From IMG/VR virus record IMGVR_UViG_3300021310_000004: DNA of 64,000 bases; one strand, written 5' to 3'. The translations under genes were made by a program, and so were the position numbers. This stretch comes from a virus (Duplodnaviria > Heunggongvirae > Uroviricota > Caudoviricetes). Each line of letters starts with the position of its first letter. Positions within the stretch are counted from its first letter, which is position 1. Below, piece by piece: positions 1 to 64,000 of the stretch. A model generated the notes under the pieces. That model saw only the letters and a program-made list of their open reading frames with translations, was not told the DNA's origin and searched no databases.

Positions 1-143
1 TAGATTACTATAATAATAAAAGAATTCAGGCAAAAACAAAATGGATGCCACCTGTACAATACAGGATAGCATCCATGTGTTCAACCTAGTTCATAAATAT
101 GTGTCCAGGATTCTGGGTACATATCATATGGAGCGTCTTTCTT

Positions 144-737
144 TTAGAGTTTAACCTCAAACGTTACGCCATATGCGTCACGCTTCTTTGTTTTCTTGAA
201 TACGTCGCAGCTTTTATTGTATTTGCAGTTTATACAAGCATTACATTTTTCGTACTGCTTACGAATTTTGGTCAAATTGATGTAACCAATTGGCTTCTTT
301 GTTACCTGGATGTTCTTTACGTACTTACTCTTTTGGAGCTGACTGATAACGGTCTCATGTGTAGCACATATGTATTTCCCGTTACCAAGGCTAAGAATCT
401 CATTCTTTACGGTCATAAGTGGACATAAGGTCAAATCTTCACTCACCTTCATAGATACCACTTTACGGCCCGTAAGTGTTTTGCGAGCGACAAATGAATC
501 GCTTGTGCGATATTTATTACACTCTTTGTACCGCTTACGAACAACGACCGCAATTGGAATCATACAAGCCATCATAAGTAATGGAACGACAGTCCCAAGA
601 ATAATAATAGCTGCTCCTGTAACATAGTTGCTTAGAATCACAGATAAAATCTCGATTCCTAAAAGTGCAAAAACGATTGGAAACTCAATTCCGCCAGCAT
701 AATAAGAAAACTTAATGAAATGTAAATAATTCTTCAT
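144..737 (-). CDS. membrane protein (hypothetical), start refined to MKNYL
   Basis: ORF 144..755; AAAGGAG RBS 9 nt before ATG at 737; multiple hydrophobic helices. Confidence 0.5.
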   Translation of the reverse strand: MKNYLHFIKFSYYAGGIEFPIVFALLGIEILSVILSNYVTGAAIIILGTVVPLLMMACMIPIAVVVRKRYKECNKYRTSDSFVARKTLTGRKVVSMKVSEDLTLCPLMTVKNEILSLGNGKYICATHETVISQLQKSKYVKNIQVTKKPIGYINLTKIRKQYEKCNACINCKYNKSCDVFKKTKKRDAYGVTFEVKL

Positions 738-805
738 ATACATTTCTCCTTTCATTTTTATTGATATATTCAGTTTAAATATGGGTAATTTTATTCATTC
801 GACAA

Positions 806-836
806 AAAAAAAGAGCCGAAAATCGACTCTTTTCTT
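806..836. terminator. bidirectional rho-independent terminator hairpin (AGAGCCGAaaatCGACTCT) flanked by A/T runs
   Basis: hairpin plus T-run read from minus strand after gene 848..1681. Confidence 0.5.
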
Positions 837-847
837 GTGGTTTTGTG

Positions 848-1681
848 TTATTCTGCAATTTCGTGTCTTGGAATCAGAATTACCTGGTTCATATTGATGA
901 TTGATTTTGGGTTTACGGCCTTTGTTTCTGCATGCATCTGCTCGTTCATTGCAATAGCATAGACTTCGAATAGTTTCATGCATAGACGCAAAGCATTTAG
1001 GAACAACGACTTTTCTTTCATATAGCCCGTCCAATCAAACTCACTTCCGGATAGTTTGGTTACAGCTTGGTAACTCTTCCAAATCTTATCAATGCTACAT
1101 TTTACCTTGCCGCCAAACATGGATTCGTATTTGTAATACTTTCCATTTTCGTACCAGACCAGGTGCCAATGTGGAACCCCGCGAAGAACCGGCACAATCA
1201 TTAAGTATGATTTATTAAGCCAACCTTTCAACTCTTCCTTGCTCTTTATCTTATTCAGTTCTATTCCGGCGTGCTCTGGCAAGAACTCATCGCATAGAAT
1301 CTGGTACAAGAGCGTCGAATCAAAGATTTCACCTACATAAGTCTTCCGGTCCACAGCATGAAGATGAGTGATATACGTCCATAACTTGGAGTGACTTCCA
1401 AACCGTGGCTTGCCAAGTAGCTTTGTTGCGCGTTCCATTGCATAGAATCCACAGGTTGACCCAATCTGAGCCATATTTTTGTGTTGAATGTAGGCTACAA
1501 TGAGGAATCCGGCAATAATTACTACGTGCCAGATCATAACAGGCTTAATCATTTCCCATGGAATCCGGTTTTCGTACCAAAGCGTGAGACCTATATAAAG
1601 TATTAATAGAACGTAAATCGTAATTAATACTGGTACAAGTGCAGCATTGAGTATTCTTGATATAGTTGATTTTTGCTTCAT
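848..1681 (-). CDS. membrane-anchored protein, possible C39-like cysteine peptidase domain (GSTCGFYAM)
   Basis: ORF; GAAAGGAG RBS before MKQKST; N-terminal TM helices; weak Cys-peptidase motif. Confidence 0.4.
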   Translation of the reverse strand: MKQKSTISRILNAALVPVLITIYVLLILYIGLTLWYENRIPWEMIKPVMIWHVVIIAGFLIVAYIQHKNMAQIGSTCGFYAMERATKLLGKPRFGSHSKLWTYITHLHAVDRKTYVGEIFDSTLLYQILCDEFLPEHAGIELNKIKSKEELKGWLNKSYLMIVPVLRGVPHWHLVWYENGKYYKYESMFGGKVKCSIDKIWKSYQAVTKLSGSEFDWTGYMKEKSLFLNALRLCMKLFEVYAIAMNEQMHAETKAVNPKSIINMNQVILIPRHEIAE

Positions 1682-1746
1682 ATCTATTCTCCTTTCGTGA
1701 TAAAGCAATTATTTTATGTACTTAAATATGGTCCAGACCAAAACGC

Positions 1747-1779
1747 ATAAAAAAAGAGCAGCCTCTTAGACTGCTCAAT
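1747..1779 (-). terminator. rho-independent terminator (GAGCAG..CTGCTC + T7)
   Basis: hairpin followed by T-run on minus strand after 1792..2313. Confidence 0.5.
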
Positions 1780-1791
1780 AGTAACATACGA

Positions 1792-2313
1792 TTATTCGAT
1801 TAATACCTTCGAATTTGAATCGATCAACACATTTTTTACACTAAGCGTTGGTTGCTGATACTTAAGTTGCTCATTAGCGCTCATTTTCCGGTACTTAGCC
1901 CCGTAGATAAAGTACTTCGGATAAACATACTGACCCATTTCATCTTTTTCATTTCCTGGGATATAGATTCTTGGGATACGATTCTGGATGCTAGGTTGAT
2001 CTGCAGGGACATATCCATGCTTCATCATCACGTGTCTGATCATCCATCCGACATTTCTTCTGTACTTCGCATTAGCTCCTTCCCCGTTTGTATTTAATGG
2101 GAACTTTGCGGTATCGTACTCATCTTCTAACACCTTAACAATTGGTGTCAGTACGGGAATTCCCATGTCTGCAGCTACGGTCATTTTCACGACAGTCTCC
2201 GGATCCATTAAGAACCGTAAGATCTTTTCTGCGGCATCGTATGATTCTGTCTCATCTTTGTCTCTAATTTTAGACTTCTCAAAGAACTCTCTTATCATTC
2301 CGTCCATATCCAT
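1792..2313 (-). CDS. hypothetical protein
   Basis: ORF with AGGAGGG RBS. Confidence 0.5.
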   Translation of the reverse strand: MDMDGMIREFFEKSKIRDKDETESYDAAEKILRFLMDPETVVKMTVAADMGIPVLTPIVKVLEDEYDTAKFPLNTNGEGANAKYRRNVGWMIRHVMMKHGYVPADQPSIQNRIPRIYIPGNEKDEMGQYVYPKYFIYGAKYRKMSANEQLKYQQPTLSVKNVLIDSNSKVLIE

Positions 2314-2825
2314 ATGACTTTCCCTCCTTTATTGAACCAGCGAATTAACTAGTTCTTTATTATGCCTATACTATAACACCAGCAAATTTACTTGTCAATA
2401 GCCACTAGCAAATTCACTGGTATTTTTTTTCACCACAGCATTACTAGTGTATAGTATTTATTTATTGAAGTATAAGACATCATAAACCATAACATTGCCC
2501 TTCCCGCCTTCTTCGCCTCAAGTCCTTCCATTTGCCAACCCGCTACACGCCCTATTGGCGCCGTAATAAGGCACAAATATATCCGCCCCTAATTAATACG
2601 CACATCAATTAGAGCCTTAAATACGAGCCAAATACGCGTCTTAATACAGGAATCGCAATATAGGTCCCAATAGCACCTGCTGCCATACCGGCACTAAAAT
2701 TGTTACCATACTCTCTCGTACGAGCTATGGAATCATAATATTGGTTCTTTCATCCGGTTCTACTCAACGTACGTAATTCGTTACGAAGGATCCGGACGTT
2801 TATCACGGTCGAACATATTCGGACC

Positions 2826-3190
2826 GATCTATTGGGACTTATATTGCGATCCAAATGTATTGGGACCAATATTGCGACCCGGCACCGGTTTCTTGTCGTC
2901 TGGATATCGGTTCGAATATATCCAGTCATATAATATGGTACGAATTTTTGGCGACTAATAGGTCGTGCCGGGATTAATGTGCCTTTATATTGGTACGAAC
3001 AAGATGCAACAGGTGTTTTGGAACGAATACATGGATCCACTATTGGGACTTATATTGCGATGCCGGCAGCAGGTTCGTTTATTTAGTTCTACAATACGGT
3101 TCCCTGTATCCCGATTCCGACATATTCGTGCCAATTATGGGCGCGTATTGCGGCTCCTATCCGTTTGGGGCCAATATTTTCGTGCCGATA
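2826..3190. repeat. iteron-like direct/inverted repeats (TATTGGGAC(TT/CA)ATATTGCGA x3 plus degenerate copies; CTGGATAT..ATATCCAG inverted repeat) in a GC-richer noncoding region
   Basis: repeats read directly at 2828, 2856, 3040, 3134, 3165; region 2440-3300 lacks credible ORFs and differs in composition. Confidence 0.55.
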
Positions 3191-3360
3191 GGACGCGCCG
3201 GGCGGAATCTCGAAGGAGAGAAAAGAGAGGCAGGGTAATATCTATACTGTTATGTACTATGATAAATAAATAATATTAGCAACTGTTTGCATTTATTGCC
3301 GAACTAGTGTACGATTAGGCCATGATATAAATGCTTATTGCAGCAGGTTTGGAGGACGTT

Positions 3361-3594
3361 ATGACACTTTTGCGAGAAGAACGGGTAAAAGAACTGAGAA
3401 AAGCTTATCCTGCCGGCGCGGAAGTTCGTCTTAAAAAGATGAACGATACGCAGGCGCCGCCAATTGGTACCATTGGTACTGTATACCATGTTGATGATGC
3501 CGGTACCGTTCATATCCACTGGGACAATGGCAGCTCCCTTGGCGTTGTCCCTGGCATTGATGAGATTGAACTCGTCCCAAAAGAAATGGGGTGA
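3361..3594 (+). CDS. DUF4314 domain protein
   Basis: GGAGGA RBS; conserved DUF4314-like motif ...DTQAPPIGTIGTV..VDDAGT..WDNGSSL. Confidence 0.6.
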   Translation: MTLLREERVKELRKAYPAGAEVRLKKMNDTQAPPIGTIGTVYHVDDAGTVHIHWDNGSSLGVVPGIDEIELVPKEMG

Positions 3595-3598
3595 TAAT

Positions 3599-4537
3599 AT
3601 GCTATCAAATCGTATTCGTATTGATATCCCGGACCTACCAGAATATGCATATGCATACTTTGATCAGCTCGAATTAAGTGATAAGACCGTTCACGCGTAT
3701 GCCGGTGATATTCGTATGTTTTTTGAGTTCCTACTGGTACATAAAAAACTAGACTCCTATCTCGAGGTAACACCAGCTGTTCTAAATACCTTGCGGCCAT
3801 ATGATGTGCTCCAGTATTTAAAGTTCTTACGAGACGGAACCTTAAAAGACGGTCGCATTATAAATGAATCCGACAGTTGTCGCGCCAGACGGCTCTCTGC
3901 TCTTCGAAACTTTATGCAGCATCTTATGCTGGAAGGTATTATGGACCAGAACGTGGCACGTCTTGTGGATCCACCAAAGAACGTTCACAGGAAGAAGAAA
4001 ATCGTATCCGACGATAAGATCCAGGCGATGCTTGATAATATTGATTCCGGAGTTGGTACCGAGCGGCAACAGGCCCTGCGGGAACGGTCGAAGCTTCGGG
4101 ACCGGGCAATTGTGCTCACCTTTGTTATGACGGGCATTACTATGTCAGAGCTTGTAAATCTTGATGTTCAAGATATTGATTATAAAAATAAGACCATCCA
4201 AGTCGTACGAAAAAACGGAACTATTGATGTACTACCAGTTCCGGATGATGTTATTCATGCGATTGATGATTACGTGAAAAACGAGCGATTCTGGGAGGAC
4301 GGCAACTTCGCACTATTTATCGCGAGCCGATTGAAAAACCATCATAGATTGTCCGTCAATGGGGTCAATGATGTATTAAAGCGATTTAGTACGGATGATG
4401 GGACCGGCAAGCATTTAACAGCCGCCGATTTGCGACGAACATATGGTGCCAATTTGCTTACTAAGACAAACGATCCTTGGGAAGTCGCAAAGAAGTTGGG
4501 CCATAAAGATGTAAAAACGGTAGAAAACTATTATTAG
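3599..4537 (+). CDS. tyrosine site-specific recombinase (XerD/integrase family)
   Basis: C-terminal catalytic region ...LRRTYGANLL...LGHKDVKTVENYY (R..H..R..Y signature); N-terminal SAM-like core-binding domain. Confidence 0.8.
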   Translation: MLSNRIRIDIPDLPEYAYAYFDQLELSDKTVHAYAGDIRMFFEFLLVHKKLDSYLEVTPAVLNTLRPYDVLQYLKFLRDGTLKDGRIINESDSCRARRLSALRNFMQHLMLEGIMDQNVARLVDPPKNVHRKKKIVSDDKIQAMLDNIDSGVGTERQQALRERSKLRDRAIVLTFVMTGITMSELVNLDVQDIDYKNKTIQVVRKNGTIDVLPVPDDVIHAIDDYVKNERFWEDGNFALFIASRLKNHHRLSVNGVNDVLKRFSTDDGTGKHLTAADLRRTYGANLLTKTNDPWEVAKKLGHKDVKTVENYY

Positions 4538-4550
4538 AGGAGAATTTAAA

Positions 4551-4985
4551 ATGGCCGTTATTATAAATGAAGAATCTTTTTCGTATGATTATGATGAGTT
4601 ATTAGAAATAGCTCATGATGCAAAACGTGATGGATTTGATTCTGTTTGGTGCTCAAGGAATATATTCCATCCAATTCCTAGTTCAATCCAGGGATTGTAT
4701 TACTTTGCATTTGATAATGTAATAACGGAAGATCCTGTGGCCATGTTCGAACGTTTCGAAAAGGGTTTACAAGCTCTTATGCATCCTGATGAATGGTGCG
4801 ATGGGGCCATGCTTATTGATATGGATGATATATTTTGTATATCGGAACATACCAGAAACCTATATTTAGATGATTCAAAAGAAAAAGAATATGAACAAGA
4901 GAAAACTGATTGCATTAATTTGTATAAAAAATACAATATTGATGACGTAATCGCTGAAATGGAAATGTGGAATTCCGTTCTTTAG
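4551..4985 (+). CDS. hypothetical acidic protein
   Basis: ORF with AGAGGAG RBS, co-oriented with integrase. Confidence 0.45.
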   Translation: MAVIINEESFSYDYDELLEIAHDAKRDGFDSVWCSRNIFHPIPSSIQGLYYFAFDNVITEDPVAMFERFEKGLQALMHPDEWCDGAMLIDMDDIFCISEHTRNLYLDDSKEKEYEQEKTDCINLYKKYNIDDVIAEMEMWNSVL

Positions 4986-5002
4986 TGGCACAAAAATAAG
5001 AG

Positions 5003-5030
5003 CTCCTATTGGGGCTCTTATTCTTTATGT
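5003..5030. terminator. bidirectional terminator hairpin (AAGAGCTCCtattGGGGCTCTT)
   Basis: palindrome between convergent genes. Confidence 0.5.
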
Positions 5031-5031
5031 A

Positions 5032-6231
5032 CTATCGAACTTCGATCTCTACGCCGAGATAATCTCTGAGGTTCTCTACAAGTTCTGTTACTTCGTCCTT
5101 ATCATCCATGTCGACAATGGCGCTTGTTTCTCTGTACACCATTTCGTGACAATCACTTTCGCTTGGTTCACCCTTAAACTCTGTATAATCTACGTATCCA
5201 AGCTGTCTAAACACATGCACATATACGTAGTTCTTATCATACTCGTCTGTTGGGTTCGTGTATACGGTAACGAATGTGTTTCCATCTGCGCTCTCATATA
5301 CCTTATAGCTTCCATTCTTGCTACTATTTGCAGCGTGCTTATTTGCGCACTCTCTTAGCGTCTCATGATATGTAGTATTAAGATCGTCGTCATCAATCAC
5401 GCCAACGGATTTGCTGCTGCCATAATAAAGCGTATTATACGTACCACTCACACCGTCCAGCAATGTAAGCTTGTGCTCATCGGCATTTACGTAAACCTCT
5501 TCATCGATATTAACGGTGCCGAATCCAGGATCTTCATATTCTGGTGCAGTGTTTGCAACACTGGTAACAATGATTGGAAGTGCGTCTTCATTTTCTGTGG
5601 TAACCGCATCTTCGCCTGTAAACAAGAACTGGCCTACGTACTCAGCAACATCATCTGCGTTCCACTTCGATAATTCTTTCCATGTATGAGCGCCTTTTCC
5701 ATCTTCGCTTGGCCATTCGCACACGCTAATAGTCAGAACGCCCTTGTAGTTATCCGGTAACGGCTGAACAATATCGATAAAGGAATGCTCATCTCCGCCA
5801 TTGGAAGGATACACAATTACAGAAGCGTCTCCTGTTGGTGTTGATATGGTAAATAAATTATGTTCTGGGTTCTCCCAATCGCTGATTTCGTCTACGATTT
5901 CCGCAGCCTCTTCTGATACGTTATTGTATGGCGTATAACGATAGCCTACAGACACTTCTCCGCCGGAACTATCACGTTTTACGGCCGTTGTATCGTACTC
6001 AATTTCCCATTCATCCGAGAAGTGACAAATGGTTGTCTCAACTTCGTCCCCGTTTGTCAGCTTTAAAGCGGTAACGATAGCATTGCTCGTATCTACGCTC
6101 TCGGCGGATGTGGATGCTCCACTGGTCATATTGTCCTGTCCGTTGTTCGAATCAACTGTTGTCGCGGAAGAACATCCGCAAAGCATCGTACTAGCCATTA
6201 ATAAACCAATCATTATTCTTTTCTTATTCAC
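5032..6231 (-). CDS. lipoprotein (hypothetical), probable GTG start
   Basis: AGGAGGG RBS then GTG; signal peptide MNKKRIMIGLLMASTMLCGC with lipobox-like L-C-G-C. Confidence 0.5.
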   Translation of the reverse strand: MNKKRIMIGLLMASTMLCGCSSATTVDSNNGQDNMTSGASTSAESVDTSNAIVTALKLTNGDEVETTICHFSDEWEIEYDTTAVKRDSSGGEVSVGYRYTPYNNVSEEAAEIVDEISDWENPEHNLFTISTPTGDASVIVYPSNGGDEHSFIDIVQPLPDNYKGVLTISVCEWPSEDGKGAHTWKELSKWNADDVAEYVGQFLFTGEDAVTTENEDALPIIVTSVANTAPEYEDPGFGTVNIDEEVYVNADEHKLTLLDGVSGTYNTLYYGSSKSVGVIDDDDLNTTYHETLRECANKHAANSSKNGSYKVYESADGNTFVTVYTNPTDEYDKNYVYVHVFRQLGYVDYTEFKGEPSESDCHEMVYRETSAIVDMDDKDEVTELVENLRDYLGVEIEVR

Positions 6232-6396
6232 AATAAATACCCTCCTAAAAGTTTTTGTTACTTTAAATATGCACACAAAAAACGGGAACCAAACCTGGAA
6301 CCCGTTTTATCATTCGATTTTATACTCCTACCACTAAAGTAGTGGGATTCTTGTTCTAAATCGCTCGCACTTCTCTTATTACACTTCTACTTACGA

Positions 6397-6660
6397 TTAA
6401 GCCGGCTGAATTGTGGTTTCCTTTGAACGTTCAAACACAAATACTTCCGTTACTGGAGCCTGTAATGGGAACAAGTCCAAAAGCTGCGAAATTGTTGTAA
6501 CCTCTGCAGGTGCCGGCCTTCCATTAACCGCCACATTCTTGATATTCTTTGTCGGAAAATCACCGTTTCTATACATTGTCGCAAGTTGTTTTACAGAATC
6601 TGATTCGAAAACATCTTCATATCCGTCCTTTTTCCGATACGAGAAAAAGATCTTTTTCAT
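6397..6660 (-). CDS. hypothetical protein
   Basis: ORF. Confidence 0.4.
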   Translation of the reverse strand: MKKIFFSYRKKDGYEDVFESDSVKQLATMYRNGDFPTKNIKNVAVNGRPAPAEVTTISQLLDLFPLQAPVTEVFVFERSKETTIQPA

Positions 6661-6681
6661 AATTCAAAACCTCTCTTTACT

Positions 6682-7122
6682 TTAATAAGGGCAGTCGACC
6701 GAAACTTGGAACCTACTCTCTAAATCTCGATTAAAGCAACAAAGAATTGCTCGAACCAAAGGTAAATCAAGTATGATATCCGGGATGTAATCAACACCTC
6801 GGTCTCCGATCGATGCCAATGCAATCATGCGTTTAAAAATCTCCAGATGGCCAAAATCATCAATATAGTCGTTTATGATTGGATCATATGCCGTTTCGAA
6901 TTTTCGTTCCGCACGAATCAATCGATGATATAGAGAATCCCACCATTCTATTGGGACATATGCCAGACGATTCATAATCACCGTTTCAACATCATATGTA
7001 GATACAAATCCATCTGCACTACAAATACGCCCCGGACGAGATAACAATGCTTCGTTCGGTAAAACTTTGCTTCTGTATTTGTTGCGTAATTGCAGTTCCT
7101 TAAAGAATTTCTCATCTGGCAT
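6682..7122 (-). CDS. hypothetical protein
   Basis: ORF. Confidence 0.45.
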   Translation of the reverse strand: MPDEKFFKELQLRNKYRSKVLPNEALLSRPGRICSADGFVSTYDVETVIMNRLAYVPIEWWDSLYHRLIRAERKFETAYDPIINDYIDDFGHLEIFKRMIALASIGDRGVDYIPDIILDLPLVRAILCCFNRDLESRFQVSVDCPY

Positions 7123-7127
7123 ATTAT

Positions 7128-7535
7128 TTACTCTCCAAAATCCGTTCCGGCGATTTCCTTCGCCCTGATTTTATACGCTTCAATTGCCTCGTAATCCGTG
7201 TATTCTTCGCCACAAAAACAATGTTCCAATGGGAACCTTATGAGGTCTTCTAATGTCTTGATCTCGTCGCAATATTTCTTCGTTTGAGCTTCGCACTCTA
7301 GCTCATATGTCTTAATTGCCTCGTCTTTTGTTCTAAAAATACAATCTTCCGTGACATAAGCTGTTCCATGATTATCAATTGAATGAACAACGTACACTGG
7401 CTCCTTGTTCTGAGGATCATCTGGTGGGACGTAGTAATCGACAATCTTTGCCTTTTCTACCGGAATCCAAGTCGTTCTAATATAAACAACGTCACCAATT
7501 TTGTACTTTCTATTCGTTACCGCTTTATCGCTCAT
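7128..7535 (-). CDS. hypothetical protein
   Basis: ORF, translationally coupled to downstream gene. Confidence 0.45.
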   Translation of the reverse strand: MSDKAVTNRKYKIGDVVYIRTTWIPVEKAKIVDYYVPPDDPQNKEPVYVVHSIDNHGTAYVTEDCIFRTKDEAIKTYELECEAQTKKYCDEIKTLEDLIRFPLEHCFCGEEYTDYEAIEAYKIRAKEIAGTDFGE

Positions 7536-8407
7536 TACTGTGCTCCGTATAGGATTCTTGCTAACTCGGAATTCTTATCCAGGATCAATGTCTTATTGTC
7601 GCCGGCCATAGCCTTCATAGCGTCCAAGCTTCTTTGATAATTGTAAAAGTCCGCTTTGGATTCATCGTTATAAGCATCAGACAAGATTCGCATATACTCT
7701 GCTTCACCCTCTGCAACTAACTTCGCCGCATCACTCTTTGCAGCTGCCTTTGTAATAGAAACCTGCTTATCCGTTTCGTTGCGGATCTTCTTTGCTTCTG
7801 CCTCACCCTTTGCGGCGTAGCTTGCGGCAATATTATTTCGTTCTGAAATCATACGCTCGTATACAGCAGCCTTATTATCGTCCGGCAGATCTAACGCCTT
7901 GATTTCAGCAGACTTAATCTCAATACCATACTGATCAATATCAGAATTTGCCTCGTCTGTGATCATCTTTGTAAGAGTATCGCCTCTTGCTGCAATGATT
8001 TCATCCTGTGTCATTGAAGAAATCGTATTTTTGGTTGCGTTATAGACGTTCGCCTCAATACGCTCTTCTGCTCTTGCTTTTACACCAACAAGTGTACGAT
8101 AATAAGCCACCGGATCCTTAACAGTCCAAATGACAACGTCATCCGCAATCATAGACTTCTTATCGGATGTGATTACGTCACTGGTCGGAATATCGTACAA
8201 ATTGTCACCGGTATAAATCTTAGCTACGCTCTCAATAAATGGCGTCTTAAAATGCATGCCGGTATCTTCTACCGTGTATTTTGCCTTTCCAAGATGAAGA
8301 ACAATAGCAGTTTCATTTGGCTTTACTGTGTAGGCGGATGCTGTAAACAAGATGAGTCCAGCAAAAAACGCTACACCAAAAAGAATCAAGGATAATACCT
8401 TTTTCAT
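7535..8407 (-). CDS. SPFH/band-7 domain membrane protein, HflC-like
   Basis: N-terminal TM helix; band-7 core (ETAIVLHLGKA... PVAYY); C-terminal coiled coil. Confidence 0.6.
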   Translation of the reverse strand: MKKVLSLILFGVAFFAGLILFTASAYTVKPNETAIVLHLGKAKYTVEDTGMHFKTPFIESVAKIYTGDNLYDIPTSDVITSDKKSMIADDVVIWTVKDPVAYYRTLVGVKARAEERIEANVYNATKNTISSMTQDEIIAARGDTLTKMITDEANSDIDQYGIEIKSAEIKALDLPDDNKAAVYERMISERNNIAASYAAKGEAEAKKIRNETDKQVSITKAAAKSDAAKLVAEGEAEYMRILSDAYNDESKADFYNYQRSLDAMKAMAGDNKTLILDKNSELARILYGAQ

Positions 8408-8419
8408 AACTTCCTCCTT

Positions 8420-9343
8420 TTACTGTGCAAATGTATCAAGTGGTAACATCGTCTGAGTTGACCCGTCAGTAACAATTACCTTTAGGCCTGGCAAAATGCT
8501 TTCCATTGTCTCGTAAAACATTCTCTTCTTCGTAATGGCCGGATACTTCTGGTACTCTTCATAGGTTTGATTAAAACGAGCAACCTGACCTTCGGCCTCA
8601 GCAATACGCGCCTGCTTCTTACCCTCTGCCTTCTGTCTAATTTCGTCAGCTTTTGCTTCAGCTGCAGGAATCTGTTCATTCTGGTACTGTAATGCATTGT
8701 TCTTTGCAGTATCGGCGCCCTGCTTTGCAGTTTCGACCGCTTTAAATGCAGCCTTGATTTCGTCTGTAGGTGGCTCAGAGTCCTGAATCGTAATATTCAC
8801 TACTGAAAGACCAATGTCTCGCTGCTTTAAGGACTTGTTAATTGCCTCCTTAATATCCGCCTGAATCTTGTTCTTACCGGTGGTCATCGCTTCATCCACA
8901 GTATAGTTGGATACAACCGTACGAATATCCGCCAACGCGGTGTTTACCATGATTTCTTCCGGTTCCTTCGAGTTATAAAGGTACGCAACTGGATCCGTAA
9001 TGCGATACTCCAGGTAAAAATCGATATTGAGCAAGTTAAAATCGCTCGTAATCATAATGCCGTTATCGGCATCTTCTACATTTTGGCCATCGTCAGATAT
9101 TTCGTATCCAAGTCCGGTACCATGTGTAGTAATATCAACCTTCTTCACCTTTTGCCATGGAGCTTTCACATGAAGACCGGCAGTATCTACTCGAAGGACT
9201 TCACCAAACTGCGATACGACAGCATTCTGTGTCTCTTTTACTCCATAAAAAGTGCGGAAAAGACAGATAATGGCGAATAACCCTAATAAGCCAAAGATAA
9301 TCATCTTTCCAATTGTGCTTGGTTCAATTTCATAATCATTCAT
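8420..9343 (-). CDS. SPFH/band-7 domain membrane protein, HflK-like
   Basis: TM helix then band-7 domain (VVSQFGEV..., LEYRITDPVAYLY), coiled-coil tail; paired with HflC-like gene. Confidence 0.6.
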   Translation of the reverse strand: MNDYEIEPSTIGKMIIFGLLGLFAIICLFRTFYGVKETQNAVVSQFGEVLRVDTAGLHVKAPWQKVKKVDITTHGTGLGYEISDDGQNVEDADNGIMITSDFNLLNIDFYLEYRITDPVAYLYNSKEPEEIMVNTALADIRTVVSNYTVDEAMTTGKNKIQADIKEAINKSLKQRDIGLSVVNITIQDSEPPTDEIKAAFKAVETAKQGADTAKNNALQYQNEQIPAAEAKADEIRQKAEGKKQARIAEAEGQVARFNQTYEEYQKYPAITKKRMFYETMESILPGLKVIVTDGSTQTMLPLDTFAQ

Positions 9344-9347
9344 ACAT

Positions 9348-9764
9348 TTAATTCCTTTCTTTTGCTCTTTCTGCAGCTATTCTTCTACATTCCGAAGAAC
9401 AGTACTTTCTATTGTTATAATAATCTGGGAATTTATTCCCACAGATAACACATGTCGTCATTCGCCCGACGGCTCTTGCGTGACGCTCGTTCCCAATTTT
9501 TTGACATTCCGGGGAACAATACTGAGAGTGTAAATGCTGATAATCGAATCTTCGTTCTTTTGTTGATTTTCCACAGACGCAGCAAATTGCTAAATCATCA
9601 AGAAAACATTCTTTCGAACAGTATCGATTACCATCAACTCCGAAACGCCAGTTGTAGAACTTCCATGGCGTTACCATTTTCTCTTTTCCGCACCTAACAC
9701 ATACGATTTTCTTTGTACGCTTATCTCGAAATGCCTGATCAGGTACTACTTTTGGTTCTTGCAT
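9348..9764 (-). CDS. multi-zinc-ribbon protein (four CxxC...CSxEC units)
   Basis: repeated CVRCGK/CSKEC, CCVCGK/CSPEC, CVICGN/CSSEC motifs. Confidence 0.45.
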   Translation of the reverse strand: MQEPKVVPDQAFRDKRTKKIVCVRCGKEKMVTPWKFYNWRFGVDGNRYCSKECFLDDLAICCVCGKSTKERRFDYQHLHSQYCSPECQKIGNERHARAVGRMTTCVICGNKFPDYYNNRKYCSSECRRIAAERAKERN

Positions 9765-9800
9765 TTATCCAAAACCCTTTCTTCTGTTATCCCGGTTGTT

Positions 9801-10556
9801 TTATTCAACATCGGACATATAAATCACATTCTCTTCCATATCATCTAACCGTAAACAGATAGCTCCGTACGTATCCTTATCTCGATTCGGATTTACGCTA
9901 AACGCACAACCACCATCGATAAGCACGACGTTTGCTTCTTTATAGGCTTCGATTCCGTCATCCATCATTTCTACTACGCGCTGCACCGGTACGTGACCAA
10001 TGATAAACGTAGTATCCGGGATGTTATAATCCGATATTGGCTTGTAAGTATCGAAACGAAATGGAGAGCACCATACGACACTAAATGACTTAATCGGTGT
10101 ACGTTCCTCATATGGAACATCAATCATATCTTCCTTGTAATACGAATGACTGAGGCAATACTTTTTGTTATTTACGTTAACCAGCGTCAAAACTTTTCTT
10201 GTTCGCAGCCATTGAAGCAAATCAACTCGTTCCGCAATTGGTAACTTAGAATATGCTTCAAATGTAATGTCTCCGCCGTTCATATCGAACCACAAATCCG
10301 CATCCGGTCCTGGTAAATCGTCCACGGATCCATCTTTCGCAACAGAATTTAGCATCATGTGTTCATGGTTCCCAAGCAAAAGATCCATATTCGATGCTGA
10401 TTTAATCATTTGCAGTAGTTCGATCCCATGCGGACCACGATCAATAGCATCGCCTAAGACGTACATATAATCTTTTTCCGAAAAGTCGATTCTTTTTAGA
10501 AGTTCCTTAAATATGTCAATCTGTCCATGTAAATCAGAAACAACATATGTAGCCAT
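9801..10556 (-). CDS. calcineurin-like metallophosphoesterase (PP-lambda/PrpE-like Ser/Thr phosphatase)
   Basis: DLHG..., GDAIDRG, GNHE motifs. Confidence 0.7.
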   Translation of the reverse strand: MATYVVSDLHGQIDIFKELLKRIDFSEKDYMYVLGDAIDRGPHGIELLQMIKSASNMDLLLGNHEHMMLNSVAKDGSVDDLPGPDADLWFDMNGGDITFEAYSKLPIAERVDLLQWLRTRKVLTLVNVNNKKYCLSHSYYKEDMIDVPYEERTPIKSFSVVWCSPFRFDTYKPISDYNIPDTTFIIGHVPVQRVVEMMDDGIEAYKEANVVLIDGGCAFSVNPNRDKDTYGAICLRLDDMEENVIYMSDVE

Positions 10557-10576
10557 AATTTTCCCTCCACACTGTT

Positions 10577-10610
10577 AATACGTATCATTGCACTACAATT
10601 TGTGACAAAA
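10577..10610 (-). promoter_or_regulatory. class A bipartite motif (TAATACGTATCATTG-N8-TTTGTGACAAAA) upstream of phosphoesterase gene
   Basis: 1 of 11 near-identical copies; functional sense is minus (TTTTGTCACAAA-N8-CAATGATACGTATTA). Confidence 0.5.
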
Positions 10611-10673
10611 TAAATATGATTTGTGTATTCGAAAACAAAAAAATAGCAACGTTTATTTACGCTGCTAAGTAAC

Positions 10674-10745
10674 AGAGGCAACAGGACTCGAACCTGTAAC
10701 GTTGAGGATCAAAGCCTCATGTTCTACCAATTGAACTATACCGCA
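10674..10745 (-). tRNA. tRNA-Gln(TTG)-like (two acceptor-stem mismatches)
   Basis: T-arm ACAGGTTCGAGTCCTGT; anticodon loop CTTTGAT. Confidence 0.45.
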
Positions 10746-10749
10746 TTAA

Positions 10750-10838
10750 CGCTCGCTACAGGACTCGAACCTGTGGACCAAATTTCTTTGATCAACTGAT
10801 TAGCAATCAGCCGCATTCACCAACTCTGCCAAACGAGC
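10750..10838 (-). tRNA. tRNA-Ser(GCT), type II
   Basis: cloverleaf hand-folded; loop TTGCTAA; long variable arm. Confidence 0.5.
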
Positions 10839-10842
10839 ATAG

Positions 10843-10916
10843 CAGGGGTAGAACGATTCGAACGCTCATAGAATCTTTCGATTCACGGTTTTGGAGACCG
10901 CTGTTTTACCATTAAA
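10843..10916 (-). tRNA. tRNA with CCA anticodon (Trp) and unusually extended variable region
   Basis: acceptor AGGGGTG/TACCCCT, loop CTCCAAA, 16-nt hairpin variable region. Confidence 0.4.
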
Positions 10917-10932
10917 CTACACCCCTATATAG

Positions 10933-11012
10933 AGATCCAGGTGGGATTTGAACCCACAACAATGTCATCCCAGATTTGCAGTCTGGAGCCTTACCAGTTT
11001 GGCTACTGGATC
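10933..11012 (-). tRNA. tRNA-Cys(GCA)
   Basis: perfect acceptor GATCCAG/CTGGATC; loop CTGCAAA. Confidence 0.5.
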
Positions 11013-11017
11013 ATAAA

Positions 11018-11099
11018 CGCCGTACACAGGATTCGAACCTGCAACCCATTACTGGGCCATGATTTTCAAGACCACTTCCTCACCACCCGGACATACGGC
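11018..11099 (-). tRNA. tRNA-Ser(TGA), type II
   Basis: loop CTTGAAA; variable hairpin CCCAGTAATGGG. Confidence 0.5.
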
Positions 11100-11103
11100 A
11101 TAT

Positions 11104-11250
11104 GAAATGAAACGCTGTGTCTGGGACTTGATTCTCAGCTACCGCTTCGGTCGGTGCTTCTACTTCGTAGAGGTGTCCACTGGACACCCGCACCCCAGAA
11201 GCCATCGCTGGCACCGGCTTTCGAGGTCGGTGTGTTTACCATATTCCACC
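11104..11250 (-). ncRNA. GC-rich structured spacer (stacked perfect hairpins GGTGTCCagtGGACACC, CTTCTACttcgTAGAAG) between tRNAs
   Basis: hairpins read directly; no ORF (11059..11397 ORF rejected). Confidence 0.3.
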
Positions 11251-11264
11251 AACACAGCTTATAG

Positions 11265-11346
11265 CGCCACCGATAGGATTCGAACCTATATACCCGTTAA
11301 GGCTACTGCGTTCCAAGCAGCTGCTCTACCATTGAGCGACGATGGC
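11265..11346 (-). tRNA. tRNA-Ser(GGA)-like, type II
   Basis: loop TTGGAAC, T-arm ATAGGTTCGAATCCTAT. Confidence 0.4.
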
Positions 11347-11577
11347 ATTAAAAAAGCACTCATTCAATTCATGGAGAAAAGAACAAGTGCCTTCTAGCTA
11401 AAATATATACTTAGTGCCGGAATACCGGTCATAATGTACCATTTTTGTTCCCATGAATCGTAACTATTGAATTTGCACCACAAATAGACCAACGACAAGA
11501 CTGTGATTGGCTACTAATGCTCTGTGAAATTCGTCTAATTACTAAGTTCTTCATGGTTTTTATTCCTTTCTACATTA

Positions 11578-11955
11578 TTATCTAAATTTGTAATATCGAT
11601 TTTCTTTCGTAAACATAGAAATATCTCCAGATGACATTCCGCTTTGTTCTTCTATTGATATCACAGGATGCCATACAGGGAATGGTTTTCCATGTATTAC
11701 ATGTGGCTGAAATCTGCAACGATATATTTTACCATCTACAATCCACTTCAATCCTCTAAATTCGAACAAAAGTCCATTAGCAGCGCTTCCAACGCAACAA
11801 AAATCTCCAGGACGAATAAAATCAGAAACTATAGACATGTTTATTCCATCTTTATTTTGCACTGCCTTTTCGATGATACTGTATAACAACTCTATTTCAG
11901 CGCTGCTATATTCAAATGGTTCAATCATATTTATGTTCCTTTTTACAAGAATCAT
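11578..11955 (-). CDS. hypothetical protein
   Basis: ORF between tRNA blocks. Confidence 0.35.
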   Translation of the reverse strand: MILVKRNINMIEPFEYSSAEIELLYSIIEKAVQNKDGINMSIVSDFIRPGDFCCVGSAANGLLFEFRGLKWIVDGKIYRCRFQPHVIHGKPFPVWHPVISIEEQSGMSSGDISMFTKENRYYKFR

Positions 11956-12060
11956 TCCTTTCTCATTCTCTCCGCAAAGAGCGAGCTTTCATCAAGCCGA
12001 TAATACGACGCATCGCTTACCGTGCCGCTATGGCTATCCGAAGATACCGACGGGATATAG

Positions 12061-12135
12061 TTGCGGATATGGGAGTCGAACCCACTATTTCAAGTTTATG
12101 AGGCTCGTGTGATAAATCCGTTTCACTCATCCGCA
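12061..12135 (-). tRNA. tRNA-Met(CAT) family (Met/fMet/Ile2 not distinguishable)
   Basis: perfect acceptor TGCGGAT/ATCCGCA; loop CTCATAA. Confidence 0.55.
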
Positions 12136-12136
12136 A

Positions 12137-12209
<73 letters not shown>

Positions 12210-12300
12210 ATATTGGGGCGGTTGGCGAGACCGTTTTCTGCTCTTGGCTTCCCAAAGCCTCAAAGTGTTTTCCCTGGGAACATACACATAACCCACGTAA

Positions 12301-12374
12301 TGATTCCAGGGAGACTCGAACTCCCATTTCCGACTTGAAAGGCCGGTGAACTAGACCAGTTATTCGATGGAACC
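12301..12374 (-). tRNA. tRNA-Glu(TTC)
   Basis: loop CTTTCAA. Confidence 0.6.
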
Positions 12375-12459
12375 ATATTAGCGGAATCCTGGGTTTCTAC
12401 CAGTGTTTACCTCGCTCCGAATATCGGGGCAAGGGCTTGCGTTAGGCAAATCCCGCCAG

Positions 12460-12532
12460 AACAGGTAACGGGGATCGAACCCGTGTATCCGACTTGGCAA
12501 GCCGGTGCTTTAACCAACTAAGCTACACCTGC
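12460..12532 (-). tRNA. tRNA-Gly(GCC)
   Basis: loop TTGCCAA. Confidence 0.6.
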
Positions 12533-12666
12533 ATATCCGGTGCAAATTGATATCATGGCCGGGATATCAATCCATAGGTACTTCTAACCGGACGTACCCA
12601 AACCCCTGTCTTGGCCTTCGACTTGACTCACAAGAGTCTGACATTGCCATAGGAATTGCAACGTTA

Positions 12667-12752
12667 GGGTGAAGGAGGAGACTTGAACTCCCACGGGATT
12701 TCTCCCGGCGGATCCACAATCCGCTGCGTCTACCAATTTCGCCACCGACACC
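12667..12752 (-). tRNA. type II tRNA-like with Leu-like body but GTG (His) anticodon reading; acceptor has 2 mismatches
   Basis: GTGGCGAAATTGGTAGACGC D-arm, loop TTGTGGA, long variable arm. Confidence 0.3.
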
Positions 12753-12892
12753 ATAGGTGCAGCAACGGTTCCCGCCGGGAAGCCTTTTGACTTCGGAGCC
12801 ACCGCTACACCATAAGCATAATGCCAACGTATTATATACATCCGCGTTGGTTCGGATTCAGCCCATAGCCACACAAAGGATAGCCGGGTAGT

Positions 12893-12964
12893 TGGAATGA
12901 CAGGGTTTGAACCTGCGACCTCTTGATCCCAAATCAAGCGTTCTCCCAAACTGAACTACATTCC
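12893..12964 (-). tRNA. tRNA-Pro(TGG)
   Basis: loop TTTGGGA; clean cloverleaf. Confidence 0.65.
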
Positions 12965-13137
12965 AATATGGTCTATAGGATAACTACTGGCGTCCTGCCC
13001 AGCATTTAACTCATTTCATATCCTGCGTTCTCTGTCAAAGACCCGTGACAGGCTTTCTTTAGCGGATTAGCTCGCTCCTACCACCTAGACATCGCCCTTT
13101 CAGACTTTGCCATTTCGCGAATGATGGATTCGGATCA

Positions 13138-13208
13138 TGCCCCGCGATGGAATCGAACCACCGACTTCTTCTTGTAAGGGAGACGTATTCCCATTATACT
13201 AGCGGGAC
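13138..13208 (-). tRNA. tRNA-Val(TAC)
   Basis: loop CTTACAA. Confidence 0.55.
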
Positions 13209-13242
13209 AAATAGTTATTTTGAATGGAATTTCTTTCCAGCG

Positions 13243-13315
13243 TGCCTGCACTGGGGCTTGAACCCAGGATCTTCGGATTAAGAGTCCGCTGCTCTCCCAT
13301 CTGAGCTACACAGGC
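13243..13315 (-). tRNA. tRNA-Lys(CTT)
   Basis: loop CTCTTAA. Confidence 0.6.
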
Positions 13316-13333
13316 GTATTTCATATTCACTTA

Positions 13334-13370
13334 TAATACGTATCATTGCGATGCGTTTTGTGACAAAATG
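13334..13370 (-). promoter_or_regulatory. class A bipartite motif upstream of tRNA block
   Basis: TAATACGTATCATTG-N8-TTTTGTGACAAAA. Confidence 0.5.
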
Positions 13371-13440
13371 CGCCTGACAGGATTCGAACCTGCGATATAC
13401 CGGTTAAAAGCCGGTTGCCATACCACTTGGCTACAGACGC
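13369..13440 (-). tRNA. tRNA-Lys(TTT)
   Basis: loop CTTTTAA. Confidence 0.6.
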
Positions 13441-13555
13441 CCATTTACTTTGGTTTTCGATACTTTCGTTTCTGTTTTCGCTTCATTGTTATACCTCTAT
13501 TCTTTTTAGTACATGTTCAACAATAGCTGAACGGCTTATAAGTTCCCAATATGTT

Positions 13556-13810
13556 CTATCCATTCGACTCGATTTCAAACTCAATCATTGATAATAGTTT
13601 TTTTAAAGCAGCCGATTCATCACTGGTAGACAACCGAATCCTTTGCCGGCCACGTTCATCATTGATATAAACATCATACATATTACTATCTGGATTCAAA
13701 CAGTATCCCATAACAAACCCGGCCTTACTATTTTCTTCCAGTATTACATCCCACATACCAATTTCGGCCTTCTTCTCGTTAATTATGTTCAAATATTCTT
13801 CCTTGTTCAT
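13556..13810 (-). CDS. hypothetical protein
   Basis: ORF inside tRNA region with plausible start context. Confidence 0.4.
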   Translation of the reverse strand: MNKEEYLNIINEKKAEIGMWDVILEENSKAGFVMGYCLNPDSNMYDVYINDERGRQRIRLSTSDESAALKKLLSMIEFEIESNG

Positions 13811-13863
13811 TTATAAATCCTCTATCCATATACAACCAGGATATATTTATACCTTTTGAGGAA

Positions 13864-13937
13864 TACCCCTTCCGAGATTCGAACTCGGAAAAACTTGATT
13901 TTGAATCAAGCGTGTATGCCAGTTCCACCAAAGGGGC
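13864..13937 (-). tRNA. tRNA with CAA (Leu) anticodon but short (type I) variable loop
   Basis: loop TTCAAAA; variable TTTTT; discriminator A. Confidence 0.4.
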
Positions 13938-13941
13938 CTAG

Positions 13942-14022
13942 TACAGGTGAAGGGATTCGAACCCTCAAGCTCTAGGCCACCTGATCCTAAGTCAGGCCTC
14001 TGTTCCATTCGAGTACACCTGC
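13942..14022 (-). tRNA. tRNA-Leu(TAG), type II
   Basis: loop CTTAGGA; long variable arm. Confidence 0.5.
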
Positions 14023-14027
14023 ATAAG

Positions 14028-14112
14028 TGCTCCCGATGGGACTTGAACCCATACGTCATTTAAGACCTCGGTTTTTAAGACCGATGCGTGCTGCCAATTA
14101 CGCCACGAGAGC
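14028..14112 (-). tRNA. tRNA-Leu(TAA), type II
   Basis: loop CTTAAAA. Confidence 0.5.
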
Positions 14113-14199
14113 ATGTGCTATTCAGTTTTAAGTTCATAAGTCGGAGTCGTAATCGTAACAACATCGTTTTTTAATTCCTTTCTTTTAATATCTATAAAG

Positions 14200-14282
14200 A
14201 GCTCCGTGTAGGATTCGAACCTACGTGAGGTTTCCCTATCTGCTTACAAGGCAGGTGCAATCGTCCACTATGCGAACGGAGC
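14200..14282 (-). tRNA. tRNA-like, anticodon reading TGT with 14-nt variable region (atypical)
   Basis: acceptor GCTCCGT/ACGGAGC, loop CTTGTAA. Confidence 0.35.
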
Positions 14283-14349
14283 ATATAATAGATTAGAACT
14301 GCGATGTTCCGATTGGATACGGTTAGTCCACAGACTAATCTATTTTAAG

Positions 14350-14421
14350 AGCACTATACGGGATTCGAACCCGTGTCCCCGGCTTGGAAGGCCAGAATCT
14401 TGACCACTAGACGAATAGTGC
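14350..14421 (-). tRNA. tRNA-Gly(TCC)
   Basis: loop CTTCCAA. Confidence 0.6.
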
Positions 14422-14533
14422 ATATGTGAAAGTCTTTTGCGGTGGCAATCAACGCCAAACCTATTATCCATTCTGGATCGTGGCTCCTGCACCATTGTTG
14501 CTTTGTTCCTATCGGGACCCGCGACTTTCACAG

Positions 14534-14606
14534 TGGAGTATACGGGGATCGAACCCGCCATCTTCTGGTTGCAAGCCAGACGGCACCCCATTGCGCCTTA
14601 TACCCC
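14534..14606 (-). tRNA. tRNA-Ala(TGC)
   Basis: loop CTTGCAA. Confidence 0.6.
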
Positions 14607-14609
14607 ATA

Positions 14610-14690
14610 TATTACGGTGTACTGTAGCCGGATTCGAACCGGCGCATCACTACCACTGTAGCTGCCTTAACCGCTTGGCTATACAGCGCC
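14610..14690 (-). tRNA. tRNA-like element, anticodon undetermined
   Basis: T-arm GCCGGTTCGAATCCGGC, D-arm AGCCAAGCGGTTAAGGC; anticodon arm non-canonical. Confidence 0.3.
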
Positions 14691-14798
14691 TGTAACCTTC
14701 TATAATCTCTTAGGCACCGTGTCATTAGGGCTAATTAACTATAGGACCAGCAAGACGTACTAAAATCTGACTAAAAATTAGTACCGCTTGGAATTAAG

Positions 14799-14872
14799 CG
14801 ACTACAGTGGGACTCGAACCCACGATCTCCTGATAGACAGTCAGGCGGATTAACCAACTCTCCTATGCAGCC
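14799..14872 (-). tRNA. tRNA-Asp(GTC)
   Basis: loop CTGTCTA. Confidence 0.6.
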
Positions 14873-14954
14873 ATATCATCCGGAGCCTTTCTTACTCCGG
14901 ATATATTATTTTTGTTCGTAGATAAAGAAGTGCCTGTTTTCTTATATCCACTAA

Positions 14955-15027
14955 TCACCTCTGTGGGATTCGAACCCGCGTTTCGAGATTGAGAATCTCG
15001 TATCCTAGGCCTCTAGACGAAGAGGTG
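14955..15027 (-). tRNA. tRNA-Glu(CTC)
   Basis: Glu-type D-arm TCGTCTAGAGGCCTAGGA; loop TTCTCAA. Confidence 0.55.
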
Positions 15028-15047
15028 ATTCATAATGTTCACAGAAT

Positions 15048-15150
15048 CAATGCAGATGGATTCGAACCACCGCTCTATCCGCCCTGTCCGGGCGTTGTTT
15101 TGCCTTTGGAGTATGTCGGCTCCTACAAACTATACACCGTATGTGAACAT
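15048..15150 (-). tRNA. long tRNA-like element (about 100 nt), anticodon undetermined
   Basis: T-arm GGTGGTTCGAATCCATC; no canonical fold found by hand. Confidence 0.25.
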
Positions 15151-15248
15151 TATCTTCTGCCGTATTGATTACACCTCTTGTCCTCAGAGGAATCGACAGG
15201 ACTTGTACCCAACATACTTGGACTTTGTACATCGAATACAAGAATTCA

Positions 15249-15321
15249 GTGTCCCCGGATGGAATCGGACCACCGCGTTCCGGGCTTCAACCGGATGCTC
15301 TGCCAACTGAGCTACAAGGAC
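15249..15321 (-). tRNA. tRNA-Phe(GAA)
   Basis: stem TCCGG/CCGGA loop TTGAAGC. Confidence 0.55.
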
Positions 15322-15431
15322 TTGTTTGAAGCATTAAAGTCGCTTCAATTCACTGCGTATTTTATTAAGGTAACATTTGCTCTAACCCTTCGCGCCAGAT
15401 AAAACATATGTTAAACCCGGTACGAGTCCCA

Positions 15432-15515
15432 AGCCAGAGAGTCGAACTCTGCGAGCACAAGTGCGGAGGATTTACAGTCCACCCCGTCTCCGTAACGGTT
15501 TAGCAAGGGTTACTT
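15432..15515 (-). tRNA. type II tRNA-like, GTA (Tyr) anticodon reading; acceptor imperfect
   Basis: loop CTGTAAA; T-arm CAGAGTTCGACTCTCTG. Confidence 0.3.
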
Positions 15516-15602
15516 ATATTGGTTGCTATAATAATAATCAACCATACTATCACCTTCCTTTTGTATTTGTTTTGATAAAGGGTGCCTGTTCCTTCATCGT
15601 AG

Positions 15603-15675
15603 CGGGTCCAACAGGCTTCGAACCTGTGACCTTCCGGTTAACGGCCGGACGCTCTACCAACTGAGCTATGGATCC
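15603..15675 (-). tRNA. tRNA-Asn(GTT)
   Basis: loop CCGTTAA. Confidence 0.6.
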
Positions 15676-15786
15676 AAAATAAAAAGCCATCTATGATGGT
15701 TCTACTCCATTCACAGACGGCTTAAATCGCTCGTATATTAGCTTCTATAACCTTTTATAACGGTTAGGATACATTTCCTAGTCCCA

Positions 15787-15963
15787 TCACGTTAGTCGCT
15801 TATATCGCCCGTTATGGAGTATATTCGTATTCTTGTTATGATTCCAAAATGTAGGTACATAATCATACCCACGTTCTGTATTCTGGCATGACAAACTAAA
15901 CATATGAATCGCTTCATCTGCTGTATGTTTGATATTGAGTTGTCTAAGCTCTAATGCCTTCAT
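15787..15963 (-). CDS. small hypothetical protein (58 aa), not in the supplied ORF track
   Basis: AAAGAAAGGAA RBS before ATG; lies downstream of class A motif copy 3. Confidence 0.4.
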   Translation of the reverse strand: MKALELRQLNIKHTADEAIHMFSLSCQNTERGYDYVPTFWNHNKNTNILHNGRYKRLT

Positions 15964-16007
15964 AACAATAATTCCTTTCTTTATTTCTTATTACAATTAT
16001 AATACGT

Positions 16008-16034
16008 ATCATTTGGACACGTTTTGTGACAAAC
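16008..16034 (-). promoter_or_regulatory. class A bipartite motif
   Basis: ATAATACGTATCATTTGG-N-GTTTTGTGACAAAC. Confidence 0.45.
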
Positions 16035-16273
16035 TTTTTTTAAATTAACAAAAAAGAAGTGCTTATCTCATATCCAATCAAAACTACGACCCGGCGGTAG
16101 ATACTGCATATGCAGCTCCCCTGTGGTGTACTATACTTTTGATTAGATATCGGACAGGCACTTCCTTTATCTATATAGCATGATATACCACGAACATATT
16201 TTTGTCAACACCTATTTTTTATTTTTTTAATGTGTACCATGTAAACGAGCAATCACAAATTCTTCGTTGCTGA

Positions 16274-16465
16274 TTAAGGCTTAATCTTTTCTCCGCAAAA
16301 TGGACAAAATTTAATATCTACATTTATCTCAGCGGTACAAACTTGTTCTTTGTAAGACTTAACAACGAATGTATCTCCGACAATAAAAGATCTACTATAA
16401 TCATTATCGCTTGCTTGATGATTTGTGATATATATAGCGCCTTTGGAACAATATTTACATTTCAT
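16274..16465 (-). CDS. small zinc-ribbon protein
   Basis: CKYC...CPFCG. Confidence 0.4.
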   Translation of the reverse strand: MKCKYCSKGAIYITNHQASDNDYSRSFIVGDTFVVKSYKEQVCTAEINVDIKFCPFCGEKIKP

Positions 16466-16580
16466 TTATTTATATTCCTTTCTTTTGTCATAGTAACTGC
16501 TACACTCTGTCATAGTAAGTGCAACACAAGCGTTGCACTTACCTTGACAATCTTCCAAAAGTTTTTGCAATATCCTTAGA

Positions 16581-17174
16581 CTACCAATAGAGCCCAAAAA
16601 TCATATACAAAAACAAGAATAATGCGTATATGAATCCAAAGGATGCGACAACCAAAACGATTCTTCTGGTGATCCAATACCACCACTTGTACTGGCCGAG
16701 CTTTGCTTTCAATAACCAGATGCCACCCTTGTTGCTCTTTCTTCGGTTACAAGAATGACATGCTGCGCACAAATTCTTTGGATCATTAACAGAGTCCATC
16801 CCACGCCGTAACAAATATCGTTGTCCGGCTTTTGTTTTCGCTTTTCGGACCGGGTAAATATGATCCACTTCCACTTGTTTCCGTTTCAATCGTCTTCCAC
16901 AATACCGGCACCGATACTTATCCTCTTTATTGGCATTCGCTTTAAAAAACTCCTGTCTGTACGTATTAGAGCGCGCCATGCTTTCCGGGTACACATGCAA
17001 TACCAAATAGTGGTTCCTTTTTAATAGTTTCTTATGTTGCACAACATTATCATCGTCCACCTGAATCGAATACTGATACTTGCTAAACTGATTCAAGTTA
17101 TACGACGGATCCTGTAATGCTGGATTAAAAAATGGGTTCTTTGAGTTTTTTGTTTGTTTGAAATCAATATACAT
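16581..17174 (-). CDS. HNH endonuclease
   Basis: CRYCGRR...VDHIYPV...CAACHSCNRRK. Confidence 0.6.
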   Translation of the reverse strand: MYIDFKQTKNSKNPFFNPALQDPSYNLNQFSKYQYSIQVDDDNVVQHKKLLKRNHYLVLHVYPESMARSNTYRQEFFKANANKEDKYRCRYCGRRLKRKQVEVDHIYPVRKAKTKAGQRYLLRRGMDSVNDPKNLCAACHSCNRRKSNKGGIWLLKAKLGQYKWWYWITRRIVLVVASFGFIYALFLFLYMIFGLYW

Positions 17175-17175
17175 G

Positions 17176-17235
17176 CTTTAAATATGCATACGTTTTTCGG
17201 AAACTAATCCTTTCACATATTTAACATATAAAACC
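17176..17235. promoter_or_regulatory. divergent class B promoter region (TTAAATATG-N7-TTTTCGGAAACTAA minus-sense; CACATATTTAAC plus-sense)
   Basis: same motif family as more than 20 other sites; precedes plus-strand operon 17257-18773. Confidence 0.45.
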
Positions 17236-17256
17236 AAGCCATATTGAAAGGAGAAT

Positions 17257-17472
17257 ATGAATATGAGAAAGAAGTATCGTGTGACCGGTTCCGTCATGAA
17301 GTTCGGCGTCTGTATCGGCAAGAAAACCAAAGAAACAGTTGCTGAGAATGTATCAAAGGCAAAGAACAACGCTATGTACCAGGTGAAGAAGGATCTAAAC
17401 CTTGGTAACAGTACCCGGTTATCCTGGGGTGGCGATGTTGTTGTGACTGATTTAGGCGGAGCATATTACTAA
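17257..17472 (+). CDS. hypothetical small protein
   Basis: GAAAGGAGAA RBS. Confidence 0.45.
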   Translation: MNMRKKYRVTGSVMKFGVCIGKKTKETVAENVSKAKNNAMYQVKKDLNLGNSTRLSWGGDVVVTDLGGAYY

Positions 17473-17580
17473 GAGAATGGAGCCAGCAATGGCTCCTTTT
17501 TTCTTAGACTTTTTTTGCACCATATTTATAATTGCAAACCTTGTAAAAATACAAGCAGATATAAGAAAGGAGAATAAACT

Positions 17581-17724
17581 ATGTCTGACATTACAAGAAA
17601 ACTTAATACTGAAGCTGCTATGGAAATGGAGTTGTATATGTTGCTTTGTGAACGATTAACTGTCGCTCCAACCATATCAGTCATGTCAACGATTCTTGAC
17701 GATGGCAAAAAGGAGGTAGCTTAA
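17581..17724 (+). CDS. small hypothetical protein (47 aa), not in the supplied ORF track
   Basis: AGAAAGGAGAATAAACT-ATG; stop overlaps flap-endonuclease start (TAATG). Confidence 0.4.
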   Translation: MSDITRKLNTEAAMEMELYMLLCERLTVAPTISVMSTILDDGKKEVA

Positions 17725-18773
17725 TGAATAATCTACTAGTTGTAGACGGTTCTGCGCTGTTGAATATCATCTTTTTCGCATCCATTAGTGACGTGTCGAA
17801 GCAAATCAAGGACGTTGATGTTGTGGATCAGGTTATTGATGGATATTTCCGCACCGGGCACGGTCATTACACCGAGAATGTCGGTGCGTTTATTTCAATG
17901 GTGCTCACATTAAAGAGACAAACCATCTCTGATTCCGTTGTTGTTTGCTTTGATAAAAGCTCTGATTCTACATTTCGTAAGAAACAGTATCCGGCCTACA
18001 AAGCAAATCGTAACAGACGTCCCAAGGCAATTAAGGACCAGATGAAGGTGCTGCACTGCATCTTAAACAATGTTGGTATCAAGTGTTTTTGGGCTGATCA
18101 GTTTGAGGCGGATGATCTGGCTGGTTCTATTATCCAGCACTTTAAAGGTGAGTTCGATAATGTGTACTTTTACACAAAGGACCGGGATTGGTTCCAGTTA
18201 TTGGACGAGAATGTCAAGGGTATCATCCCAATGAGATCTGAGGATGAAGCTGATGGCTTCCGCTGCTACTATCAGGGCGTAGAAGAAAACGACCCATTTA
18301 AGCGCGGTGGTGCAAAGGCTGTCGGTAGAAATTTATGTGTGACGAAAGACATATGTAAAGAACTGTTTGGCGTGTATCCAGAACAGGTTGTTGATTTTAA
18401 GGCACTTGCTGGCGACAAATCAGATAATATTCCTGGAGTAAAGGGCGTAGGTGATGACACCGCAAGAGCGCTCTTAGACTTATTTGGAACGTTGTCTGGT
18501 GTGTATAATCAGGTTGATTCTTGTACCGAGGATTCATTTAAGTCTTCTACAAAGGCTTATATGAAACGGAGCCCATATAAGAATCTTGTTGCCGGGAAGC
18601 AAAGCGCATATGAATCTTATTGGTTAGCTACAATTAAGACCGATATTCCGATTCCATATGCTGCTTCGTATTTGTCTTGTAACATCGATTTAGACGTTTT
18701 GCGACAGGCGATTGAAATCTACAATCTGGAGAGCGATTTGGATTGGTTCGTTAAACCGGAACTGTCTTATTAA
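17724..18773 (+). CDS. 5'-3' exonuclease / flap endonuclease (PIN + H3TH)
   Basis: LLVVDGSALL..., ALAGDKSDNIPGVKGVG H3TH motif. Confidence 0.75.
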   Translation: MNNLLVVDGSALLNIIFFASISDVSKQIKDVDVVDQVIDGYFRTGHGHYTENVGAFISMVLTLKRQTISDSVVVCFDKSSDSTFRKKQYPAYKANRNRRPKAIKDQMKVLHCILNNVGIKCFWADQFEADDLAGSIIQHFKGEFDNVYFYTKDRDWFQLLDENVKGIIPMRSEDEADGFRCYYQGVEENDPFKRGGAKAVGRNLCVTKDICKELFGVYPEQVVDFKALAGDKSDNIPGVKGVGDDTARALLDLFGTLSGVYNQVDSCTEDSFKSSTKAYMKRSPYKNLVAGKQSAYESYWLATIKTDIPIPYAASYLSCNIDLDVLRQAIEIYNLESDLDWFVKPELSY

Positions 18774-18786
18774 ACCAAAAAGAAAG

Positions 18787-18816
18787 AAGCCCTTTATTGA
18801 GGCTTCTTTTTTATTT
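18787..18816 (+). terminator. rho-independent terminator (GAAGCCCtttattgAGGCTTC + T-run)
   Basis: hairpin plus T-run immediately after flap-endonuclease gene. Confidence 0.6.
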
Positions 18817-18979
18817 CCTTTTCAAGTTCTTCTACTCGTTTCTCAAGATTACTCATCTCACTTGCCATTTTGTATATATAGATGCATAATCCGATCAAAA
18901 ATGCGATGCATACAATCACCAGTACGATGAGGTAAAAATCATGAAGATGTGCCATCATGAACAAATAAATACTATCCAT
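18794..18979 (-). CDS. small membrane protein with coiled-coil tail
   Basis: hydrophobic helix + LEKRVEELEKEIKK. Confidence 0.35.
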   Translation of the reverse strand: MDSIYLFMMAHLHDFYLIVLVIVCIAFLIGLCIYIYKMASEMSNLEKRVEELEKEIKKKPQ

Positions 18980-19059
18980 AGAGTACTCCTTTCTGATTCC
19001 GATTATATCAGATTCTTCGTAAAAAGAAAGAAGCCCCAGAATGAGGCTCCTTTATGATG

Positions 19060-19521
19060 TTACTGTAATAGTTCGGAAACATGATGTGCATCAACACCCA
19101 GCTCGGATGCACCAAGTACCAGTGAATACGTATCATCCATATAGTAGATGTCTTCGCTCTGTACTTCGTCAGCATATGCTTTTAAGATTTTAAGTTTATC
19201 TTCGTCTTTTGCTACGTAAAACTGATGCATCGATGGGAAATATTCCTTATAGTTATTCTCGATGAACTTTCTTTTGCTACGAATAGCATCCTCTAAGGAT
19301 TCTGTTGAGAGTACAAATAGCGTTACTCCCTGTGCCACAAAGGAATCTAACAATTCCTTCACACATTTTGGTGCTCTACAATCCCGGTACACATCATCCG
19401 ATTCACTTGTAACCTCGGCCCATTGTTCGGCCGAATATCCAGGTTTAATACAACCATCGACCGTAAATCTTGGAACCGACAAAACGCCGTCAATATCAAA
19501 GAACGCTGCTTTGTAATTCAT
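19060..19521 (-). CDS. HAD-superfamily hydrolase (nucleotidase-like)
   Basis: FFDIDGVL motif I. Confidence 0.5.
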   Translation of the reverse strand: MNYKAAFFDIDGVLSVPRFTVDGCIKPGYSAEQWAEVTSESDDVYRDCRAPKCVKELLDSFVAQGVTLFVLSTESLEDAIRSKRKFIENNYKEYFPSMHQFYVAKDEDKLKILKAYADEVQSEDIYYMDDTYSLVLGASELGVDAHHVSELLQ

Positions 19522-19535
19522 GTAGCACCTCCAAT

Positions 19536-20324
19536 CTACGGCCGCATATAGGACGGCATTAATCTAAGTTTATGTAGATTTGCACGATGCTTATGCTCGA
19601 TCAAATCAACTAGGTCCTCACTTATCGGGCATCTAGTTTCAGACTTAGCCTCGGATTCCTTCCAGATGATGTACGCATCTAGGTCATCATACGTGAATCC
19701 AAGATTGTCTTCATCGGTCTTTCCACACAGCCCGTCAGATGGGACCTTATGAACCAGATCCGCTGGAAGCTCAAGGTAATCACCAATGGCCCGGATGTCC
19801 GATACCAAAAAGTCCTGTAATACAGCAATATCACCTGCTGCATCGCCATACTTTGTGGAATATCCCACATAATCCTCGGACCGGTTGCAGGTATTTACTA
19901 CAAAGGCCGGAACATTAAAGCTCTGTGCTACTGCATACAATGTTGTCATACGGATACGAGGTGCAAGATTAATGATCTGCTGCTCGGTACGATTTACACC
20001 GGATACCTTTAGGGCCTTCTGGAAGGCCTTGTATGGGTCTAAAATGTTAACGGTAACACGTTCTATGCCTAACATATCACAAACTCGCATTGAATCGGAA
20101 ATATCACTTTGAATACCGTTCGGCATTAAAACACCAACTACACGTTCTTTTCCAATCGCTCTAACCAACAGAGCTGCAGCTACAGTCGAATCCTTACCAC
20201 CAGAGATGCCAATTACTGCCTTGGAATCCTCGGAGAACTGGTTGAACCAGTTCCTCAAGAAACCAATTAACTTCGGAGTTACATTTGTTACGTCGATACT
20301 CGTCATCACAAACCTCCTACTCAT
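19536..20324 (-). CDS. nadE: NH3-dependent NAD+ synthetase
   Basis: PP-loop GISGGKDSTVAAAL; family-typical length. Confidence 0.8.
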   Translation of the reverse strand: MSRRFVMTSIDVTNVTPKLIGFLRNWFNQFSEDSKAVIGISGGKDSTVAAALLVRAIGKERVVGVLMPNGIQSDISDSMRVCDMLGIERVTVNILDPYKAFQKALKVSGVNRTEQQIINLAPRIRMTTLYAVAQSFNVPAFVVNTCNRSEDYVGYSTKYGDAAGDIAVLQDFLVSDIRAIGDYLELPADLVHKVPSDGLCGKTDEDNLGFTYDDLDAYIIWKESEAKSETRCPISEDLVDLIEHKHRANLHKLRLMPSYMRP

Positions 20325-21525
20325 GATCCAAGCGCCACTTTAATGTACGCTGCAGATAATCTACATACTCAGCATCCTTGCACATGCACTTGCCCGGTGT
20401 ATCGCTGATTTTAGCTACCGGATGGCCATTACACTCGGTCGTCTTCATTACGATATTAAGTGCCGGTTCCTTCGTATCATTACTGATATAAGTTCCAATA
20501 CCAAATGCTACATTGATGCGGCTGTTGAAGTGATAGAACAATGCAGAAGCACGATCAAAATCCAAGCTATCACTGAACAATAAGGTCTTAGTCTTAGGAT
20601 CTACACCAAGAGCTTCGTAATGCTTAATCATCTTCTCGCCCCACTCATACGGATCACCAGAGTCGTGACGAACACCTGAGAATAAGGTCGCGAATGTAAG
20701 CTGAAAATCCTTTAAGAATACATCTGTGGTTACGGTATCGGTCAATGCGATACCATTCATAACACTGTACTCTTTAACCCATGCATCGAGTGCAAACCAG
20801 TTGGAGTATGCAGCATTGTGCTTATTATCACCCTGACCTACACACATGATATACTCATGAGCCATGGTTCCAACCGGTGTAATGCCGAACTTCTTTGCAA
20901 GGTACACATTGGACGTTCCAATGAAGTTAGAACTTACATTCTTGGTTGCTTCAATCAGTGCCTTAATAGCAAGTTCCTGTGCTTCTGCAGACAATCTACG
21001 ACGAAGTCCGAACTCAGAGAATGTACCAAGATACAAGGATTGAGCCTTCACGCGGTCACACTTTGCGGCCAAACGTTCCTTAAAGGAATCCAGCAGCTCA
21101 TCATAATCAAAGCCCATTCTAAAGTAGACCTCATTTACGATTGCAAGAGTTGGAATCTCATACATGGAACTGTTCAGCCAGGTACTCTTTGCCTCGATAG
21201 ACAAGCCACATTCTGCATCGGCACTAATCTCAAAATCCTCATATCGTGGATGCCACAAACGAAGATAATCGATGTAGTCCGGCTTCAGCCACTTGATCTT
21301 ACGCAGGTAACCCAATTCGTCCTCTGTGAACACGAGCGCACAATATGCACGAATCTGTTCCTTAATTTCCTCTACCATGTCCTTGGTAAAATGAACGTCC
21401 TTGTTACGGCACTTGAATGTCCAAGTGGTTGTGTATCCAGGGAACTGATGGTAAATTACCTGTCCCATGGAAAACTTGTATAAATCGGTTTCTAACAATG
21501 AATTGATAATCTGGTTACATTTCAT
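20317..21525 (-). CDS. pncB: nicotinate phosphoribosyltransferase
   Basis: colinear PncB motifs: LLETDLYKFSM, GIALTD, GVRHDSGDP, KTLLFSD, AFGIGT, ECNGHPVAKISDTPGK. Confidence 0.85.
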   Translation of the reverse strand: MKCNQIINSLLETDLYKFSMGQVIYHQFPGYTTTWTFKCRNKDVHFTKDMVEEIKEQIRAYCALVFTEDELGYLRKIKWLKPDYIDYLRLWHPRYEDFEISADAECGLSIEAKSTWLNSSMYEIPTLAIVNEVYFRMGFDYDELLDSFKERLAAKCDRVKAQSLYLGTFSEFGLRRRLSAEAQELAIKALIEATKNVSSNFIGTSNVYLAKKFGITPVGTMAHEYIMCVGQGDNKHNAAYSNWFALDAWVKEYSVMNGIALTDTVTTDVFLKDFQLTFATLFSGVRHDSGDPYEWGEKMIKHYEALGVDPKTKTLLFSDSLDFDRASALFYHFNSRINVAFGIGTYISNDTKEPALNIVMKTTECNGHPVAKISDTPGKCMCKDAEYVDYLQRTLKWRLDHE

Positions 21526-21581
21526 AATATTTATTCTCCTTTCTTATGTACCATTTTTATTTATCGATGTTAAATATGGTA

Positions 21582-22109
21582 CTATTTACGTCGGCGCCAA
21601 TTTTCATGTGCTTCTAAGAAATCCGGAGCAATCATATCGCGGTACTGATCCGTGTTCTCTCGAATCATGGTACCGGATACTTGAATCTTACTTCTATCCA
21701 ATAATACGAAGTTATGGTTCGGATAAACCTGCTGCAACTTCTCGATATAAGAGGCTTCGCCCGTGTACCAGGTATATTCTTTGGATTCGTCATTCGGATC
21801 TAGCCAAGCGTTACGAAAGAATTCTTTCCCCCAGATAGACCAAGCATCTACGGAAAATGTACCTGTTAATCCGATTTCATGATCGTCAACAATAGTAATA
21901 AAGACGTTCTTATCGTCATGATATCGTCTTAACATTAACTTCCATCGACCTTCAAACGGTAGGTACTCTTGTCCTCGGTCGCTATCATATCCGCATACAC
22001 CGATAACGATTCGATCATTCTCGTTCTTAGCTCTTTCAATCATTGATAAGTGGCCCTTGTGCAACGGGATAAAACACCCGAAGCACAGACCAATTCTTTC
22101 CTTACTCAT
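21582..22109 (-). CDS. nicotinamide/nicotinate-mononucleotide adenylyltransferase (NadM/NadR-type)
   Basis: GCFIPLHKGHL nucleotidyltransferase motif. Confidence 0.7.
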   Translation of the reverse strand: MSKERIGLCFGCFIPLHKGHLSMIERAKNENDRIVIGVCGYDSDRGQEYLPFEGRWKLMLRRYHDDKNVFITIVDDHEIGLTGTFSVDAWSIWGKEFFRNAWLDPNDESKEYTWYTGEASYIEKLQQVYPNHNFVLLDRSKIQVSGTMIRENTDQYRDMIAPDFLEAHENWRRRK

Positions 22110-22632
22110 TTACCACCTCAATATGACATGCCTTCATTGCCTGTAATGCCGTATTATGGCTCTCCTTGGTTACGCCGGCGCAACCTGCTGCATCTACGAT
22201 AATTCTCGTATTCGGTCTTGCTGCCTTGGCCAGCATGACATTGGAAATGACACAGATATCGGTACATACACCAACAAACTCGATAGACTCAAGTTCATAT
22301 GCGTAGTCAGCGAAGAAATCGCACAATTCCTTGGATCCGAATGTTTCCTTGTCAAACAAGTAATCTTCATCCACGTACGGCTTTAACTCATCAACGATCT
22401 CAAATCCTTCGCTTCCCTCAATACAATGCGGTACTGGAAGGTGCTGGCCTTCAATGGTATTCATGTAATCATCCTGGTGCATATCTCTTGTGAAGATAAT
22501 CAAATCTCCATCTTCAGTAGCCTGTTCCAGCTTCTTCTTAATGTACGGAATCACGGCAATCGCGTCCTCATTACGAAGCGCTCCGGTTGTGAAATCATTC
22601 TGCATATCAATTACTACTAACACTTTACTCAT
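22102..22632 (-). CDS. pncA: isochorismatase-family hydrolase, probable nicotinamidase
   Basis: VVIDMQNDF, catalytic Cys in VCTDICV; position within NAD salvage block. Confidence 0.65.
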   Translation of the reverse strand: MSKVLVVIDMQNDFTTGALRNEDAIAVIPYIKKKLEQATEDGDLIIFTRDMHQDDYMNTIEGQHLPVPHCIEGSEGFEIVDELKPYVDEDYLFDKETFGSKELCDFFADYAYELESIEFVGVCTDICVISNVMLAKAARPNTRIIVDAAGCAGVTKESHNTALQAMKACHIEVVNE

Positions 22633-22634
22633 CC

Positions 22635-23456
22635 CTAATTTCCTCCTACATATGTAAATTCAGTTGATTGTCTACCACTCGCCAAATCGGACTTTTTTAC
22701 GTTTCCGGTTTCGACGATTTTATGTTCTACGAGCCGCTTTAATGATGCCTTATAAATATCCTGGCCCATTACGGCCCGATATGTTGCTCGAAGTTCCGCC
22801 ATTGTAAATGTGGCCGGCACCAAACAGAACATGTTATCCGAATAATCAAATCCGGCTCGAAGCTTTTTCATCGCTTCAATTATTATTTCCACATGATCAA
22901 ACGCCAATTTCTCGTCCGATACTAATGTGGGAATGTAATTCTGGTACGTAAGTACGGAATTCTTAAACGACTTTTCCTTCAAACTGTACTTAATAGTGAC
23001 GTTCTTCTCATCGTTTCTTAAAATAAGCTCCGTATCTTTGAACACCAGATCAAACCATGCAGCATCTGCAGCATCGTCTTGACCAGTAACGTCTTCAAGA
23101 TTCGATACCAGTGCCATATAAGCGATACTCATTACCCACATACGAGGGTCACGTCCAGGTTTTGTGAATGTATAAATCTGATCCAAATAAGCTTTCTTTA
23201 AACCGGTTTCCTCATACAGCTCTCTTTGTGCCGCCTGAAACGCTGTTTCATTCTCTTCAATGAATCCGCCCGGTAGTGCCCAGCAATTCATATACGGGTG
23301 ATTTCCGCGTCTTATTAACAGGATTTTCAAATTGGTATAACCTGGAGCCATTCCAAGTACCAAGATATCTGTCGTTACGGATGGACGCTTATAATCGCCC
23401 GGATTATATTGCTCTAAAAACTCGGATTCTGTTAATCCATCTTTGTTACGAAGCAT
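22635..23456 (-). CDS. NUDIX hydrolase (ADP-ribose/NAD-metabolite pyrophosphatase-like)
   Basis: Nudix box GGFIEENETAFQAAQRELYEETG. Confidence 0.7.
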   Translation of the reverse strand: MLRNKDGLTESEFLEQYNPGDYKRPSVTTDILVLGMAPGYTNLKILLIRRGNHPYMNCWALPGGFIEENETAFQAAQRELYEETGLKKAYLDQIYTFTKPGRDPRMWVMSIAYMALVSNLEDVTGQDDAADAAWFDLVFKDTELILRNDEKNVTIKYSLKEKSFKNSVLTYQNYIPTLVSDEKLAFDHVEIIIEAMKKLRAGFDYSDNMFCLVPATFTMAELRATYRAVMGQDIYKASLKRLVEHKIVETGNVKKSDLASGRQSTEFTYVGGN

Positions 23457-23543
23457 ACGTTCCCTCCTTACTATTTAGTTAAGTATCAATCTGTTACTTA
23501 TCTTTATGTATAATATACCCCTAATTAAGTATCAAGTCAATAC

Positions 23544-24146
23544 TTAATTTTCAGTGAGTTTTTCATCATAATCGTCCAGCCATTCAATTATACTATCAGC
23601 AGCTTTATATAAATCGAATGCTCTTTTCTCCTTTTTCTTTTCTTCCGACATATCGTCTTTAAAATTATCGCAATACACTAAACTGTAACACGCTTTCAGT
23701 TCAGGAAAGATCTCATTTACACGAACACCATGCCGTACATCCTTAAAAACATTCGATTTTAGAAACTCCGTCATATCGTCCATGGTATGTATTCCGTTCT
23801 CTTCGAGTTCGTCCTTAGATAATGGAATGTACACAGCTGCTCTAAGAATACTTAGTATGATTATATGTTTTTTCACAAAATCAATAATACATATCAAAAC
23901 AACAAACAGCCAAGCAATCGCCAAATCGACACAAAGTCCTGCGATAATATAGTCCACAAAACTCGGTTTATGAACCGACATATTAAAAAGTTTGGATACA
24001 ACTGAGGAAAAAATGAAATATCCTAATCTACCTGACAACGGCAGGGTGAATATCATTGCTGCGACTACAATTACGGTAATTGCGCTCGATATACTATCGA
24101 GTCTCATGATATATTTCCAAATACTTGTTTTCTTCTTTAAGTTCAT
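23544..24146 (-). CDS. membrane protein (hypothetical), start refined to MNLKKK
   Basis: AAAAGGAG RBS; TM helices; class A motif just upstream. Confidence 0.45.
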   Translation of the reverse strand: MNLKKKTSIWKYIMRLDSISSAITVIVVAAMIFTLPLSGRLGYFIFSSVVSKLFNMSVHKPSFVDYIIAGLCVDLAIAWLFVVLICIIDFVKKHIIILSILRAAVYIPLSKDELEENGIHTMDDMTEFLKSNVFKDVRHGVRVNEIFPELKACYSLVYCDNFKDDMSEEKKKEKRAFDLYKAADSIIEWLDDYDEKLTEN

Positions 24147-24183
24147 AATCGATTTGCTCCTTTTTAATCTTATGTTTGCAATA

Positions 24184-24224
24184 ATAATACGTATCATTGT
24201 TCCTGGTTATGTGACAAAAAAAGA
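24184..24224 (-). promoter_or_regulatory. class A bipartite motif
   Basis: TAATACGTATCATTG-N9-TTATGTGACAAAAA. Confidence 0.45.
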
Positions 24225-24256
24225 GCCGAAATCTTCGACTCTCTTTTTATTCGTAA

Positions 24257-25465
24257 TTATGCGGCCTTTTCAAGCTTTGCTCTTTCTTTCATTTCCTTTT
24301 GGAATGCACGATATCGCATTGTAAATGCATATGCCGGCCCGAAAACGAATCTCATTGCTTTGTACATCTGCGGCTCGCAAAGAGAAGCATAATTAAGCTC
24401 TGCATTGATATCCTGTCCAAATGGGCATCCGAGGCATCCAGTACGTGGCAGATAATCGTACAATTTTGAGTGGTTTATACCACAATACTTGTCGTATTCC
24501 TTCTTATCTGCATCCAAGTACCAAAATACCGGTCGATACTCATCGTACGGATGAGAAGATGCATCATTAAAGCAAGACTTATATGCGGCAGCTCTAACTC
24601 CGCCCTCACTTTTACGAACACCCTGGATAGATAACTGCGGGTTTAATGCCTCTGTTACTTCTTTGATAGTGTCTTTTTTAGATAATTTACAACACTTATT
24701 GGCAACTCGGAACGGAACCCCGCCTTCCTCAATTAAGAACTCTTTTAACCAAGTATTGTGGTTAATGTTGAACATGGAATCATCAGTTTCTGACTTCTTA
24801 TTGCACCACCATTCTAGGGCAGATACACATCCTTTGTACCATCCGGAACCAATCTTCTTGTACTTACCGTTGTCCCGAATGCCTAATTCGATTTCTTCGG
24901 CTGAACGCTCGTCTAGCTTATTGCAATACTTCTCGCAAAGAGCTTCCAGATCATCTGTATCATCGTATTCGAATCCATATTTTTGCAATCGCATTAAGAA
25001 TTCGGATACCTGTTTCGAGAGAAATGGAATTCCTTCTTTACGTACGGCAAGTGGAATTGGCGTTTTGGCCTTAAATCGGTGAATCTTAACCTGGTACTTA
25101 AGCTGCAGGTAGTCAATATGTTCCTTTGTGTACTTGGATTCTAGTCTGGTATCAATAAAGAAATAGAATACTTTGCGATCCGGATCACATCGTCTTAACA
25201 AATCAAGAACGATGTCAGAATCAGATCCTCCGGAAATGGAACAGCAAATTCGACCGGATTCATACAGTCTAGAGTTAATCTTGGACCAGCACTTGGATGC
25301 GTTTGTAATAACCGTATCGTTTGCCGGAAGCGTCTCAAAAACGTCCATCATTCCACGTTCTTTATTGTTGAGCAAATTGTGTAGTTCCCATTCTGCACGA
25401 GTAGGAACGTTAAAATTAAGATGTTTTTTAGCGTAATAGTAAGTAGCATTGAATGTACGAGCCAA
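24257..25465 (-). CDS. PP-loop ATP pyrophosphatase, PAPS-reductase family protein (long form)
   Basis: SISGGSDSD PP-loop; C-terminal CLGCPFG cysteines. Confidence 0.6.
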   Translation of the reverse strand: MARTFNATYYYAKKHLNFNVPTRAEWELHNLLNNKERGMMDVFETLPANDTVITNASKCWSKINSRLYESGRICCSISGGSDSDIVLDLLRRCDPDRKVFYFFIDTRLESKYTKEHIDYLQLKYQVKIHRFKAKTPIPLAVRKEGIPFLSKQVSEFLMRLQKYGFEYDDTDDLEALCEKYCNKLDERSAEEIELGIRDNGKYKKIGSGWYKGCVSALEWWCNKKSETDDSMFNINHNTWLKEFLIEEGGVPFRVANKCCKLSKKDTIKEVTEALNPQLSIQGVRKSEGGVRAAAYKSCFNDASSHPYDEYRPVFWYLDADKKEYDKYCGINHSKLYDYLPRTGCLGCPFGQDINAELNYASLCEPQMYKAMRFVFGPAYAFTMRYRAFQKEMKERAKLEKAA

Positions 25466-25566
25466 CGGTCGTCATTCAATCGCATGTATAGAAGCGCGGA
25501 CGCTAGGCTTCTCAACAAGTTCTTACGTCCTTAATGCTTACTATTCCTCACCTTATGCAATCTATC

Positions 25567-25935
25567 CTATACGGCGATTGCTACCTCCTTGTTACCATAT
25601 TTTAACATCTTAATTTTGGCACGAACTGCCCTCAACTCCACAACAAGCTTCTGTCGTCTCTGTCGGTCCATTCTAAGTGATTCCTGATCGAATCCGATTC
25701 CGGAACCATCAAGCTCGATTTCAATGATGGTATCGTAATCAGCGATACTTTCTACCAGCTCATCTTCAAGCTCTCTTAAATCATAAAGATCCATATTTTC
25801 GATATCATTCTCCTGATCCGAAACACACTTGTAATCCTCTCCGAGCGGAATCATATGATCACTGTCTGTTTCGACAAATGGAACGAATACCGGCTTCTTC
25901 TGAAGCACTCTTCTGTTCTTTGATTTACGTCTCAT
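25567..25935 (-). CDS. acidic hypothetical protein
   Basis: ORF; conserved class B upstream block. Confidence 0.45.
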   Translation of the reverse strand: MRRKSKNRRVLQKKPVFVPFVETDSDHMIPLGEDYKCVSDQENDIENMDLYDLRELEDELVESIADYDTIIEIELDGSGIGFDQESLRMDRQRRQKLVVELRAVRAKIKMLKYGNKEVAIAV

Positions 25936-25964
25936 TTTATTCTCCTTTCATTGACGCATATTAA

Positions 25965-25982
25965 GTTACGAATTAAATATGG
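25965..25982 (-). promoter_or_regulatory. class B motif (minus-sense CCATATTTAATTCGTAAC)
   Basis: followed 18 nt later by GCGTCAATGAAAGGAGAATA-ATG. Confidence 0.5.
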
Positions 25983-26044
25983 CTTACAGATTCACATGCA
26001 AAAAAAATAGAGTCCAGTTTATGTGGACTCTATTTCTTGTTTTA

Positions 26045-26764
26045 CTACACGCTCAATAAAGCATTTACTAGATTTGCATGCACATTCGTTTCAATGTTTG
26101 CAACTTCATTCGGATCAACAATATAGCATCCGAACTCGCTGTTTACGACGTACATTCCAATCAAATGAACAGCATTGTCGATTGTAAAATCGGCCTGAAT
26201 TAACACAAAATTGCCTCCATACTGGGCCATAAACTTTCTCTTAATACTGGACAGTATAACAGCCTTTGGTTTGTACTCATAGACATGACATAATGCAGCG
26301 TCAACAAAGTCATTAAACGTGTAGGTTTCAATGTCATAAAGACCATCGAACGGTTTCGTGTAAATGACTTCATTTTCGTACATAACGCCGATACGATTGA
26401 AAAACAAGTCAATGAATACCTGAACTTCTCCATCCTCTCCGTCACTGGTGTAGCAAAGTGGCATAACGTGTTTCATTTCTAAGCCGGAACCGAGCTCATT
26501 CTCCTCATAGAAGGTCTGGAGTTTATCGCGAATACTTTCGGACTTCCAAAGCGGACCATAAAATGCTGCGCCATGTCCGTGCAACCCTACATCATTTCTT
26601 ATTAATGCAGTACGGTCCAGATCTGGGAAATATGCCTTTGCGTAATAATCCTCTAACTGTTTTCCATCAATAACCGAATCTTCGAATGCAATGATTGTGC
26701 CAATAGACTCGTAATCAGTTGCTTTGTTTAACATGAATACCTTTTGTCCAATTACATATTCCAT
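26045..26764 (-). CDS. hypothetical protein
   Basis: ORF. Confidence 0.45.
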   Translation of the reverse strand: MEYVIGQKVFMLNKATDYESIGTIIAFEDSVIDGKQLEDYYAKAYFPDLDRTALIRNDVGLHGHGAAFYGPLWKSESIRDKLQTFYEENELGSGLEMKHVMPLCYTSDGEDGEVQVFIDLFFNRIGVMYENEVIYTKPFDGLYDIETYTFNDFVDAALCHVYEYKPKAVILSSIKRKFMAQYGGNFVLIQADFTIDNAVHLIGMYVVNSEFGCYIVDPNEVANIETNVHANLVNALLSV

Positions 26765-26870
26765 AACTTATCTCCTTTCATATATGGACTCTTTAGTTTC
26801 GTTATTAAATATGTTCAAAGATCCAGGTAATAAAAAAAAGAACGCCCCTAGGACGCTCTTTTATGGTTTG

Positions 26871-27272
26871 TTACCAGAAGACAGCGGACTTTAGATACTC
26901 TGTTATGTTTTCATCTTTTGGAACAGCATATACAAAATCAGGATGTGGGTATTGTTCTTTTAGAGCGTTGTATACATCTTCATCGTACTCGACAAAAATG
27001 TATTCATAAGAAAAGACATCTGTCTCTTCGCTCAAGCTTTTCGTCTCCTCCAAAATATGCTTTACATACTCGTTTCGCCATCCAGTACCATAGTCATAGT
27101 CCTTTTGCGAGCTAAGAACACAGAACCGCACGTCATTAATGCCATCAATATCTGCCGCCACACGATCCTGGCAATTCGGAATACACACAATAATGGGTGT
27201 GTCGCCATATATCATGCTAATTTCCTTTAGAATACTAATGTTCATTTCTTCTCCCACCAGAAATAACGACAT
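26871..27272 (-). CDS. hypothetical protein
   Basis: ORF, ATGA-coupled to upstream gene. Confidence 0.4.
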   Translation of the reverse strand: MSLFLVGEEMNISILKEISMIYGDTPIIVCIPNCQDRVAADIDGINDVRFCVLSSQKDYDYGTGWRNEYVKHILEETKSLSEETDVFSYEYIFVEYDEDVYNALKEQYPHPDFVYAVPKDENITEYLKSAVFW

Positions 27273-27811
27273 TATCGATCACACCACCTTTCCGCAGCTT
27301 CAACAACGGTCTTCATTTCTTCGTCCGTAAGTGGAATAAGATCACAAATGACGGTACTAAGGGAATCTACACTCCCAACACGGAACAATAAGATTGAGGC
27401 CAAGCTGTTTTTGCTCGAAAAATACGTTACTGCTACAATCTGATCTTTTTCGATTACCGGAGCTTGCGCATTATTAATCAGTTCAAGAATATCACTCATT
27501 CCAAAACTAGCACTAATACAACAGCTGCTACCATGAATACGCCATTTACCGGATTCCCAAGACAATGTGCCATATTTTACGGATTCCTTTCCGCGCCAGT
27601 TATACTTAACGCTAACGGTCTTAAACTCCTTATAGTCGCTAAATTCCTGCGGCAAATCCGCATCTGCGCTTAATACCGGAATCTCATGTGAGTTGCAAAT
27701 ATATGCCCATCCCTGGCGTCCTCCGATGTTGTTGTGGCCGGCACGAGTAGTAATGTCCCACCGTTTACTCGCCCTTGTTAGTCCCAGTCGTGATTCTAAT
27801 GTTTCTTGCAT
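27272..27811 (-). CDS. hypothetical protein
   Basis: ORF. Confidence 0.45.
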   Translation of the reverse strand: MQETLESRLGLTRASKRWDITTRAGHNNIGGRQGWAYICNSHEIPVLSADADLPQEFSDYKEFKTVSVKYNWRGKESVKYGTLSWESGKWRIHGSSCCISASFGMSDILELINNAQAPVIEKDQIVAVTYFSSKNSLASILLFRVGSVDSLSTVICDLIPLTDEEMKTVVEAAERWCDR

Positions 27812-27909
27812 TGTTTTATTCTCCTTTCATGTGGGTCTAATGATTACATTTATAAATATGGGTAAAAAAAAGAGACCAAATATGGCCTCTTCTTTTTTGC
27901 ACGGTAAAA

Positions 27910-28476
27910 TCAGTTCCAGCAACTACGTTCGTATTGCTCCTGCCAGTAATGTGCATCGTCCTCAGAAAGACGAGCGTCATTTTTCGCAACATCACGCTCA
28001 ATCATAAGATCTTCAATTCGTTGCTGCTTACTTTGAACTGCTTTACGAAGCTTCTTAACTTCTTCTATAAGCTCAACCTGATCTTCAACGGACAAATTCT
28101 CCTGGCCTAAAATGTAGCCGCCATTCTTACGAATCGATGGGAGAACGACGGAGGTAACCCATTTGCGGAACTCATTGGCCTCTTTCTTTTTGCTTTTGAA
28201 GATCGCATGGTAGAGGCCAGATTCTGAAACAAGTGACATTTTCTGCACTCCGCCTTTAGGGAGGTGCACGCTATGCACCCCCTTCTCATCGTCACACAAA
28301 ATACGGTTTAAACCAGCAGTATATGCGCGTCCGTCTGGTTTCTTATAATCAAGAGATATTGCCACATCTCCAGCAAGGAACCATATATCCCCTGTTTCTT
28401 TGTCCACGTACGCTGTGAGTTCGCCAAGTGGTCCATTAAATTTCTGAGCTACAAATGCATTTGATATTTCGTTCAT
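27910..28476 (-). CDS. Bro-N domain protein (phage antirepressor-like) with coiled-coil C-terminus
   Basis: EFRKWVTSVVLPSIRKNGGYI Bro-N signature; TGAAAGGAG RBS. Confidence 0.55.
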   Translation of the reverse strand: MNEISNAFVAQKFNGPLGELTAYVDKETGDIWFLAGDVAISLDYKKPDGRAYTAGLNRILCDDEKGVHSVHLPKGGVQKMSLVSESGLYHAIFKSKKKEANEFRKWVTSVVLPSIRKNGGYILGQENLSVEDQVELIEEVKKLRKAVQSKQQRIEDLMIERDVAKNDARLSEDDAHYWQEQYERSCWN

Positions 28477-28562
28477 AATTGATTCACTCCTTTCATGAAC
28501 AGATATAATTGTTAACATCTTAAATATGGAACCAATCTAAATACGCAAAAAAGAAGAGGCGC

Positions 28563-29066
28563 CTAAGCATCCTCTTCTATCAATTCCCAATCATTTCGTT
28601 CGAAGTCATGAATTCTGGCCAGCCCAATCAAATATGCCTCCGCTTCGTCTTCCTGCACTTCACGGCCCAATATATCAGACACCTTTTTAATAGCCCATGC
28701 CTTGCATTCGTCTCGCTTTGTAGGGACAGCTTCATCTAGCTCTGCAGCTAAGTGTCTCCAGATTGTTGGCCGGTATGTAACGAACTCTGCCCCGGTTGCA
28801 ATACACCAGCCCCGGACCATACCAAGAATCTCAGACAAGATCCGCTGCGTGTGTGCATTTCTATCTACGACCGTCAGCTCGATTACCACAATATCCGGCT
28901 TTTCTTTCGTTAACATGGTTCCTAGCAAACGGCACATTTCATCGATACGATCCTCTTTGTCCTTTTCAACCGGAACTAAATGGCCGCCGCGTTTATAAAT
29001 CGCATCTTCCCAGGTAGCATAACCGCTGCACGTTGAAGACGAATCAATACTAATCATTTTCGTCAT
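28563..29066 (-). CDS. RuvC-like Holliday junction resolvase
   Basis: MISIDSSSTCSGYA (RuvC motif I-like), acidic residues in the ELTVVD and IHDFE positions. Confidence 0.5.
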   Translation of the reverse strand: MTKMISIDSSSTCSGYATWEDAIYKRGGHLVPVEKDKEDRIDEMCRLLGTMLTKEKPDIVVIELTVVDRNAHTQRILSEILGMVRGWCIATGAEFVTYRPTIWRHLAAELDEAVPTKRDECKAWAIKKVSDILGREVQEDEAEAYLIGLARIHDFERNDWELIEEDA

Positions 29067-29081
29067 GTTGATTACCTCTTA

Positions 29082-29615
29082 TTACGCAACAACCTTTTTT
29101 GCAGAAATGAAAATGTAACGTTCATCAAACCACGGTCTTTTTAAGATCTCTTTAATCGCCATTCCTCTTTCGTGCGATGGCAATTCCCCATTTTCAACTG
29201 CAATTTCACGAGCAGGATAAAACGTTCTTTCACGCTCGAGCCACTTATCATAAACCTTCAGTTCCATAGCCTGCTTATGATGTCTATTTCGAACGGTATC
29301 TTTTGCATTGTCGCTCATGGTACCAACATAAAGATTGCTGATATCGTTATTATCCTTATTGTCATCGATATGGCATATCATATGGCCATCTGGAACAGGC
29401 TCCTTACCCCATGCATCGTACACCATTGTGTGAACGCGAACATGGTGCCGGCCGCCATTCTCTCTTACGAAAATTCTGTGATACCCCTTACGGTCAATCT
29501 CATGTTTCATCCACATATTCTTCCATGTAGACCACACGTCACCCTTTCTACTAACCCAGTAATGTGGGTTTCGTGTCTGTCTTACTTCAATACCATCAAC
29601 AATCATTGTATCCAT
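29082..29615 (-). CDS. HNH homing endonuclease (NUMOD4-like N-terminus)
   Basis: YWVSRKGDVWS..., H-rich core HVRVHTMVYDAWG...CHIDDNKDNN. Confidence 0.55.
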   Translation of the reverse strand: MDTMIVDGIEVRQTRNPHYWVSRKGDVWSTWKNMWMKHEIDRKGYHRIFVRENGGRHHVRVHTMVYDAWGKEPVPDGHMICHIDDNKDNNDISNLYVGTMSDNAKDTVRNRHHKQAMELKVYDKWLERERTFYPAREIAVENGELPSHERGMAIKEILKRPWFDERYIFISAKKVVA

Positions 29616-29714
29616 AATTTATGCATCCTTTCTATAGATGCACTAAATATGAAGAGTGTTTTTGGAAACTAAAAAAAAAAGAACCCTGCATATAGCAAGG
29701 TTCCTTTCCTTTTG

Positions 29715-30467
29715 TTATGAAACACGTTCTTTTGTAGCTTCCCAAAACGCACCGAGATTTCGAATGTCGCCAAGGTTTCCAAAGTCTTTGTCCACCCGGA
29801 ATCGCTTCATTGGTCTCTCCAACTTGTTCTGCAATTCAATCAATCGATCCCAATACTCCGGCATATACAGCCAGATGTTATAGAGCTCTTTTTGATTCTT
29901 ATTACAGCAGCACCAGCAGGAGACTCTGTCCAGGATTCGATATAAATCGATTCCATTCTCCGTCCAATGAATACCATGATTCCAACAGTAGTTCAAAGCT
30001 TCAGATTCGATTACGCCCCATTCCGCTAGAGGAGCTCTTTTGTAATCCTCCATACGCTCCAAACGTTTCGGCTCGTCGGCTGCGATTCCTATGTATACGA
30101 TCGCATTCTGCTCCTTTGCATAACGGTCCAGTGCATTTAACTTATCTCTGGTACCCCAGCGGCATAAGCCTCCGCACCAACCGTATCCGTAATGGTCACC
30201 CTTTTGTTTCGAATGAACTGGTTTCTCAAGCATATCGTACATAAATGGACGTTCCGGTTTTAATTCCACATATTTGATGCCGTTTGCTTCCAGGATCGGA
30301 AGAATCTGGTCTCTTACATGATAAATCGCATTGAATTCCATTCCTGTATCGTAGAATACCACTTCGTCGAGCGGATAATTCTTTTCGATCAGCATAAGAA
30401 CCATTGCGACGGAATCTTTACCAAAACTTACGCTTGCTACATGTTTTCTTGTCTCATTTGTTGTCAT
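29715..30467 (-). CDS. PAPS-reductase family PP-loop protein (short form)
   Basis: SVSFGKDS PP-loop. Confidence 0.55.
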   Translation of the reverse strand: MTTNETRKHVASVSFGKDSVAMVLMLIEKNYPLDEVVFYDTGMEFNAIYHVRDQILPILEANGIKYVELKPERPFMYDMLEKPVHSKQKGDHYGYGWCGGLCRWGTRDKLNALDRYAKEQNAIVYIGIAADEPKRLERMEDYKRAPLAEWGVIESEALNYCWNHGIHWTENGIDLYRILDRVSCWCCCNKNQKELYNIWLYMPEYWDRLIELQNKLERPMKRFRVDKDFGNLGDIRNLGAFWEATKERVS

Positions 30468-30555
30468 AAACACCACTAACGAATCAATTCGTTCGTGGAT
30501 AGTAAGATCAGCTGGCGTTTTTTAGCATACTTTAATGCCGTAGCCAAGCGTGTGC

Positions 30556-30700
30556 TTGACTATTTGTTTCTCATCAGGCAACCCGATTTATCTTACTTTA
30601 TACTGCTCTCTAGTTTACTTTACCCTCACAGCAACCTCGATTTATCGAGGACTCGTTTATTCCTTTCTGCCACATCGGGCAATTACTTTGTTGATCATAA
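30556..30700 (-). promoter_or_regulatory. structured leader with 13-codon mini-ORF (MINKVIARCGRKE) and hairpin CCTCGATAAATCGAGG between class B motif (30733-30750) and the PAPS-reductase-like gene
   Basis: read directly; 270-nt gap between promoter motif and CDS. Confidence 0.3.
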
Positions 30701-30799
30701 TTTTGACTCCTTTCATGAGTTATTATGATTAGTTACGTTGTTAAATATGGAACGAAAAATGCAAATAAAAAGAAGCCACAATGGGCTTCTTTTTGTTAG

Positions 30800-31441
30800 T
30801 TACATCATCTCCTTGTTCGTTTCCACCTGATTGTAAAACACGTCAGTAACGATCTCGTATAAGCTTGTACCTTTGAACGTGTCTAATTGATTCTTATCCG
30901 CAGTTCTGATCTCATCATCCGACATCAAATGAACAATTGGAATATCTTCGCTATACGCAATAGAATTGATATCTTTTTTGTATTCACATCGATTATTCCA
31001 GTCGTACCTAATTTGATCAGAATCCAAATTGCTTAAAGCAACGGAAAATACCACAACTTCTTCATCCCTATAAGAATCTGCGTGTTTTGCATACCAAATT
31101 GCAGCATCCGGATTAAGCGCCAGATATAAACAGTTATCCATATTCATTCCCTTAAAGTTGGACGGACAGCCGCGCTTTAATCCTTCGTTTCTGATTGCCT
31201 CTAGATTCTTTATACTGGTTGCATGATATAGTTTCAGTGTCTTCGGACACTCAATACTATTCTCGAATAAACAGTTCTTGCAAAGACCGGTATTATATGT
31301 GCACTTCACACAAGACACCTTTTTCATGCCACAATCGTCTGCAATACCAGAGCCATACGTGGAGTCTACCGCTTCGTACTGAGCATTTGGACAATTACCA
31401 TTGGTACACTCGGGAGCACAAAAACATTTACATCTTTCCAT
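30800..31441 (-). CDS. Cys-rich zinc-finger N-terminus fused to a KptA/Tpt1-like ADP-ribosyltransferase-fold domain
   Basis: LYHATSIKNLEAIRNEGL resembles Tpt1 LYHGT...GL NAD-binding motif; TAGGAGG RBS. Confidence 0.4.
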   Translation of the reverse strand: MERCKCFCAPECTNGNCPNAQYEAVDSTYGSGIADDCGMKKVSCVKCTYNTGLCKNCLFENSIECPKTLKLYHATSIKNLEAIRNEGLKRGCPSNFKGMNMDNCLYLALNPDAAIWYAKHADSYRDEEVVVFSVALSNLDSDQIRYDWNNRCEYKKDINSIAYSEDIPIVHLMSDDEIRTADKNQLDTFKGTSLYEIVTDVFYNQVETNKEMM

Positions 31442-31451
31442 GTTGTGCCTC

Positions 31452-32408
31452 CTAACCGAACACAATCTCATTAAAGAGGGCGTACTGAATGATCATATCA
31501 GCAACGGTAGCATCCACGTTGCAAGTCTCGATATAATGCTTACCTGCATGGCCATTATTGTCTGAAACGTCAACAATTTCGTACGGCTTATTCGGATCAT
31601 TTAAGTACATGGATAATCCATGTAAGAATTTCTCTTTGTTAAGCTCATATTCCTTTGTATCAGCCTCATCAAACGACTCGATAAGATGAATCTTAAGTGA
31701 TCCGCCACGAGAAATCTGGTCGGATGCATAGTTGCCAAGATGCTTACCAACGACTGACGCCTTGTTGCACCAATAATTGATACCACCTTCTAGAGCACAT
31801 GCCATAATATCATCGATATCTTCGTCCGTATAAGATACCTGCTGATTTACCATCAAAATTTGGCCTCCCAGCTTCGCATCTCCATCGGAACCGAAATGAA
31901 CAACAATATGGTGGCCATCGTGTAACAACATCTCGCCATCGTGGCACATCTGCAAACACTCGATTAACAATTCGACTTCACGCTTAACAAACACGTGCTT
32001 CTTTGGATCGCCCTTAATCTTCTTGTTCAAGATCATACCGGTAAGCGTATCCTTGATGCCATGAATATTATTCGCAATTACAAGATCCTCTAGACTCATG
32101 TATTTTACAGACTGAGTTACGATACCATGTTCGTCTTCAACGACAAAGTACATCTCGGGGTCACCAGTGGCATTCAATATGTCTCTTAAAGCAGCAGACA
32201 GCTCTTCGTCTGGCAAATCGATGCAAAGATCCGGAACGTAATAAGCAATACCATCATCGATTCTTGGCTCTGCTATTGTACCGTCTTTCATTGTTAATGC
32301 GTTTTCCAGGGATTCAACAGAAATCTGAACGACTTCCCCATCGATATCCAAAATTCGGGTCGGATATGAAGTACCCATATAAGTGATGCTTTCATAATTC
32401 TTTTCCAT
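31452..32408 (-). CDS. hypothetical protein
   Basis: ORF with class B upstream block. Confidence 0.5.
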   Translation of the reverse strand: MEKNYESITYMGTSYPTRILDIDGEVVQISVESLENALTMKDGTIAEPRIDDGIAYYVPDLCIDLPDEELSAALRDILNATGDPEMYFVVEDEHGIVTQSVKYMSLEDLVIANNIHGIKDTLTGMILNKKIKGDPKKHVFVKREVELLIECLQMCHDGEMLLHDGHHIVVHFGSDGDAKLGGQILMVNQQVSYTDEDIDDIMACALEGGINYWCNKASVVGKHLGNYASDQISRGGSLKIHLIESFDEADTKEYELNKEKFLHGLSMYLNDPNKPYEIVDVSDNNGHAGKHYIETCNVDATVADMIIQYALFNEIVFG

Positions 32409-32438
32409 ATATAGTCTCCTTTCATTGACGTATATAAA

Positions 32439-32456
32439 GTTACGAATTAAATATGG
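32439..32456 (-). promoter_or_regulatory. class B motif (CCATATTTAATTCGTAAC minus-sense)
   Basis: near-identical to copy at 25965. Confidence 0.5.
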
Positions 32457-32506
32457 AGCATTATTTCAAAAAGAAAAGAGCCGGCAAATGACCAGCTCCA
32501 ATCATG

Positions 32507-33013
32507 TTATTCGATTTCCATTTCTTTGGTCATCTCGCGTGAATACTCATTTACAGATCTTCTAAAAAAGCTGTAAAACATTGCGTATTCCTCGGCATCC
32601 GTACACCATTCGAATCCAATTTTCCGGTAGAACTCACCCAAAAGGTCGTACAAAACAGTTAAGTAAATGACGGTATCTATGCCATCAGTGTATAACTTGT
32701 TAACTACAACAGTTGCCACGAGTTGAGCGCCAACCCCAAGGCCTCTACATGACGGCTTAACGTATACGTCAGAAAGCATTAACGCCTCGTTGGAATAAAG
32801 GGCATGACTTTCAATCATTTCACCACAATCATCTGCGTTTCCGATTGTGCAATAGCCAATCATTTCATCTCCTCGAAATATACCATAAGCGTAATCCTCG
32901 GCATAATCATTTTCGCCGTTAAACCACTGGCTTACATCGTTTCCGGATAATTCATCCATCTGTTCAATCAGCGTTTTATCCGAAAAAGATAACGCTCTAA
33001 CCAAACATTCCAT
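32507..33013 (-). CDS. GNAT family N-acetyltransferase
   Basis: VYVKPSCRGLGVGAQLV acetyl-CoA-binding motif. Confidence 0.65.
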   Translation of the reverse strand: MECLVRALSFSDKTLIEQMDELSGNDVSQWFNGENDYAEDYAYGIFRGDEMIGYCTIGNADDCGEMIESHALYSNEALMLSDVYVKPSCRGLGVGAQLVATVVVNKLYTDGIDTVIYLTVLYDLLGEFYRKIGFEWCTDAEEYAMFYSFFRRSVNEYSREMTKEMEIE

Positions 33014-33157
33014 AACTTATTCTCCTTTCATTATGAGTGATTTTTTTGTTACAAATTAAATATGAGACTTAATGTATGCATAAAAAAAATACACCCGAAA
33101 TTATCGAGTGTATTTGTAAATGTTACTTATAGCGCAGATTGGTTCTTTTTGATCACG

Positions 33158-34012
33158 TTACATGTGTGTGCCAGTCCCAAGAGCAGCGATAATATCATCG
33201 CGTCTTACAATCTCCTTGTGTGTATAGTTTTCTGTAGATGCATCTCCATAGCTCATAATCACGGCGTCCATTTCACCTTCATCATCAGCTGTTCGATATC
33301 CGGCGTCTTCATATACGGACACGTAAGCCATATCGATTTCATCTTCGTATGCTGCCGGTTGAAGCATTACACAAATGCCAGGCTGTCCCGGATCAATTGA
33401 GTGGTACGCATTAAGGACACCTGCACTTGTCTGGACCTGCATATCTGGCACCTGTGCAAGTAATGTATGAGTATAGGTCTCATAATATGCAATCATCTTA
33501 TCACTCGAACTCATAGAAGCTAATAAACGTTTCATGTAATATGGATCCGCATATTCATTTTCAATAAATTCGTCATAACAAGCCCATAATGAACCGAAAC
33601 CGAAGCCCGATTCATCAAATTCTTCATAAGCACACTCCATGGCGTGCTCAGCGCATGATGTTGTACTGATTGAATAGTTTTCTTCAACCTGTGAAACGAT
33701 TGATTTTTTAATCTCTCTAAAGAAGTCCTGAATGTTCAATCCATGAGAAAGCATCCAATCGAGCTGATAAGCCATATAACACTTTTTCTTGAACTCATCT
33801 TCCGGCATGATCTTTTCTTCTGTGTTTTTGCTTTTGATATTGCGTTCAGTAATTCGCTCGTTAGACACCTCACCTTCTGGGATTGCCTTAAAATACAGGT
33901 TCATATCTGTATCCATTATTGTAGCAAAATCGACAAGCGCATCGCCTGCAGACTCCGCTTCAAATACCTCTGATTTATAATCACTTTTTGGTACAATTAC
34001 ATATTTCTCCAT
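33158..34012 (-). CDS. hypothetical acidic protein (start refined to MEKYVIV)
   Basis: GAAAGGAGAATAAAAACAAAG-ATG. Confidence 0.45.
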   Translation of the reverse strand: MEKYVIVPKSDYKSEVFEAESAGDALVDFATIMDTDMNLYFKAIPEGEVSNERITERNIKSKNTEEKIMPEDEFKKKCYMAYQLDWMLSHGLNIQDFFREIKKSIVSQVEENYSISTTSCAEHAMECAYEEFDESGFGFGSLWACYDEFIENEYADPYYMKRLLASMSSSDKMIAYYETYTHTLLAQVPDMQVQTSAGVLNAYHSIDPGQPGICVMLQPAAYEDEIDMAYVSVYEDAGYRTADDEGEMDAVIMSYGDASTENYTHKEIVRRDDIIAALGTGTHM

Positions 34013-34156
34013 CTTTGTTTTTATTCTCCTTTCTGCGATGGTAATAGTTTTGTTACGGATTAAATATGAGCAAGGTAAATGGCACAAAAAAAAAGAGGCC
34101 CGAAGGCCTCAATTCATGAATGGAGAACTTAACGTGCGGTCTGCACGCTAAGCAAG

Positions 34157-34229
34157 ACGCAGAGGTAGGAATCGAACCTACGACCTCCAGGTTATGAGCC
34201 TGGCGAGCTGCCGCTGCTCCACTCTGCAA
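34157..34229 (-). tRNA. tRNA-Met(CAT) family
   Basis: loop CTCATAA. Confidence 0.55.
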
Positions 34230-34323
34230 CATTGGCACCAAATCATTGGTACCAACATGAGAATGCCCGCAAATTCAATAACATTGCGGATTTGGCTAGA
34301 AGTATTTGCACTTTTATTGTGCA

Positions 34324-34395
34324 GTGACTCTTACGGGAATCGAACCCATGTTACCGCCGTGAAAGGACGATGTCTTAACCGCTTGACCAAAGAGC
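34324..34395 (-). tRNA. tRNA-like, Glu-type (TTC reading), anticodon stem imperfect
   Basis: loop region CTTTCAC; D-arm TGGTCAAGCGGTTAAGACA. Confidence 0.35.
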
Positions 34396-34535
34396 CAGAA
34401 GGCGGTACCACTGCCGCGTTAATACCGTAGCAGAGGTACCAATTTTGTTAAAAGTAAGTAGTGCATTATACCTATTTAGTCATTATTGCAATGCGTTGGG
34501 GGAGGTGAGAAAATTCGCACCGCAACAACAACGAA

Positions 34536-34621
34536 CGCAGTATCCAGGATTCGAACCTGGAAACCGATTGCTCGGATGGCGGATTTCGAATCCGCTGCTG
34601 TACCAATTGAGCCAATACTGC
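34536..34621 (-). tRNA. tRNA-Ser(CGA), type II
   Basis: perfect acceptor GCAGTAT/ATACTGC; loop TTCGAAA; long variable arm. Confidence 0.55.
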
Positions 34622-34805
34622 ATATGCAATCCATAAAAACACCCTTCACGTCCTAATACTTACGACGATCAATCGAATTCCGGATTGCGATACCGAGTAG
34701 CACCATTTGTTCGAACCGCAGGTGATATCGGTATCAATTTTTCTGAAAGTATTACGCAAAGCGGTTCTCGGAATAACGCACTTCGCATCTTTCTATTAGG
34801 ATGAA

Positions 34806-34900
34806 AACGCCGGCCATAGGACTTGAACCTATATCAGGGACCATATAGTGGTTTGATCTCCAAGAGCCAGCATAAGCAATAGACTTTCGCCTTACCACAC
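34806..34900 (-). ncRNA. tRNA-like fragment / structured element (T-arm ATAGGTTCAAGTCCTAT, no matching acceptor)
   Basis: T-loop consensus without complete cloverleaf. Confidence 0.2.
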
Positions 34901-35420
34901 TACAACTATCTTTATTCGGCCACCACTCGCAAAGGCTGAACCACACCAACGTCTCGGCATAGCTTCTTTACGGCCATCCGTAAACGGACAGCTACCATGG
35001 ACGGGAATCACATTACCCGCAACGTTCACCAGACATTCAGCTATACTGTAAAGATCTGTTATTATCCCTTGAATATCATATCTTCGGAAACTGACATATG
35101 GCTACTTGCTCTTATCCTCCGTGTTATAGGCTTGTTGCCAAACCATCAAATCAAACGGACTTGTTTTGGTTTTCCCTACTGTTTGCACGATGACCAGTCG
35201 CCGCATATAGGGTTCTTCTCTTCTCGAGCGTCTATTGCGTCCGCCACTAAGGACAAAGCTTTAAGTAAAGTTGTATCGCAGCACTGCAAACCTCTTTTCC
35301 GTTTTACCGGATTCGCGAATATTTGTTACCAAATACCACACTCCTAAACGATCAACGTAATCCGTAGTTCGTTCGAAGACTAAGGTCTGCATCCATGCAC
35401 AGAGTCAGTGTCATACACAT

Positions 35421-35508
35421 GGTTATTGCTAGTGGAATTATTAGGATTCGAACCTAGATGCTAAACATCCTTGTTTTGCACCACCCACCAATAGAGCGAT
35501 AATCCCAT
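35421..35508 (-). ncRNA. tRNA-like element with 9-bp/4-nt-loop hairpin in place of anticodon arm
   Basis: acceptor GGGATTA/TAATTCC, T-arm TTCGAATCC, internal TGCAAAACAaggaTGTTTAGCA. Confidence 0.3.
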
Positions 35509-35584
35509 ATGACTTTTGGTAAAGCAGATGTCGAACTGCTAAGGTAATTATGAAAAAAGAAACACGCATCAAACTGGATGCATA

Positions 35585-35617
35585 TATAAATATGATTCGA
35601 ATTTTTGGAAACTAAAA
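35585..35617 (-). promoter_or_regulatory. class B extended motif (TTTAGTTTCCAAAA-N9-CATATTTATA minus-sense)
   Basis: same architecture at 29645, 36746, 58346, 59776. Confidence 0.45.
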
Positions 35618-35618
35618 A

Positions 35619-36698
35619 CTAATCTTCTTCTACTTCGATTCCATGATCAGAGAGCTTCTTTTTCAGCTTATTAATTTCCTCCTGAAGCTTTCGATTCTCA
35701 ATACGAAGCTCATTGTTCTTGATTGTCTTTTCATCAAGAAGATCCTTCGCATTTGGCTTATCGTCCTTAAATACTTCTTCGTACTTCTGTTCGAACGAAG
35801 AAATACGCTTCTCAGAAACACCACTAGCTTCAAGCAGCAGCACAACCGTATTCTTATCCAGATCCTCATTCACGCTCTCACCAAGGCACTCACGTTCAGC
35901 AATATACTCACTAAGAGTTTCCTGGATATCTAACAACGTATCGTCATTGTCATCCTCAGTGGAAGGACCGGCCACAATCTGTTCAAAAGCTGTACGCTTC
36001 TGATCCGATGTATATCGACCCTCAACTCCGAGCCCATTTACCCAGAATTCTGTATGCGGTTCCTTTGCATTCTTCGTGTAGCACAAGATGCTATGAATAT
36101 CTGCGCTTCTATCATTGAATGCCGGGAATAAGAATCCAGTGTTTACGGCTCCAACAACCCAGTCGCGTTCTCTCGCACCAATATTATCCTTATCGGTTCT
36201 GTAACTAAGGCCAGGCTTAGATAAATCGACCGGACAAATCGCACACAAGATATGATCGTATACGACCTCGGATTCATCCAGTGCTAAATTATCGGTCGTC
36301 TTAGTTGGGACATCATATACGTCATGGAAAAGTACAATCAAATAATTGCCGACGTAATCAAAGGTCTCAATCACATGATCGTAAAACGCATCTAAAACAG
36401 CGTCGTCGCGAAGCCTAGACTCTCTCAAACTCATAAGAATCTTATGTTCCTCACCATTCAGCTCAGCCTCGGTTGTATACTCCAGGTTCATCAAGTTGTT
36501 GTTAATCTTTCCGGATAAGCACTTGTTCGCAATCTCAAGGAACTTAAAGAATTCCTCATCCTCCAGATTCAACATTGTGTTTCCAAACGTAGTAACCTTT
36601 TCTTTGCCGGCGTTAACATAGCAGCCACACACACGATCAATACTGCAGCTTTCCTTTTTTAACCGGCGCTTCAATTCCAGCACTTCTTTGTGATTCAT
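35619..36698 (-). CDS. DUF4317 family protein
   Basis: N-terminal MNHKEVLELKRRLKKESCSIDRVCGCYVN resembles DUF4317 N-termini; AGAAAGGAA RBS. Confidence 0.5.
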   Translation of the reverse strand: MNHKEVLELKRRLKKESCSIDRVCGCYVNAGKEKVTTFGNTMLNLEDEEFFKFLEIANKCLSGKINNNLMNLEYTTEAELNGEEHKILMSLRESRLRDDAVLDAFYDHVIETFDYVGNYLIVLFHDVYDVPTKTTDNLALDESEVVYDHILCAICPVDLSKPGLSYRTDKDNIGARERDWVVGAVNTGFLFPAFNDRSADIHSILCYTKNAKEPHTEFWVNGLGVEGRYTSDQKRTAFEQIVAGPSTEDDNDDTLLDIQETLSEYIAERECLGESVNEDLDKNTVVLLLEASGVSEKRISSFEQKYEEVFKDDKPNAKDLLDEKTIKNNELRIENRKLQEEINKLKKKLSDHGIEVEED

Positions 36699-36788
36699 AG
36701 AAATTCCTTTCTGCAATAAAAGTCCGGCTTGCTTGCCGGCATTAATAAATATGCTAATGACTTTCGGAAACTAAAAGTTTCCAAAGAG

Positions 36789-36860
36789 CTGGGCATACTG
36801 GATTCGAACCAGTGAATGCGGGAATCAAAATCCCGTGCCTTACCGCTTGGCGAATGCCCA
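36789..36860 (-). tRNA. tRNA-Gln(TTG)
   Basis: acceptor TGGGCAT/ATGCCCA; loop TTTTGAT; Gln-type D-arm. Confidence 0.65.
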
Positions 36861-36923
36861 ATACCGACTTTTGATAAGGCAGATGTCGAACTGCCTCATG
36901 TATATATTCATGAAAGGAGAAAG

Positions 36924-36996
36924 AGCTTACGATCAGACTCGAACTGACGACCTACTGATTACGAATCAGTTGCGCTACCAACTGCGCCACGTAAGC
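36924..36996 (-). tRNA. tRNA-Thr(CGT)
   Basis: loop TTCGTAA. Confidence 0.6.
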
Positions 36997-37097
36997 ACGA
37001 ACCGTTTGGTTAGTGTGTAAACGGTCAAAACCACGAAATATATTAATGAATGAAAGGAGATCAATATCGATATCCCTGCTTAGTTCATATCGATAAG

Positions 37098-37190
37098 TCG
37101 GAGAAGTAGGAATCGAACCCACGCAGCGTAACATACGCAGTCGGCTCACTGCCGGCCCCCGTTTCCAATTACGGGAATATTCTCCAAAGG
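37098..37190 (-). tRNA. tRNA-like (about 90 nt), anticodon undetermined
   Basis: T-arm GTGGGTTCGATTCCTAC; D-arm CCCGTAATTGGAAACGGG. Confidence 0.3.
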
Positions 37191-37348
37191 AGGTGTCCGC
37201 CTGTAACGGGTAAGCCAATGTATGAAAGGAGGCGGCTTAGGTTGAATTTCACTGAAAAACTATTTTAATGTGACAGATAAACATTATAGAAATCGTAGAC
37301 AATTATCACTGGCAGAGATACTTGCATTCCTTGTTTATCATTACAATA

Positions 37349-37384
37349 CTAATACGTATCATTGAGAGCCATTTTGTGACAAAC
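37349..37384 (-). promoter_or_regulatory. class A bipartite motif upstream of tRNA block
   Basis: TAATACGTATCATTG-N8-TTTTGTGACAAAC. Confidence 0.5.
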
Positions 37385-37392
37385 TTTTGAAA

Positions 37393-37914
37393 TTATTCGT
37401 GAAGATTAATTCCAGGCACCTGAACATAGTATTCTGATGGCAAATAGATGACATCTGTTTCCGTCTGGAAAAGGTTCCACGACTCCATAGTCTTTGCCCT
37501 AAATGGGCCTAATTGCTTGTAATTGATTGTACGAACCACGTACATAGTATCTCCATCTGTCTCTTTTACATGATTATGCAGGTTACTAAGCTGCGTGATA
37601 CTTGCAAAGAACTTATCGGTTCGATTTATTTTATTTCCCATCATCCCGTCTTCTTTGAAGTCAAACGCTACATATTCACCAGCTCTAACATTCGATGGAT
37701 AACATTCTACGGAATCAATCTCATGCTTTACGGTTTCAGTCTTCGTTGGCGTTGTACACATAGCGATACCTAGTACTGCCATCGCAATTGTGATGCAGAT
37801 GAGCGGGATTCCAAAACACTTTGGAACGAATTCACCTGCTGCGCATCCCCACATTCCAACGATAAACCATGCAATTAAAATTGCAGCTACAATATATCCA
37901 ATATACATTTTCAA
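37393..37914 (-). CDS. membrane protein (hypothetical)
   Basis: two N-terminal TM helices. Confidence 0.45.
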   Translation of the reverse strand: MKMYIGYIVAAILIAWFIVGMWGCAAGEFVPKCFGIPLICITIAMAVLGIAMCTTPTKTETVKHEIDSVECYPSNVRAGEYVAFDFKEDGMMGNKINRTDKFFASITQLSNLHNHVKETDGDTMYVVRTINYKQLGPFRAKTMESWNLFQTETDVIYLPSEYYVQVPGINLHE

Positions 37915-37931
37915 GTCCTCCTAGATCTTAA

Positions 37932-38090
37932 TTATTCCCAGATACATCCTTCTAAATTGTTCTTAGCGGGGTGTCTCCGCGATTTACGATTCACAGGCTT
38001 ACCATTCCGAAAATACATCTTTCCGTTCTTGTCCTTGAATCTTAAACAACTGGCAACCTGAGTGCCGTTTCTTTTAATTGGCGGTGCCAT
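37932..38090 (-). CDS. small basic protein (52 aa), not in the supplied ORF track
   Basis: GGAGGATTAAAAA-ATG; downstream of class A copy 6. Confidence 0.4.
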   Translation of the reverse strand: MAPPIKRNGTQVASCLRFKDKNGKMYFRNGKPVNRKSRRHPAKNNLEGCIWE

Positions 38091-38119
38091 TTTTTAATCC
38101 TCCAAATCGAATTTATATA

Positions 38120-38167
38120 TAAAATACGTATCATTCGACCGGCATTTGTGACAAAATAAATATGACC
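38120..38167 (-). promoter_or_regulatory. class A bipartite motif
   Basis: AAATACGTATCATTCG-N8-TTTGTGACAAAATAAATATG. Confidence 0.45.
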
Positions 38168-38235
38168 ACATTTTTTGAAAACCAAACTTAGGCCCATAAA
38201 AAAAGAAGCGTCATAACAACGCTTCTTTTCTCCGG

Positions 38236-38529
38236 TTAAATACGGCCGTATTCGCACATCGGCTTGTCACCCTGGTTTTTATCGAGCGGATCAAACGGCT
38301 GTCCTATTCGACACTTATGTGGCTCGTACCAATTGCAATTCTTACAGGTCGCGAAATGACGTCCGATCGCAAACACCATCTCTTTCATGCAGTTGTCGCA
38401 AACAATAAATGTCTCGTCGCTATACTTCCGCTCCTTGCAACCACACATTTCAATCGCCTGGTTTGTTGGTTGCCCGCAAAACTGGCACGGCAATACCGCA
38501 GCGAATTTTTCAATGCTCACAAATGACAT
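38236..38529 (-). CDS. zinc-ribbon protein
   Basis: GGAGGATTAGAT-ATG; CQFCG...CGCKE...CDNC...CKNC. Confidence 0.45.
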   Translation of the reverse strand: MSFVSIEKFAAVLPCQFCGQPTNQAIEMCGCKERKYSDETFIVCDNCMKEMVFAIGRHFATCKNCNWYEPHKCRIGQPFDPLDKNQGDKPMCEYGRI

Positions 38530-38545
38530 ATCTAATCCTCCAGAA

Positions 38546-38746
38546 TTATTCAATACTCCATCCATCACAATTAAGGACGCGCTTTACACGTTCCATCGAT
38601 GCCTTTGTTGGCTTTATGCGGTCGCCAGAACTCATTATTATACGATCTTCTGCTACATCAACATAGGCAATCTGATTGAAGTTTACAACAAGCAAATCGC
38701 CATTCATTCTTTTGATTCCAATAAAGTATCTATTTATGCTATCCAT
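38546..38746 (-). CDS. small hypothetical protein
   Basis: ATGAAAGGAGAATAA RBS block. Confidence 0.45.
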   Translation of the reverse strand: MDSINRYFIGIKRMNGDLLVVNFNQIAYVDVAEDRIIMSSGDRIKPTKASMERVKRVLNCDGWSIE

Positions 38747-38818
38747 AATTTATTCTCCTTTCATCTTATGGCTCAATATTATTCTTGTTAAATATGGACC
38801 AATTAGATGCGGAGCAAA

Positions 38819-39301
38819 TTATTCGCTTATCATTACCGTAGGCTTATATATGGTAAGCTTTTCATCATCGCTAATAGCAATGTGATACGAATCATCATTT
38901 GATGGAAGTATCCACGCCTTTGTGAAGAATAATTGTATCGTGGCCTCTTCATTGGATTCATCAATATATGTAATTCTATTTACATCTACTGTTTGTTCGT
39001 CACGATACTGACTTCTGGTTAACTCAACATCAACAGAAACAATCTTCCTATTTGGAATGGTTTCTGCAATCATGGTTAATTCATCGTTTATTCCATTAGA
39101 ACGAAAATTCCAGGCTAAAATTGTACTGATTAATGTTACGACAAAAAGCGCTACAACTATTACTCTAAATCCTATTGATTTTTTAGAATCAAGTCTCCAC
39201 GTTTGGTCAGCTATATGAAATGCCAAGATCGTAGCAAGGAATACAACCCCAACGAAAGTGCTCACTAAAGCCAATATGTAAAACAAACAATCTTTATACA
39301 T
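38819..39301 (-). CDS. membrane protein (hypothetical)
   Basis: TM helices. Confidence 0.45.
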   Translation of the reverse strand: MYKDCLFYILALVSTFVGVVFLATILAFHIADQTWRLDSKKSIGFRVIVVALFVVTLISTILAWNFRSNGINDELTMIAETIPNRKIVSVDVELTRSQYRDEQTVDVNRITYIDESNEEATIQLFFTKAWILPSNDDSYHIAISDDEKLTIYKPTVMISE

Positions 39302-39348
39302 AACTAAACCTCTTTTGCTAATCTGCTGTTCAAACGAATAATATGCAT

Positions 39349-39822
39349 CTATTTGCTTACATAGTCCGGTTCTGGCATCGGTTCATAAATCGTAAGGATT
39401 TCACCATCTACACCAATATGATACGAACCGTCATGACTATACTCAAATTGTTTTTTTATTGGGGTATCATATTTTGTTACATCTAATACATGTTCTCCTT
39501 TTTCATCCATGTATGTTATCGACTGTAGTGATCCGTAGTGAGATCCATTACCCGTTTCAACGTCCACAATAACAGTATCATCCAGCTCCTGTACGATTTC
39601 TTGAATCATATTGTTGTATTCTGTATTGTATGCAGAAATCGCTAATCCGGCCCAAAACATTATGTACGAAAGGCCGGTTATCATACTTATGACAGACATT
39701 AAAACTGGTTCCTCAGAGTACTTATGTCCAAAATACTTTTCAAAAACAATTATAAAGGCCGTACCACTAACTGCAATTACGAGCGATACTATCCATACGT
39801 ATGTAAAAAAATTATCCATCAT
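39349..39822 (-). CDS. membrane protein (hypothetical); looks paralogous to 38819..39301 by eye
   Basis: similar architecture: TM N-terminus, then shared ...HIGVDGEILTIYEP / ...HIAISDDEKLTIYKP tail. Confidence 0.45.
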   Translation of the reverse strand: MMDNFFTYVWIVSLVIAVSGTAFIIVFEKYFGHKYSEEPVLMSVISMITGLSYIMFWAGLAISAYNTEYNNMIQEIVQELDDTVIVDVETGNGSHYGSLQSITYMDEKGEHVLDVTKYDTPIKKQFEYSHDGSYHIGVDGEILTIYEPMPEPDYVSK

Positions 39823-39856
39823 TATCTCCTATTTGTTCGAATCATCTTTAATATGT

Positions 39857-40435
39857 CTATAGATTTGTAGCACTATGCTTGCTTCTTAGCATGCAAAACA
39901 GCAGCTCGTTCATACTTCTTGTTCTGCTATTCTCCCGTGGTTGTGCTACGGTCCAGTATTTCCACTTCTTATCAGCATCTAATTTTGTTGGGTTTTGAAA
40001 TTCTTTTGCCAGTGCGTTAGAATCCCTTAAGTCGATATTAGCTGGTACCGGAATCATGAATCCGAAATATGGGCACTTCTCAACTCCCATGAGCCCCTTG
40101 ATATGATTCTCAAGGGTATTATCTCTTTGATCATTTAACAGCTTTTTATATGTCTCCATCGTTGTTACGATATAATTCTTCTCGCCGTAGAAATTAAGCC
40201 CGTTTCCGCTATATACGTCTTGTACACAAGATTTTACTTCATAGCATACAAATATGCCCTTCTCAATATCAGATGCGTATACAACGCCATTTGGACGAAA
40301 TTCCATCACATCGATCCTTTTTGGATGTATTGTGCCATAATCTAAAGTCACTTCCTTGGCATAATACTTTCGATCCGATAGTTTGTCCTGAATCAGTAAA
40401 TCTGTTAGGAATTTTGTTGTTTCTTTTCTGTTCAT
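39857..40435 (-). CDS. hypothetical protein
   Basis: ORF. Confidence 0.45.
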   Translation of the reverse strand: MNRKETTKFLTDLLIQDKLSDRKYYAKEVTLDYGTIHPKRIDVMEFRPNGVVYASDIEKGIFVCYEVKSCVQDVYSGNGLNFYGEKNYIVTTMETYKKLLNDQRDNTLENHIKGLMGVEKCPYFGFMIPVPANIDLRDSNALAKEFQNPTKLDADKKWKYWTVAQPRENSRTRSMNELLFCMLRSKHSATNL

Positions 40436-40439
40436 ATTT

Positions 40440-40622
40440 TTATACCAAAAACTGCGTTAGTTCCAGTCCACCAAGACAGACTAAGAGACATGAAATGGAA
40501 ACAAGAAAGAGTTTACGGAATTGCGACGAATATTTTACAAATGGGGTAACTATAAGAGCAAATACGCAAAATACCAGGCTACCAAATCGTAATATCTGTT
40601 CATAATAATTCAATATTTGCAT
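40440..40622 (-). CDS. small membrane protein
   Basis: ORF 35 nt downstream of class A copy 7. Confidence 0.4.
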   Translation of the reverse strand: MQILNYYEQILRFGSLVFCVFALIVTPFVKYSSQFRKLFLVSISCLLVCLGGLELTQFLV

Positions 40623-40656
40623 TTCAATCTCCTCCTCTTCGAATTCTCACATTAGT

Positions 40657-40694
40657 AATACGTATCAATGGACTTTATTTTGTGACAAAAAAAA
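40657..40694 (-). promoter_or_regulatory. class A bipartite motif
   Basis: TAATACGTATCAATGG-N-TTTTGTGACAAAAAAAAG. Confidence 0.45.
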
Positions 40695-40825
40695 GCACCA
40701 GTATGGCACTTTTCCTGCGGCGTCATGAAGCGTTCCTTCTTCATGATTCTTCGTTTTTGCTGCTCCATTTTGAAACATTTGTTATCGCGATGCTTCTTTA
40801 TTCAAGTCCACGTTCTTTTTGTGAT

Positions 40826-40936
40826 TCAATTCCATATCCCCCGTTCTTTCGCCTCTTTTGCGAAACCAATCAATGTACCGATAATTGTCCCGATACAAGC
40901 CGAAAGCCCAATACCGCCAATTAAAATTAGTTCCAT
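40826..40936 (-). CDS. 36-aa hydrophobic peptide (MELILIGGIGLSACIGTIIGTLIGFAKEAKERGIWN)
   Basis: GAAAGGAAG RBS. Confidence 0.3.
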   Translation of the reverse strand: MELILIGGIGLSACIGTIIGTLIGFAKEAKERGIWN

Positions 40937-41116
40937 GTTTACCGTCTTCCTTTCTAAAAACAAAAAAATGGCGGAATGTCCGTTTTCTCGGTTACATCCG
41001 CCCTGCAACTTGTTACACCCACGGACTACGGGGAGCTAATCAAATATTACATCGTGACCATTGGAGGTAGCTTAATCTCCCGTCACGAGTGGATCCACGT
41101 GGACTCATTGTGTTCC

Positions 41117-41314
41117 TTACCATTCGCTATCGTGATTTGGTATGCCTGAATGTGTTGTTACATCATACAATGCTCTTACGTTTAAGCGCTGTTCTTCTCT
41201 AAATTTGGAGAGCGCTCGATTATGTTCGAATTCCTTATACTCTTCTTCGCTTAAACGATGACAACTAGAATAGTTAGTAACGTTATATCGCGGCACATAT
41301 ACTGGTACAAACAT
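41117..41314 (-). CDS. small hypothetical protein
   Basis: ORF. Confidence 0.35.
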   Translation of the reverse strand: MFVPVYVPRYNVTNYSSCHRLSEEEYKEFEHNRALSKFREEQRLNVRALYDVTTHSGIPNHDSEW

Positions 41315-41343
41315 TGATACCTCCTATTATATAATGGATCCAC

Positions 41344-41417
41344 GGGGACTCGAACCCACGACCCTACCGGTTATGAGCCGGTTGCTCGACCAATTGAGCT
41401 TTGGATCCATATGGCCA
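41344..41417 (-). tRNA. tRNA (CAT anticodon)
   Basis: perfect acceptor GGATCCA/TGGATCC; loop CTCATAA. Confidence 0.55.
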
Positions 41418-41452
41418 AGGGAACGTATCCTTCTTGACCTAATCTTATTAAG

Positions 41453-41690
41453 GCATGTTCGGCATAAAAGCTGCACATGCCTATATGATATCCGGCCGGG
41501 ATTGCACCGGCACCCTTGGAGAAAAGTGTACTGAGTCGTCCAACAATTGCATTGTCAACTGCACTCAACTTTATACGACGGATATCGCACCAATGTCTCC
41601 GGACTTCGTATAGTCCCACCAGTGGATCCACTTTACATACGGTAGATGGATCAGACGCTCTCGTCATAGCAGAGATTTACGCTCCGCTAG
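41453..41690 (-). ncRNA. conserved structured block A, copy 1 (about 235 nt); second copy at 44305-44527
   Basis: about 85% identical copies with shared core CTATATGATATCCGNCCGGGATTGCACCGGCACCCTTGGAGAAAAGTGTACT. Confidence 0.4.
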
Positions 41691-41981
41691 AGAAATGAAT
41701 GTGCCAGGAATCGAACCTGGATCCGAAACGGCGAAGCCGCTTGTACTCCCATGAGTGTCACATCCAATGTATTTAATAAATGTGATCTATGAGCCACTCA
41801 GTAGCTCCAAGAGCCAAGATACTCGGAATCCCCAATAACAAGTACACCTTCGTAAAAAGGACAAGAGGTAATCCAAGAAAGAGTCCAACCATGATGAATA
41901 CAATGTAGAGTTCTATATAGAATTCGATATACTTCTCCATAATCGTCCTTCCTAATAGGATAAATAGTTATATCTCCAAAG

Positions 41982-42074
41982 GAGAACGGATAAGGGAGGA
42001 ATCGAACCTCCGACCATCAGGTACTATTATTGACCTAAGTGCTGCCAACTTACATCTATCTTATCCATGTTGAC
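41982..42074 (-). ncRNA. tRNA-like element (perfect acceptor GGATAAG/CTTATCC, T-arm GGAGGTTCGATTCCTCC) with non-canonical anticodon arm; copy 1 of block B start
   Basis: read directly; duplicated at 44643-44735. Confidence 0.35.
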
Positions 42075-42301
42075 CGGTAGTGCCCAACGGTCGTTGCGTT
42101 TCGTGTGGTTGCAGCCCACTACTTTGCTTTCCCTCAGCCAGGCTCTGCAAAGCCCCAATAGGACGACACTATCACGTTACTTGCAATATGTACTCCCTAG
42201 AGCCGCCTTTTGGGACATGGTGGTGGGCTAATCCACATAACATATTACAAGCCTTTTAGGTGCTAACCTCGGACAACTTTTACGTCATATCCGTTTGACG
42301 A
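42075..42301 (-). ncRNA. conserved structured block B, copy 1 (about 230 nt); second copy 44736-44958
   Basis: about 90% identity between copies; no ORF conserved. Confidence 0.4.
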
Positions 42302-42425
42302 CGTGGAAACGAAGGGATTCGAACCCATACCGGACTTATTGTATCTATCTGTGCACCGATATTTTGATACAATAAGGAGCCTTCTTACAGATATTGTCTG
42401 CTGTTCTACCACTTGAACTACGTTT
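42302..42425 (-). ncRNA. tRNA-like element with giant extra arm (11-bp stem CTTATTGTATC/GATACAATAAG) between anticodon and T arms
   Basis: perfect acceptor GGAAACG/CGTTTCC, D-arm GTTC/GAAC, T-arm GGGTTCGAATCCC. Confidence 0.35.
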
Positions 42426-42583
42426 CCATATTCGCACCATACAGAGGCTCCTATTGGTAGCTTACTATGGCACTTTGCATTTGTTCTAATTTACGAACTA
42501 CTTCTTTAGCGCGTTTTTACGTAGCGATAATGCACGTACCGGCTACGGCTTAATCCTCGCATCATACGATATGCGATTGAGCG

Positions 42584-42656
42584 TGAATGATAGGAGGTTC
42601 GAACTCCTGGCCACCGGATTAAAAGTCCGGTGCTCTACCAACTGAGCTAATCATCC
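42584..42656 (-). tRNA. tRNA-Lys(TTT), second copy
   Basis: loop CTTTTAA. Confidence 0.6.
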
Positions 42657-42837
42657 ATATGTATCCTTGAAACTCCCTTTGGCCTCCGGCCCTGATCCAG
42701 AACTAAGGATACAATACACGGTGCTGATCAATGACGAATAGAATGATACAGGCTTGTTACCGTATATAGTTTTTCGTATTGGCTTACTGAAGCAAGATTC
42801 GTCTTTTATCCAGTGCTTCATGCAATACTAGGAAGAA

Positions 42838-42925
42838 TGGACTCAGTGGGATTCGGACCCACATTCGCGAGTGTTCGCTCTTTCATCTTAAACACTTAAG
42901 ATGGCTTTTCCTTTTAAGCTATGAA
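42838..42925 (-). ncRNA. tRNA-like element with 8-bp/4-nt-loop hairpin replacing anticodon arm
   Basis: T-arm GTGGGTCCGAATCCCAC; ATCTTAAGtgttTTAAGAT. Confidence 0.3.
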
Positions 42926-43464
42926 TCCATGTGCGGAACCTACCCACTTCTCCGCTGTGCGAATCATCAGGTCAACCAGGTCAACACTGTCCAACAACCA
43001 CCGCGCGGTATCCGCAGAACCAACAGTCCACGGGCCGCCTCGCACCCCATTTCAAATCGGCCACTAAAGCAGGACCTCTCTGTAAATAAACCCCGGCTTT
43101 ATCGAAATATCGAATGGTGCCGGAAACCATATATAGGCACGTTCACAATAAGGATTCGCCATGGCTCGATTCGTTACTAATTGCTTCAACAGCTGACGTC
43201 TACACCGATACAAAGCAACGTTTACACCTTCTCTCAACGAAGGCTAGAAGATCTACCACATATGAACAAAAGCCTAAATAGATGCCTTTGTCTCGAACAT
43301 ATCTCTTTAAAGCTACGTCTTAAAGAGAGCAGCCTATACCTGCCGACACCTACTGGTATGATACCTATCTATGCGTCCATCTCGTACGACGCAGGCATCA
43401 TACATACCACCTGATCTTATTTGTTTGTGCAGTGCTATACTGCTCGGAGTCCTGCTCCGCATAG

Positions 43465-43600
43465 CCTCTGACGGACTCGAACCGACAACCTTCTGTCCAA
43501 GGCATATTTTCCCGACTTAATGTACACTCCATCGGTACTTCTATCTTGCCCCTGGACTTGCTCCAGCCAATTAAGCTAAGAGGCTACAAGTGGGCCGGGT
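43465..43600 (-). ncRNA. tRNA-like element with about 52-nt insertion between anticodon-stem halves (mini-intron-like)
   Basis: acceptor GCCTCTT/CAGAGGC, D-arm, T-arm GTCGGTTCGAGTCCGTC; GTCCAGGGGC...GCCTTGGAC pairing. Confidence 0.3.
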
Positions 43601-43728
43601 AGGATTCGAACCTACGATACATACAGACTTTTACAGCTGATATTACATCTGCGCCCTGTGCCTGCTCGGGTACCGACCCATATCCGGATTTTTTGTACAG
43701 GTATCCGGGAACCTGCTGCATAATCTGC

Positions 43729-44274
43729 TTAGAAGTACTTCTTGTAAAGATCCTCAACAAACGGAACCTTGATCTCTTCGTATCTAAGTGCGCGTAATGC
43801 TGCCATTAAGAACATTAAGAACTCAAACCAGTTACATACGGTACGTAAGATAGAAAGCAAACTATTGATTGCGCCAAAGTATACGCTGATACCGATTGTG
43901 CTAAGTAAGCTTGAAATCACGCTAAAGGTGTCGCCTGGAAGTTCAAGCACCTTGTAGAATACGGAAAATACGATTGATAACATCAAAGACTTAATTGTGG
44001 CGCTTGTGATGTACTCGTTCTTCTCAATCAAAAGAGCATATCCTAAGATCAAGAGCAGCGGTACGTAACCACCAAAGTATCCGCAAATAAATGCGAAAGC
44101 TGCGATCAAACTAACACGAATTCCCTCTTTGGTTCTTGGAATTCCAGCACCATTGAAGTTAGAATCTTTACCGAAAGACTTCACTTCCTGCATTGTCTGA
44201 TTAATAGTGTCCTTTGCCGCGTTACCAACGCTGTTTGCCATGTTCTGCATGGTCTGCTGATTGTTTTCTGTCAT
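43729..44274 (-). CDS. membrane protein (hypothetical) embedded in the ncRNA island
   Basis: ORF with TM helices. Confidence 0.45.
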   Translation of the reverse strand: MTENNQQTMQNMANSVGNAAKDTINQTMQEVKSFGKDSNFNGAGIPRTKEGIRVSLIAAFAFICGYFGGYVPLLLILGYALLIEKNEYITSATIKSLMLSIVFSVFYKVLELPGDTFSVISSLLSTIGISVYFGAINSLLSILRTVCNWFEFLMFLMAALRALRYEEIKVPFVEDLYKKYF

Positions 44275-44304
44275 TTAATTACTCCTCTCTAGTTTATTAA
44301 TATT

Positions 44305-44527
44305 AAGACGTGCACAGTTTTATGCCGAACATGTCTATATGATATCCGACCGGGATTGCACCGGCACCCTTGGAGAAAAGTGTACTAAGCCAGTTCAACG
44401 ACGCTCGACTTTATACGACGGATATCGCACCAGTGTCTCCGGACCTCGTATGGTCCCACCAGCGGATTCACTTTAGCGGTAGTGAATCAAACGCTTTCAT
44501 CATTGCAGGTTTTTGTTCCCGCTAGAC
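44305..44527 (-). ncRNA. conserved structured block A, copy 2
   Basis: see copy 1. Confidence 0.4.
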
Positions 44528-44642
44528 ACAAATTCGGGCCTCACCTCAGCTTGTCCCTATAAAGCTCTCGTAGGGCTTTGTTCTTGCAAACAGTACTACA
44601 ATTTGCGTTTCCGCTCAGTACCGAGGTCGCAATGCCTCCTGG

Positions 44643-44985
44643 GCGAAAATGGATAAGGGAGGAATCGAACCTCCGACCATCAGGTACTATTATTGACCTA
44701 AGTGCTACCAACTTACATCTATCTTATCCATGTTGACCGAAAGTGCCCAACGGTCGTTGCGTTTCGTGTGGTTGCAGCCCACTACTTCGCTTTCCCTCAG
44801 CCAGGCTCTGCAAAGCCCCAATAGGACGACACTATCACGTTACTTGTAATACGTACTCCCTAGAGCCGCCTTTTGGGACATGGTGGTGGGCTAATCCACG
44901 TAACATATTACAAGCTTTTTAGGTGCTAACCTCGGACAACTTTTACGTCATATCCGTTTGACAGCGTGGAAAGAGGGGGATTCGA
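44643..44985 (-). ncRNA. block B copy 2 (tRNA-like element + about 225-nt conserved RNA)
   Basis: see copy 1. Confidence 0.4.
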
Positions 44986-45085
44986 ACCCACATGCCGTCT
45001 CCTATTACTATTGTTGCAACAATAGTAATATTCATCGACGTTGACTTGCCATATCGTCCATCTTTCCATGTCCGGCTTTTTGATA
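44986..45085 (-). ncRNA. tRNA-like element with perfect 20-nt palindromic extra hairpin (ACTATTGTTGCAACAATAGT)
   Basis: acceptor GGAAAGA/TCTTTCC, T-arm GGGTTCGAATCCC. Confidence 0.3.
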
Positions 45086-45252
45086 ACGGGAAGCCGGAAA
45101 CCCAAGCAATACTACCGGGTATCACCGATAGTCCAGAATGATTGGCACCCTGACCCTTACCTAAAGAAAGTTCCTTCATATAGAAGGCGGAAAACTGAGT
45201 AAGTGGGTTACCTCGTTTTGGCGTTTCCTATACATCAATTACTGTTCAAATA

Positions 45253-45291
45253 TAATACGTATCATTCGATGCCGTTTTGTGACAAAATAAT
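45253..45291 (-). promoter_or_regulatory. class A bipartite motif driving the ncRNA island
   Basis: TAATACGTATCATTCG-N6-TTTTGTGACAAAATAAT. Confidence 0.45.
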
Positions 45292-45350
45292 ACGAAATTT
45301 TTTTGAATGAACGGAAATCAGTCAATCCATTAGGCTGCTTGGCATTTCTC

Positions 45351-46178
45351 CTATAGCTTTAACAAATCCATTTCAAAATCCGGAAGGTTCCACTTTCTTT
45401 TTATTTCAAGAATACTATCGATGACTTCCAATCGTGATTCCATTGGCAGCGTTGCAATTAAGGATAACATCCGCTCCGAAATGTAAAACCGCTCGCTTGT
45501 CATCTTATCTTGGCAAATAATCTTCTCGGCCGTGTATTCGGGAGCGTTTAATTCCACTTCAGCCATCTCAACGAATTTATCTTTGATACAATCCCGGTAC
45601 AGTAGTGTACAAATAACGTCTGCTCTTCCTTCTGCAAACTCACCATTTCCTACACCATCTGGTAAACCGAAACGATTTGCGTACTTCTCTAATGCTTTGG
45701 AAACAAAGTCCTCGATAAATAATTTATCTTCAAAACTACCGTTTCTATCGACGATTGACTTGGCATTTTTAAGATCCGCTATCAGATGCGATTCTACGTC
45801 CTGATAAGATTCCTCGGAATATTTTGCCTTAATGGAATTATTTTCTGCGTACGTATTACATACGCTCACCATTTCGGCCAATTGTCTCGCGTAAGCATTT
45901 CTAACTACTGTAGGAATGATAGTAAATACCATTGATATCACCAAAAATACGATGCCCACTACCCAACATATTTGTAATGATTCACGCTCTACTTCTTTAT
46001 ACCAAAATAACAAGTTTAGTATTGCAGCCAGAAAACCAGATACACTGATTGAAGCAGTTAGAAACGACACGTATTTGTAAGAATCGTCTGAATTGGTATG
46101 AATATGATTGGTGATCGCTCTTGCATCTGCAATAGATAGTTTTGGATGCTTTTTTACAAGTTTCTCTGTTAATTTCAT
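45351..46178 (-). CDS. membrane protein (hypothetical)
   Basis: GGAGG RBS; TM helices. Confidence 0.45.
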   Translation of the reverse strand: MKLTEKLVKKHPKLSIADARAITNHIHTNSDDSYKYVSFLTASISVSGFLAAILNLLFWYKEVERESLQICWVVGIVFLVISMVFTIIPTVVRNAYARQLAEMVSVCNTYAENNSIKAKYSEESYQDVESHLIADLKNAKSIVDRNGSFEDKLFIEDFVSKALEKYANRFGLPDGVGNGEFAEGRADVICTLLYRDCIKDKFVEMAEVELNAPEYTAEKIICQDKMTSERFYISERMLSLIATLPMESRLEVIDSILEIKRKWNLPDFEMDLLKL

Positions 46179-46925
46179 AAAAACCTCCATTCTAGAATAG
46201 CTCTTAGGTCAGCCGGCCACACATTTTAACCGCAAAAATACTGTCGGTTGGTATTTGTTTCCAAAAACCGGAACGTGGGGAATTGAACCCCATTCCAAGG
46301 ACATGCAACCTTGAAAAGTACCGCTCGCCAGGCAGACGTACGGAGAAAGGAGTTATAATACCCGTACATCAACGAAACTATCACAAACATCGCGATTTCT
46401 CGCGAGTGGACTAGACGGGAGTCGAACCCGTGTCCGAAATAGTTACTAATTAAGAGTCTTAACGCTGTTGGGAGCGAAGAAAATCTCGCCTGATCCACCA
46501 CCTGTTTTCGTACCGCCAAAGCAGGAAAGATAATTGTGGTTTCGTCTTTTGAACCTTACAGAGTACCAAACTCCAATCTATCTGTAAGACAGGCGTTTTT
46601 CATGTCGAAGCTATCTAGTTATTAAACTAGGCAGCAACTGCCATAGGACGTACATTAGATCTTGCGTCTAATTTTAAGTGATCACCGTAACGTGGTATAT
46701 CAATTCCGAGCGAACTCTTAATATTCACTACCCCGTCGAAACCATTACTAGCCCAGAGGAGGACCGCCTATTACGGGTAAGTTCCAACAAAGGAACTTAG
46801 GTTGACTTTCACATTGTCAAAACAAAACCAAGCTCTTTCGAGCCAAATCATAGACGCAGGAAACGAACCTGCCGTCTCGAATCGATATATTCGGTGATAA
46901 TTCCGTTCCACATCGATTACAATAT

Positions 46926-46965
46926 TAATACGTATCATTGGACGTCATTTTGTGACAAAAAATCA
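46926..46965 (-). promoter_or_regulatory. class A bipartite motif
   Basis: TAATACGTATCATTGG-N7-TTTTGTGACAAAAAATC. Confidence 0.45.
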
Positions 46966-48246
46966 TAAATCCATATCCAGGCTTGGTTCTATCGCGTCAT
47001 ATTCTAGATCCGATTCAATTGAACTTCCAAGATCACTACCCACGGCCTGCTCATTTGATTCGGTCAATGCCGCCTCAATATTCGTGCTTTCGACCTCAAA
47101 CGAATGATCTGGCGCATTAAACTCTAACAGCCGGTCACAACCAACTTCTTTGGCCAGTTTCAAGCAGCCAAATACATCACGCGAATCCGTCGTTTTTATC
47201 ACGCACATATGACCTTGAGGATGAACAAAGAAATCTACATTCTCGGTCAATCCATATGATTCAAGCCGTTCTTTCGAGAAATCAATCTCCGGTACCAAAC
47301 TACGTAACTGAATCTCTTTCTTTTCTTGGTTCGTACACATCAATAGCTTTACGTTTGTACCACGAAATACAGACGTGTCCGCAATCTCGCTATCAAAGCT
47401 AAAAATTTCAACGTTCGGGCCATGAAGTCGTAACTCTTCCTTGATGTACGCATTAAGCATCATCTTCGTATGATTTTGCGTCTCTTTTTGCTGCTCGATA
47501 TTTGAAATTAGATTCTCGTTCTGGTTCGTTAATGCTGCTACCAATGGATTTAATTTTGTTGTTTCGTGTTCTTGCTCTAAGTACTGATTTGTGATAGCCT
47601 CAATGCCGTCTCTAGCTTTTGCGAACGACGCGTCATTTCCTTCTGGAATCGTAAAAGGCATCCATATTGGTACCATTGAACGTACGTAGTCAGACACAAT
47701 AGCCTCTCGATCTCCTGTCGGAAGATTACCATCTTTATCTGGAAGCAAAAATCTAGCCGGTACGGTTTCTTTGCCGGCCGTCGTATCCTTTACTTCGATT
47801 GGACGGAGTACAAAGTCACGAAACTGATTTTTAACATCCAACTTCGATTCACCATCACGCAACGTAAGTTTTCCAGACTCAATCCACGTATCTATAATCT
47901 TGTCGCCCCAGATTTCCCATACGAGCCCACACGCGGCCTTTTGATTTGGACCCGATTCATGCTCGTAGCATCTCGCACCTGGCTGATGATGGTCATATAA
48001 TCCGCCGCCAACATCAGCAACAACAATATTCGGATCCTTTAATGCAGCTAATATCGTGTTATCGTCTCTTGTTCTGAAAACCTTTATCTTAGGATTAATT
48101 TGCTTTAGTTCCCAGGCGGCCATAACATCATCTGCATGTGGAATTCCATCATGAACGAACATTTTGTTTGGAATCCGATTATCGTCCGGCGTCCAGTTTA
48201 CTTCTATAATTCCATACTTTTTGTTATACGTTTTGAGCACAGTCAT
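46963..48246 (-). CDS. MYG1/UPF0160-family metal-dependent hydrolase-like protein
   Basis: FVHDGIPHADDV and YDHHQ motifs typical of MYG1; class B motif 25 nt upstream. Confidence 0.45.
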   Translation of the reverse strand: MTVLKTYNKKYGIIEVNWTPDDNRIPNKMFVHDGIPHADDVMAAWELKQINPKIKVFRTRDDNTILAALKDPNIVVADVGGGLYDHHQPGARCYEHESGPNQKAACGLVWEIWGDKIIDTWIESGKLTLRDGESKLDVKNQFRDFVLRPIEVKDTTAGKETVPARFLLPDKDGNLPTGDREAIVSDYVRSMVPIWMPFTIPEGNDASFAKARDGIEAITNQYLEQEHETTKLNPLVAALTNQNENLISNIEQQKETQNHTKMMLNAYIKEELRLHGPNVEIFSFDSEIADTSVFRGTNVKLLMCTNQEKKEIQLRSLVPEIDFSKERLESYGLTENVDFFVHPQGHMCVIKTTDSRDVFGCLKLAKEVGCDRLLEFNAPDHSFEVESTNIEAALTESNEQAVGSDLGSSIESDLEYDAIEPSLDMDL

Positions 48247-48365
48247 CCCCTCTCTTTCTTTTACAATCCTTTTAAATATGGGGATGCTAAATGGAAACAA
48301 AAAAAAAGAACCTATGCATAACGCACAAGTTCTGTTAATATCTTTATTTTCGAAATTGAAAATAT

Positions 48366-48602
48366 AGCGATGACACCTTGTTAACTGATAGTCCTCTCGG
48401 ACTAGAGTTTGCTAGAGATTAAGCATCGAACAGCCTCGATATCCTTATCAACCGATAGTTCTTTCGGACGTTCTATTATTAAAGTATCGGATTATAGAGC
48501 CTCGATACCATTGCTAACCAGTAGTCCTATCGGACGCTCAAGTTTAATTCACTGGTTTGTTGTCCCCTCGATACCATTGCTAATCAGTGGTCCTATCGGA
48601 CG
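48366..48602 (-). CRISPR. CRISPR-like mini-array 1: four 37-nt repeats (48366, 48434, 48500, 48566; consensus CCTCGATACCATTGCTAACCAGTAGTCCTATCGGACG, first copy degenerate), spacers 31/29/29 nt
   Basis: conserved repeat ends CCTCGATA...CGGACG, unique fixed-length spacers, 66-bp period; orientation uncertain. Confidence 0.45.
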
Positions 48603-48708
48603 TCAAATATGGTGGCCTGTACGACAAGTTCTACTACATCTAGCATGTAGTCCTACCTTGTTTTCCAGGGCCGGTTCGGCTAAAAGCCAGGACGATCGTT
48701 CGCCCTAA
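48603..48708 (-). ncRNA. conserved 105-nt tail of array 1 (about 85% identical to 49536-49641)
   Basis: shared hairpins (GCCGGTTCGGC; ACTACATctagcATGTAGT). Confidence 0.4.
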
Positions 48709-48713
48709 TTATT

Positions 48714-49166
48714 TTATACGAAAATCGCATCTAACCAGCCGCCCTGATAAATGCGCGGGCCATTGAAAAACTTTTCACACTCGATCCGCCATCCATCAAA
48801 CTGGTATACGATCTTATTTTCAGTTTCATCATCTGGCTCGCCGAGTAACTCTTTTGCGATTTCACAACTTTTTTCAAATCGGCGATCCTGATATTCACGC
48901 TTCGGAATTCGCAGCATTTCATCCAATCCGTCAGAGTAAATGAAATGAGCCGCGCTTAACACATAATCTCCGTCCGGCAGTGGAACAAAATCACACTGAG
49001 CATATCCGGAATATCTTTTTTCATCTTTCAAAAAATAGGCATCAATAATAGGAACAGTAAGATAGGTTCCTTTATTTCTAACGATATGCCATTGTATGTC
49101 TTTCTTTTTTAGTTCACTTAAACGATCATTCGGTCGTAATTCATACCCACCTAAATTAAAAATCAT
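48714..49166 (-). CDS. hypothetical 150-aa protein bracketed by the two array+tail units
   Basis: TAGGAGAAGGA RBS before MIFNLGG. Confidence 0.45.
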   Translation of the reverse strand: MIFNLGGYELRPNDRLSELKKKDIQWHIVRNKGTYLTVPIIDAYFLKDEKRYSGYAQCDFVPLPDGDYVLSAAHFIYSDGLDEMLRIPKREYQDRRFEKSCEIAKELLGEPDDETENKIVYQFDGWRIECEKFFNGPRIYQGGWLDAIFV

Positions 49167-49301
49167 TCCTTCTCCTACACAAAATCTGTGACCCGTTCGT
49201 TTATTGCTACATTTTTTTGTCAAATTCTCGTGAACTGGTCCTCATCTTCACTTCGATATACCATTTGAACAATACCATTTTTTGAACACTTTTCGGAAAC
49301 T

Positions 49302-49535
49302 CTTCGACACCCTTGTTAACTGGTAGCCCCCTCGGACAATCAATCACGTTCTTTCACATTCAATGACCTCGATACCGTTGTTAATCAGTAGCTCTCTCAG
49401 AGCGCGGACTTGACCAGAAGTAAGTGGGTAAACCTCGATGCCCTTGTTAACCGGCAGCCTTCCCGGACCATAAGTACAAGTCGGTGAGCTGATGCAACCC
49501 TCGATACCCTTGTTAACCAGTAGTCCTCACGGACG
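49302..49535 (-). CRISPR. CRISPR-like mini-array 2: four 37-nt repeats (49302, 49367, 49433, 49499), spacers 28/29/29 nt
   Basis: same repeat family as array 1; spacers unrelated to each other. Confidence 0.45.
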
Positions 49536-49641
49536 TCAAATGGGGTGGCTCGTACGACAAGTTCTACAACATCTGGAATGCAGTCCTACCTTGTTTTCCG
49601 GAACCGGTTCGGCTAAAAGCCAGGACGATCGTTCGCCCTAA
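49536..49641 (-). ncRNA. conserved 105-nt tail of array 2, directly 3' of the TnpB-like gene
   Basis: see 48603-48708. Confidence 0.4.
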
Positions 49642-49840
49642 AAATATCTATGATTCGTTCTTGTGTGCCGTATTCTTTATTATGAGATGCAGCCACGCAC
49701 CAATCGTAACCATATCTCTCACTCGAACAGTACTTAGATGTTCAGACACGCCACCAAGAGAAATGGATCCAACCGGGCTAAATGCCATAAAGCCAATTAA
49801 TACAATCAAAACTATACTGATTATATCCGTTGCTTTGACA

Positions 49841-51268
49841 CTACGCTTCTTCATCGCTTTCAATCCTTCCTTCATAAAGCTTTGCTGCATAATACTGTCT
49901 GTATCCTGCTGAGTAGTCCATATCCTTAAGTTTAACCTTTTCTACGCCCTGGTAACCAGCAGCCTTTAATTTCGCATCCATAAGCGTTACCAAAATCGCT
50001 GGCGCATTGTGGCCGATTTCGCTACCTTTTTTGCGCTTCTTCTTCGGACGACCAGATTCTGTAACTTCGTCGCCTTCTTCAAACTGTTTTCTCATGGCCG
50101 CCCATTGGAACGGATAATCGTTTACGACCACACGGTCGCCATACGAAAGAATCTCGTTCGCTAAAATATGACGCTGAATCGAACGTTGCTCCGTTTCGAT
50201 ACGCTGCAGATTCGCCTTCTTATTACGAGCGTCTCTATAAGTCTTTGTTCGAACCCATGTTAAGCGTCGACGTTTGCCATTTTCCATGATTCCATGTTTA
50301 ATGGTTCCATCCTCGTTATAATTGTCCGGATTTGCACGTCTACTAGCTTCATCCATGACCCTTTGCTGATCCGCAATTTCATCCGCAAAATCCGGAATTT
50401 CTTCAGACAAATCTTTAAAGATTAATCCGTCTTTGGTACAAATTGTAACAGATGTTGTATCAATATACACTCCTACTCTTCCTGATCCAATTTGATTCTT
50501 AATCTCGCCTGTATTCTTATCGTACTTAATTGCAGGAACGCCTGTTACTGTTAACTGAACTAAGTATCTATAATTTCCTCGTACCCTCTTTCGAACGATA
50601 CGGACAATCTTAATATCTCGGTCCAACATTTCAATTAACCACAAGTCCTTACGATCAATCATTAACGGCATCTTGATTGTCTTCCCCTTATTGGTACCAA
50701 ATGCACACCATAAGTCTTCATTACCGTTACGGTGTAATACCGTCTTTCCGTCGGCCCCGATTAAGCGTAAACCGCTTTTGCCGGCCGAAGCAATAGAGCT
50801 CCAGGTGTCGAACTTCTTAAATGACACTTTCTCGCCATTTCGGAATAAACAAGTCTCAAATGCGGCCCACATCGGTTTCGAAATAGACGGGCCAACGGTT
50901 GCGGACGGAATATTCTGGCTGTAAACTTGATAATACCTTGTAGCGGTATTCGAAAAATCGAATTCAGACATACCATATTCACGGAGCAACTGCTTTTGCA
51001 TATCTGTGGCCTGTTTAAATTCTTCTGTTTTCTTGGCTTTATTCCGCTCTTTTTCGTCCTTAATCTTGTAGACTTCATTGATTACGGCCTTTGAATTCTG
51101 GTATCGAGTGTCCGCCAGCATCTTTTTGTACCGTTTGATCTCGAAGCCAAGCATGGCGTTATATACCTTACGGTACAATTCGAAGCGCTTAAACAAGATG
51201 TCTTCCTGCCACTTTTCAGTTTTTAAAGGAATCTCAATGACGGACATTGATTTAGGTTCTTTTGCCAT
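49841..51268 (-). CDS. TnpB/Cas12-family (OrfB_IS605-like) protein, predicted nuclease-dead
   Basis: N-terminal IEIPLKTEKWQEDILFKRFELYRKVYNAM matches TnpB N-terminal pattern; RuvC-I region GVYIDTTSVTICTKDG; RuvC-II position reads VVVND (E replaced by N); LMDAKLKAAGYQGVEKVKL matches TnpB YKA..G block; protein ends before zinc finger and RuvC-III. Confidence 0.55.
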   Translation of the reverse strand: MAKEPKSMSVIEIPLKTEKWQEDILFKRFELYRKVYNAMLGFEIKRYKKMLADTRYQNSKAVINEVYKIKDEKERNKAKKTEEFKQATDMQKQLLREYGMSEFDFSNTATRYYQVYSQNIPSATVGPSISKPMWAAFETCLFRNGEKVSFKKFDTWSSIASAGKSGLRLIGADGKTVLHRNGNEDLWCAFGTNKGKTIKMPLMIDRKDLWLIEMLDRDIKIVRIVRKRVRGNYRYLVQLTVTGVPAIKYDKNTGEIKNQIGSGRVGVYIDTTSVTICTKDGLIFKDLSEEIPDFADEIADQQRVMDEASRRANPDNYNEDGTIKHGIMENGKRRRLTWVRTKTYRDARNKKANLQRIETEQRSIQRHILANEILSYGDRVVVNDYPFQWAAMRKQFEEGDEVTESGRPKKKRKKGSEIGHNAPAILVTLMDAKLKAAGYQGVEKVKLKDMDYSAGYRQYYAAKLYEGRIESDEEA

Positions 51269-51273
51269 GCGTC

Positions 51274-51567
51274 TTACAATCCTTTCGTCTTCAGGGAAAT
51301 GACTTCGTCGATACACTTCTTTGCTACCTTTAAATGTAACAAATACTGGCCAGACATCGGATCGGTTGTATTTTTATTATACTTAGATTCGTGCTGCTCG
51401 ATAACGCGCTTTGTCTTTTGCAAGGTATCCAGTGACAATCCCGTCGCAGTACAATCCATTGCACCGGTGTCCGAGATGAAGTTACTGGTATCAATCTTAA
51501 AATCATTGTCCCCCGTAAATGCATCTGCCAATGCCCCAATTAAATCTGCTCTTGAATTACCACTCAT
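51274..51567 (-). CDS. hypothetical protein
   Basis: ORF immediately upstream of TnpB-like gene. Confidence 0.4.
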   Translation of the reverse strand: MSGNSRADLIGALADAFTGDNDFKIDTSNFISDTGAMDCTATGLSLDTLQKTKRVIEQHESKYNKNTTDPMSGQYLLHLKVAKKCIDEVISLKTKGL

Positions 51568-51756
51568 TGTTCTTACCTTTCTTTACTCTCTGTTTTTGTT
51601 ACCTCTTTTCGATCCGTATCTTTGGTCTTTTGAATTTTGCATAATCTATCCGTACAATCCTCGCAAAATTGATAAATTACGCGTTCCTTAATAATCGGAC
51701 AATATTTACTCATACCTATCCTCTATTTTATCACACGGAAAGTCCTTTACTAAACA

Positions 51757-52026
51757 CTATACACGCCTTATTCCGTTGCCGTGCAATAATTTCCAAATCA
51801 TTATTGGCATCATGATCTTACGGGCTGATATGAGAACAATCTCATTCGGGTCTAGCCATCGAATGTGGCCAGCTAAAATTGTTCCGCTCTTAAATCTAGT
51901 CAATCTACCGTTTTCATTCCACTTCCATTTGCATTCATCAGATATAAAACTTGAGGCGAATCCGCCCTTAAATACTACTGTTATCTCGTATTTCTTGCGA
52001 TTTCCTCCAAAGATGCGGGGCCGCAT
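51757..52026 (-). CDS. hypothetical protein
   Basis: ORF coupled to ParM-like gene. Confidence 0.4.
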   Translation of the reverse strand: MRPRIFGGNRKKYEITVVFKGGFASSFISDECKWKWNENGRLTRFKSGTILAGHIRWLDPNEIVLISARKIMMPIMIWKLLHGNGIRRV

Positions 52027-53105
52027 TAAGCGGCACCCTCTTCTTCATTACCTTCATTGTCTTCGTCCTCTTCAGGCTCCTGAATCAGCTTAATTTTAAG
52101 CGTATCCGAACGGCCGCACATTAGAGCCAAAAATCCGATTGCATTAACCATATTCGGGTTCTCCGGCATAGCAGTATTCTCGCCGAAAGCTTCAATCAAA
52201 TCATCACCGATTAAGCTTACTCCGCCACCGATAATAACGAGCTGCATAACATCTAAGGACCAGTTCTTAGTACGAATCTCTTCGATCATGTCTCGAACGT
52301 AATTCTCTAAGTACCGCTTAATAATCTCTGCGGAACGAGCCTCTTTTTCCGGGTTTGGATTTCGGAATTTCAGCTTACGCGGGCCAGAAATTGCTTCGGC
52401 AGCCTTCCGCTTCGTAATCGTTGTCTGGAGTTCGTTCGATAATTCCTGAGCCAATCCAGATACAAGGAAATTTACGCCCTTTGTGGTGGTTCTTCTAGAT
52501 GTTGGATCGATATCTCCGCCACTGTAAATCGTCATATTCACATTCAAGTGGCCGATATCAAGAACACCAACTGCCTCGGAATAATCAATTCCGGGCGTAA
52601 AAATAGCTCCGATGGTCTCCGGATATACATAATGTTGCACGATCTTGAAGGTCTTCTCCATAATGTCACCGGATGCTGCACGATATGTAACGGTATGCTC
52701 TCCAAGTGGCAAGATGTAGTCACGATAATTATTACGTTCATCAACCACTAAATAAGAATCAACCGGGATTCCAACACTGGCTACTACTTCATCAGTGTCA
52801 TTCTCTGAACACTCCTTCGCAATCGCGAGCATGGTACATAACTTATGGATCAATGTCTTCTTGGAAGAATCAAGCTCTGCTTCGATAGACGCGCACTTAC
52901 CAACCTTATAGACGCCACCTTCGAATCCAACAATATAGGTACCATTACCAGGTTCATCATCATCGAACGTCGCGTTTTCCTCATATGCTGTTCTAAAAGC
53001 ATGCGTGAAATATGGAACCTCGTTACTGTTTTCCAAAAAAGCCGGATTTAAGACCGCGCTTTTGGTGAATGACTTACCAGAATCTACTGCGATATATCTC
53101 TTCAT
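52026..53105 (-). CDS. actin-like ATPase, ParM/StbA-like
   Basis: N-terminal IAVDSGKSFTK phosphate-1 motif, later DIGHLNVN and IIGGG motifs. Confidence 0.55.
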   Translation of the reverse strand: MKRYIAVDSGKSFTKSAVLNPAFLENSNEVPYFTHAFRTAYEENATFDDDEPGNGTYIVGFEGGVYKVGKCASIEAELDSSKKTLIHKLCTMLAIAKECSENDTDEVVASVGIPVDSYLVVDERNNYRDYILPLGEHTVTYRAASGDIMEKTFKIVQHYVYPETIGAIFTPGIDYSEAVGVLDIGHLNVNMTIYSGGDIDPTSRRTTTKGVNFLVSGLAQELSNELQTTITKRKAAEAISGPRKLKFRNPNPEKEARSAEIIKRYLENYVRDMIEEIRTKNWSLDVMQLVIIGGGVSLIGDDLIEAFGENTAMPENPNMVNAIGFLALMCGRSDTLKIKLIQEPEEDEDNEGNEEEGAA

Positions 53106-53119
53106 TTCTTATCCTCCTC

Positions 53120-53515
53120 TTAAAACTTATTGCACATTGCAAAGAACGGATCTTCCTTTTCCTTTGCCGGCGCATTATTTACTGGTTTCTTTGTTTTTGT
53201 TGCTGCAGGTCGAACAACCTTTGGAGTCTCTTCTGTTGGCACCAGAGCTGGGCGAACCTCAGTCTTTGGAGTCGCATTGCTTGGCTCAACAATCTGTTCT
53301 ACCTGATTCGCTGGCATCTGCGGCTGTACTTGCACCTGCATTTGAGGTACAGGTTGCATAATAATTGGTGTTGAATCAACCTTAAACAAGCCCTGTGATA
53401 CCTCAATTTCGGCCTTTTCTCTGATTTTCAGATAATCATCTACGGATAACTGGCATCCGGTAAGTGCCATGATTTCCTGTGCGATTTCGCGACTTAAATT
53501 CGATACGTTGGTCAT
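53120..53515 (-). CDS. Pro/Gln-rich hypothetical protein
   Basis: ORF. Confidence 0.4.
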   Translation of the reverse strand: MTNVSNLSREIAQEIMALTGCQLSVDDYLKIREKAEIEVSQGLFKVDSTPIIMQPVPQMQVQVQPQMPANQVEQIVEPSNATPKTEVRPALVPTEETPKVVRPAATKTKKPVNNAPAKEKEDPFFAMCNKF

Positions 53516-53904
53516 GCACTCACCTTCTTTACTCTCTTAGGCCGCAACATATTGCGCAGCTTCTCGTATCCGCTGCATTCGTTGTGGAACTCGCCGATCC
53601 CATAATGATTAACCGGCGTGTTCTTCTGTTTTGGTGCCAAGAAGGTATACAAATACTGGCGGCGTCCATTTGATTCATCAATCTTATAGCCGGAGTATTC
53701 GTTTAAGAAGAACATGATGTTCGCATTGTTACCATAAATCAGCCGAACAGTAGCAGCTTCGAAATTATCTTTCGCAACGCGAATCGGTTTATCCGTTCGG
53801 AATACAATTCTCTTTTCATCAATCGACTCCAAGATTGCAACGCAGTTATTAGCTGCATCCTGGGTAGTTACAACTGTTAGTAATGTCCTCATCTGCTTTG
53901 CCAT
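53512..53904 (-). CDS. hypothetical protein
   Basis: ORF 45 nt downstream of class A copy 10. Confidence 0.45.
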   Translation of the reverse strand: MAKQMRTLLTVVTTQDAANNCVAILESIDEKRIVFRTDKPIRVAKDNFEAATVRLIYGNNANIMFFLNEYSGYKIDESNGRRQYLYTFLAPKQKNTPVNHYGIGEFHNECSGYEKLRNMLRPKRVKKVSA

Positions 53905-53948
53905 AATTTAATCTCCCTTCGGATCATAATCATTCATTCTTACATTAC

Positions 53949-53989
53949 TAATACGTATCATTCGGCTCCATTTTGTGACAAAAAAAAAG
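53949..53989 (-). promoter_or_regulatory. class A bipartite motif
   Basis: TAATACGTATCATTCGG-N5-TTTTGTGACAAAAAAAAAG. Confidence 0.45.
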
Positions 53990-54026
53990 AAAGAACCTAA
54001 AAATAGGTTCTCTCTTTGTGCGCCAA

Positions 54027-55355
54027 TTACTTTTCGAACGGGTAATCAGCATAGCAATGCGGGCAACGGACAGTATGTGGTCCATGTGACAAGAATGTAA
54101 TATCCTCATCCCAATTTTTTCCGCAATTGAAGCATCCAATATGCTTTACCTGGTGAACGACGTCCTTATGAAACTGCTGTGTTGCAATATCAACGTCATA
54201 CAATTTGCGGTACAGCTCAGTTCCGGTGTCATCGGAGACATTCAAGTACATCTTAGTATACTGCTGCTTATACACATCCTTATCTACCGCATCCTGCATG
54301 CTATTAACAATGATTCGATACTGAGCGTTGCAGGTCTCATTCATGTATCGAATTGCGTCCTTATACTTCGTGCGCAAACCTTCTAAGAGCTCTGCGTTTT
54401 TCGCCTCTTCCTCGGCTGTCAATTCGGCCTTCGCAACCAGGTTCGGCTTCGGCTTCGATTGTTCCTTTGGCTTTGGAATGATTGCATCAGAGTCTCCATC
54501 GTTAAGAGTCTCAACGGCAGCTTCGATCACCGGCTCGGCAGCAGGTTCGTTATGTGGTACGTCCTTTTCTTCGACAACCGGAACCTTATCTCCGGAGCCG
54601 ATTAATGCCTCGTTAGACATGTTTTCCTTGTCGTTAGTAACCTTACCGCGACTATCCTTAACAGAATCCTTGAGAGGGGCGATATCTCCCTTTAAGGTTC
54701 CCTGCAGAACCTCCTGGCGATTTCGTCTCATTTCCTTCTTAGCCTTATCTAACTCAGAGCTCTTAGCAACTCTTTCCTGGTTGTCCTGCGGCTTGAACTG
54801 CTTATTTGCTCTCATTTCGGACTTCAAATTCTGGCTAGAAGACAACTGCAATCTATCATGTACCATGCCGGTAATGATTCGAATGTCCTGGTCCGTAATA
54901 GTATTATCATCACAACGCTCGTAATGATCGTACAATACATCCATAACAACCTGGTCTTCGATTGAAGCTAACGCATCCTTCATATCCGGAGTGTAATCGC
55001 TGAACATATCTTCTGAAACACCGTCTAATCCAAGCTTCGCGAAGAACTCATTCCAGTCGAAGATACTTAACGCATCTACGTCAATCACTTCATGGTTGCA
55101 ATCTAACCAGTCAACATTACCACGCTCTATATCGCTTGGTACGAAGTTAACTACGCCGCTCTTAAAGTCAGCCATCTTCTTCATTACGTTAAAGTAAGAT
55201 CCCAGAATCTGGCTCTCCTTCTTTGCTACGAACTCTACGTTCGTCTTATGTCCCTTTAATACCACGACCGGTACAGGCACATTACCATTTCTAAGTAATG
55301 CCATCTTGTTAATCACGTCGAGTTTCTGGTTGTTCCATTTATAGATATTTTCCAT
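54027..55355 (-). CDS. large hypothetical protein with C-terminal zinc ribbon
   Basis: CFNCGKNWDED...CPHCYADY. Confidence 0.5.
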   Translation of the reverse strand: MENIYKWNNQKLDVINKMALLRNGNVPVPVVVLKGHKTNVEFVAKKESQILGSYFNVMKKMADFKSGVVNFVPSDIERGNVDWLDCNHEVIDVDALSIFDWNEFFAKLGLDGVSEDMFSDYTPDMKDALASIEDQVVMDVLYDHYERCDDNTITDQDIRIITGMVHDRLQLSSSQNLKSEMRANKQFKPQDNQERVAKSSELDKAKKEMRRNRQEVLQGTLKGDIAPLKDSVKDSRGKVTNDKENMSNEALIGSGDKVPVVEEKDVPHNEPAAEPVIEAAVETLNDGDSDAIIPKPKEQSKPKPNLVAKAELTAEEEAKNAELLEGLRTKYKDAIRYMNETCNAQYRIIVNSMQDAVDKDVYKQQYTKMYLNVSDDTGTELYRKLYDVDIATQQFHKDVVHQVKHIGCFNCGKNWDEDITFLSHGPHTVRCPHCYADYPFEK

Positions 55356-55399
55356 GTAAATTATCCTTTCGTTCTGTAACTTAAATTTTTTATGGTTAA

Positions 55400-55633
55400 T
55401 TATGCAACGGTATTTGATTGTACCGGTGTTTTTAACATTGCAGACAATCTCCGACCTTCCGATGAGGGAAATGCTGTAGTTATATTGGCCTTTAGCGGAA
55501 TCGCCTCCGTACCAATATGAATAGTTCCATCTCGTTCGGATTTAATGCGTAACGCATAATTGTCGCCGTCACTGGATTCGATTTCTGTGATTCGAAGCCC
55601 ATCCGTGTCCACTAATATGGTCTCTATAATCAT
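55400..55633 (-). CDS. small hypothetical protein
   Basis: ORF. Confidence 0.4.
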   Translation of the reverse strand: MIIETILVDTDGLRITEIESSDGDNYALRIKSERDGTIHIGTEAIPLKANITTAFPSSEGRRLSAMLKTPVQSNTVA

Positions 55634-56376
55634 GATTCCGCCTCCGCTTCTGCTTCCGCAAGAATATTGTTGAACTCTGTAAACTGCAGCAAGAAATTGT
55701 CGCGTCCGCTGCCAAATTCAACATCGGTCGGTAACGACTGGTTCAAGTAATCAAGTGGCGACTGGAAGAATTTACATGCCGCGCCAAGCTTATGCTTCGA
55801 TAACCAATACTTCGCTTTATTTGAGCCGAAGAATTCATATACCTCTTCCATGTTGTGAAATTTGATGTCGCAATCACTGATCAATACGTGATTCAGTAAG
55901 AAGCGGGCCTTATCCCTTGCATTCTCAATGTTGTTCTCATCAAATACCACATAGTGGCATCGACCGTTATCTAACGCACGATTGTATTCCATGATCCACA
56001 ATGTCTGCTCATTATAGTAGCGACGAAGCTGCGGATAACATAAAATTCCGATATAGAAAATGCCGGAACGCTTATCCTTGTATTCCGGTGGGAACTCCAG
56101 CGCATTAAGGGCCTTTGTTAGATTCAACTGCTTGATATGCTCTTCTGTCAGGTAATTAACCACATCCATCGGGCTCCATTCCAGGACATTTTCAAATACG
56201 TACCGGAACAGGGCGCATGCAACTTCGTTCTTCTGCTCTGTTGTGCCCTGGAAGAATGCGGTCGGAAGCATCTTATTACTGTTGTTGCGGATCTGTTCTT
56301 CCCAGACATGAATCGTTGATTTGATGACATCTTGAATGCCACCAATCATATTTACTCCAACTGCTGAATTATCCAT
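55630..56376 (-). CDS. hypothetical protein (start refined to MDNSAVG)
   Basis: AGGAGGATTAAAGAA-ATG. Confidence 0.45.
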   Translation of the reverse strand: MDNSAVGVNMIGGIQDVIKSTIHVWEEQIRNNSNKMLPTAFFQGTTEQKNEVACALFRYVFENVLEWSPMDVVNYLTEEHIKQLNLTKALNALEFPPEYKDKRSGIFYIGILCYPQLRRYYNEQTLWIMEYNRALDNGRCHYVVFDENNIENARDKARFLLNHVLISDCDIKFHNMEEVYEFFGSNKAKYWLSKHKLGAACKFFQSPLDYLNQSLPTDVEFGSGRDNFLLQFTEFNNILAEAEAEAES

Positions 56377-56380
56377 TTCT

Positions 56381-56692
56381 TTAATCCTCCTTGGACTCAG
56401 AATCCAACTCGTCAACCAATTCGACGAGCTCATATAATAAATCATCTATTAATTGCGCAGCCTCGCTTGACTCCAATGCATCAGTATTCTCAAATTCCTT
56501 TGGCTGAGCATCTTCTAATCGATACCAAGGTCTGGTGGACAAGTACATCAAGTATGGTACGTACTTATCGCCACCATTTCTCATGCGCTCAATATCTGCC
56601 GCAGTAATACCGTAATCAATAGATACCACTGGATTTGGCAGATTCTTAAATTCTTCAATCTTTGCATCGTAGCTTTCAAACGTCATTTTCAT
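56381..56692 (-). CDS. hypothetical acidic protein
   Basis: ORF preceded by about 300-nt leader. Confidence 0.45.
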   Translation of the reverse strand: MKMTFESYDAKIEEFKNLPNPVVSIDYGITAADIERMRNGGDKYVPYLMYLSTRPWYRLEDAQPKEFENTDALESSEAAQLIDDLLYELVELVDELDSESKED

Positions 56693-56699
56693 AAATTGA

Positions 56700-57010
56700 C
56701 CTCCGTGATTCGTCGGTCAATAACGACGTGTCGCTACAATACATGGTTTACTTACGCTTGAAACTTCCTTTTAAGCATCAAAATAAAGCCGGGACATTAT
56801 TGGCCGACATACTTAATAAGTTCCAAGTTTACCGGCACGTTGTAGCCGTACCGTAACAAAGGATTTCTCCTTCTCGCGTAAACCTAAGACACCTCATTTT
56901 ATTGAATCGTGCTCCCTTATAACAACAAAGGGCGTTCAACAAAACGAGTATGTTCACTGTATGAAGTTGTATTATGGAATCCATCTACTATACAGACCAA
57001 TTCCGTTCAA
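56700..57010 (-). ncRNA. long structured 5' leader / candidate ncRNA downstream of class A copy 11
   Basis: about 300 nt GC-richer, ORF-free between promoter motif and CDS. Confidence 0.25.
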
Positions 57011-57013
57011 ATA

Positions 57014-57048
57014 TAATACGTATCATTAGGTTCTGTTTTGTGACAAAC
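57014..57048 (-). promoter_or_regulatory. class A bipartite motif
   Basis: TAATACGTATCATTAGG-N5-TTTTGTGACAAAC. Confidence 0.45.
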
Positions 57049-57117
57049 TTTTTTAAAAATATGTAAAAAAAAAAGGAACCCCACCACAGGGTTCCTAGAC
57101 AAACAGTACATATCACT

Positions 57118-57447
57118 TTAAGCTTCAACAGAATTCTCTGCTGGTACATCAACGAAAAAGTGCTTATGGCAAATACCAATGTATGCCAATGTAAGGCCCA
57201 ATACGATCAGACCAGCAATAAGACTAACACTGACAGCCATCATCACCTCGTGCAACATATTGAAGTCACCAAGAACCGGAGTTCCAGCGTGCTGCTGAAC
57301 ATCCAAAAGGTGGCCTTTATACGCGCCTCGAAGAATAATTGTAAACACAAGTGCAAAAAAAGCTTCCGTTTTGGCGAAATTCTTTGCTAACAAATACTTT
57401 CCTTCTTTACGAAGTGTTCTGGTTGTGTTATTCTGTGTCTTGTTCAT
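57118..57447 (-). CDS. membrane protein (hypothetical), start refined to MNKTQ
   Basis: GGAGGAAAATATC-ATG; TM helices. Confidence 0.45.
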   Translation of the reverse strand: MNKTQNNTTRTLRKEGKYLLAKNFAKTEAFFALVFTIILRGAYKGHLLDVQQHAGTPVLGDFNMLHEVMMAVSVSLIAGLIVLGLTLAYIGICHKHFFVDVPAENSVEA

Positions 57448-57551
57448 GATATTTTCCTCCATTCATGAATTAAAATAGTTTTTACAATATTAAATATGGT
57501 AGGAAAATATTAGCGAAAAAAAGAGGCCCGTCATGGGTCTCTTTTTACTTA

Positions 57552-58295
57552 TTATTCGAACAATTTGCCACCGGCGCCGCGTTCCGCCTCACGCATCGCA
57601 TCCGCTGTGATCTCCGCCTTCGTCTCATCATCAATTTCCAATTTGGAGAACTGAATATTTCCAACATTGAACTGCATCAAAAACGAACAATTTTCTCCGT
57701 TGTCATCCAGAACACGGAAATAAGCAATCGGGAACGTCGCACTCATTACGCCCTGGCCGTTCATAATATTCGGCATCAGAGTTAATGAGAACATCGGGAC
57801 AACATTCGCCCCTGTAAGAGCAACCTGTTCCTGCATGACGCGATATCGGTTCATGAACTCATTGAGCTCCTTCATATACGCGTCCTTTGCACTGTCGAAT
57901 CGTAAAATCAAATTGAACAGATTTCCATCCAATGAATAGATGTCAAACGCTGCATTCTCTACTACGATCTGATCAACATACTCACGATTTTCTTCCGAGA
58001 TATCTTCAAGTGTCATGTTTTCGGTCACGTTATGAAGTCTTGAAATATCTGCCACAATCACACCAGGGCAGTGTCCGTTTTCATCTAACACCTGAAGCGC
58101 CGTGACGATATTGTCCGGTGTAATTTCCATCTTTGGTTCACCGAATACATTTTCCATTTCCGTGCCTCTAAATGGAACTACATTGTCCGGGCCTTCTACT
58201 TGTACAGCGGCCACATCTGGTTTAGAATCTGGTTCCGGAATTGGCTCTTCGAATAATGAATTCAACATTTCAGTACTAATCTTCTCTTCTGACAT
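57552..58295 (-). CDS. hypothetical protein (start refined to MSEEKIS)
   Basis: AAAGAAAGGAATGAAATC-ATG. Confidence 0.45.
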   Translation of the reverse strand: MSEEKISTEMLNSLFEEPIPEPDSKPDVAAVQVEGPDNVVPFRGTEMENVFGEPKMEITPDNIVTALQVLDENGHCPGVIVADISRLHNVTENMTLEDISEENREYVDQIVVENAAFDIYSLDGNLFNLILRFDSAKDAYMKELNEFMNRYRVMQEQVALTGANVVPMFSLTLMPNIMNGQGVMSATFPIAYFRVLDDNGENCSFLMQFNVGNIQFSKLEIDDETKAEITADAMREAERGAGGKLFE

Positions 58296-58345
58296 GATTT
58301 CATTCCTTTCTTTACTACATATAATCATTGACGTTATTTACGCCT

Positions 58346-58380
58346 TATATAAATATGTCTCGAATTTTTGGGAACAAAAA
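58346..58380 (-). promoter_or_regulatory. class B extended motif (GTTCCCAAAA-N9-CATATTTATATA minus-sense) preceded by terminator
   Basis: same architecture as 35585; followed by ACGTCAATGA...AAAGAAAGGAATG-ATG. Confidence 0.45.
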
Positions 58381-58402
58381 AGCTCGCATAATGCGAGCCT
58401 TT
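58378..58402 (-). terminator. rho-independent terminator (GGCTCGCATTATGCGAGC + T6)
   Basis: hairpin plus T-run after 58405..59193. Confidence 0.6.
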
Positions 58403-58404
58403 TC

Positions 58405-59193
58405 TTAGTTCATTTGTAGACTTGTTGCACCGGTGTTGTAATCAATATTGATGTACGGTTGAACATTGTGGCAGTACACACAGAAGCTTAATCCAGATCC
58501 GTTGTCATCCATGGAATACGCTTCCATTAATACGCCACGCGGGATTAATTCGTTACTTTCGTATACAGGCGTCACTCTGTACAAAACAGGGTTCCCTGTA
58601 TCTCGTACGTAATATAGTACCGTCTCTTCGAACTGCCACATACCTTCGATATTAAAATACCTGGTTCCTGTGATTAAATTCTCCGCGATATCTGGACCAC
58701 CAAGACTATGCGCGATTAAATGGCATCTATTATAAACGTATCCTCCATCGACAATTGATTCATCATACTTTTCTTGATCCCATCCTGGCGGATAAATGTT
58801 CGAAATGTCATCACGCTCGGTATCTGTTACCGTATCGCTTGATACAATTACTGTCGCCCCTATTGGACGGCCGTACTTATCAAACTGATATTTCGTATTT
58901 ACATTCGACGCGACTTCGGATGCTAAATATGGTACGTTGTCGTTTACGTACACAAATGCATCGCCGGAGTATTCGGGGCGAATAAAATCCGAACTTACTG
59001 TCGTAGTCTCTAACGCGTCTTGCTCCGTTTGATTTTCCACCGGTGTTTCATCATTTGACAATACGACCGGAAGAGGATTAGAGCTTAAACTGAACTCAGG
59101 GCCATGTTCCAACGCCAGATAACCCAATACCAGTGCCACAAACAATAAACTTCTTATAAAGCGTCTCGCTTTACGTTTTCTTTTAAATAACAT
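58405..59193 (-). CDS. secreted/membrane-anchored DNA/RNA non-specific endonuclease-like protein (EndA/NucA-like)
   Basis: N-terminal basic/TM anchor; NRCHLIAHSLGG resembles the (D/N)RGH nuclease motif; ATGAAAGGAG RBS. Confidence 0.35.
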   Translation of the reverse strand: MLFKRKRKARRFIRSLLFVALVLGYLALEHGPEFSLSSNPLPVVLSNDETPVENQTEQDALETTTVSSDFIRPEYSGDAFVYVNDNVPYLASEVASNVNTKYQFDKYGRPIGATVIVSSDTVTDTERDDISNIYPPGWDQEKYDESIVDGGYVYNRCHLIAHSLGGPDIAENLITGTRYFNIEGMWQFEETVLYYVRDTGNPVLYRVTPVYESNELIPRGVLMEAYSMDDNGSGLSFCVYCHNVQPYINIDYNTGATSLQMN

Positions 59194-59264
59194 AAAAACT
59201 CCTTTCATAGATATATTATCGTACTTAAATATGGTACGAATCTAACATATGAAAGGAGTATGTA

Positions 59265-59744
59265 TTAGCAGCTCTGAATAATTCTGTTGATCTCCTGCTC
59301 TAAAGCTGCAGTTGCATATTCAACACTTGCACACGGAATAGATGTTGTTACCAAATAAAAATTCATAACAGCATCGTGAATCTCCTGCTGCACCTTTGGA
59401 GTACGCTTCTTAAAATCCGGATCGATCATTGGAATCAACATAAGAGATACTACACGTTCCATCTCAGAATCATCTCGTGCTACTTGATTCTTTTCTTCCT
59501 CCTCTTTTCGAGCCATTGCGTCGGACGTCATTGTCTCCACCAGCTTACGTACGACGTCTGATGCAATCTTTGCGATTTCATTCATTCTAGCAGCTTTTGC
59601 GTGCGCAACAATAATCTGATTCAACTCATCCTCTGTAAAAATGGATGTATCTACTCCATAAGTTGCGGTAATGTCCGCCAGAATAGCTTTCATTGCCAAC
59701 TCTCTCTGTGTATTCTTTTCTTCATTTGCATTATAAACGATCAT
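59265..59744 (-). CDS. hypothetical protein
   Basis: AAGGAGAGACGAAT-ATG. Confidence 0.45.
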   Translation of the reverse strand: MIVYNANEEKNTQRELAMKAILADITATYGVDTSIFTEDELNQIIVAHAKAARMNEIAKIASDVVRKLVETMTSDAMARKEEEEKNQVARDDSEMERVVSLMLIPMIDPDFKKRTPKVQQEIHDAVMNFYLVTTSIPCASVEYATAALEQEINRIIQSC

Positions 59745-59775
59745 ATTCGTCTCTCCTTATTTCTGTTGATGTAAT

Positions 59776-59820
59776 AAATATGAAACCGTTTTTTGGAAAC
59801 TAAACATATTACATATTTAA
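59776..59820. promoter_or_regulatory. divergent class B promoter region
   Basis: TAAATATG-N7-TTTTGGAAACTAAA (minus-sense) and ACATATTTAAAAC (plus-sense). Confidence 0.45.
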
Positions 59821-59858
59821 AACAAGAACTAATTGTTAGCATGAAGGGAGAAAATAAC

Positions 59859-60260
59859 ATGAAGTTACTAAAAGCTGTTCACGAATTACAGAGATTACAT
59901 TGCAACATCAATGAAGACGAAATTGTTTTGCAGCAGGATGATGAGCACATGATAGTCGCATCACAGGCGTTTATTTACGTGCCAGAGTACAACATAGCAT
60001 TATTTGATATGATGTTTCTTGCAAGAAACGATTATGGTGAGTATGAGCCTGATTGGAGCGGAACCGCTATTTATCAAGATGGTAATATGGTTGGTTACGA
60101 ATCATCTGACATCTTAACATCGTTTCATAATTTTGCGACTCATACTGGAATATCTATCTGTGGTATTGATGACGCTTATATCACGGATGACTACCAGGCG
60201 GTTACAAAGAATGTATTGTCTTCTGAAAACGAAACTTTCGATGCATTGATGGCTATGTAA
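59859..60260 (+). CDS. hypothetical protein (start refined to MKLLKAV)
   Basis: GAAGGGAG RBS. Confidence 0.45.
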   Translation: MKLLKAVHELQRLHCNINEDEIVLQQDDEHMIVASQAFIYVPEYNIALFDMMFLARNDYGEYEPDWSGTAIYQDGNMVGYESSDILTSFHNFATHTGISICGIDDAYITDDYQAVTKNVLSSENETFDALMAM

Positions 60261-60274
60261 CAGGTTTGCTTACG

Positions 60275-60312
60275 TGCAAAAAAAAAGAGGTTCCAATGGA
60301 GCCTCTTTTTTC
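60275..60312. terminator. bidirectional terminator (GAGGTTCCaatGGAGCCTC flanked by A/T runs)
   Basis: between convergent genes. Confidence 0.55.
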
Positions 60313-60314
60313 TT

Positions 60315-63300
60315 TTACTTTATGCGATTATCATCTTTGTGCGGAACTGCTTCTTTATAATTGTTATAAATAGAGTTGACATCAGCGGTGTGTATACCAG
60401 CTGCCGGAACTACGTCTGGTATTGGCTCTAATGTTTTTGACGCAGGCATCTCATGGTCATATTTCGTTCTAGAGTCTCTAATATAGACCACTTTCCCAGG
60501 TGGAATCATAACAGTATTACCATCTCTATCTGGTTGTGGAAGAGGTTTTGTCGTTTTGTTAGGGTAATAGTGTCCGACGCCTGATCTCTTTTCTCCAGTT
60601 GTCACCATATCTTTGTAGCCGATTATTATTCTAACCTGAGCTTTACTCATATTTTCGTTACCGTTTTTTAGTTCATTATATGCTTTGAACAAAGTGTCCA
60701 TTTCAGATTGTGTAATAAATGCGTACGCCTTATATCCACCATGAGTTTCCGCTTCCCATGACTGGAGCCCCTTTACAGCATTTTCATATGCTTGAAACTT
60801 TTCTTTAAGGGAATCGTAATCAGCTTGTTCACCAATACCACCAACCGTTTTGTATGGGCTCGCATTTAAAGCGTCGTTCCATTTTTTTGACGCATCTTCT
60901 ACGGCCTTAATCTTTTCGTAACGTTCTAAGGCGATTTTATCAGCCTCAATTAAAGCGGTTGCATTCTGAGAATAAATTGTCTTTGTATCATCAGCATATG
61001 TTCCATCGGAATCGATATGGCCACCACTTTTTATAACTCCGGCGTTTTGGAACGCACTAAACTGATTATTAAATGCGGTACCAGCTGCAATCTCATCCTT
61101 ATATTTCTTAGGAACAAATAAGCCGGTATCCTCATTTCTACGTTTCCACATCTGGAACGATTCATAATATGATGAACAAATAATGTACGAAACGTTTGTC
61201 GTACTTACCATTCCGTCCGAATCATATGAATATTCCGTTTGTGTATGCTGCACGCCGCCCGAATTCGTAAGCTCAAAAATATTTCGATTTTTCAGCGATT
61301 CTTCTGTAGAGCGATTGTGCGTAATTGACATTACATACGACGATCCAAACGATGGAAGCACACCATACTTATCATAGTGACGAATAAATAATGGCATCAG
61401 CTCATTGATAAACGTTGTGTCGTGCGCATTTGATGTCCATGTATCCCCGCCCTCGAAATAATCTTCATGATACCAAGAGTAATCGATTGAGTCTTTTCTT
61501 GTATCGGAATTGTTTGAAACAACATCTGTTGCATTAATCGGTTCGCCATCTACGGTACCCGAACTTACATAGAACTCAATCTTACCTTCTTCCCAACATG
61601 AATTATGAATGATTTCTGTTAGTTCGGCGACATGATAATCCGTCCATCCCTCGAAGTATGGGGTTGCCCCATATACTGGTTCTATAGTAAATCCCGTCTT
61701 TCTAACGGCATTCAATACACGGCTTGCATCAAAATCGCTTGTTGCGAAATAGCGGATTGCTCCACCAGATGCTGCGAATGAATTAGAATCTGCTGTAATA
61801 TCCTTACAGTATCCAACCCATTTGCTTCCATCGTAAATAAGTGGTACCACATTCTCAGACAAAACATCGATGTAGCTCTTATCAACTCCGTCGACATTTA
61901 CTGTCTTAGAACCGACACTGGTTAAATCTAGGTTACTCATCATGTTATTCTTTTGCTTTGCCTTAATAATGTTAATAGCATTTGTATTAGGGCAATAGAA
62001 TAAGATGTCGCCAGTTTTAAACTTCATTCGGCTCGTATTTAATGTATTACTTTCCTTATTAACAAAGAATGGTAAAGGCTTGGAATTAAAGAACATATCA
62101 TAGTCTTCGAATTCCAGCTGAACCCCATGATTCGATAAAATATATCGAACAAAATCACTTCCTGTTGTTCCAGTCGTATTGTCGCCTAATGTGTGATCTT
62201 TATTTCCGGTTCTAAAATAGCCATAACCAAATTTAGGTTCACTCTTTGCCGCTTCTATTGTTGCTAAAATTCCTGCTTCGTATCCATCTTGATTGCCGGT
62301 CTTTTCATTGAATTCTACTCCGGTAGTATTAGATAATCCAAGGTTTAAACTATCCGTACTAGAGAAAATAGAACCAACAGGCGCACTATTTTCACCTGAA
62401 TCATTTTGACCATCAGATACGCCACCAGCACCTGCTGCGTTTGGTCGAATTACCCATTGATAATCTTTGTAACTTATTGTTTGAGGCTCAATGCTTCGGC
62501 ATCCATCCGTTGTGCCGCAGGAATAAACCTTTCCATTTCCAGCGTAAATCTCCGTATGATTCCATCCTTCACTACCGATTCTAACTAAAATGTCACCAAC
62601 ACCAAGGTTTTGAATGCCGGAAAAACGGAATCCTTGAAATCCTGTATATGTTTTTCCCATAAGTTCGCCCGCTGTTGCAAAGCATGGTCTACCAACATCT
62701 GCCGAAGATGGTTCGTACAAATACAAACAAGTCGTAACGTATCCAGAGCAGTCTGGTCGAATTGTCATTGTTTGACCGTTTACGGTAATCGTTATCATCG
62801 GGTTGGCTCCGTAATCATAATACTCACAACCAGTTGATGCAATTGCAGCCTTCACATTTGTAACGACAGACATCCAGTCTTCTGGTGCGCATTCTACTGG
62901 CGCTGAAGCATATTCACCTGTTATGCCTTGTGGCGTTGTGATATCTTCTTGTTGATATATTTCATAGCACACGGCACTATCGCGCAACACATTTACATAA
63001 ATATGAGCAGCTTGATCCGTACCAGACTCATGCATAGTCCCATCAATGTCGCTGAACGAGTAATTATAGGTTCTTATTTTGTGCGTACGAGCATACATGT
63101 CCTTTGCGATGTCTTTCATTTCCTCGTACGAAAGCTCTTTGCCTGGATTGTGTTGCGCCTGAACCTCAATGGCCGCAAAGATCTCCTTATAGTTCTCTTT
63201 TGCACCGGACGGATACTGTACATCTGCAGTCGGATACTTTTGCATTTCGCCTTCAATCTTTGCTACAAAGTCATTATGTTCACCTTCGAGCATGGTAAAG

Positions 63301-64000
63301 AGTTTCTCGCTATACTCTTCCCACTTCTCCGCGTCTGTCGAAGCGAATCGTGATTGCTGTGTGAACATATCATGAATCGCGTGCATTGCTAAGTTCAGAA
63401 GGAATAGTATCAGCATGACACCAATAAAAATACCAAATGCCGTAAGCAATGCCTGTGCAATTGCAGAAAGAATTTCCGCAATCTTCGCAAAAAGTTGTTG
63501 CAAGGCAGCTCTCAATTTTGCGAACAATTCTCCCAAAAGTTTAAACGGCTTTCCAATCTTTGAATTTAAAAATACCGCCTTTCTTGCTGCACGTTTTGCG
63601 GCCTTTTTTGCAAGTCGCTTATTAATTGCCCTTCCAGCTCTTGTGGTTTCTCTAAACGCCTGCTTTGCAGCTTTATTTGCAGCCTTAAGCTCGTGCTTGG
63701 ACATCTTTCCCATTCTAAAGGCTAATTTATTATTCGCTAAAGTGGCCTTTTTCATAAAGTGTGTTCCGGCTTTTTCGAAACCTTTTAGAGCAAGTCGGTC
63801 TCCGAACGCTTGCATTTGAGCAATCTTTCGCGCGTAATACTTTGTCATAATACGAGACTTTAATGCGGTAAAAATTGGATTCGCTTTAAATAGTTTGCGT
63901 ACAGGTACAAGTTCAAACTTAGATGCGGCTTTTTGACCCAAATAAGCGCCTTTAAGTGAAACTTTACCACCTCGCGCCAGTTTTATAGCTTGTCCCGTCC
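60315..64000 (-). CDS. large virion-associated protein (tape-measure-like: N-terminal coiled coil + TM segment) with NlpC/P60- or CHAP-like cysteine peptidase domain; 5' end lies beyond the window
   Basis: reading frame stays open to position 64000; RPDCSGYVTTCLYL...NHTEIYAGNG Cys/His peptidase motif; Lys/Ala-rich coiled coil and hydrophobic segment at N-terminus. Confidence 0.5.
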   Translation of the reverse strand, partial: TGQAIKLARGGKVSLKGAYLGQKAASKFELVPVRKLFKANPIFTALKSRIMTKYYARKIAQMQAFGDRLALKGFEKAGTHFMKKATLANNKLAFRMGKMSKHELKAANKAAKQAFRETTRAGRAINKRLAKKAAKRAARKAVFLNSKIGKPFKLLGELFAKLRAALQQLFAKIAEILSAIAQALLTAFGIFIGVMLILFLLNLAMHAIHDMFTQQSRFASTDAEKWEEYSEKLFTMLEGEHNDFVAKIEGEMQKYPTADVQYPSGAKENYKEIFAAIEVQAQHNPGKELSYEEMKDIAKDMYARTHKIRTYNYSFSDIDGTMHESGTDQAAHIYVNVLRDSAVCYEIYQQEDITTPQGITGEYASAPVECAPEDWMSVVTNVKAAIASTGCEYYDYGANPMITITVNGQTMTIRPDCSGYVTTCLYLYEPSSADVGRPCFATAGELMGKTYTGFQGFRFSGIQNLGVGDILVRIGSEGWNHTEIYAGNGKVYSCGTTDGCRSIEPQTISYKDYQWVIRPNAAGAGGVSDGQNDSGENSAPVGSIFSSTDSLNLGLSNTTGVEFNEKTGNQDGYEAGILATIEAAKSEPKFGYGYFRTGNKDHTLGDNTTGTTGSDFVRYILSNHGVQLEFEDYDMFFNSKPLPFFVNKESNTLNTSRMKFKTGDILFYCPNTNAINIIKAKQKNNMMSNLDLTSVGSKTVNVDGVDKSYIDVLSENVVPLIYDGSKWVGYCKDITADSNSFAASGGAIRYFATSDFDASRVLNAVRKTGFTIEPVYGATPYFEGWTDYHVAELTEIIHNSCWEEGKIEFYVSSGTVDGEPINATDVVSNNSDTRKDSIDYSWYHEDYFEGGDTWTSNAHDTTFINELMPLFIRHYDKYGVLPSFGSSYVMSITHNRSTEESLKNRNIFELTNSGGVQHTQTEYSYDSDGMVSTTNVSYIICSSYYESFQMWKRRNEDTGLFVPKKYKDEIAAGTAFNNQFSAFQNAGVIKSGGHIDSDGTYADDTKTIYSQNATALIEADKIALERYEKIKAVEDASKKWNDALNASPYKTVGGIGEQADYDSLKEKFQAYENAVKGLQSWEAETHGGYKAYAFITQSEMDTLFKAYNELKNGNENMSKAQVRIIIGYKDMVTTGEKRSGVGHYYPNKTTKPLPQPDRDGNTVMIPPGKVVYIRDSRTKYDHEMPASKTLEPIPDVVPAAGIHTADVNSIYNNYKEAVPHKDDNRIK

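Follow-up and report, generated by a model that had tools for sequence, protein, structure and literature searches.

A large tRNA-rich phage encodes a small, predicted nuclease-dead TnpB/Cas12-type protein beside scaffold RNAs and repeat-spacer arrays

Cas12m, the small effector of type V-M, works with crRNA alone. The compact, TnpB-like TranCs are active nucleases, and many type V subtypes have no adaptation genes. Phage-encoded CRISPR systems and mini-arrays in inter-virus conflict use nuclease-active effectors (e.g. CasPhi, type I-F) or host Cas proteins (PMC11656645). TldRs each rely on one fixed guide, aimed at a conserved host promoter, and have a stable partner gene such as fliC, oppF or csrA (10.1101/2023.11.30.569447). 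Here we analysed a 64,000-nt stretch of DNA (the window) from a large tRNA-rich phage that encodes a small 475-aa TnpB/Cas12-type effector. With a probability of roughly 60%, we read the locus as a type V-like CRISPR system, phage-borne, adaptation-less and nuclease-dead, whose role is to silence rival mobile elements through DNA binding.

The effector gene lies on the minus strand (49841..51268) and starts with ATG; a GTG further upstream (51316) had no support from homologues. All of the motif strings on which the earlier note had based its assignment were found in the 475-aa translation, namely the N-terminal (IEIPLKTEKW..., residues 11-40), wedge-like (NYRYLVQLTVTG, residues 232-243), RuvC-I (GVYIDTTSVTICTKDG, residues 266-281, including Asp270) and RuvC-II-position (RVVVNDY, residues 379-385, including Asn383) strings. 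The motif KLKAAGYQG occupies residues 433-441 and the stop codon follows 34 aa further on. At the sequence level, the likeness of the effector to TnpB is weak. Over positions 5-334 of 389, it matched the NCBIfam guided_TnpB profile with an E value of 4.8e-4 (19.5 bits, the cutoff being 100); it matched Pfam HTH_OrfB_IS605 with 0.0077 and PHROG 506, annotated as 'transposase', with 9.5e-11. Active paralogues bridge the effector to the TnpB profile, as they matched the effector at E ~1e-55 to 1e-60 and guided_TnpB at 1e-13 to 4e-24, up to profile positions 2-388 of 389.

The AF2 model of the effector (pLDDT 87.5) had Cas12m2 as its best Foldseek match in the PDB (E 1.4e-11), and the listed PDB matches at E <= 0.001 were TnpB, Cas12-family proteins (including Cas12k of the V-K CAST) and LaTranC, with one Fanzor2 chain besides. 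Foldseek matches also included Cas12f, Cas12p and dCas12f, and structure matches in BFVD were TnpB/Fanzor-like 'transposases'. The modelled protein unambiguously takes the bilobed WED/REC/RuvC fold of TnpB and Cas12. The earlier note's assignment to the TnpB/Cas12 family was supported, and so was its description of the protein as phage-borne. Cas12m chains gave no sequence-level match to the effector in phmmer and profile searches against the PDB, and identity to Cas12m in structural alignment was 12-15%.

Loss of the nuclease site, also claimed from the DNA alone, was borne out by alignment. The active paralogues read GIDIGTQT, V-E-T/K-M-N and VQRD(L/M)YSA, whereas in the same alignment the effector and its subgroup read YIDTT and VNDY, and their C-terminus ends before the block equivalent to the zinc finger and RuvC-III. 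Asp270 of RuvC-I is kept, the RuvC-II Glu is replaced by Asn (Asn383 in the window) across the whole subgroup, and the block with the RuvC-III Asp is missing. The guided_TnpB match of the dead group ends at positions 331-334 of 389, and no CxxC occurs in the effector. An intact D-E-D triad with a zinc finger, or a true C-terminus in another frame, would have overturned this assignment; neither was found, and the downstream frames supplied no zinc finger. The ORF overlapping the 3' end of the gene, considered as a frameshifted C-terminus, is an unrelated membrane-type ORF of 80 aa (49648..49890, minus strand) and is conserved as such, with 81% identity, in the closely related locus L053. This ORF has a weak copy in L057 and is absent from L055 and others; being kept in the closest relatives only, it is probably not a core part of the system. 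A vestigial RuvC-III helix was also considered, in which YR[QDKSE][YF]YA resembles QRD[LM]YSA by eye; hhalign did not align the two, the position expected to hold Asp varies, and the idea was dropped. Near the C-terminus, K-D-[MVI]-D-Y contains a conserved acidic residue, which together with Asp270 may allow some residual chemistry, e.g. RNA processing. The effector is predicted to have no cleavage activity at all.

One search gave 149 homologues of the effector, and another gave 1230 clusters at E <= 1e-3. The truncated form has a conserved length of 455-475 aa across dozens of clusters, and comparison with the L053 protein (P0002, 83% aa identity) gave a pN of 0.097 and a pS of 0.74. Since length is conserved and purifying selection is strong, the dead, truncated family is not a set of pseudogenes. 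The nearest active relatives, at 27-33% identity, are mobile, multi-copy IS200/IS605 TnpBs in which the D/E/D triad is intact. One active paralogue belongs to an element of 2160 bp that has a Y1 TnpA C-terminus and occurs in one genome as five copies of 99.9% identity. The best reading is that the locus derives from the IS200/IS605 TnpB lineage. No gene was conserved beside the effector across the family, the neighbours differing by lineage, and the neighbouring 169-aa and 97-aa proteins had no homologue in any related locus. Among the called neighbours within 5 kb in seven look-ups, there were no Pfam matches to Cas1 or Cas2. The INPHARED collection held no near-identical phage.

Downstream of the gene and on the same strand, two units were found, each made of a 105-nt RNA (tail) and four 36-nt repeats, the first of which is fused to the tail. 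Tail 1 (49535..49639, minus strand) forms a structured, tracrRNA/omegaRNA-like scaffold of helices P1-P5 with a 3' anti-repeat (ACCC..UUGAC) predicted to pair with the first repeat, and scored 148.9 bits against the covariance model R1. Tail 2 (48602..48706, minus strand), a second copy of the scaffold, is 88% identical to tail 1, scored 155.1 bits and carries the anti-repeat ACCAU, which covaries with its own repeats (AUGGU). Tail and first repeat together fold like an omegaRNA or a natural single-guide scaffold. Across relatives, 37 of the 42 base pairs in the scaffold model had compensatory double changes, and 86.7% of scaffold cells were paired compared to 34-39% in slid controls (0/500 shuffles as high). 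RNAalifold on a plain MAFFT alignment recovered P1 and P5 with 11/12 pairs compensated; the G.U pairs and GNRA loops fit the gene-sense strand only, and the tail RNA tracks effector phylogeny. The coupling of the effector to an RNA tail and a repeat-spacer array, proposed in the earlier note, was supported; all of them lie on one strand, and RNA and array are present in a second copy. Two details of that proposal needed amending. The 105-nt 'tail' is real and structured, but it lies upstream of the repeats in the transcribed (minus) sense and not 3' of the array; and the gene does not directly abut it in the window, where tail 1 begins ~200 nt past the gene with the small ORF between, although in L055 the tail does start 8 nt past the stop codon. 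Rfam gave no family in the region, the sole match being a chance PyrR (E 0.93). No sigma-70 promoter ahead of the tails passed the scan, and the arrays may be co-transcribed with the effector gene. An intrinsic-terminator-like hairpin with a T-run (48307..48333, minus strand) stands immediately past array 2.

Both arrays are on the minus strand. Array 1 (49302..49534) has four 36-nt repeats, each with a 5' GNRA-type hairpin (49499-49534, 49433-49468, 49367-49402 and 49302-49337), separated by spacers at 49469-49498, 49403-49432 and 49338-49366 and followed by a post-terminal unit (49273-49301). Array 2 (48367..48601), which with its tail spans 48367-48706, likewise has four repeats, the terminal one degenerate (48566-48601, 48500-48535, 48434-48469 and 48367-48402), with spacers at 48536-48565, 48470-48499 and 48403-48433. 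The spacers in the window are unique and 29-31 nt long. All array-bearing group-B loci that were fetched (L001, L002, L005, L053, L055, L057, L059, L061, L064, L067-L071, L089, L108 and L145) had the same layout on the same strand, with up to ~14-15 repeats in relatives, and tail and repeats were found in no active-TnpB locus searched. Chromosomal Butyrivibrio homologues have a single tail and no array. Turnover of spacers was rapid, with none in common between the window and L053 and differing content even among the near-identical phages L067-L071 and L089. The family's leader/first-repeat junction, ATTTGA(C/G)|GTTT, together with its 36-nt repeats, 30-nt spacers and ...AAAAC repeat ends, is type II-A-like.

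Three independent spacers of relatives matched other temperate phages exactly, a target thus being found for 3 of the ~113 family spacers. In nine Lachnospiraceae-group phages, the L005 spacer (23/23 nt) had three matching sites in each genome, all of which lie just past a -10-like box and ahead of the terminase operon. The spacer of L069, L089 and L071 (29/29 nt) matched the replication module of nine IMG/VR contigs. The spacer of L061 and L062 (30/30 nt) matched L194 at a protospacer overlapping the -10 element in a TTGACA-16-TATATT promoter, which lies upstream of an integrase gene and of AbiD, a prophage defence gene (PADLOC, 2.4e-66). On the guide-identical strand, positions -4 to -2 read TTT at each of the three protospacers (flanks TTTC, TTTA and TTTT), and the target contigs have neither the effector gene nor the tail. 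Two of the three are at promoter or transcript-start positions and one lies inside a small ORF, i.e. in coding sequence and not at a promoter; because of this one, and as -10-like hexamers were not enriched in the spacers (23/72 against 21.8 expected), promoter silencing is not general. The window's own eight spacers had no match among GenBank phages at E <= 10, in PLSDB plasmids or, for the four 21-mers searched, in IMG/VR. None matched elsewhere in the window, where the best 18-mers had 3-5 mismatches, which is chance level.

A structured RNA and an array on the strand that encodes a dead TnpB/Cas12 protein are best read as parts of an RNA-guided DNA binder, and as relatives' guides match other phages, its most likely role is to block competitors, or the defence genes they carry, without cutting. 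The effector would bind guide RNAs from the two downstream arrays, transcribed on the minus strand with the gene or just after it. The 105-nt tail and first repeat would serve the first spacer of either array as a natural single-guide scaffold, similar to an omegaRNA. Later spacers would depend on pairing in trans between their repeat (hairpin and ...GUUAACAAGGGU...) and the tail anti-repeat, as tracrRNA pairs with crRNA; this putative trans function would involve ~9-10 bp only, with mismatches in some repeats. The complex would then recognise double-stranded DNA by a T-rich motif on the 5' side (TTTN) and by complementarity to ~20-30 nt of the guide, and would stay on the DNA without cutting it, so blocking transcription or replication of co-resident mobile elements. 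Silencing would be the outcome of such binding, and the elements silenced would include phages co-infecting the cell, prophages resident in it and the defence genes of either. The window's own spacers presumably behave like those of relatives. Of the two roles suggested earlier, inter-phage competition, or else counter-defence, gained indirect support, from relatives and not from the window's own spacers; host takeover gained no support.

Host takeover is nonetheless the core of one rival explanation, that the dead TnpB is a TldR-like regulator whose guides repress genes of the host chromosome during infection. The host is probably a rumen Lachnospiraceae or Butyrivibrio. TldRs share the protein's RuvC decay and truncated C-terminus, the fliC-associated TldRs are phage-borne too, the lack of a target for the window spacers leaves room for host targets, and the chromosomal Butyrivibrio homologues, with one tail and no array, are more TldR-like. 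We nevertheless consider it unlikely. Spacers are not conserved even between phages with 83%-identical effectors, no conserved partner gene was found, every target found is phage DNA, and CRISPR-type acquisition is indicated by arrays of up to ~14-15 repeats, by spacers of a precise 29-30 nt and by the PAM-like flank. The label of TldR-like regulator, given in the earlier note, is thus the weaker analogy: multi-spacer arrays, the complete turnover of their spacers between close relatives and, in relatives, temperate-phage targets with 5'-TTTN argue for a Cas12m-like mode of CRISPR interference or silencing rather than for a TldR.

Equally improbable, in our judgement, is that the dead protein does no more than locate the target, which a separate phage or host nuclease, helicase or other effector would then destroy or modify. 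Precedents exist in Cas12k with Tn7 proteins, dCas12f with sigma-E and the association of Cas12m with Cas3, and at the protospacer within a coding region a simple roadblock is less obviously effective. However, the neighbours of the effector differ in every lineage with no gene conserved among them, and at the 2/3 protospacers in promoter or transcript-start positions binding alone would be enough.

There is a slimmer chance that the locus exploits host CRISPR components, either through type II-A-like mini-arrays used by host Cas9 or through sequestration by the dead protein or its RNA (anti-CRISPR mimicry). The family's junction, 36-nt repeats, 30-nt spacers and ...AAAAC ends do resemble type II-A, and phage mini-arrays and a phage dCas9 decoy are already known. 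But TTTN lies on the type V side (repeat 5' of spacer), whereas Cas9 uses the 3' side; covariation links the tail RNA to its own repeats, and this RNA follows the effector phylogeny; and the window's repeats are no longer type II-A-like. That the gene is a functionless, decaying TnpB remnant beside unrelated repeats, as its weak TnpB profile matches and lost catalytic residues might suggest, is effectively refuted by the covariation of the adjoining RNA, by purifying selection (dN/dS far below 1) and by the exact phage matches of relatives' spacers, alongside the length held at 455-475 aa over dozens of clusters and the confident AF2 model.

Returning to the preferred reading of a DNA-binding, nuclease-dead type V-like system, no published description of the effector family was found, nor any paper citing the Butyrivibrio homologues WP_029318967 or WP_022754058; the family may coincide with one of the unnamed V-U* groups of Altae-Tran et al. 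2023. More tentatively, it could represent an undescribed, phage-specific type V subtype that stands between omegaRNA and CRISPR, with a dead effector of 455-475 aa and a scaffold RNA that is at once array leader and tracrRNA, fused to the first repeat. Its junction (ATTTGAC|G..., 36/30-nt periodicity) might mimic type II-A so that host Cas1-Cas2-Csn2 loads the spacers, and its guides might let large lytic phages switch off prophages and abortive-infection genes, e.g. at the AbiD promoter, with the host chromosome uncut. A dead effector would make sense here because cutting a prophage means cutting the host chromosome that the phage needs. If true, a very small (475 aa) phage-encoded and naturally nuclease-dead multi-guide DNA binder would join Cas12m, Cas12k, TldR and dCas12f, and large phages would carry their own CRISPRi-like system against other phages and prophage-borne defence genes. 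The fused tail and first repeat would be a living example of the proposed route from TnpB omegaRNA to tracrRNA and CRISPR array, and, given the type II-A-like leader junction, trans-adaptation by host machinery could be tested directly. Small size and multi-guide arrays also make the effector a candidate compact scaffold for gene-regulation tools.

Among known systems, the locus resembles type V-M Cas12m (Wu et al. 2022, in PMC11656645; 8hio, 8hhl) in having a small type V effector that would bind DNA without cutting it, in its place on mobile elements without adaptation genes and, judged by relatives, in spacers against rival mobile elements and a T-rich 5' PAM. Sequence identity is ~12-13% only. 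Unlike Cas12m, in which a complete RuvC has gradually decayed, the window protein is ~120 aa shorter and its whole zinc-finger/RuvC-III part is gone; a 105-nt structured scaffold RNA heads every array, and the carriers are large phages where those of Cas12m are plasmids. With the TldRs (Wiegand et al., 10.1101/2023.11.30.569447), some of which are phage-encoded, it shares TnpB ancestry, RuvC decay with C-terminal truncation, an omegaRNA-like scaffold downstream of the gene and, presumably, action by DNA binding. It differs from them in arrays of 3-14 unique, fast-turnover spacers of 29-30 nt, in the phage targets of relatives and in having no partner gene, and the sequence relationship is detectable at superfamily level only. 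In common with phage-encoded CRISPR systems and mini-arrays (PMC11656645), its spacers are virus-borne, in relatives with matches to other viruses or prophage-borne defence, and come without an adaptation module; unlike those, it has a dead effector of its own. The fold is that of IS200/IS605 TnpB (ISDra2 TnpB, 8exa), from which the locus differs in having no TnpA and no transposon ends, arrays in place of one guide, and a lost catalytic Glu and C-terminal domain. As expected of type V, unique-spacer arrays stand beside the effector (two in the window) and, like those of most Cas12 loci, come after the gene. Finally, TranC and other early type V proteins (LaTranC, 9jfq) are compact, TnpB-like and a structural match, and, in keeping with the model in which omegaRNA split into tracrRNA and crRNA, the guide here can be read either as a fused omegaRNA (tail, first repeat and spacer) or as separate repeat-spacer units; in contrast to the nuclease-active TranCs, the window protein is predicted to be dead and would use its tail in trans.

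The effector gene (49841-51268, - strand) encodes a 475-aa product, for which the ATG at 51268 was chosen over an upstream GTG at 51316 because homologues share the same MAKEP... start in our alignment. The motif strings from which the earlier note had read a TnpB/Cas12-family protein were all present (residues 11-40, 232-243, 266-281 and 379-385), as was the early stop it had placed ~40 aa after a YKA..G-like block, the C-terminus lying 34 residues past KLKAAGYQG. The TnpB-family signal was only faintly visible to sequence profiles (Pfam HTH_OrfB_IS605, E = 0.0077; NCBIfam guided_TnpB, E = 4.8e-4, profile positions 5-334 of 389; PHROG 506 'transposase', E = 9.5e-11), no PDB chain matched the protein by sequence, and homologues are labelled 'hypothetical protein' or 'helix-turn-helix domain-containing protein' at NCBI. 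Family membership was instead upheld by an AlphaFold2 model built on 38 homologues (mean pLDDT 87.5), whose predicted fold settles the question. The Foldseek PDB matches listed at E <= 0.001 were TnpB, Cas12-family or LaTranC chains, except one Fanzor2 chain; Cas12m2 ranked first (1.4e-11), and the others included ISDra2 TnpB, Cas12f, Cas12p, LaTranC, dCas12f and Cas12k. Matches among viral structures were TnpB/Fanzor-type 'transposases' at <= 13% identity.

Searching with this protein returned 149 homologues; exhaustive searching yielded 1230 clusters at E <= 1e-3, 138 of them at E <= 1e-30. Two main groups were apparent in the alignment. Group A (486-510 aa, 27-35% identity to the window protein) carries GIDIGTQT, V-E-(T/K)-M-N and ...VQRD(L/M)YSA(F/Y)LI, corresponding to a full RuvC D/E/D triad, and its match to guided_TnpB runs the whole length of the profile (positions 2-388 of 389; best E = 4e-24). 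Group A is a genuine insertion sequence: a 2160-bp element comprising a Y1 TnpA C-terminus, tnpB and a ~170 nt 3' end was found in at least 5 copies at 99.9% identity in one Clostridia genome. Group B (455-475 aa) includes the window protein. Its RuvC-I reads YIDTT, with Asp270 retained or, in some members, replaced by Asn, and its RuvC-II reads VNDY, the Glu-to-Asn change proposed earlier (Asn383) recurring in every member. The loss of the zinc finger and RuvC-III was likewise borne out across group B, where the profile match ends at positions 331-334 of 389 and members lack both the Zn-finger-equivalent insertion and the helix with the RuvC-III Asp.

No other reading frame near the effector gene supplies the missing C-terminus; a frameshifted true C-terminus was rejected, as the overlapping downstream ORF encodes an unrelated 80-aa membrane-type protein that is kept as such in the closest relative. 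Compared with the related locus L053, the effector gene is under strong purifying selection (pN 0.097; pS 0.74, with synonymous sites saturated). An acidic residue is also kept across the dead subgroup (KDMDYS, residues 448-453, nt ~49910-49927) within a conserved K-D-[MVI]-D-Y motif just N-terminal of the last helix. It does not align with the RuvC-III Asp of the active paralogues; the window protein may retain residual RNA-processing chemistry.

Downstream of the effector gene, the conserved RNA tail and repeat-spacer array described earlier were both present, but not in direct abutment, as a ~200-nt gap holding a small ORF (49648-49890, read in the gene sense) lies between gene and tail. 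The first 105-nt tail (49535-49639, - strand) is followed by an array of four 36-nt repeats with 29-30 nt spacers (49302-49534, -), an unrelated 169-aa ORF (48714-49223), a second tail 88% identical to the first (48602-48706, -), a second array of four repeats (48367-48601, -) and a terminator-like hairpin with a T-run (48307-48333, -). Flanking ORFs encode an MYG1-family (UPF0160) exonuclease-like protein (46963-48300) and a ParM/ALP_N-type partition protein (52026-53105), and L053 and a second relative, L055, likewise have the ParM-like gene upstream of their effector. At the position of the window's 169-aa ORF and second array, L053 carries a canonical IS200/IS605 element (Y1 TnpA and zinc-ribbon TnpB; 7166-8701) directly after its array, placing an active and a dead TnpB in one phage. 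On its - strand the window also carries all of its 35 tRNA genes and a tmRNA with the tag ARSNVRPMAVAA (10673-15675, 34156-36996, 41986-44738 and 46406-46754); one tRNA call with a 4-base anticodon (gtgt; 42837-42929) could be a frameshift suppressor or a mis-call.

Using iterated nhmmer followed by a covariance model, the tail-plus-repeat unit was found in every array-bearing group-B locus fetched (1-7 copies per locus, on the gene's strand), and no copy was found in the group-A loci searched in this way. Single-sequence folds of 21 divergent copies gave one shared architecture, in which hairpin P1 at the 5' end is followed by a small GNRA hairpin (P2) and a nested P3-P4-P5 stem. In these folds the 3' segment (ACCUUG..UUGAC) is base-paired to ...GUUAACAAGG... 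in the first repeat, so that the GNRA hairpin of the repeat itself lies inside. P1 and P5 were recovered independently when RNAalifold was run on an unfitted MAFFT alignment, with 11/12 pairs compensated. In an alignment of 36 distinct copies, which was fitted to the model and so leans towards it, albeit with a large margin, 86.7% of cells were paired against 34-39% with partners slid by 1-3 columns, 37/42 pairs showed double changes, the covariation score was 0.589 against ~0.07, and none of 500 shuffles reached the observed values. The anti-repeats of the two window tails differ (ACCC vs ACCAU) in step with their repeats (GGGU vs AUGGU), G.U pairs and GNRA loops occur on the gene-sense strand only, and tail identity between the window and L053 is 79% despite the saturated synonymous sites. 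From this pairing, covariation and strand evidence, the tail is therefore an omegaRNA/tracrRNA-like scaffold at the head of the array, and tail plus first repeat is a natural single-guide RNA; later repeats would use the tail in trans.

Two variants of this arrangement were observed. Butyrivibrio chromosomal homologues have a single scaffold copy, which faces the gene convergently, and lack a repeat array (L063 6449-6573, L072 7389-7512 and L107 7389-7512, all on the - strand of the locus), which may represent a single-guide, TldR-like form of the dead-effector family. In one phage lineage, an extra tail, repeat and 29-nt unit lies directly upstream of the effector start codon (~5820-5984 in L067, L068, L071 and L089; 4051-4214 in L069). 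Its 29-nt 'spacer' is conserved among those phages, unlike other spacers, which may reflect autoregulation or promoter context.

Across the family, repeats measure 36 nt with spacers of 29-31 nt, terminal repeats are degenerate, and one rumen genome has ~14-15 repeats directly after the effector gene. Spacers are unique, with none common to the window and L053, and the near-identical phages L067-L071 and L089 differ by spacer gain, loss and exchange. No Cas1 or Cas2 was seen among neighbours called within 5 kb in seven locus look-ups. The tail/first-repeat junction reads ATTTGA(C/G)/G(T)TT... (window 49535-49541 and 48602-48608; also L059, L064, L070 and L108), and AAAAC or AAAAG is a frequent repeat ending. 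Together with the 36-nt repeats and 30-nt spacers, this matches the type II-A leader-anchoring motif, ATTTGAG/GTTT (PMC5382924). As a lead from sequence likeness, spacers may be loaded by a host type II-A Cas1-Cas2-Csn2.

Exact matches were found for 3 of ~113 unique spacers from relatives, and all three target sets were unrelated temperate phages lacking the effector gene and tail. In nine Lachnospiraceae, Coprococcus, Agathobacter and Dorea phages, the L005 spacer matched 23/23 nt, counted from its position 1, at three sites per genome (26771-26793, 27199-27221 and 29020-29042 in L106, PV036411.1). Each site follows a TATAAT/TATAT box by ~7 nt and precedes an RBS by ~40 nt, and one heads a DUF7698-terminase-portal operon. 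This guide targets a ~45-nt element conserved in Heliusvirales before three operons (ACTGGATATAT-N6-7-TTTAGAGCGAATATGTACCTACCGAAAGGGAA, no -35 box), probably a phage-specific late promoter or leader. A spacer common to L069 and L089 (one-mismatch variant in L071) matched nine IMG/VR contigs (4-33 kb) over 29/29 nt; the site falls within a 71-aa ORF that belongs to a replication module and neighbours the replication initiator and an RNase H gene. The third spacer, which L061/L062 has in each of its two arrays (7187-7216 and 8815-8844), matched 30/30 nt in L194 (7869-7898), itself one of those nine contigs. L194 thus carries both protospacers, and two different effector lineages hold spacers against it. 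Here the protospacer overlaps the -10 hexamer of a TTGACA-16-TATATT promoter (11/12 consensus) upstream of AbiD (PADLOC 2.4e-66; Pfam Abi_2 2e-46) and an integrase gene. Since spacers as a set were not enriched in -10-like hexamers, promoter targeting is not general.

Match boundaries coincided exactly with spacer boundaries. The 5' flanks on the guide-identical strand were CTTTC, TTTTA and TTTTT, with TTT at -4 to -2 in 3/3 (estimated chance ~3e-5 at ~31% T). Side and composition are both as expected for a type V PAM/TAM, and they independently support the proposed guide orientation.

Of the readings considered, the best supported is that of a nuclease-dead, type V-like CRISPR system, carried by phages and descended from an IS200/IS605 TnpB lineage. 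Effector and guides would bind rival mobile elements without cutting, at least sometimes at the promoters of their defence genes. A dead effector would suit a lytic phage, as a resident prophage could be neutralised while the needed host chromosome stays unbroken. The window's own eight spacers matched nothing in the window itself or in GenBank phages or plasmids, nor IMG/VR when searched with four 21-mers. Because no target was found for them, three rivals still stand for the window: that its guides regulate the host and that the dead protein recruits a separate effector, which we consider equally unlikely, and that it hijacks or decoys host type II-A CRISPR components, which is very improbable.

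No description of this effector family was found in the literature on TldR, TranC, dead TnpB, phage type V or inter-phage silencing, nor any paper citing the Butyrivibrio homologue accessions. The TldR analogy drawn in the earlier note fails on three features that define that system: one fixed guide, a target in a host promoter and a partner gene. Cas12m is the nearer functional analogue, although by sequence the window protein falls outside Cas12m. On this reading the family is a nuclease-dead type V/TnpB-derived RNA-guided binder; it may be one of the 40 V-U* groups that a large TnpB/Cas12 census leaves unnamed, some of which have altered active sites. What is unusual is its carriage by large phages, the presence of several arrays in a genome with a fused scaffold RNA at the head of each, the type II-A-like leader junction and the spacers against temperate phages, one at an Abi promoter.
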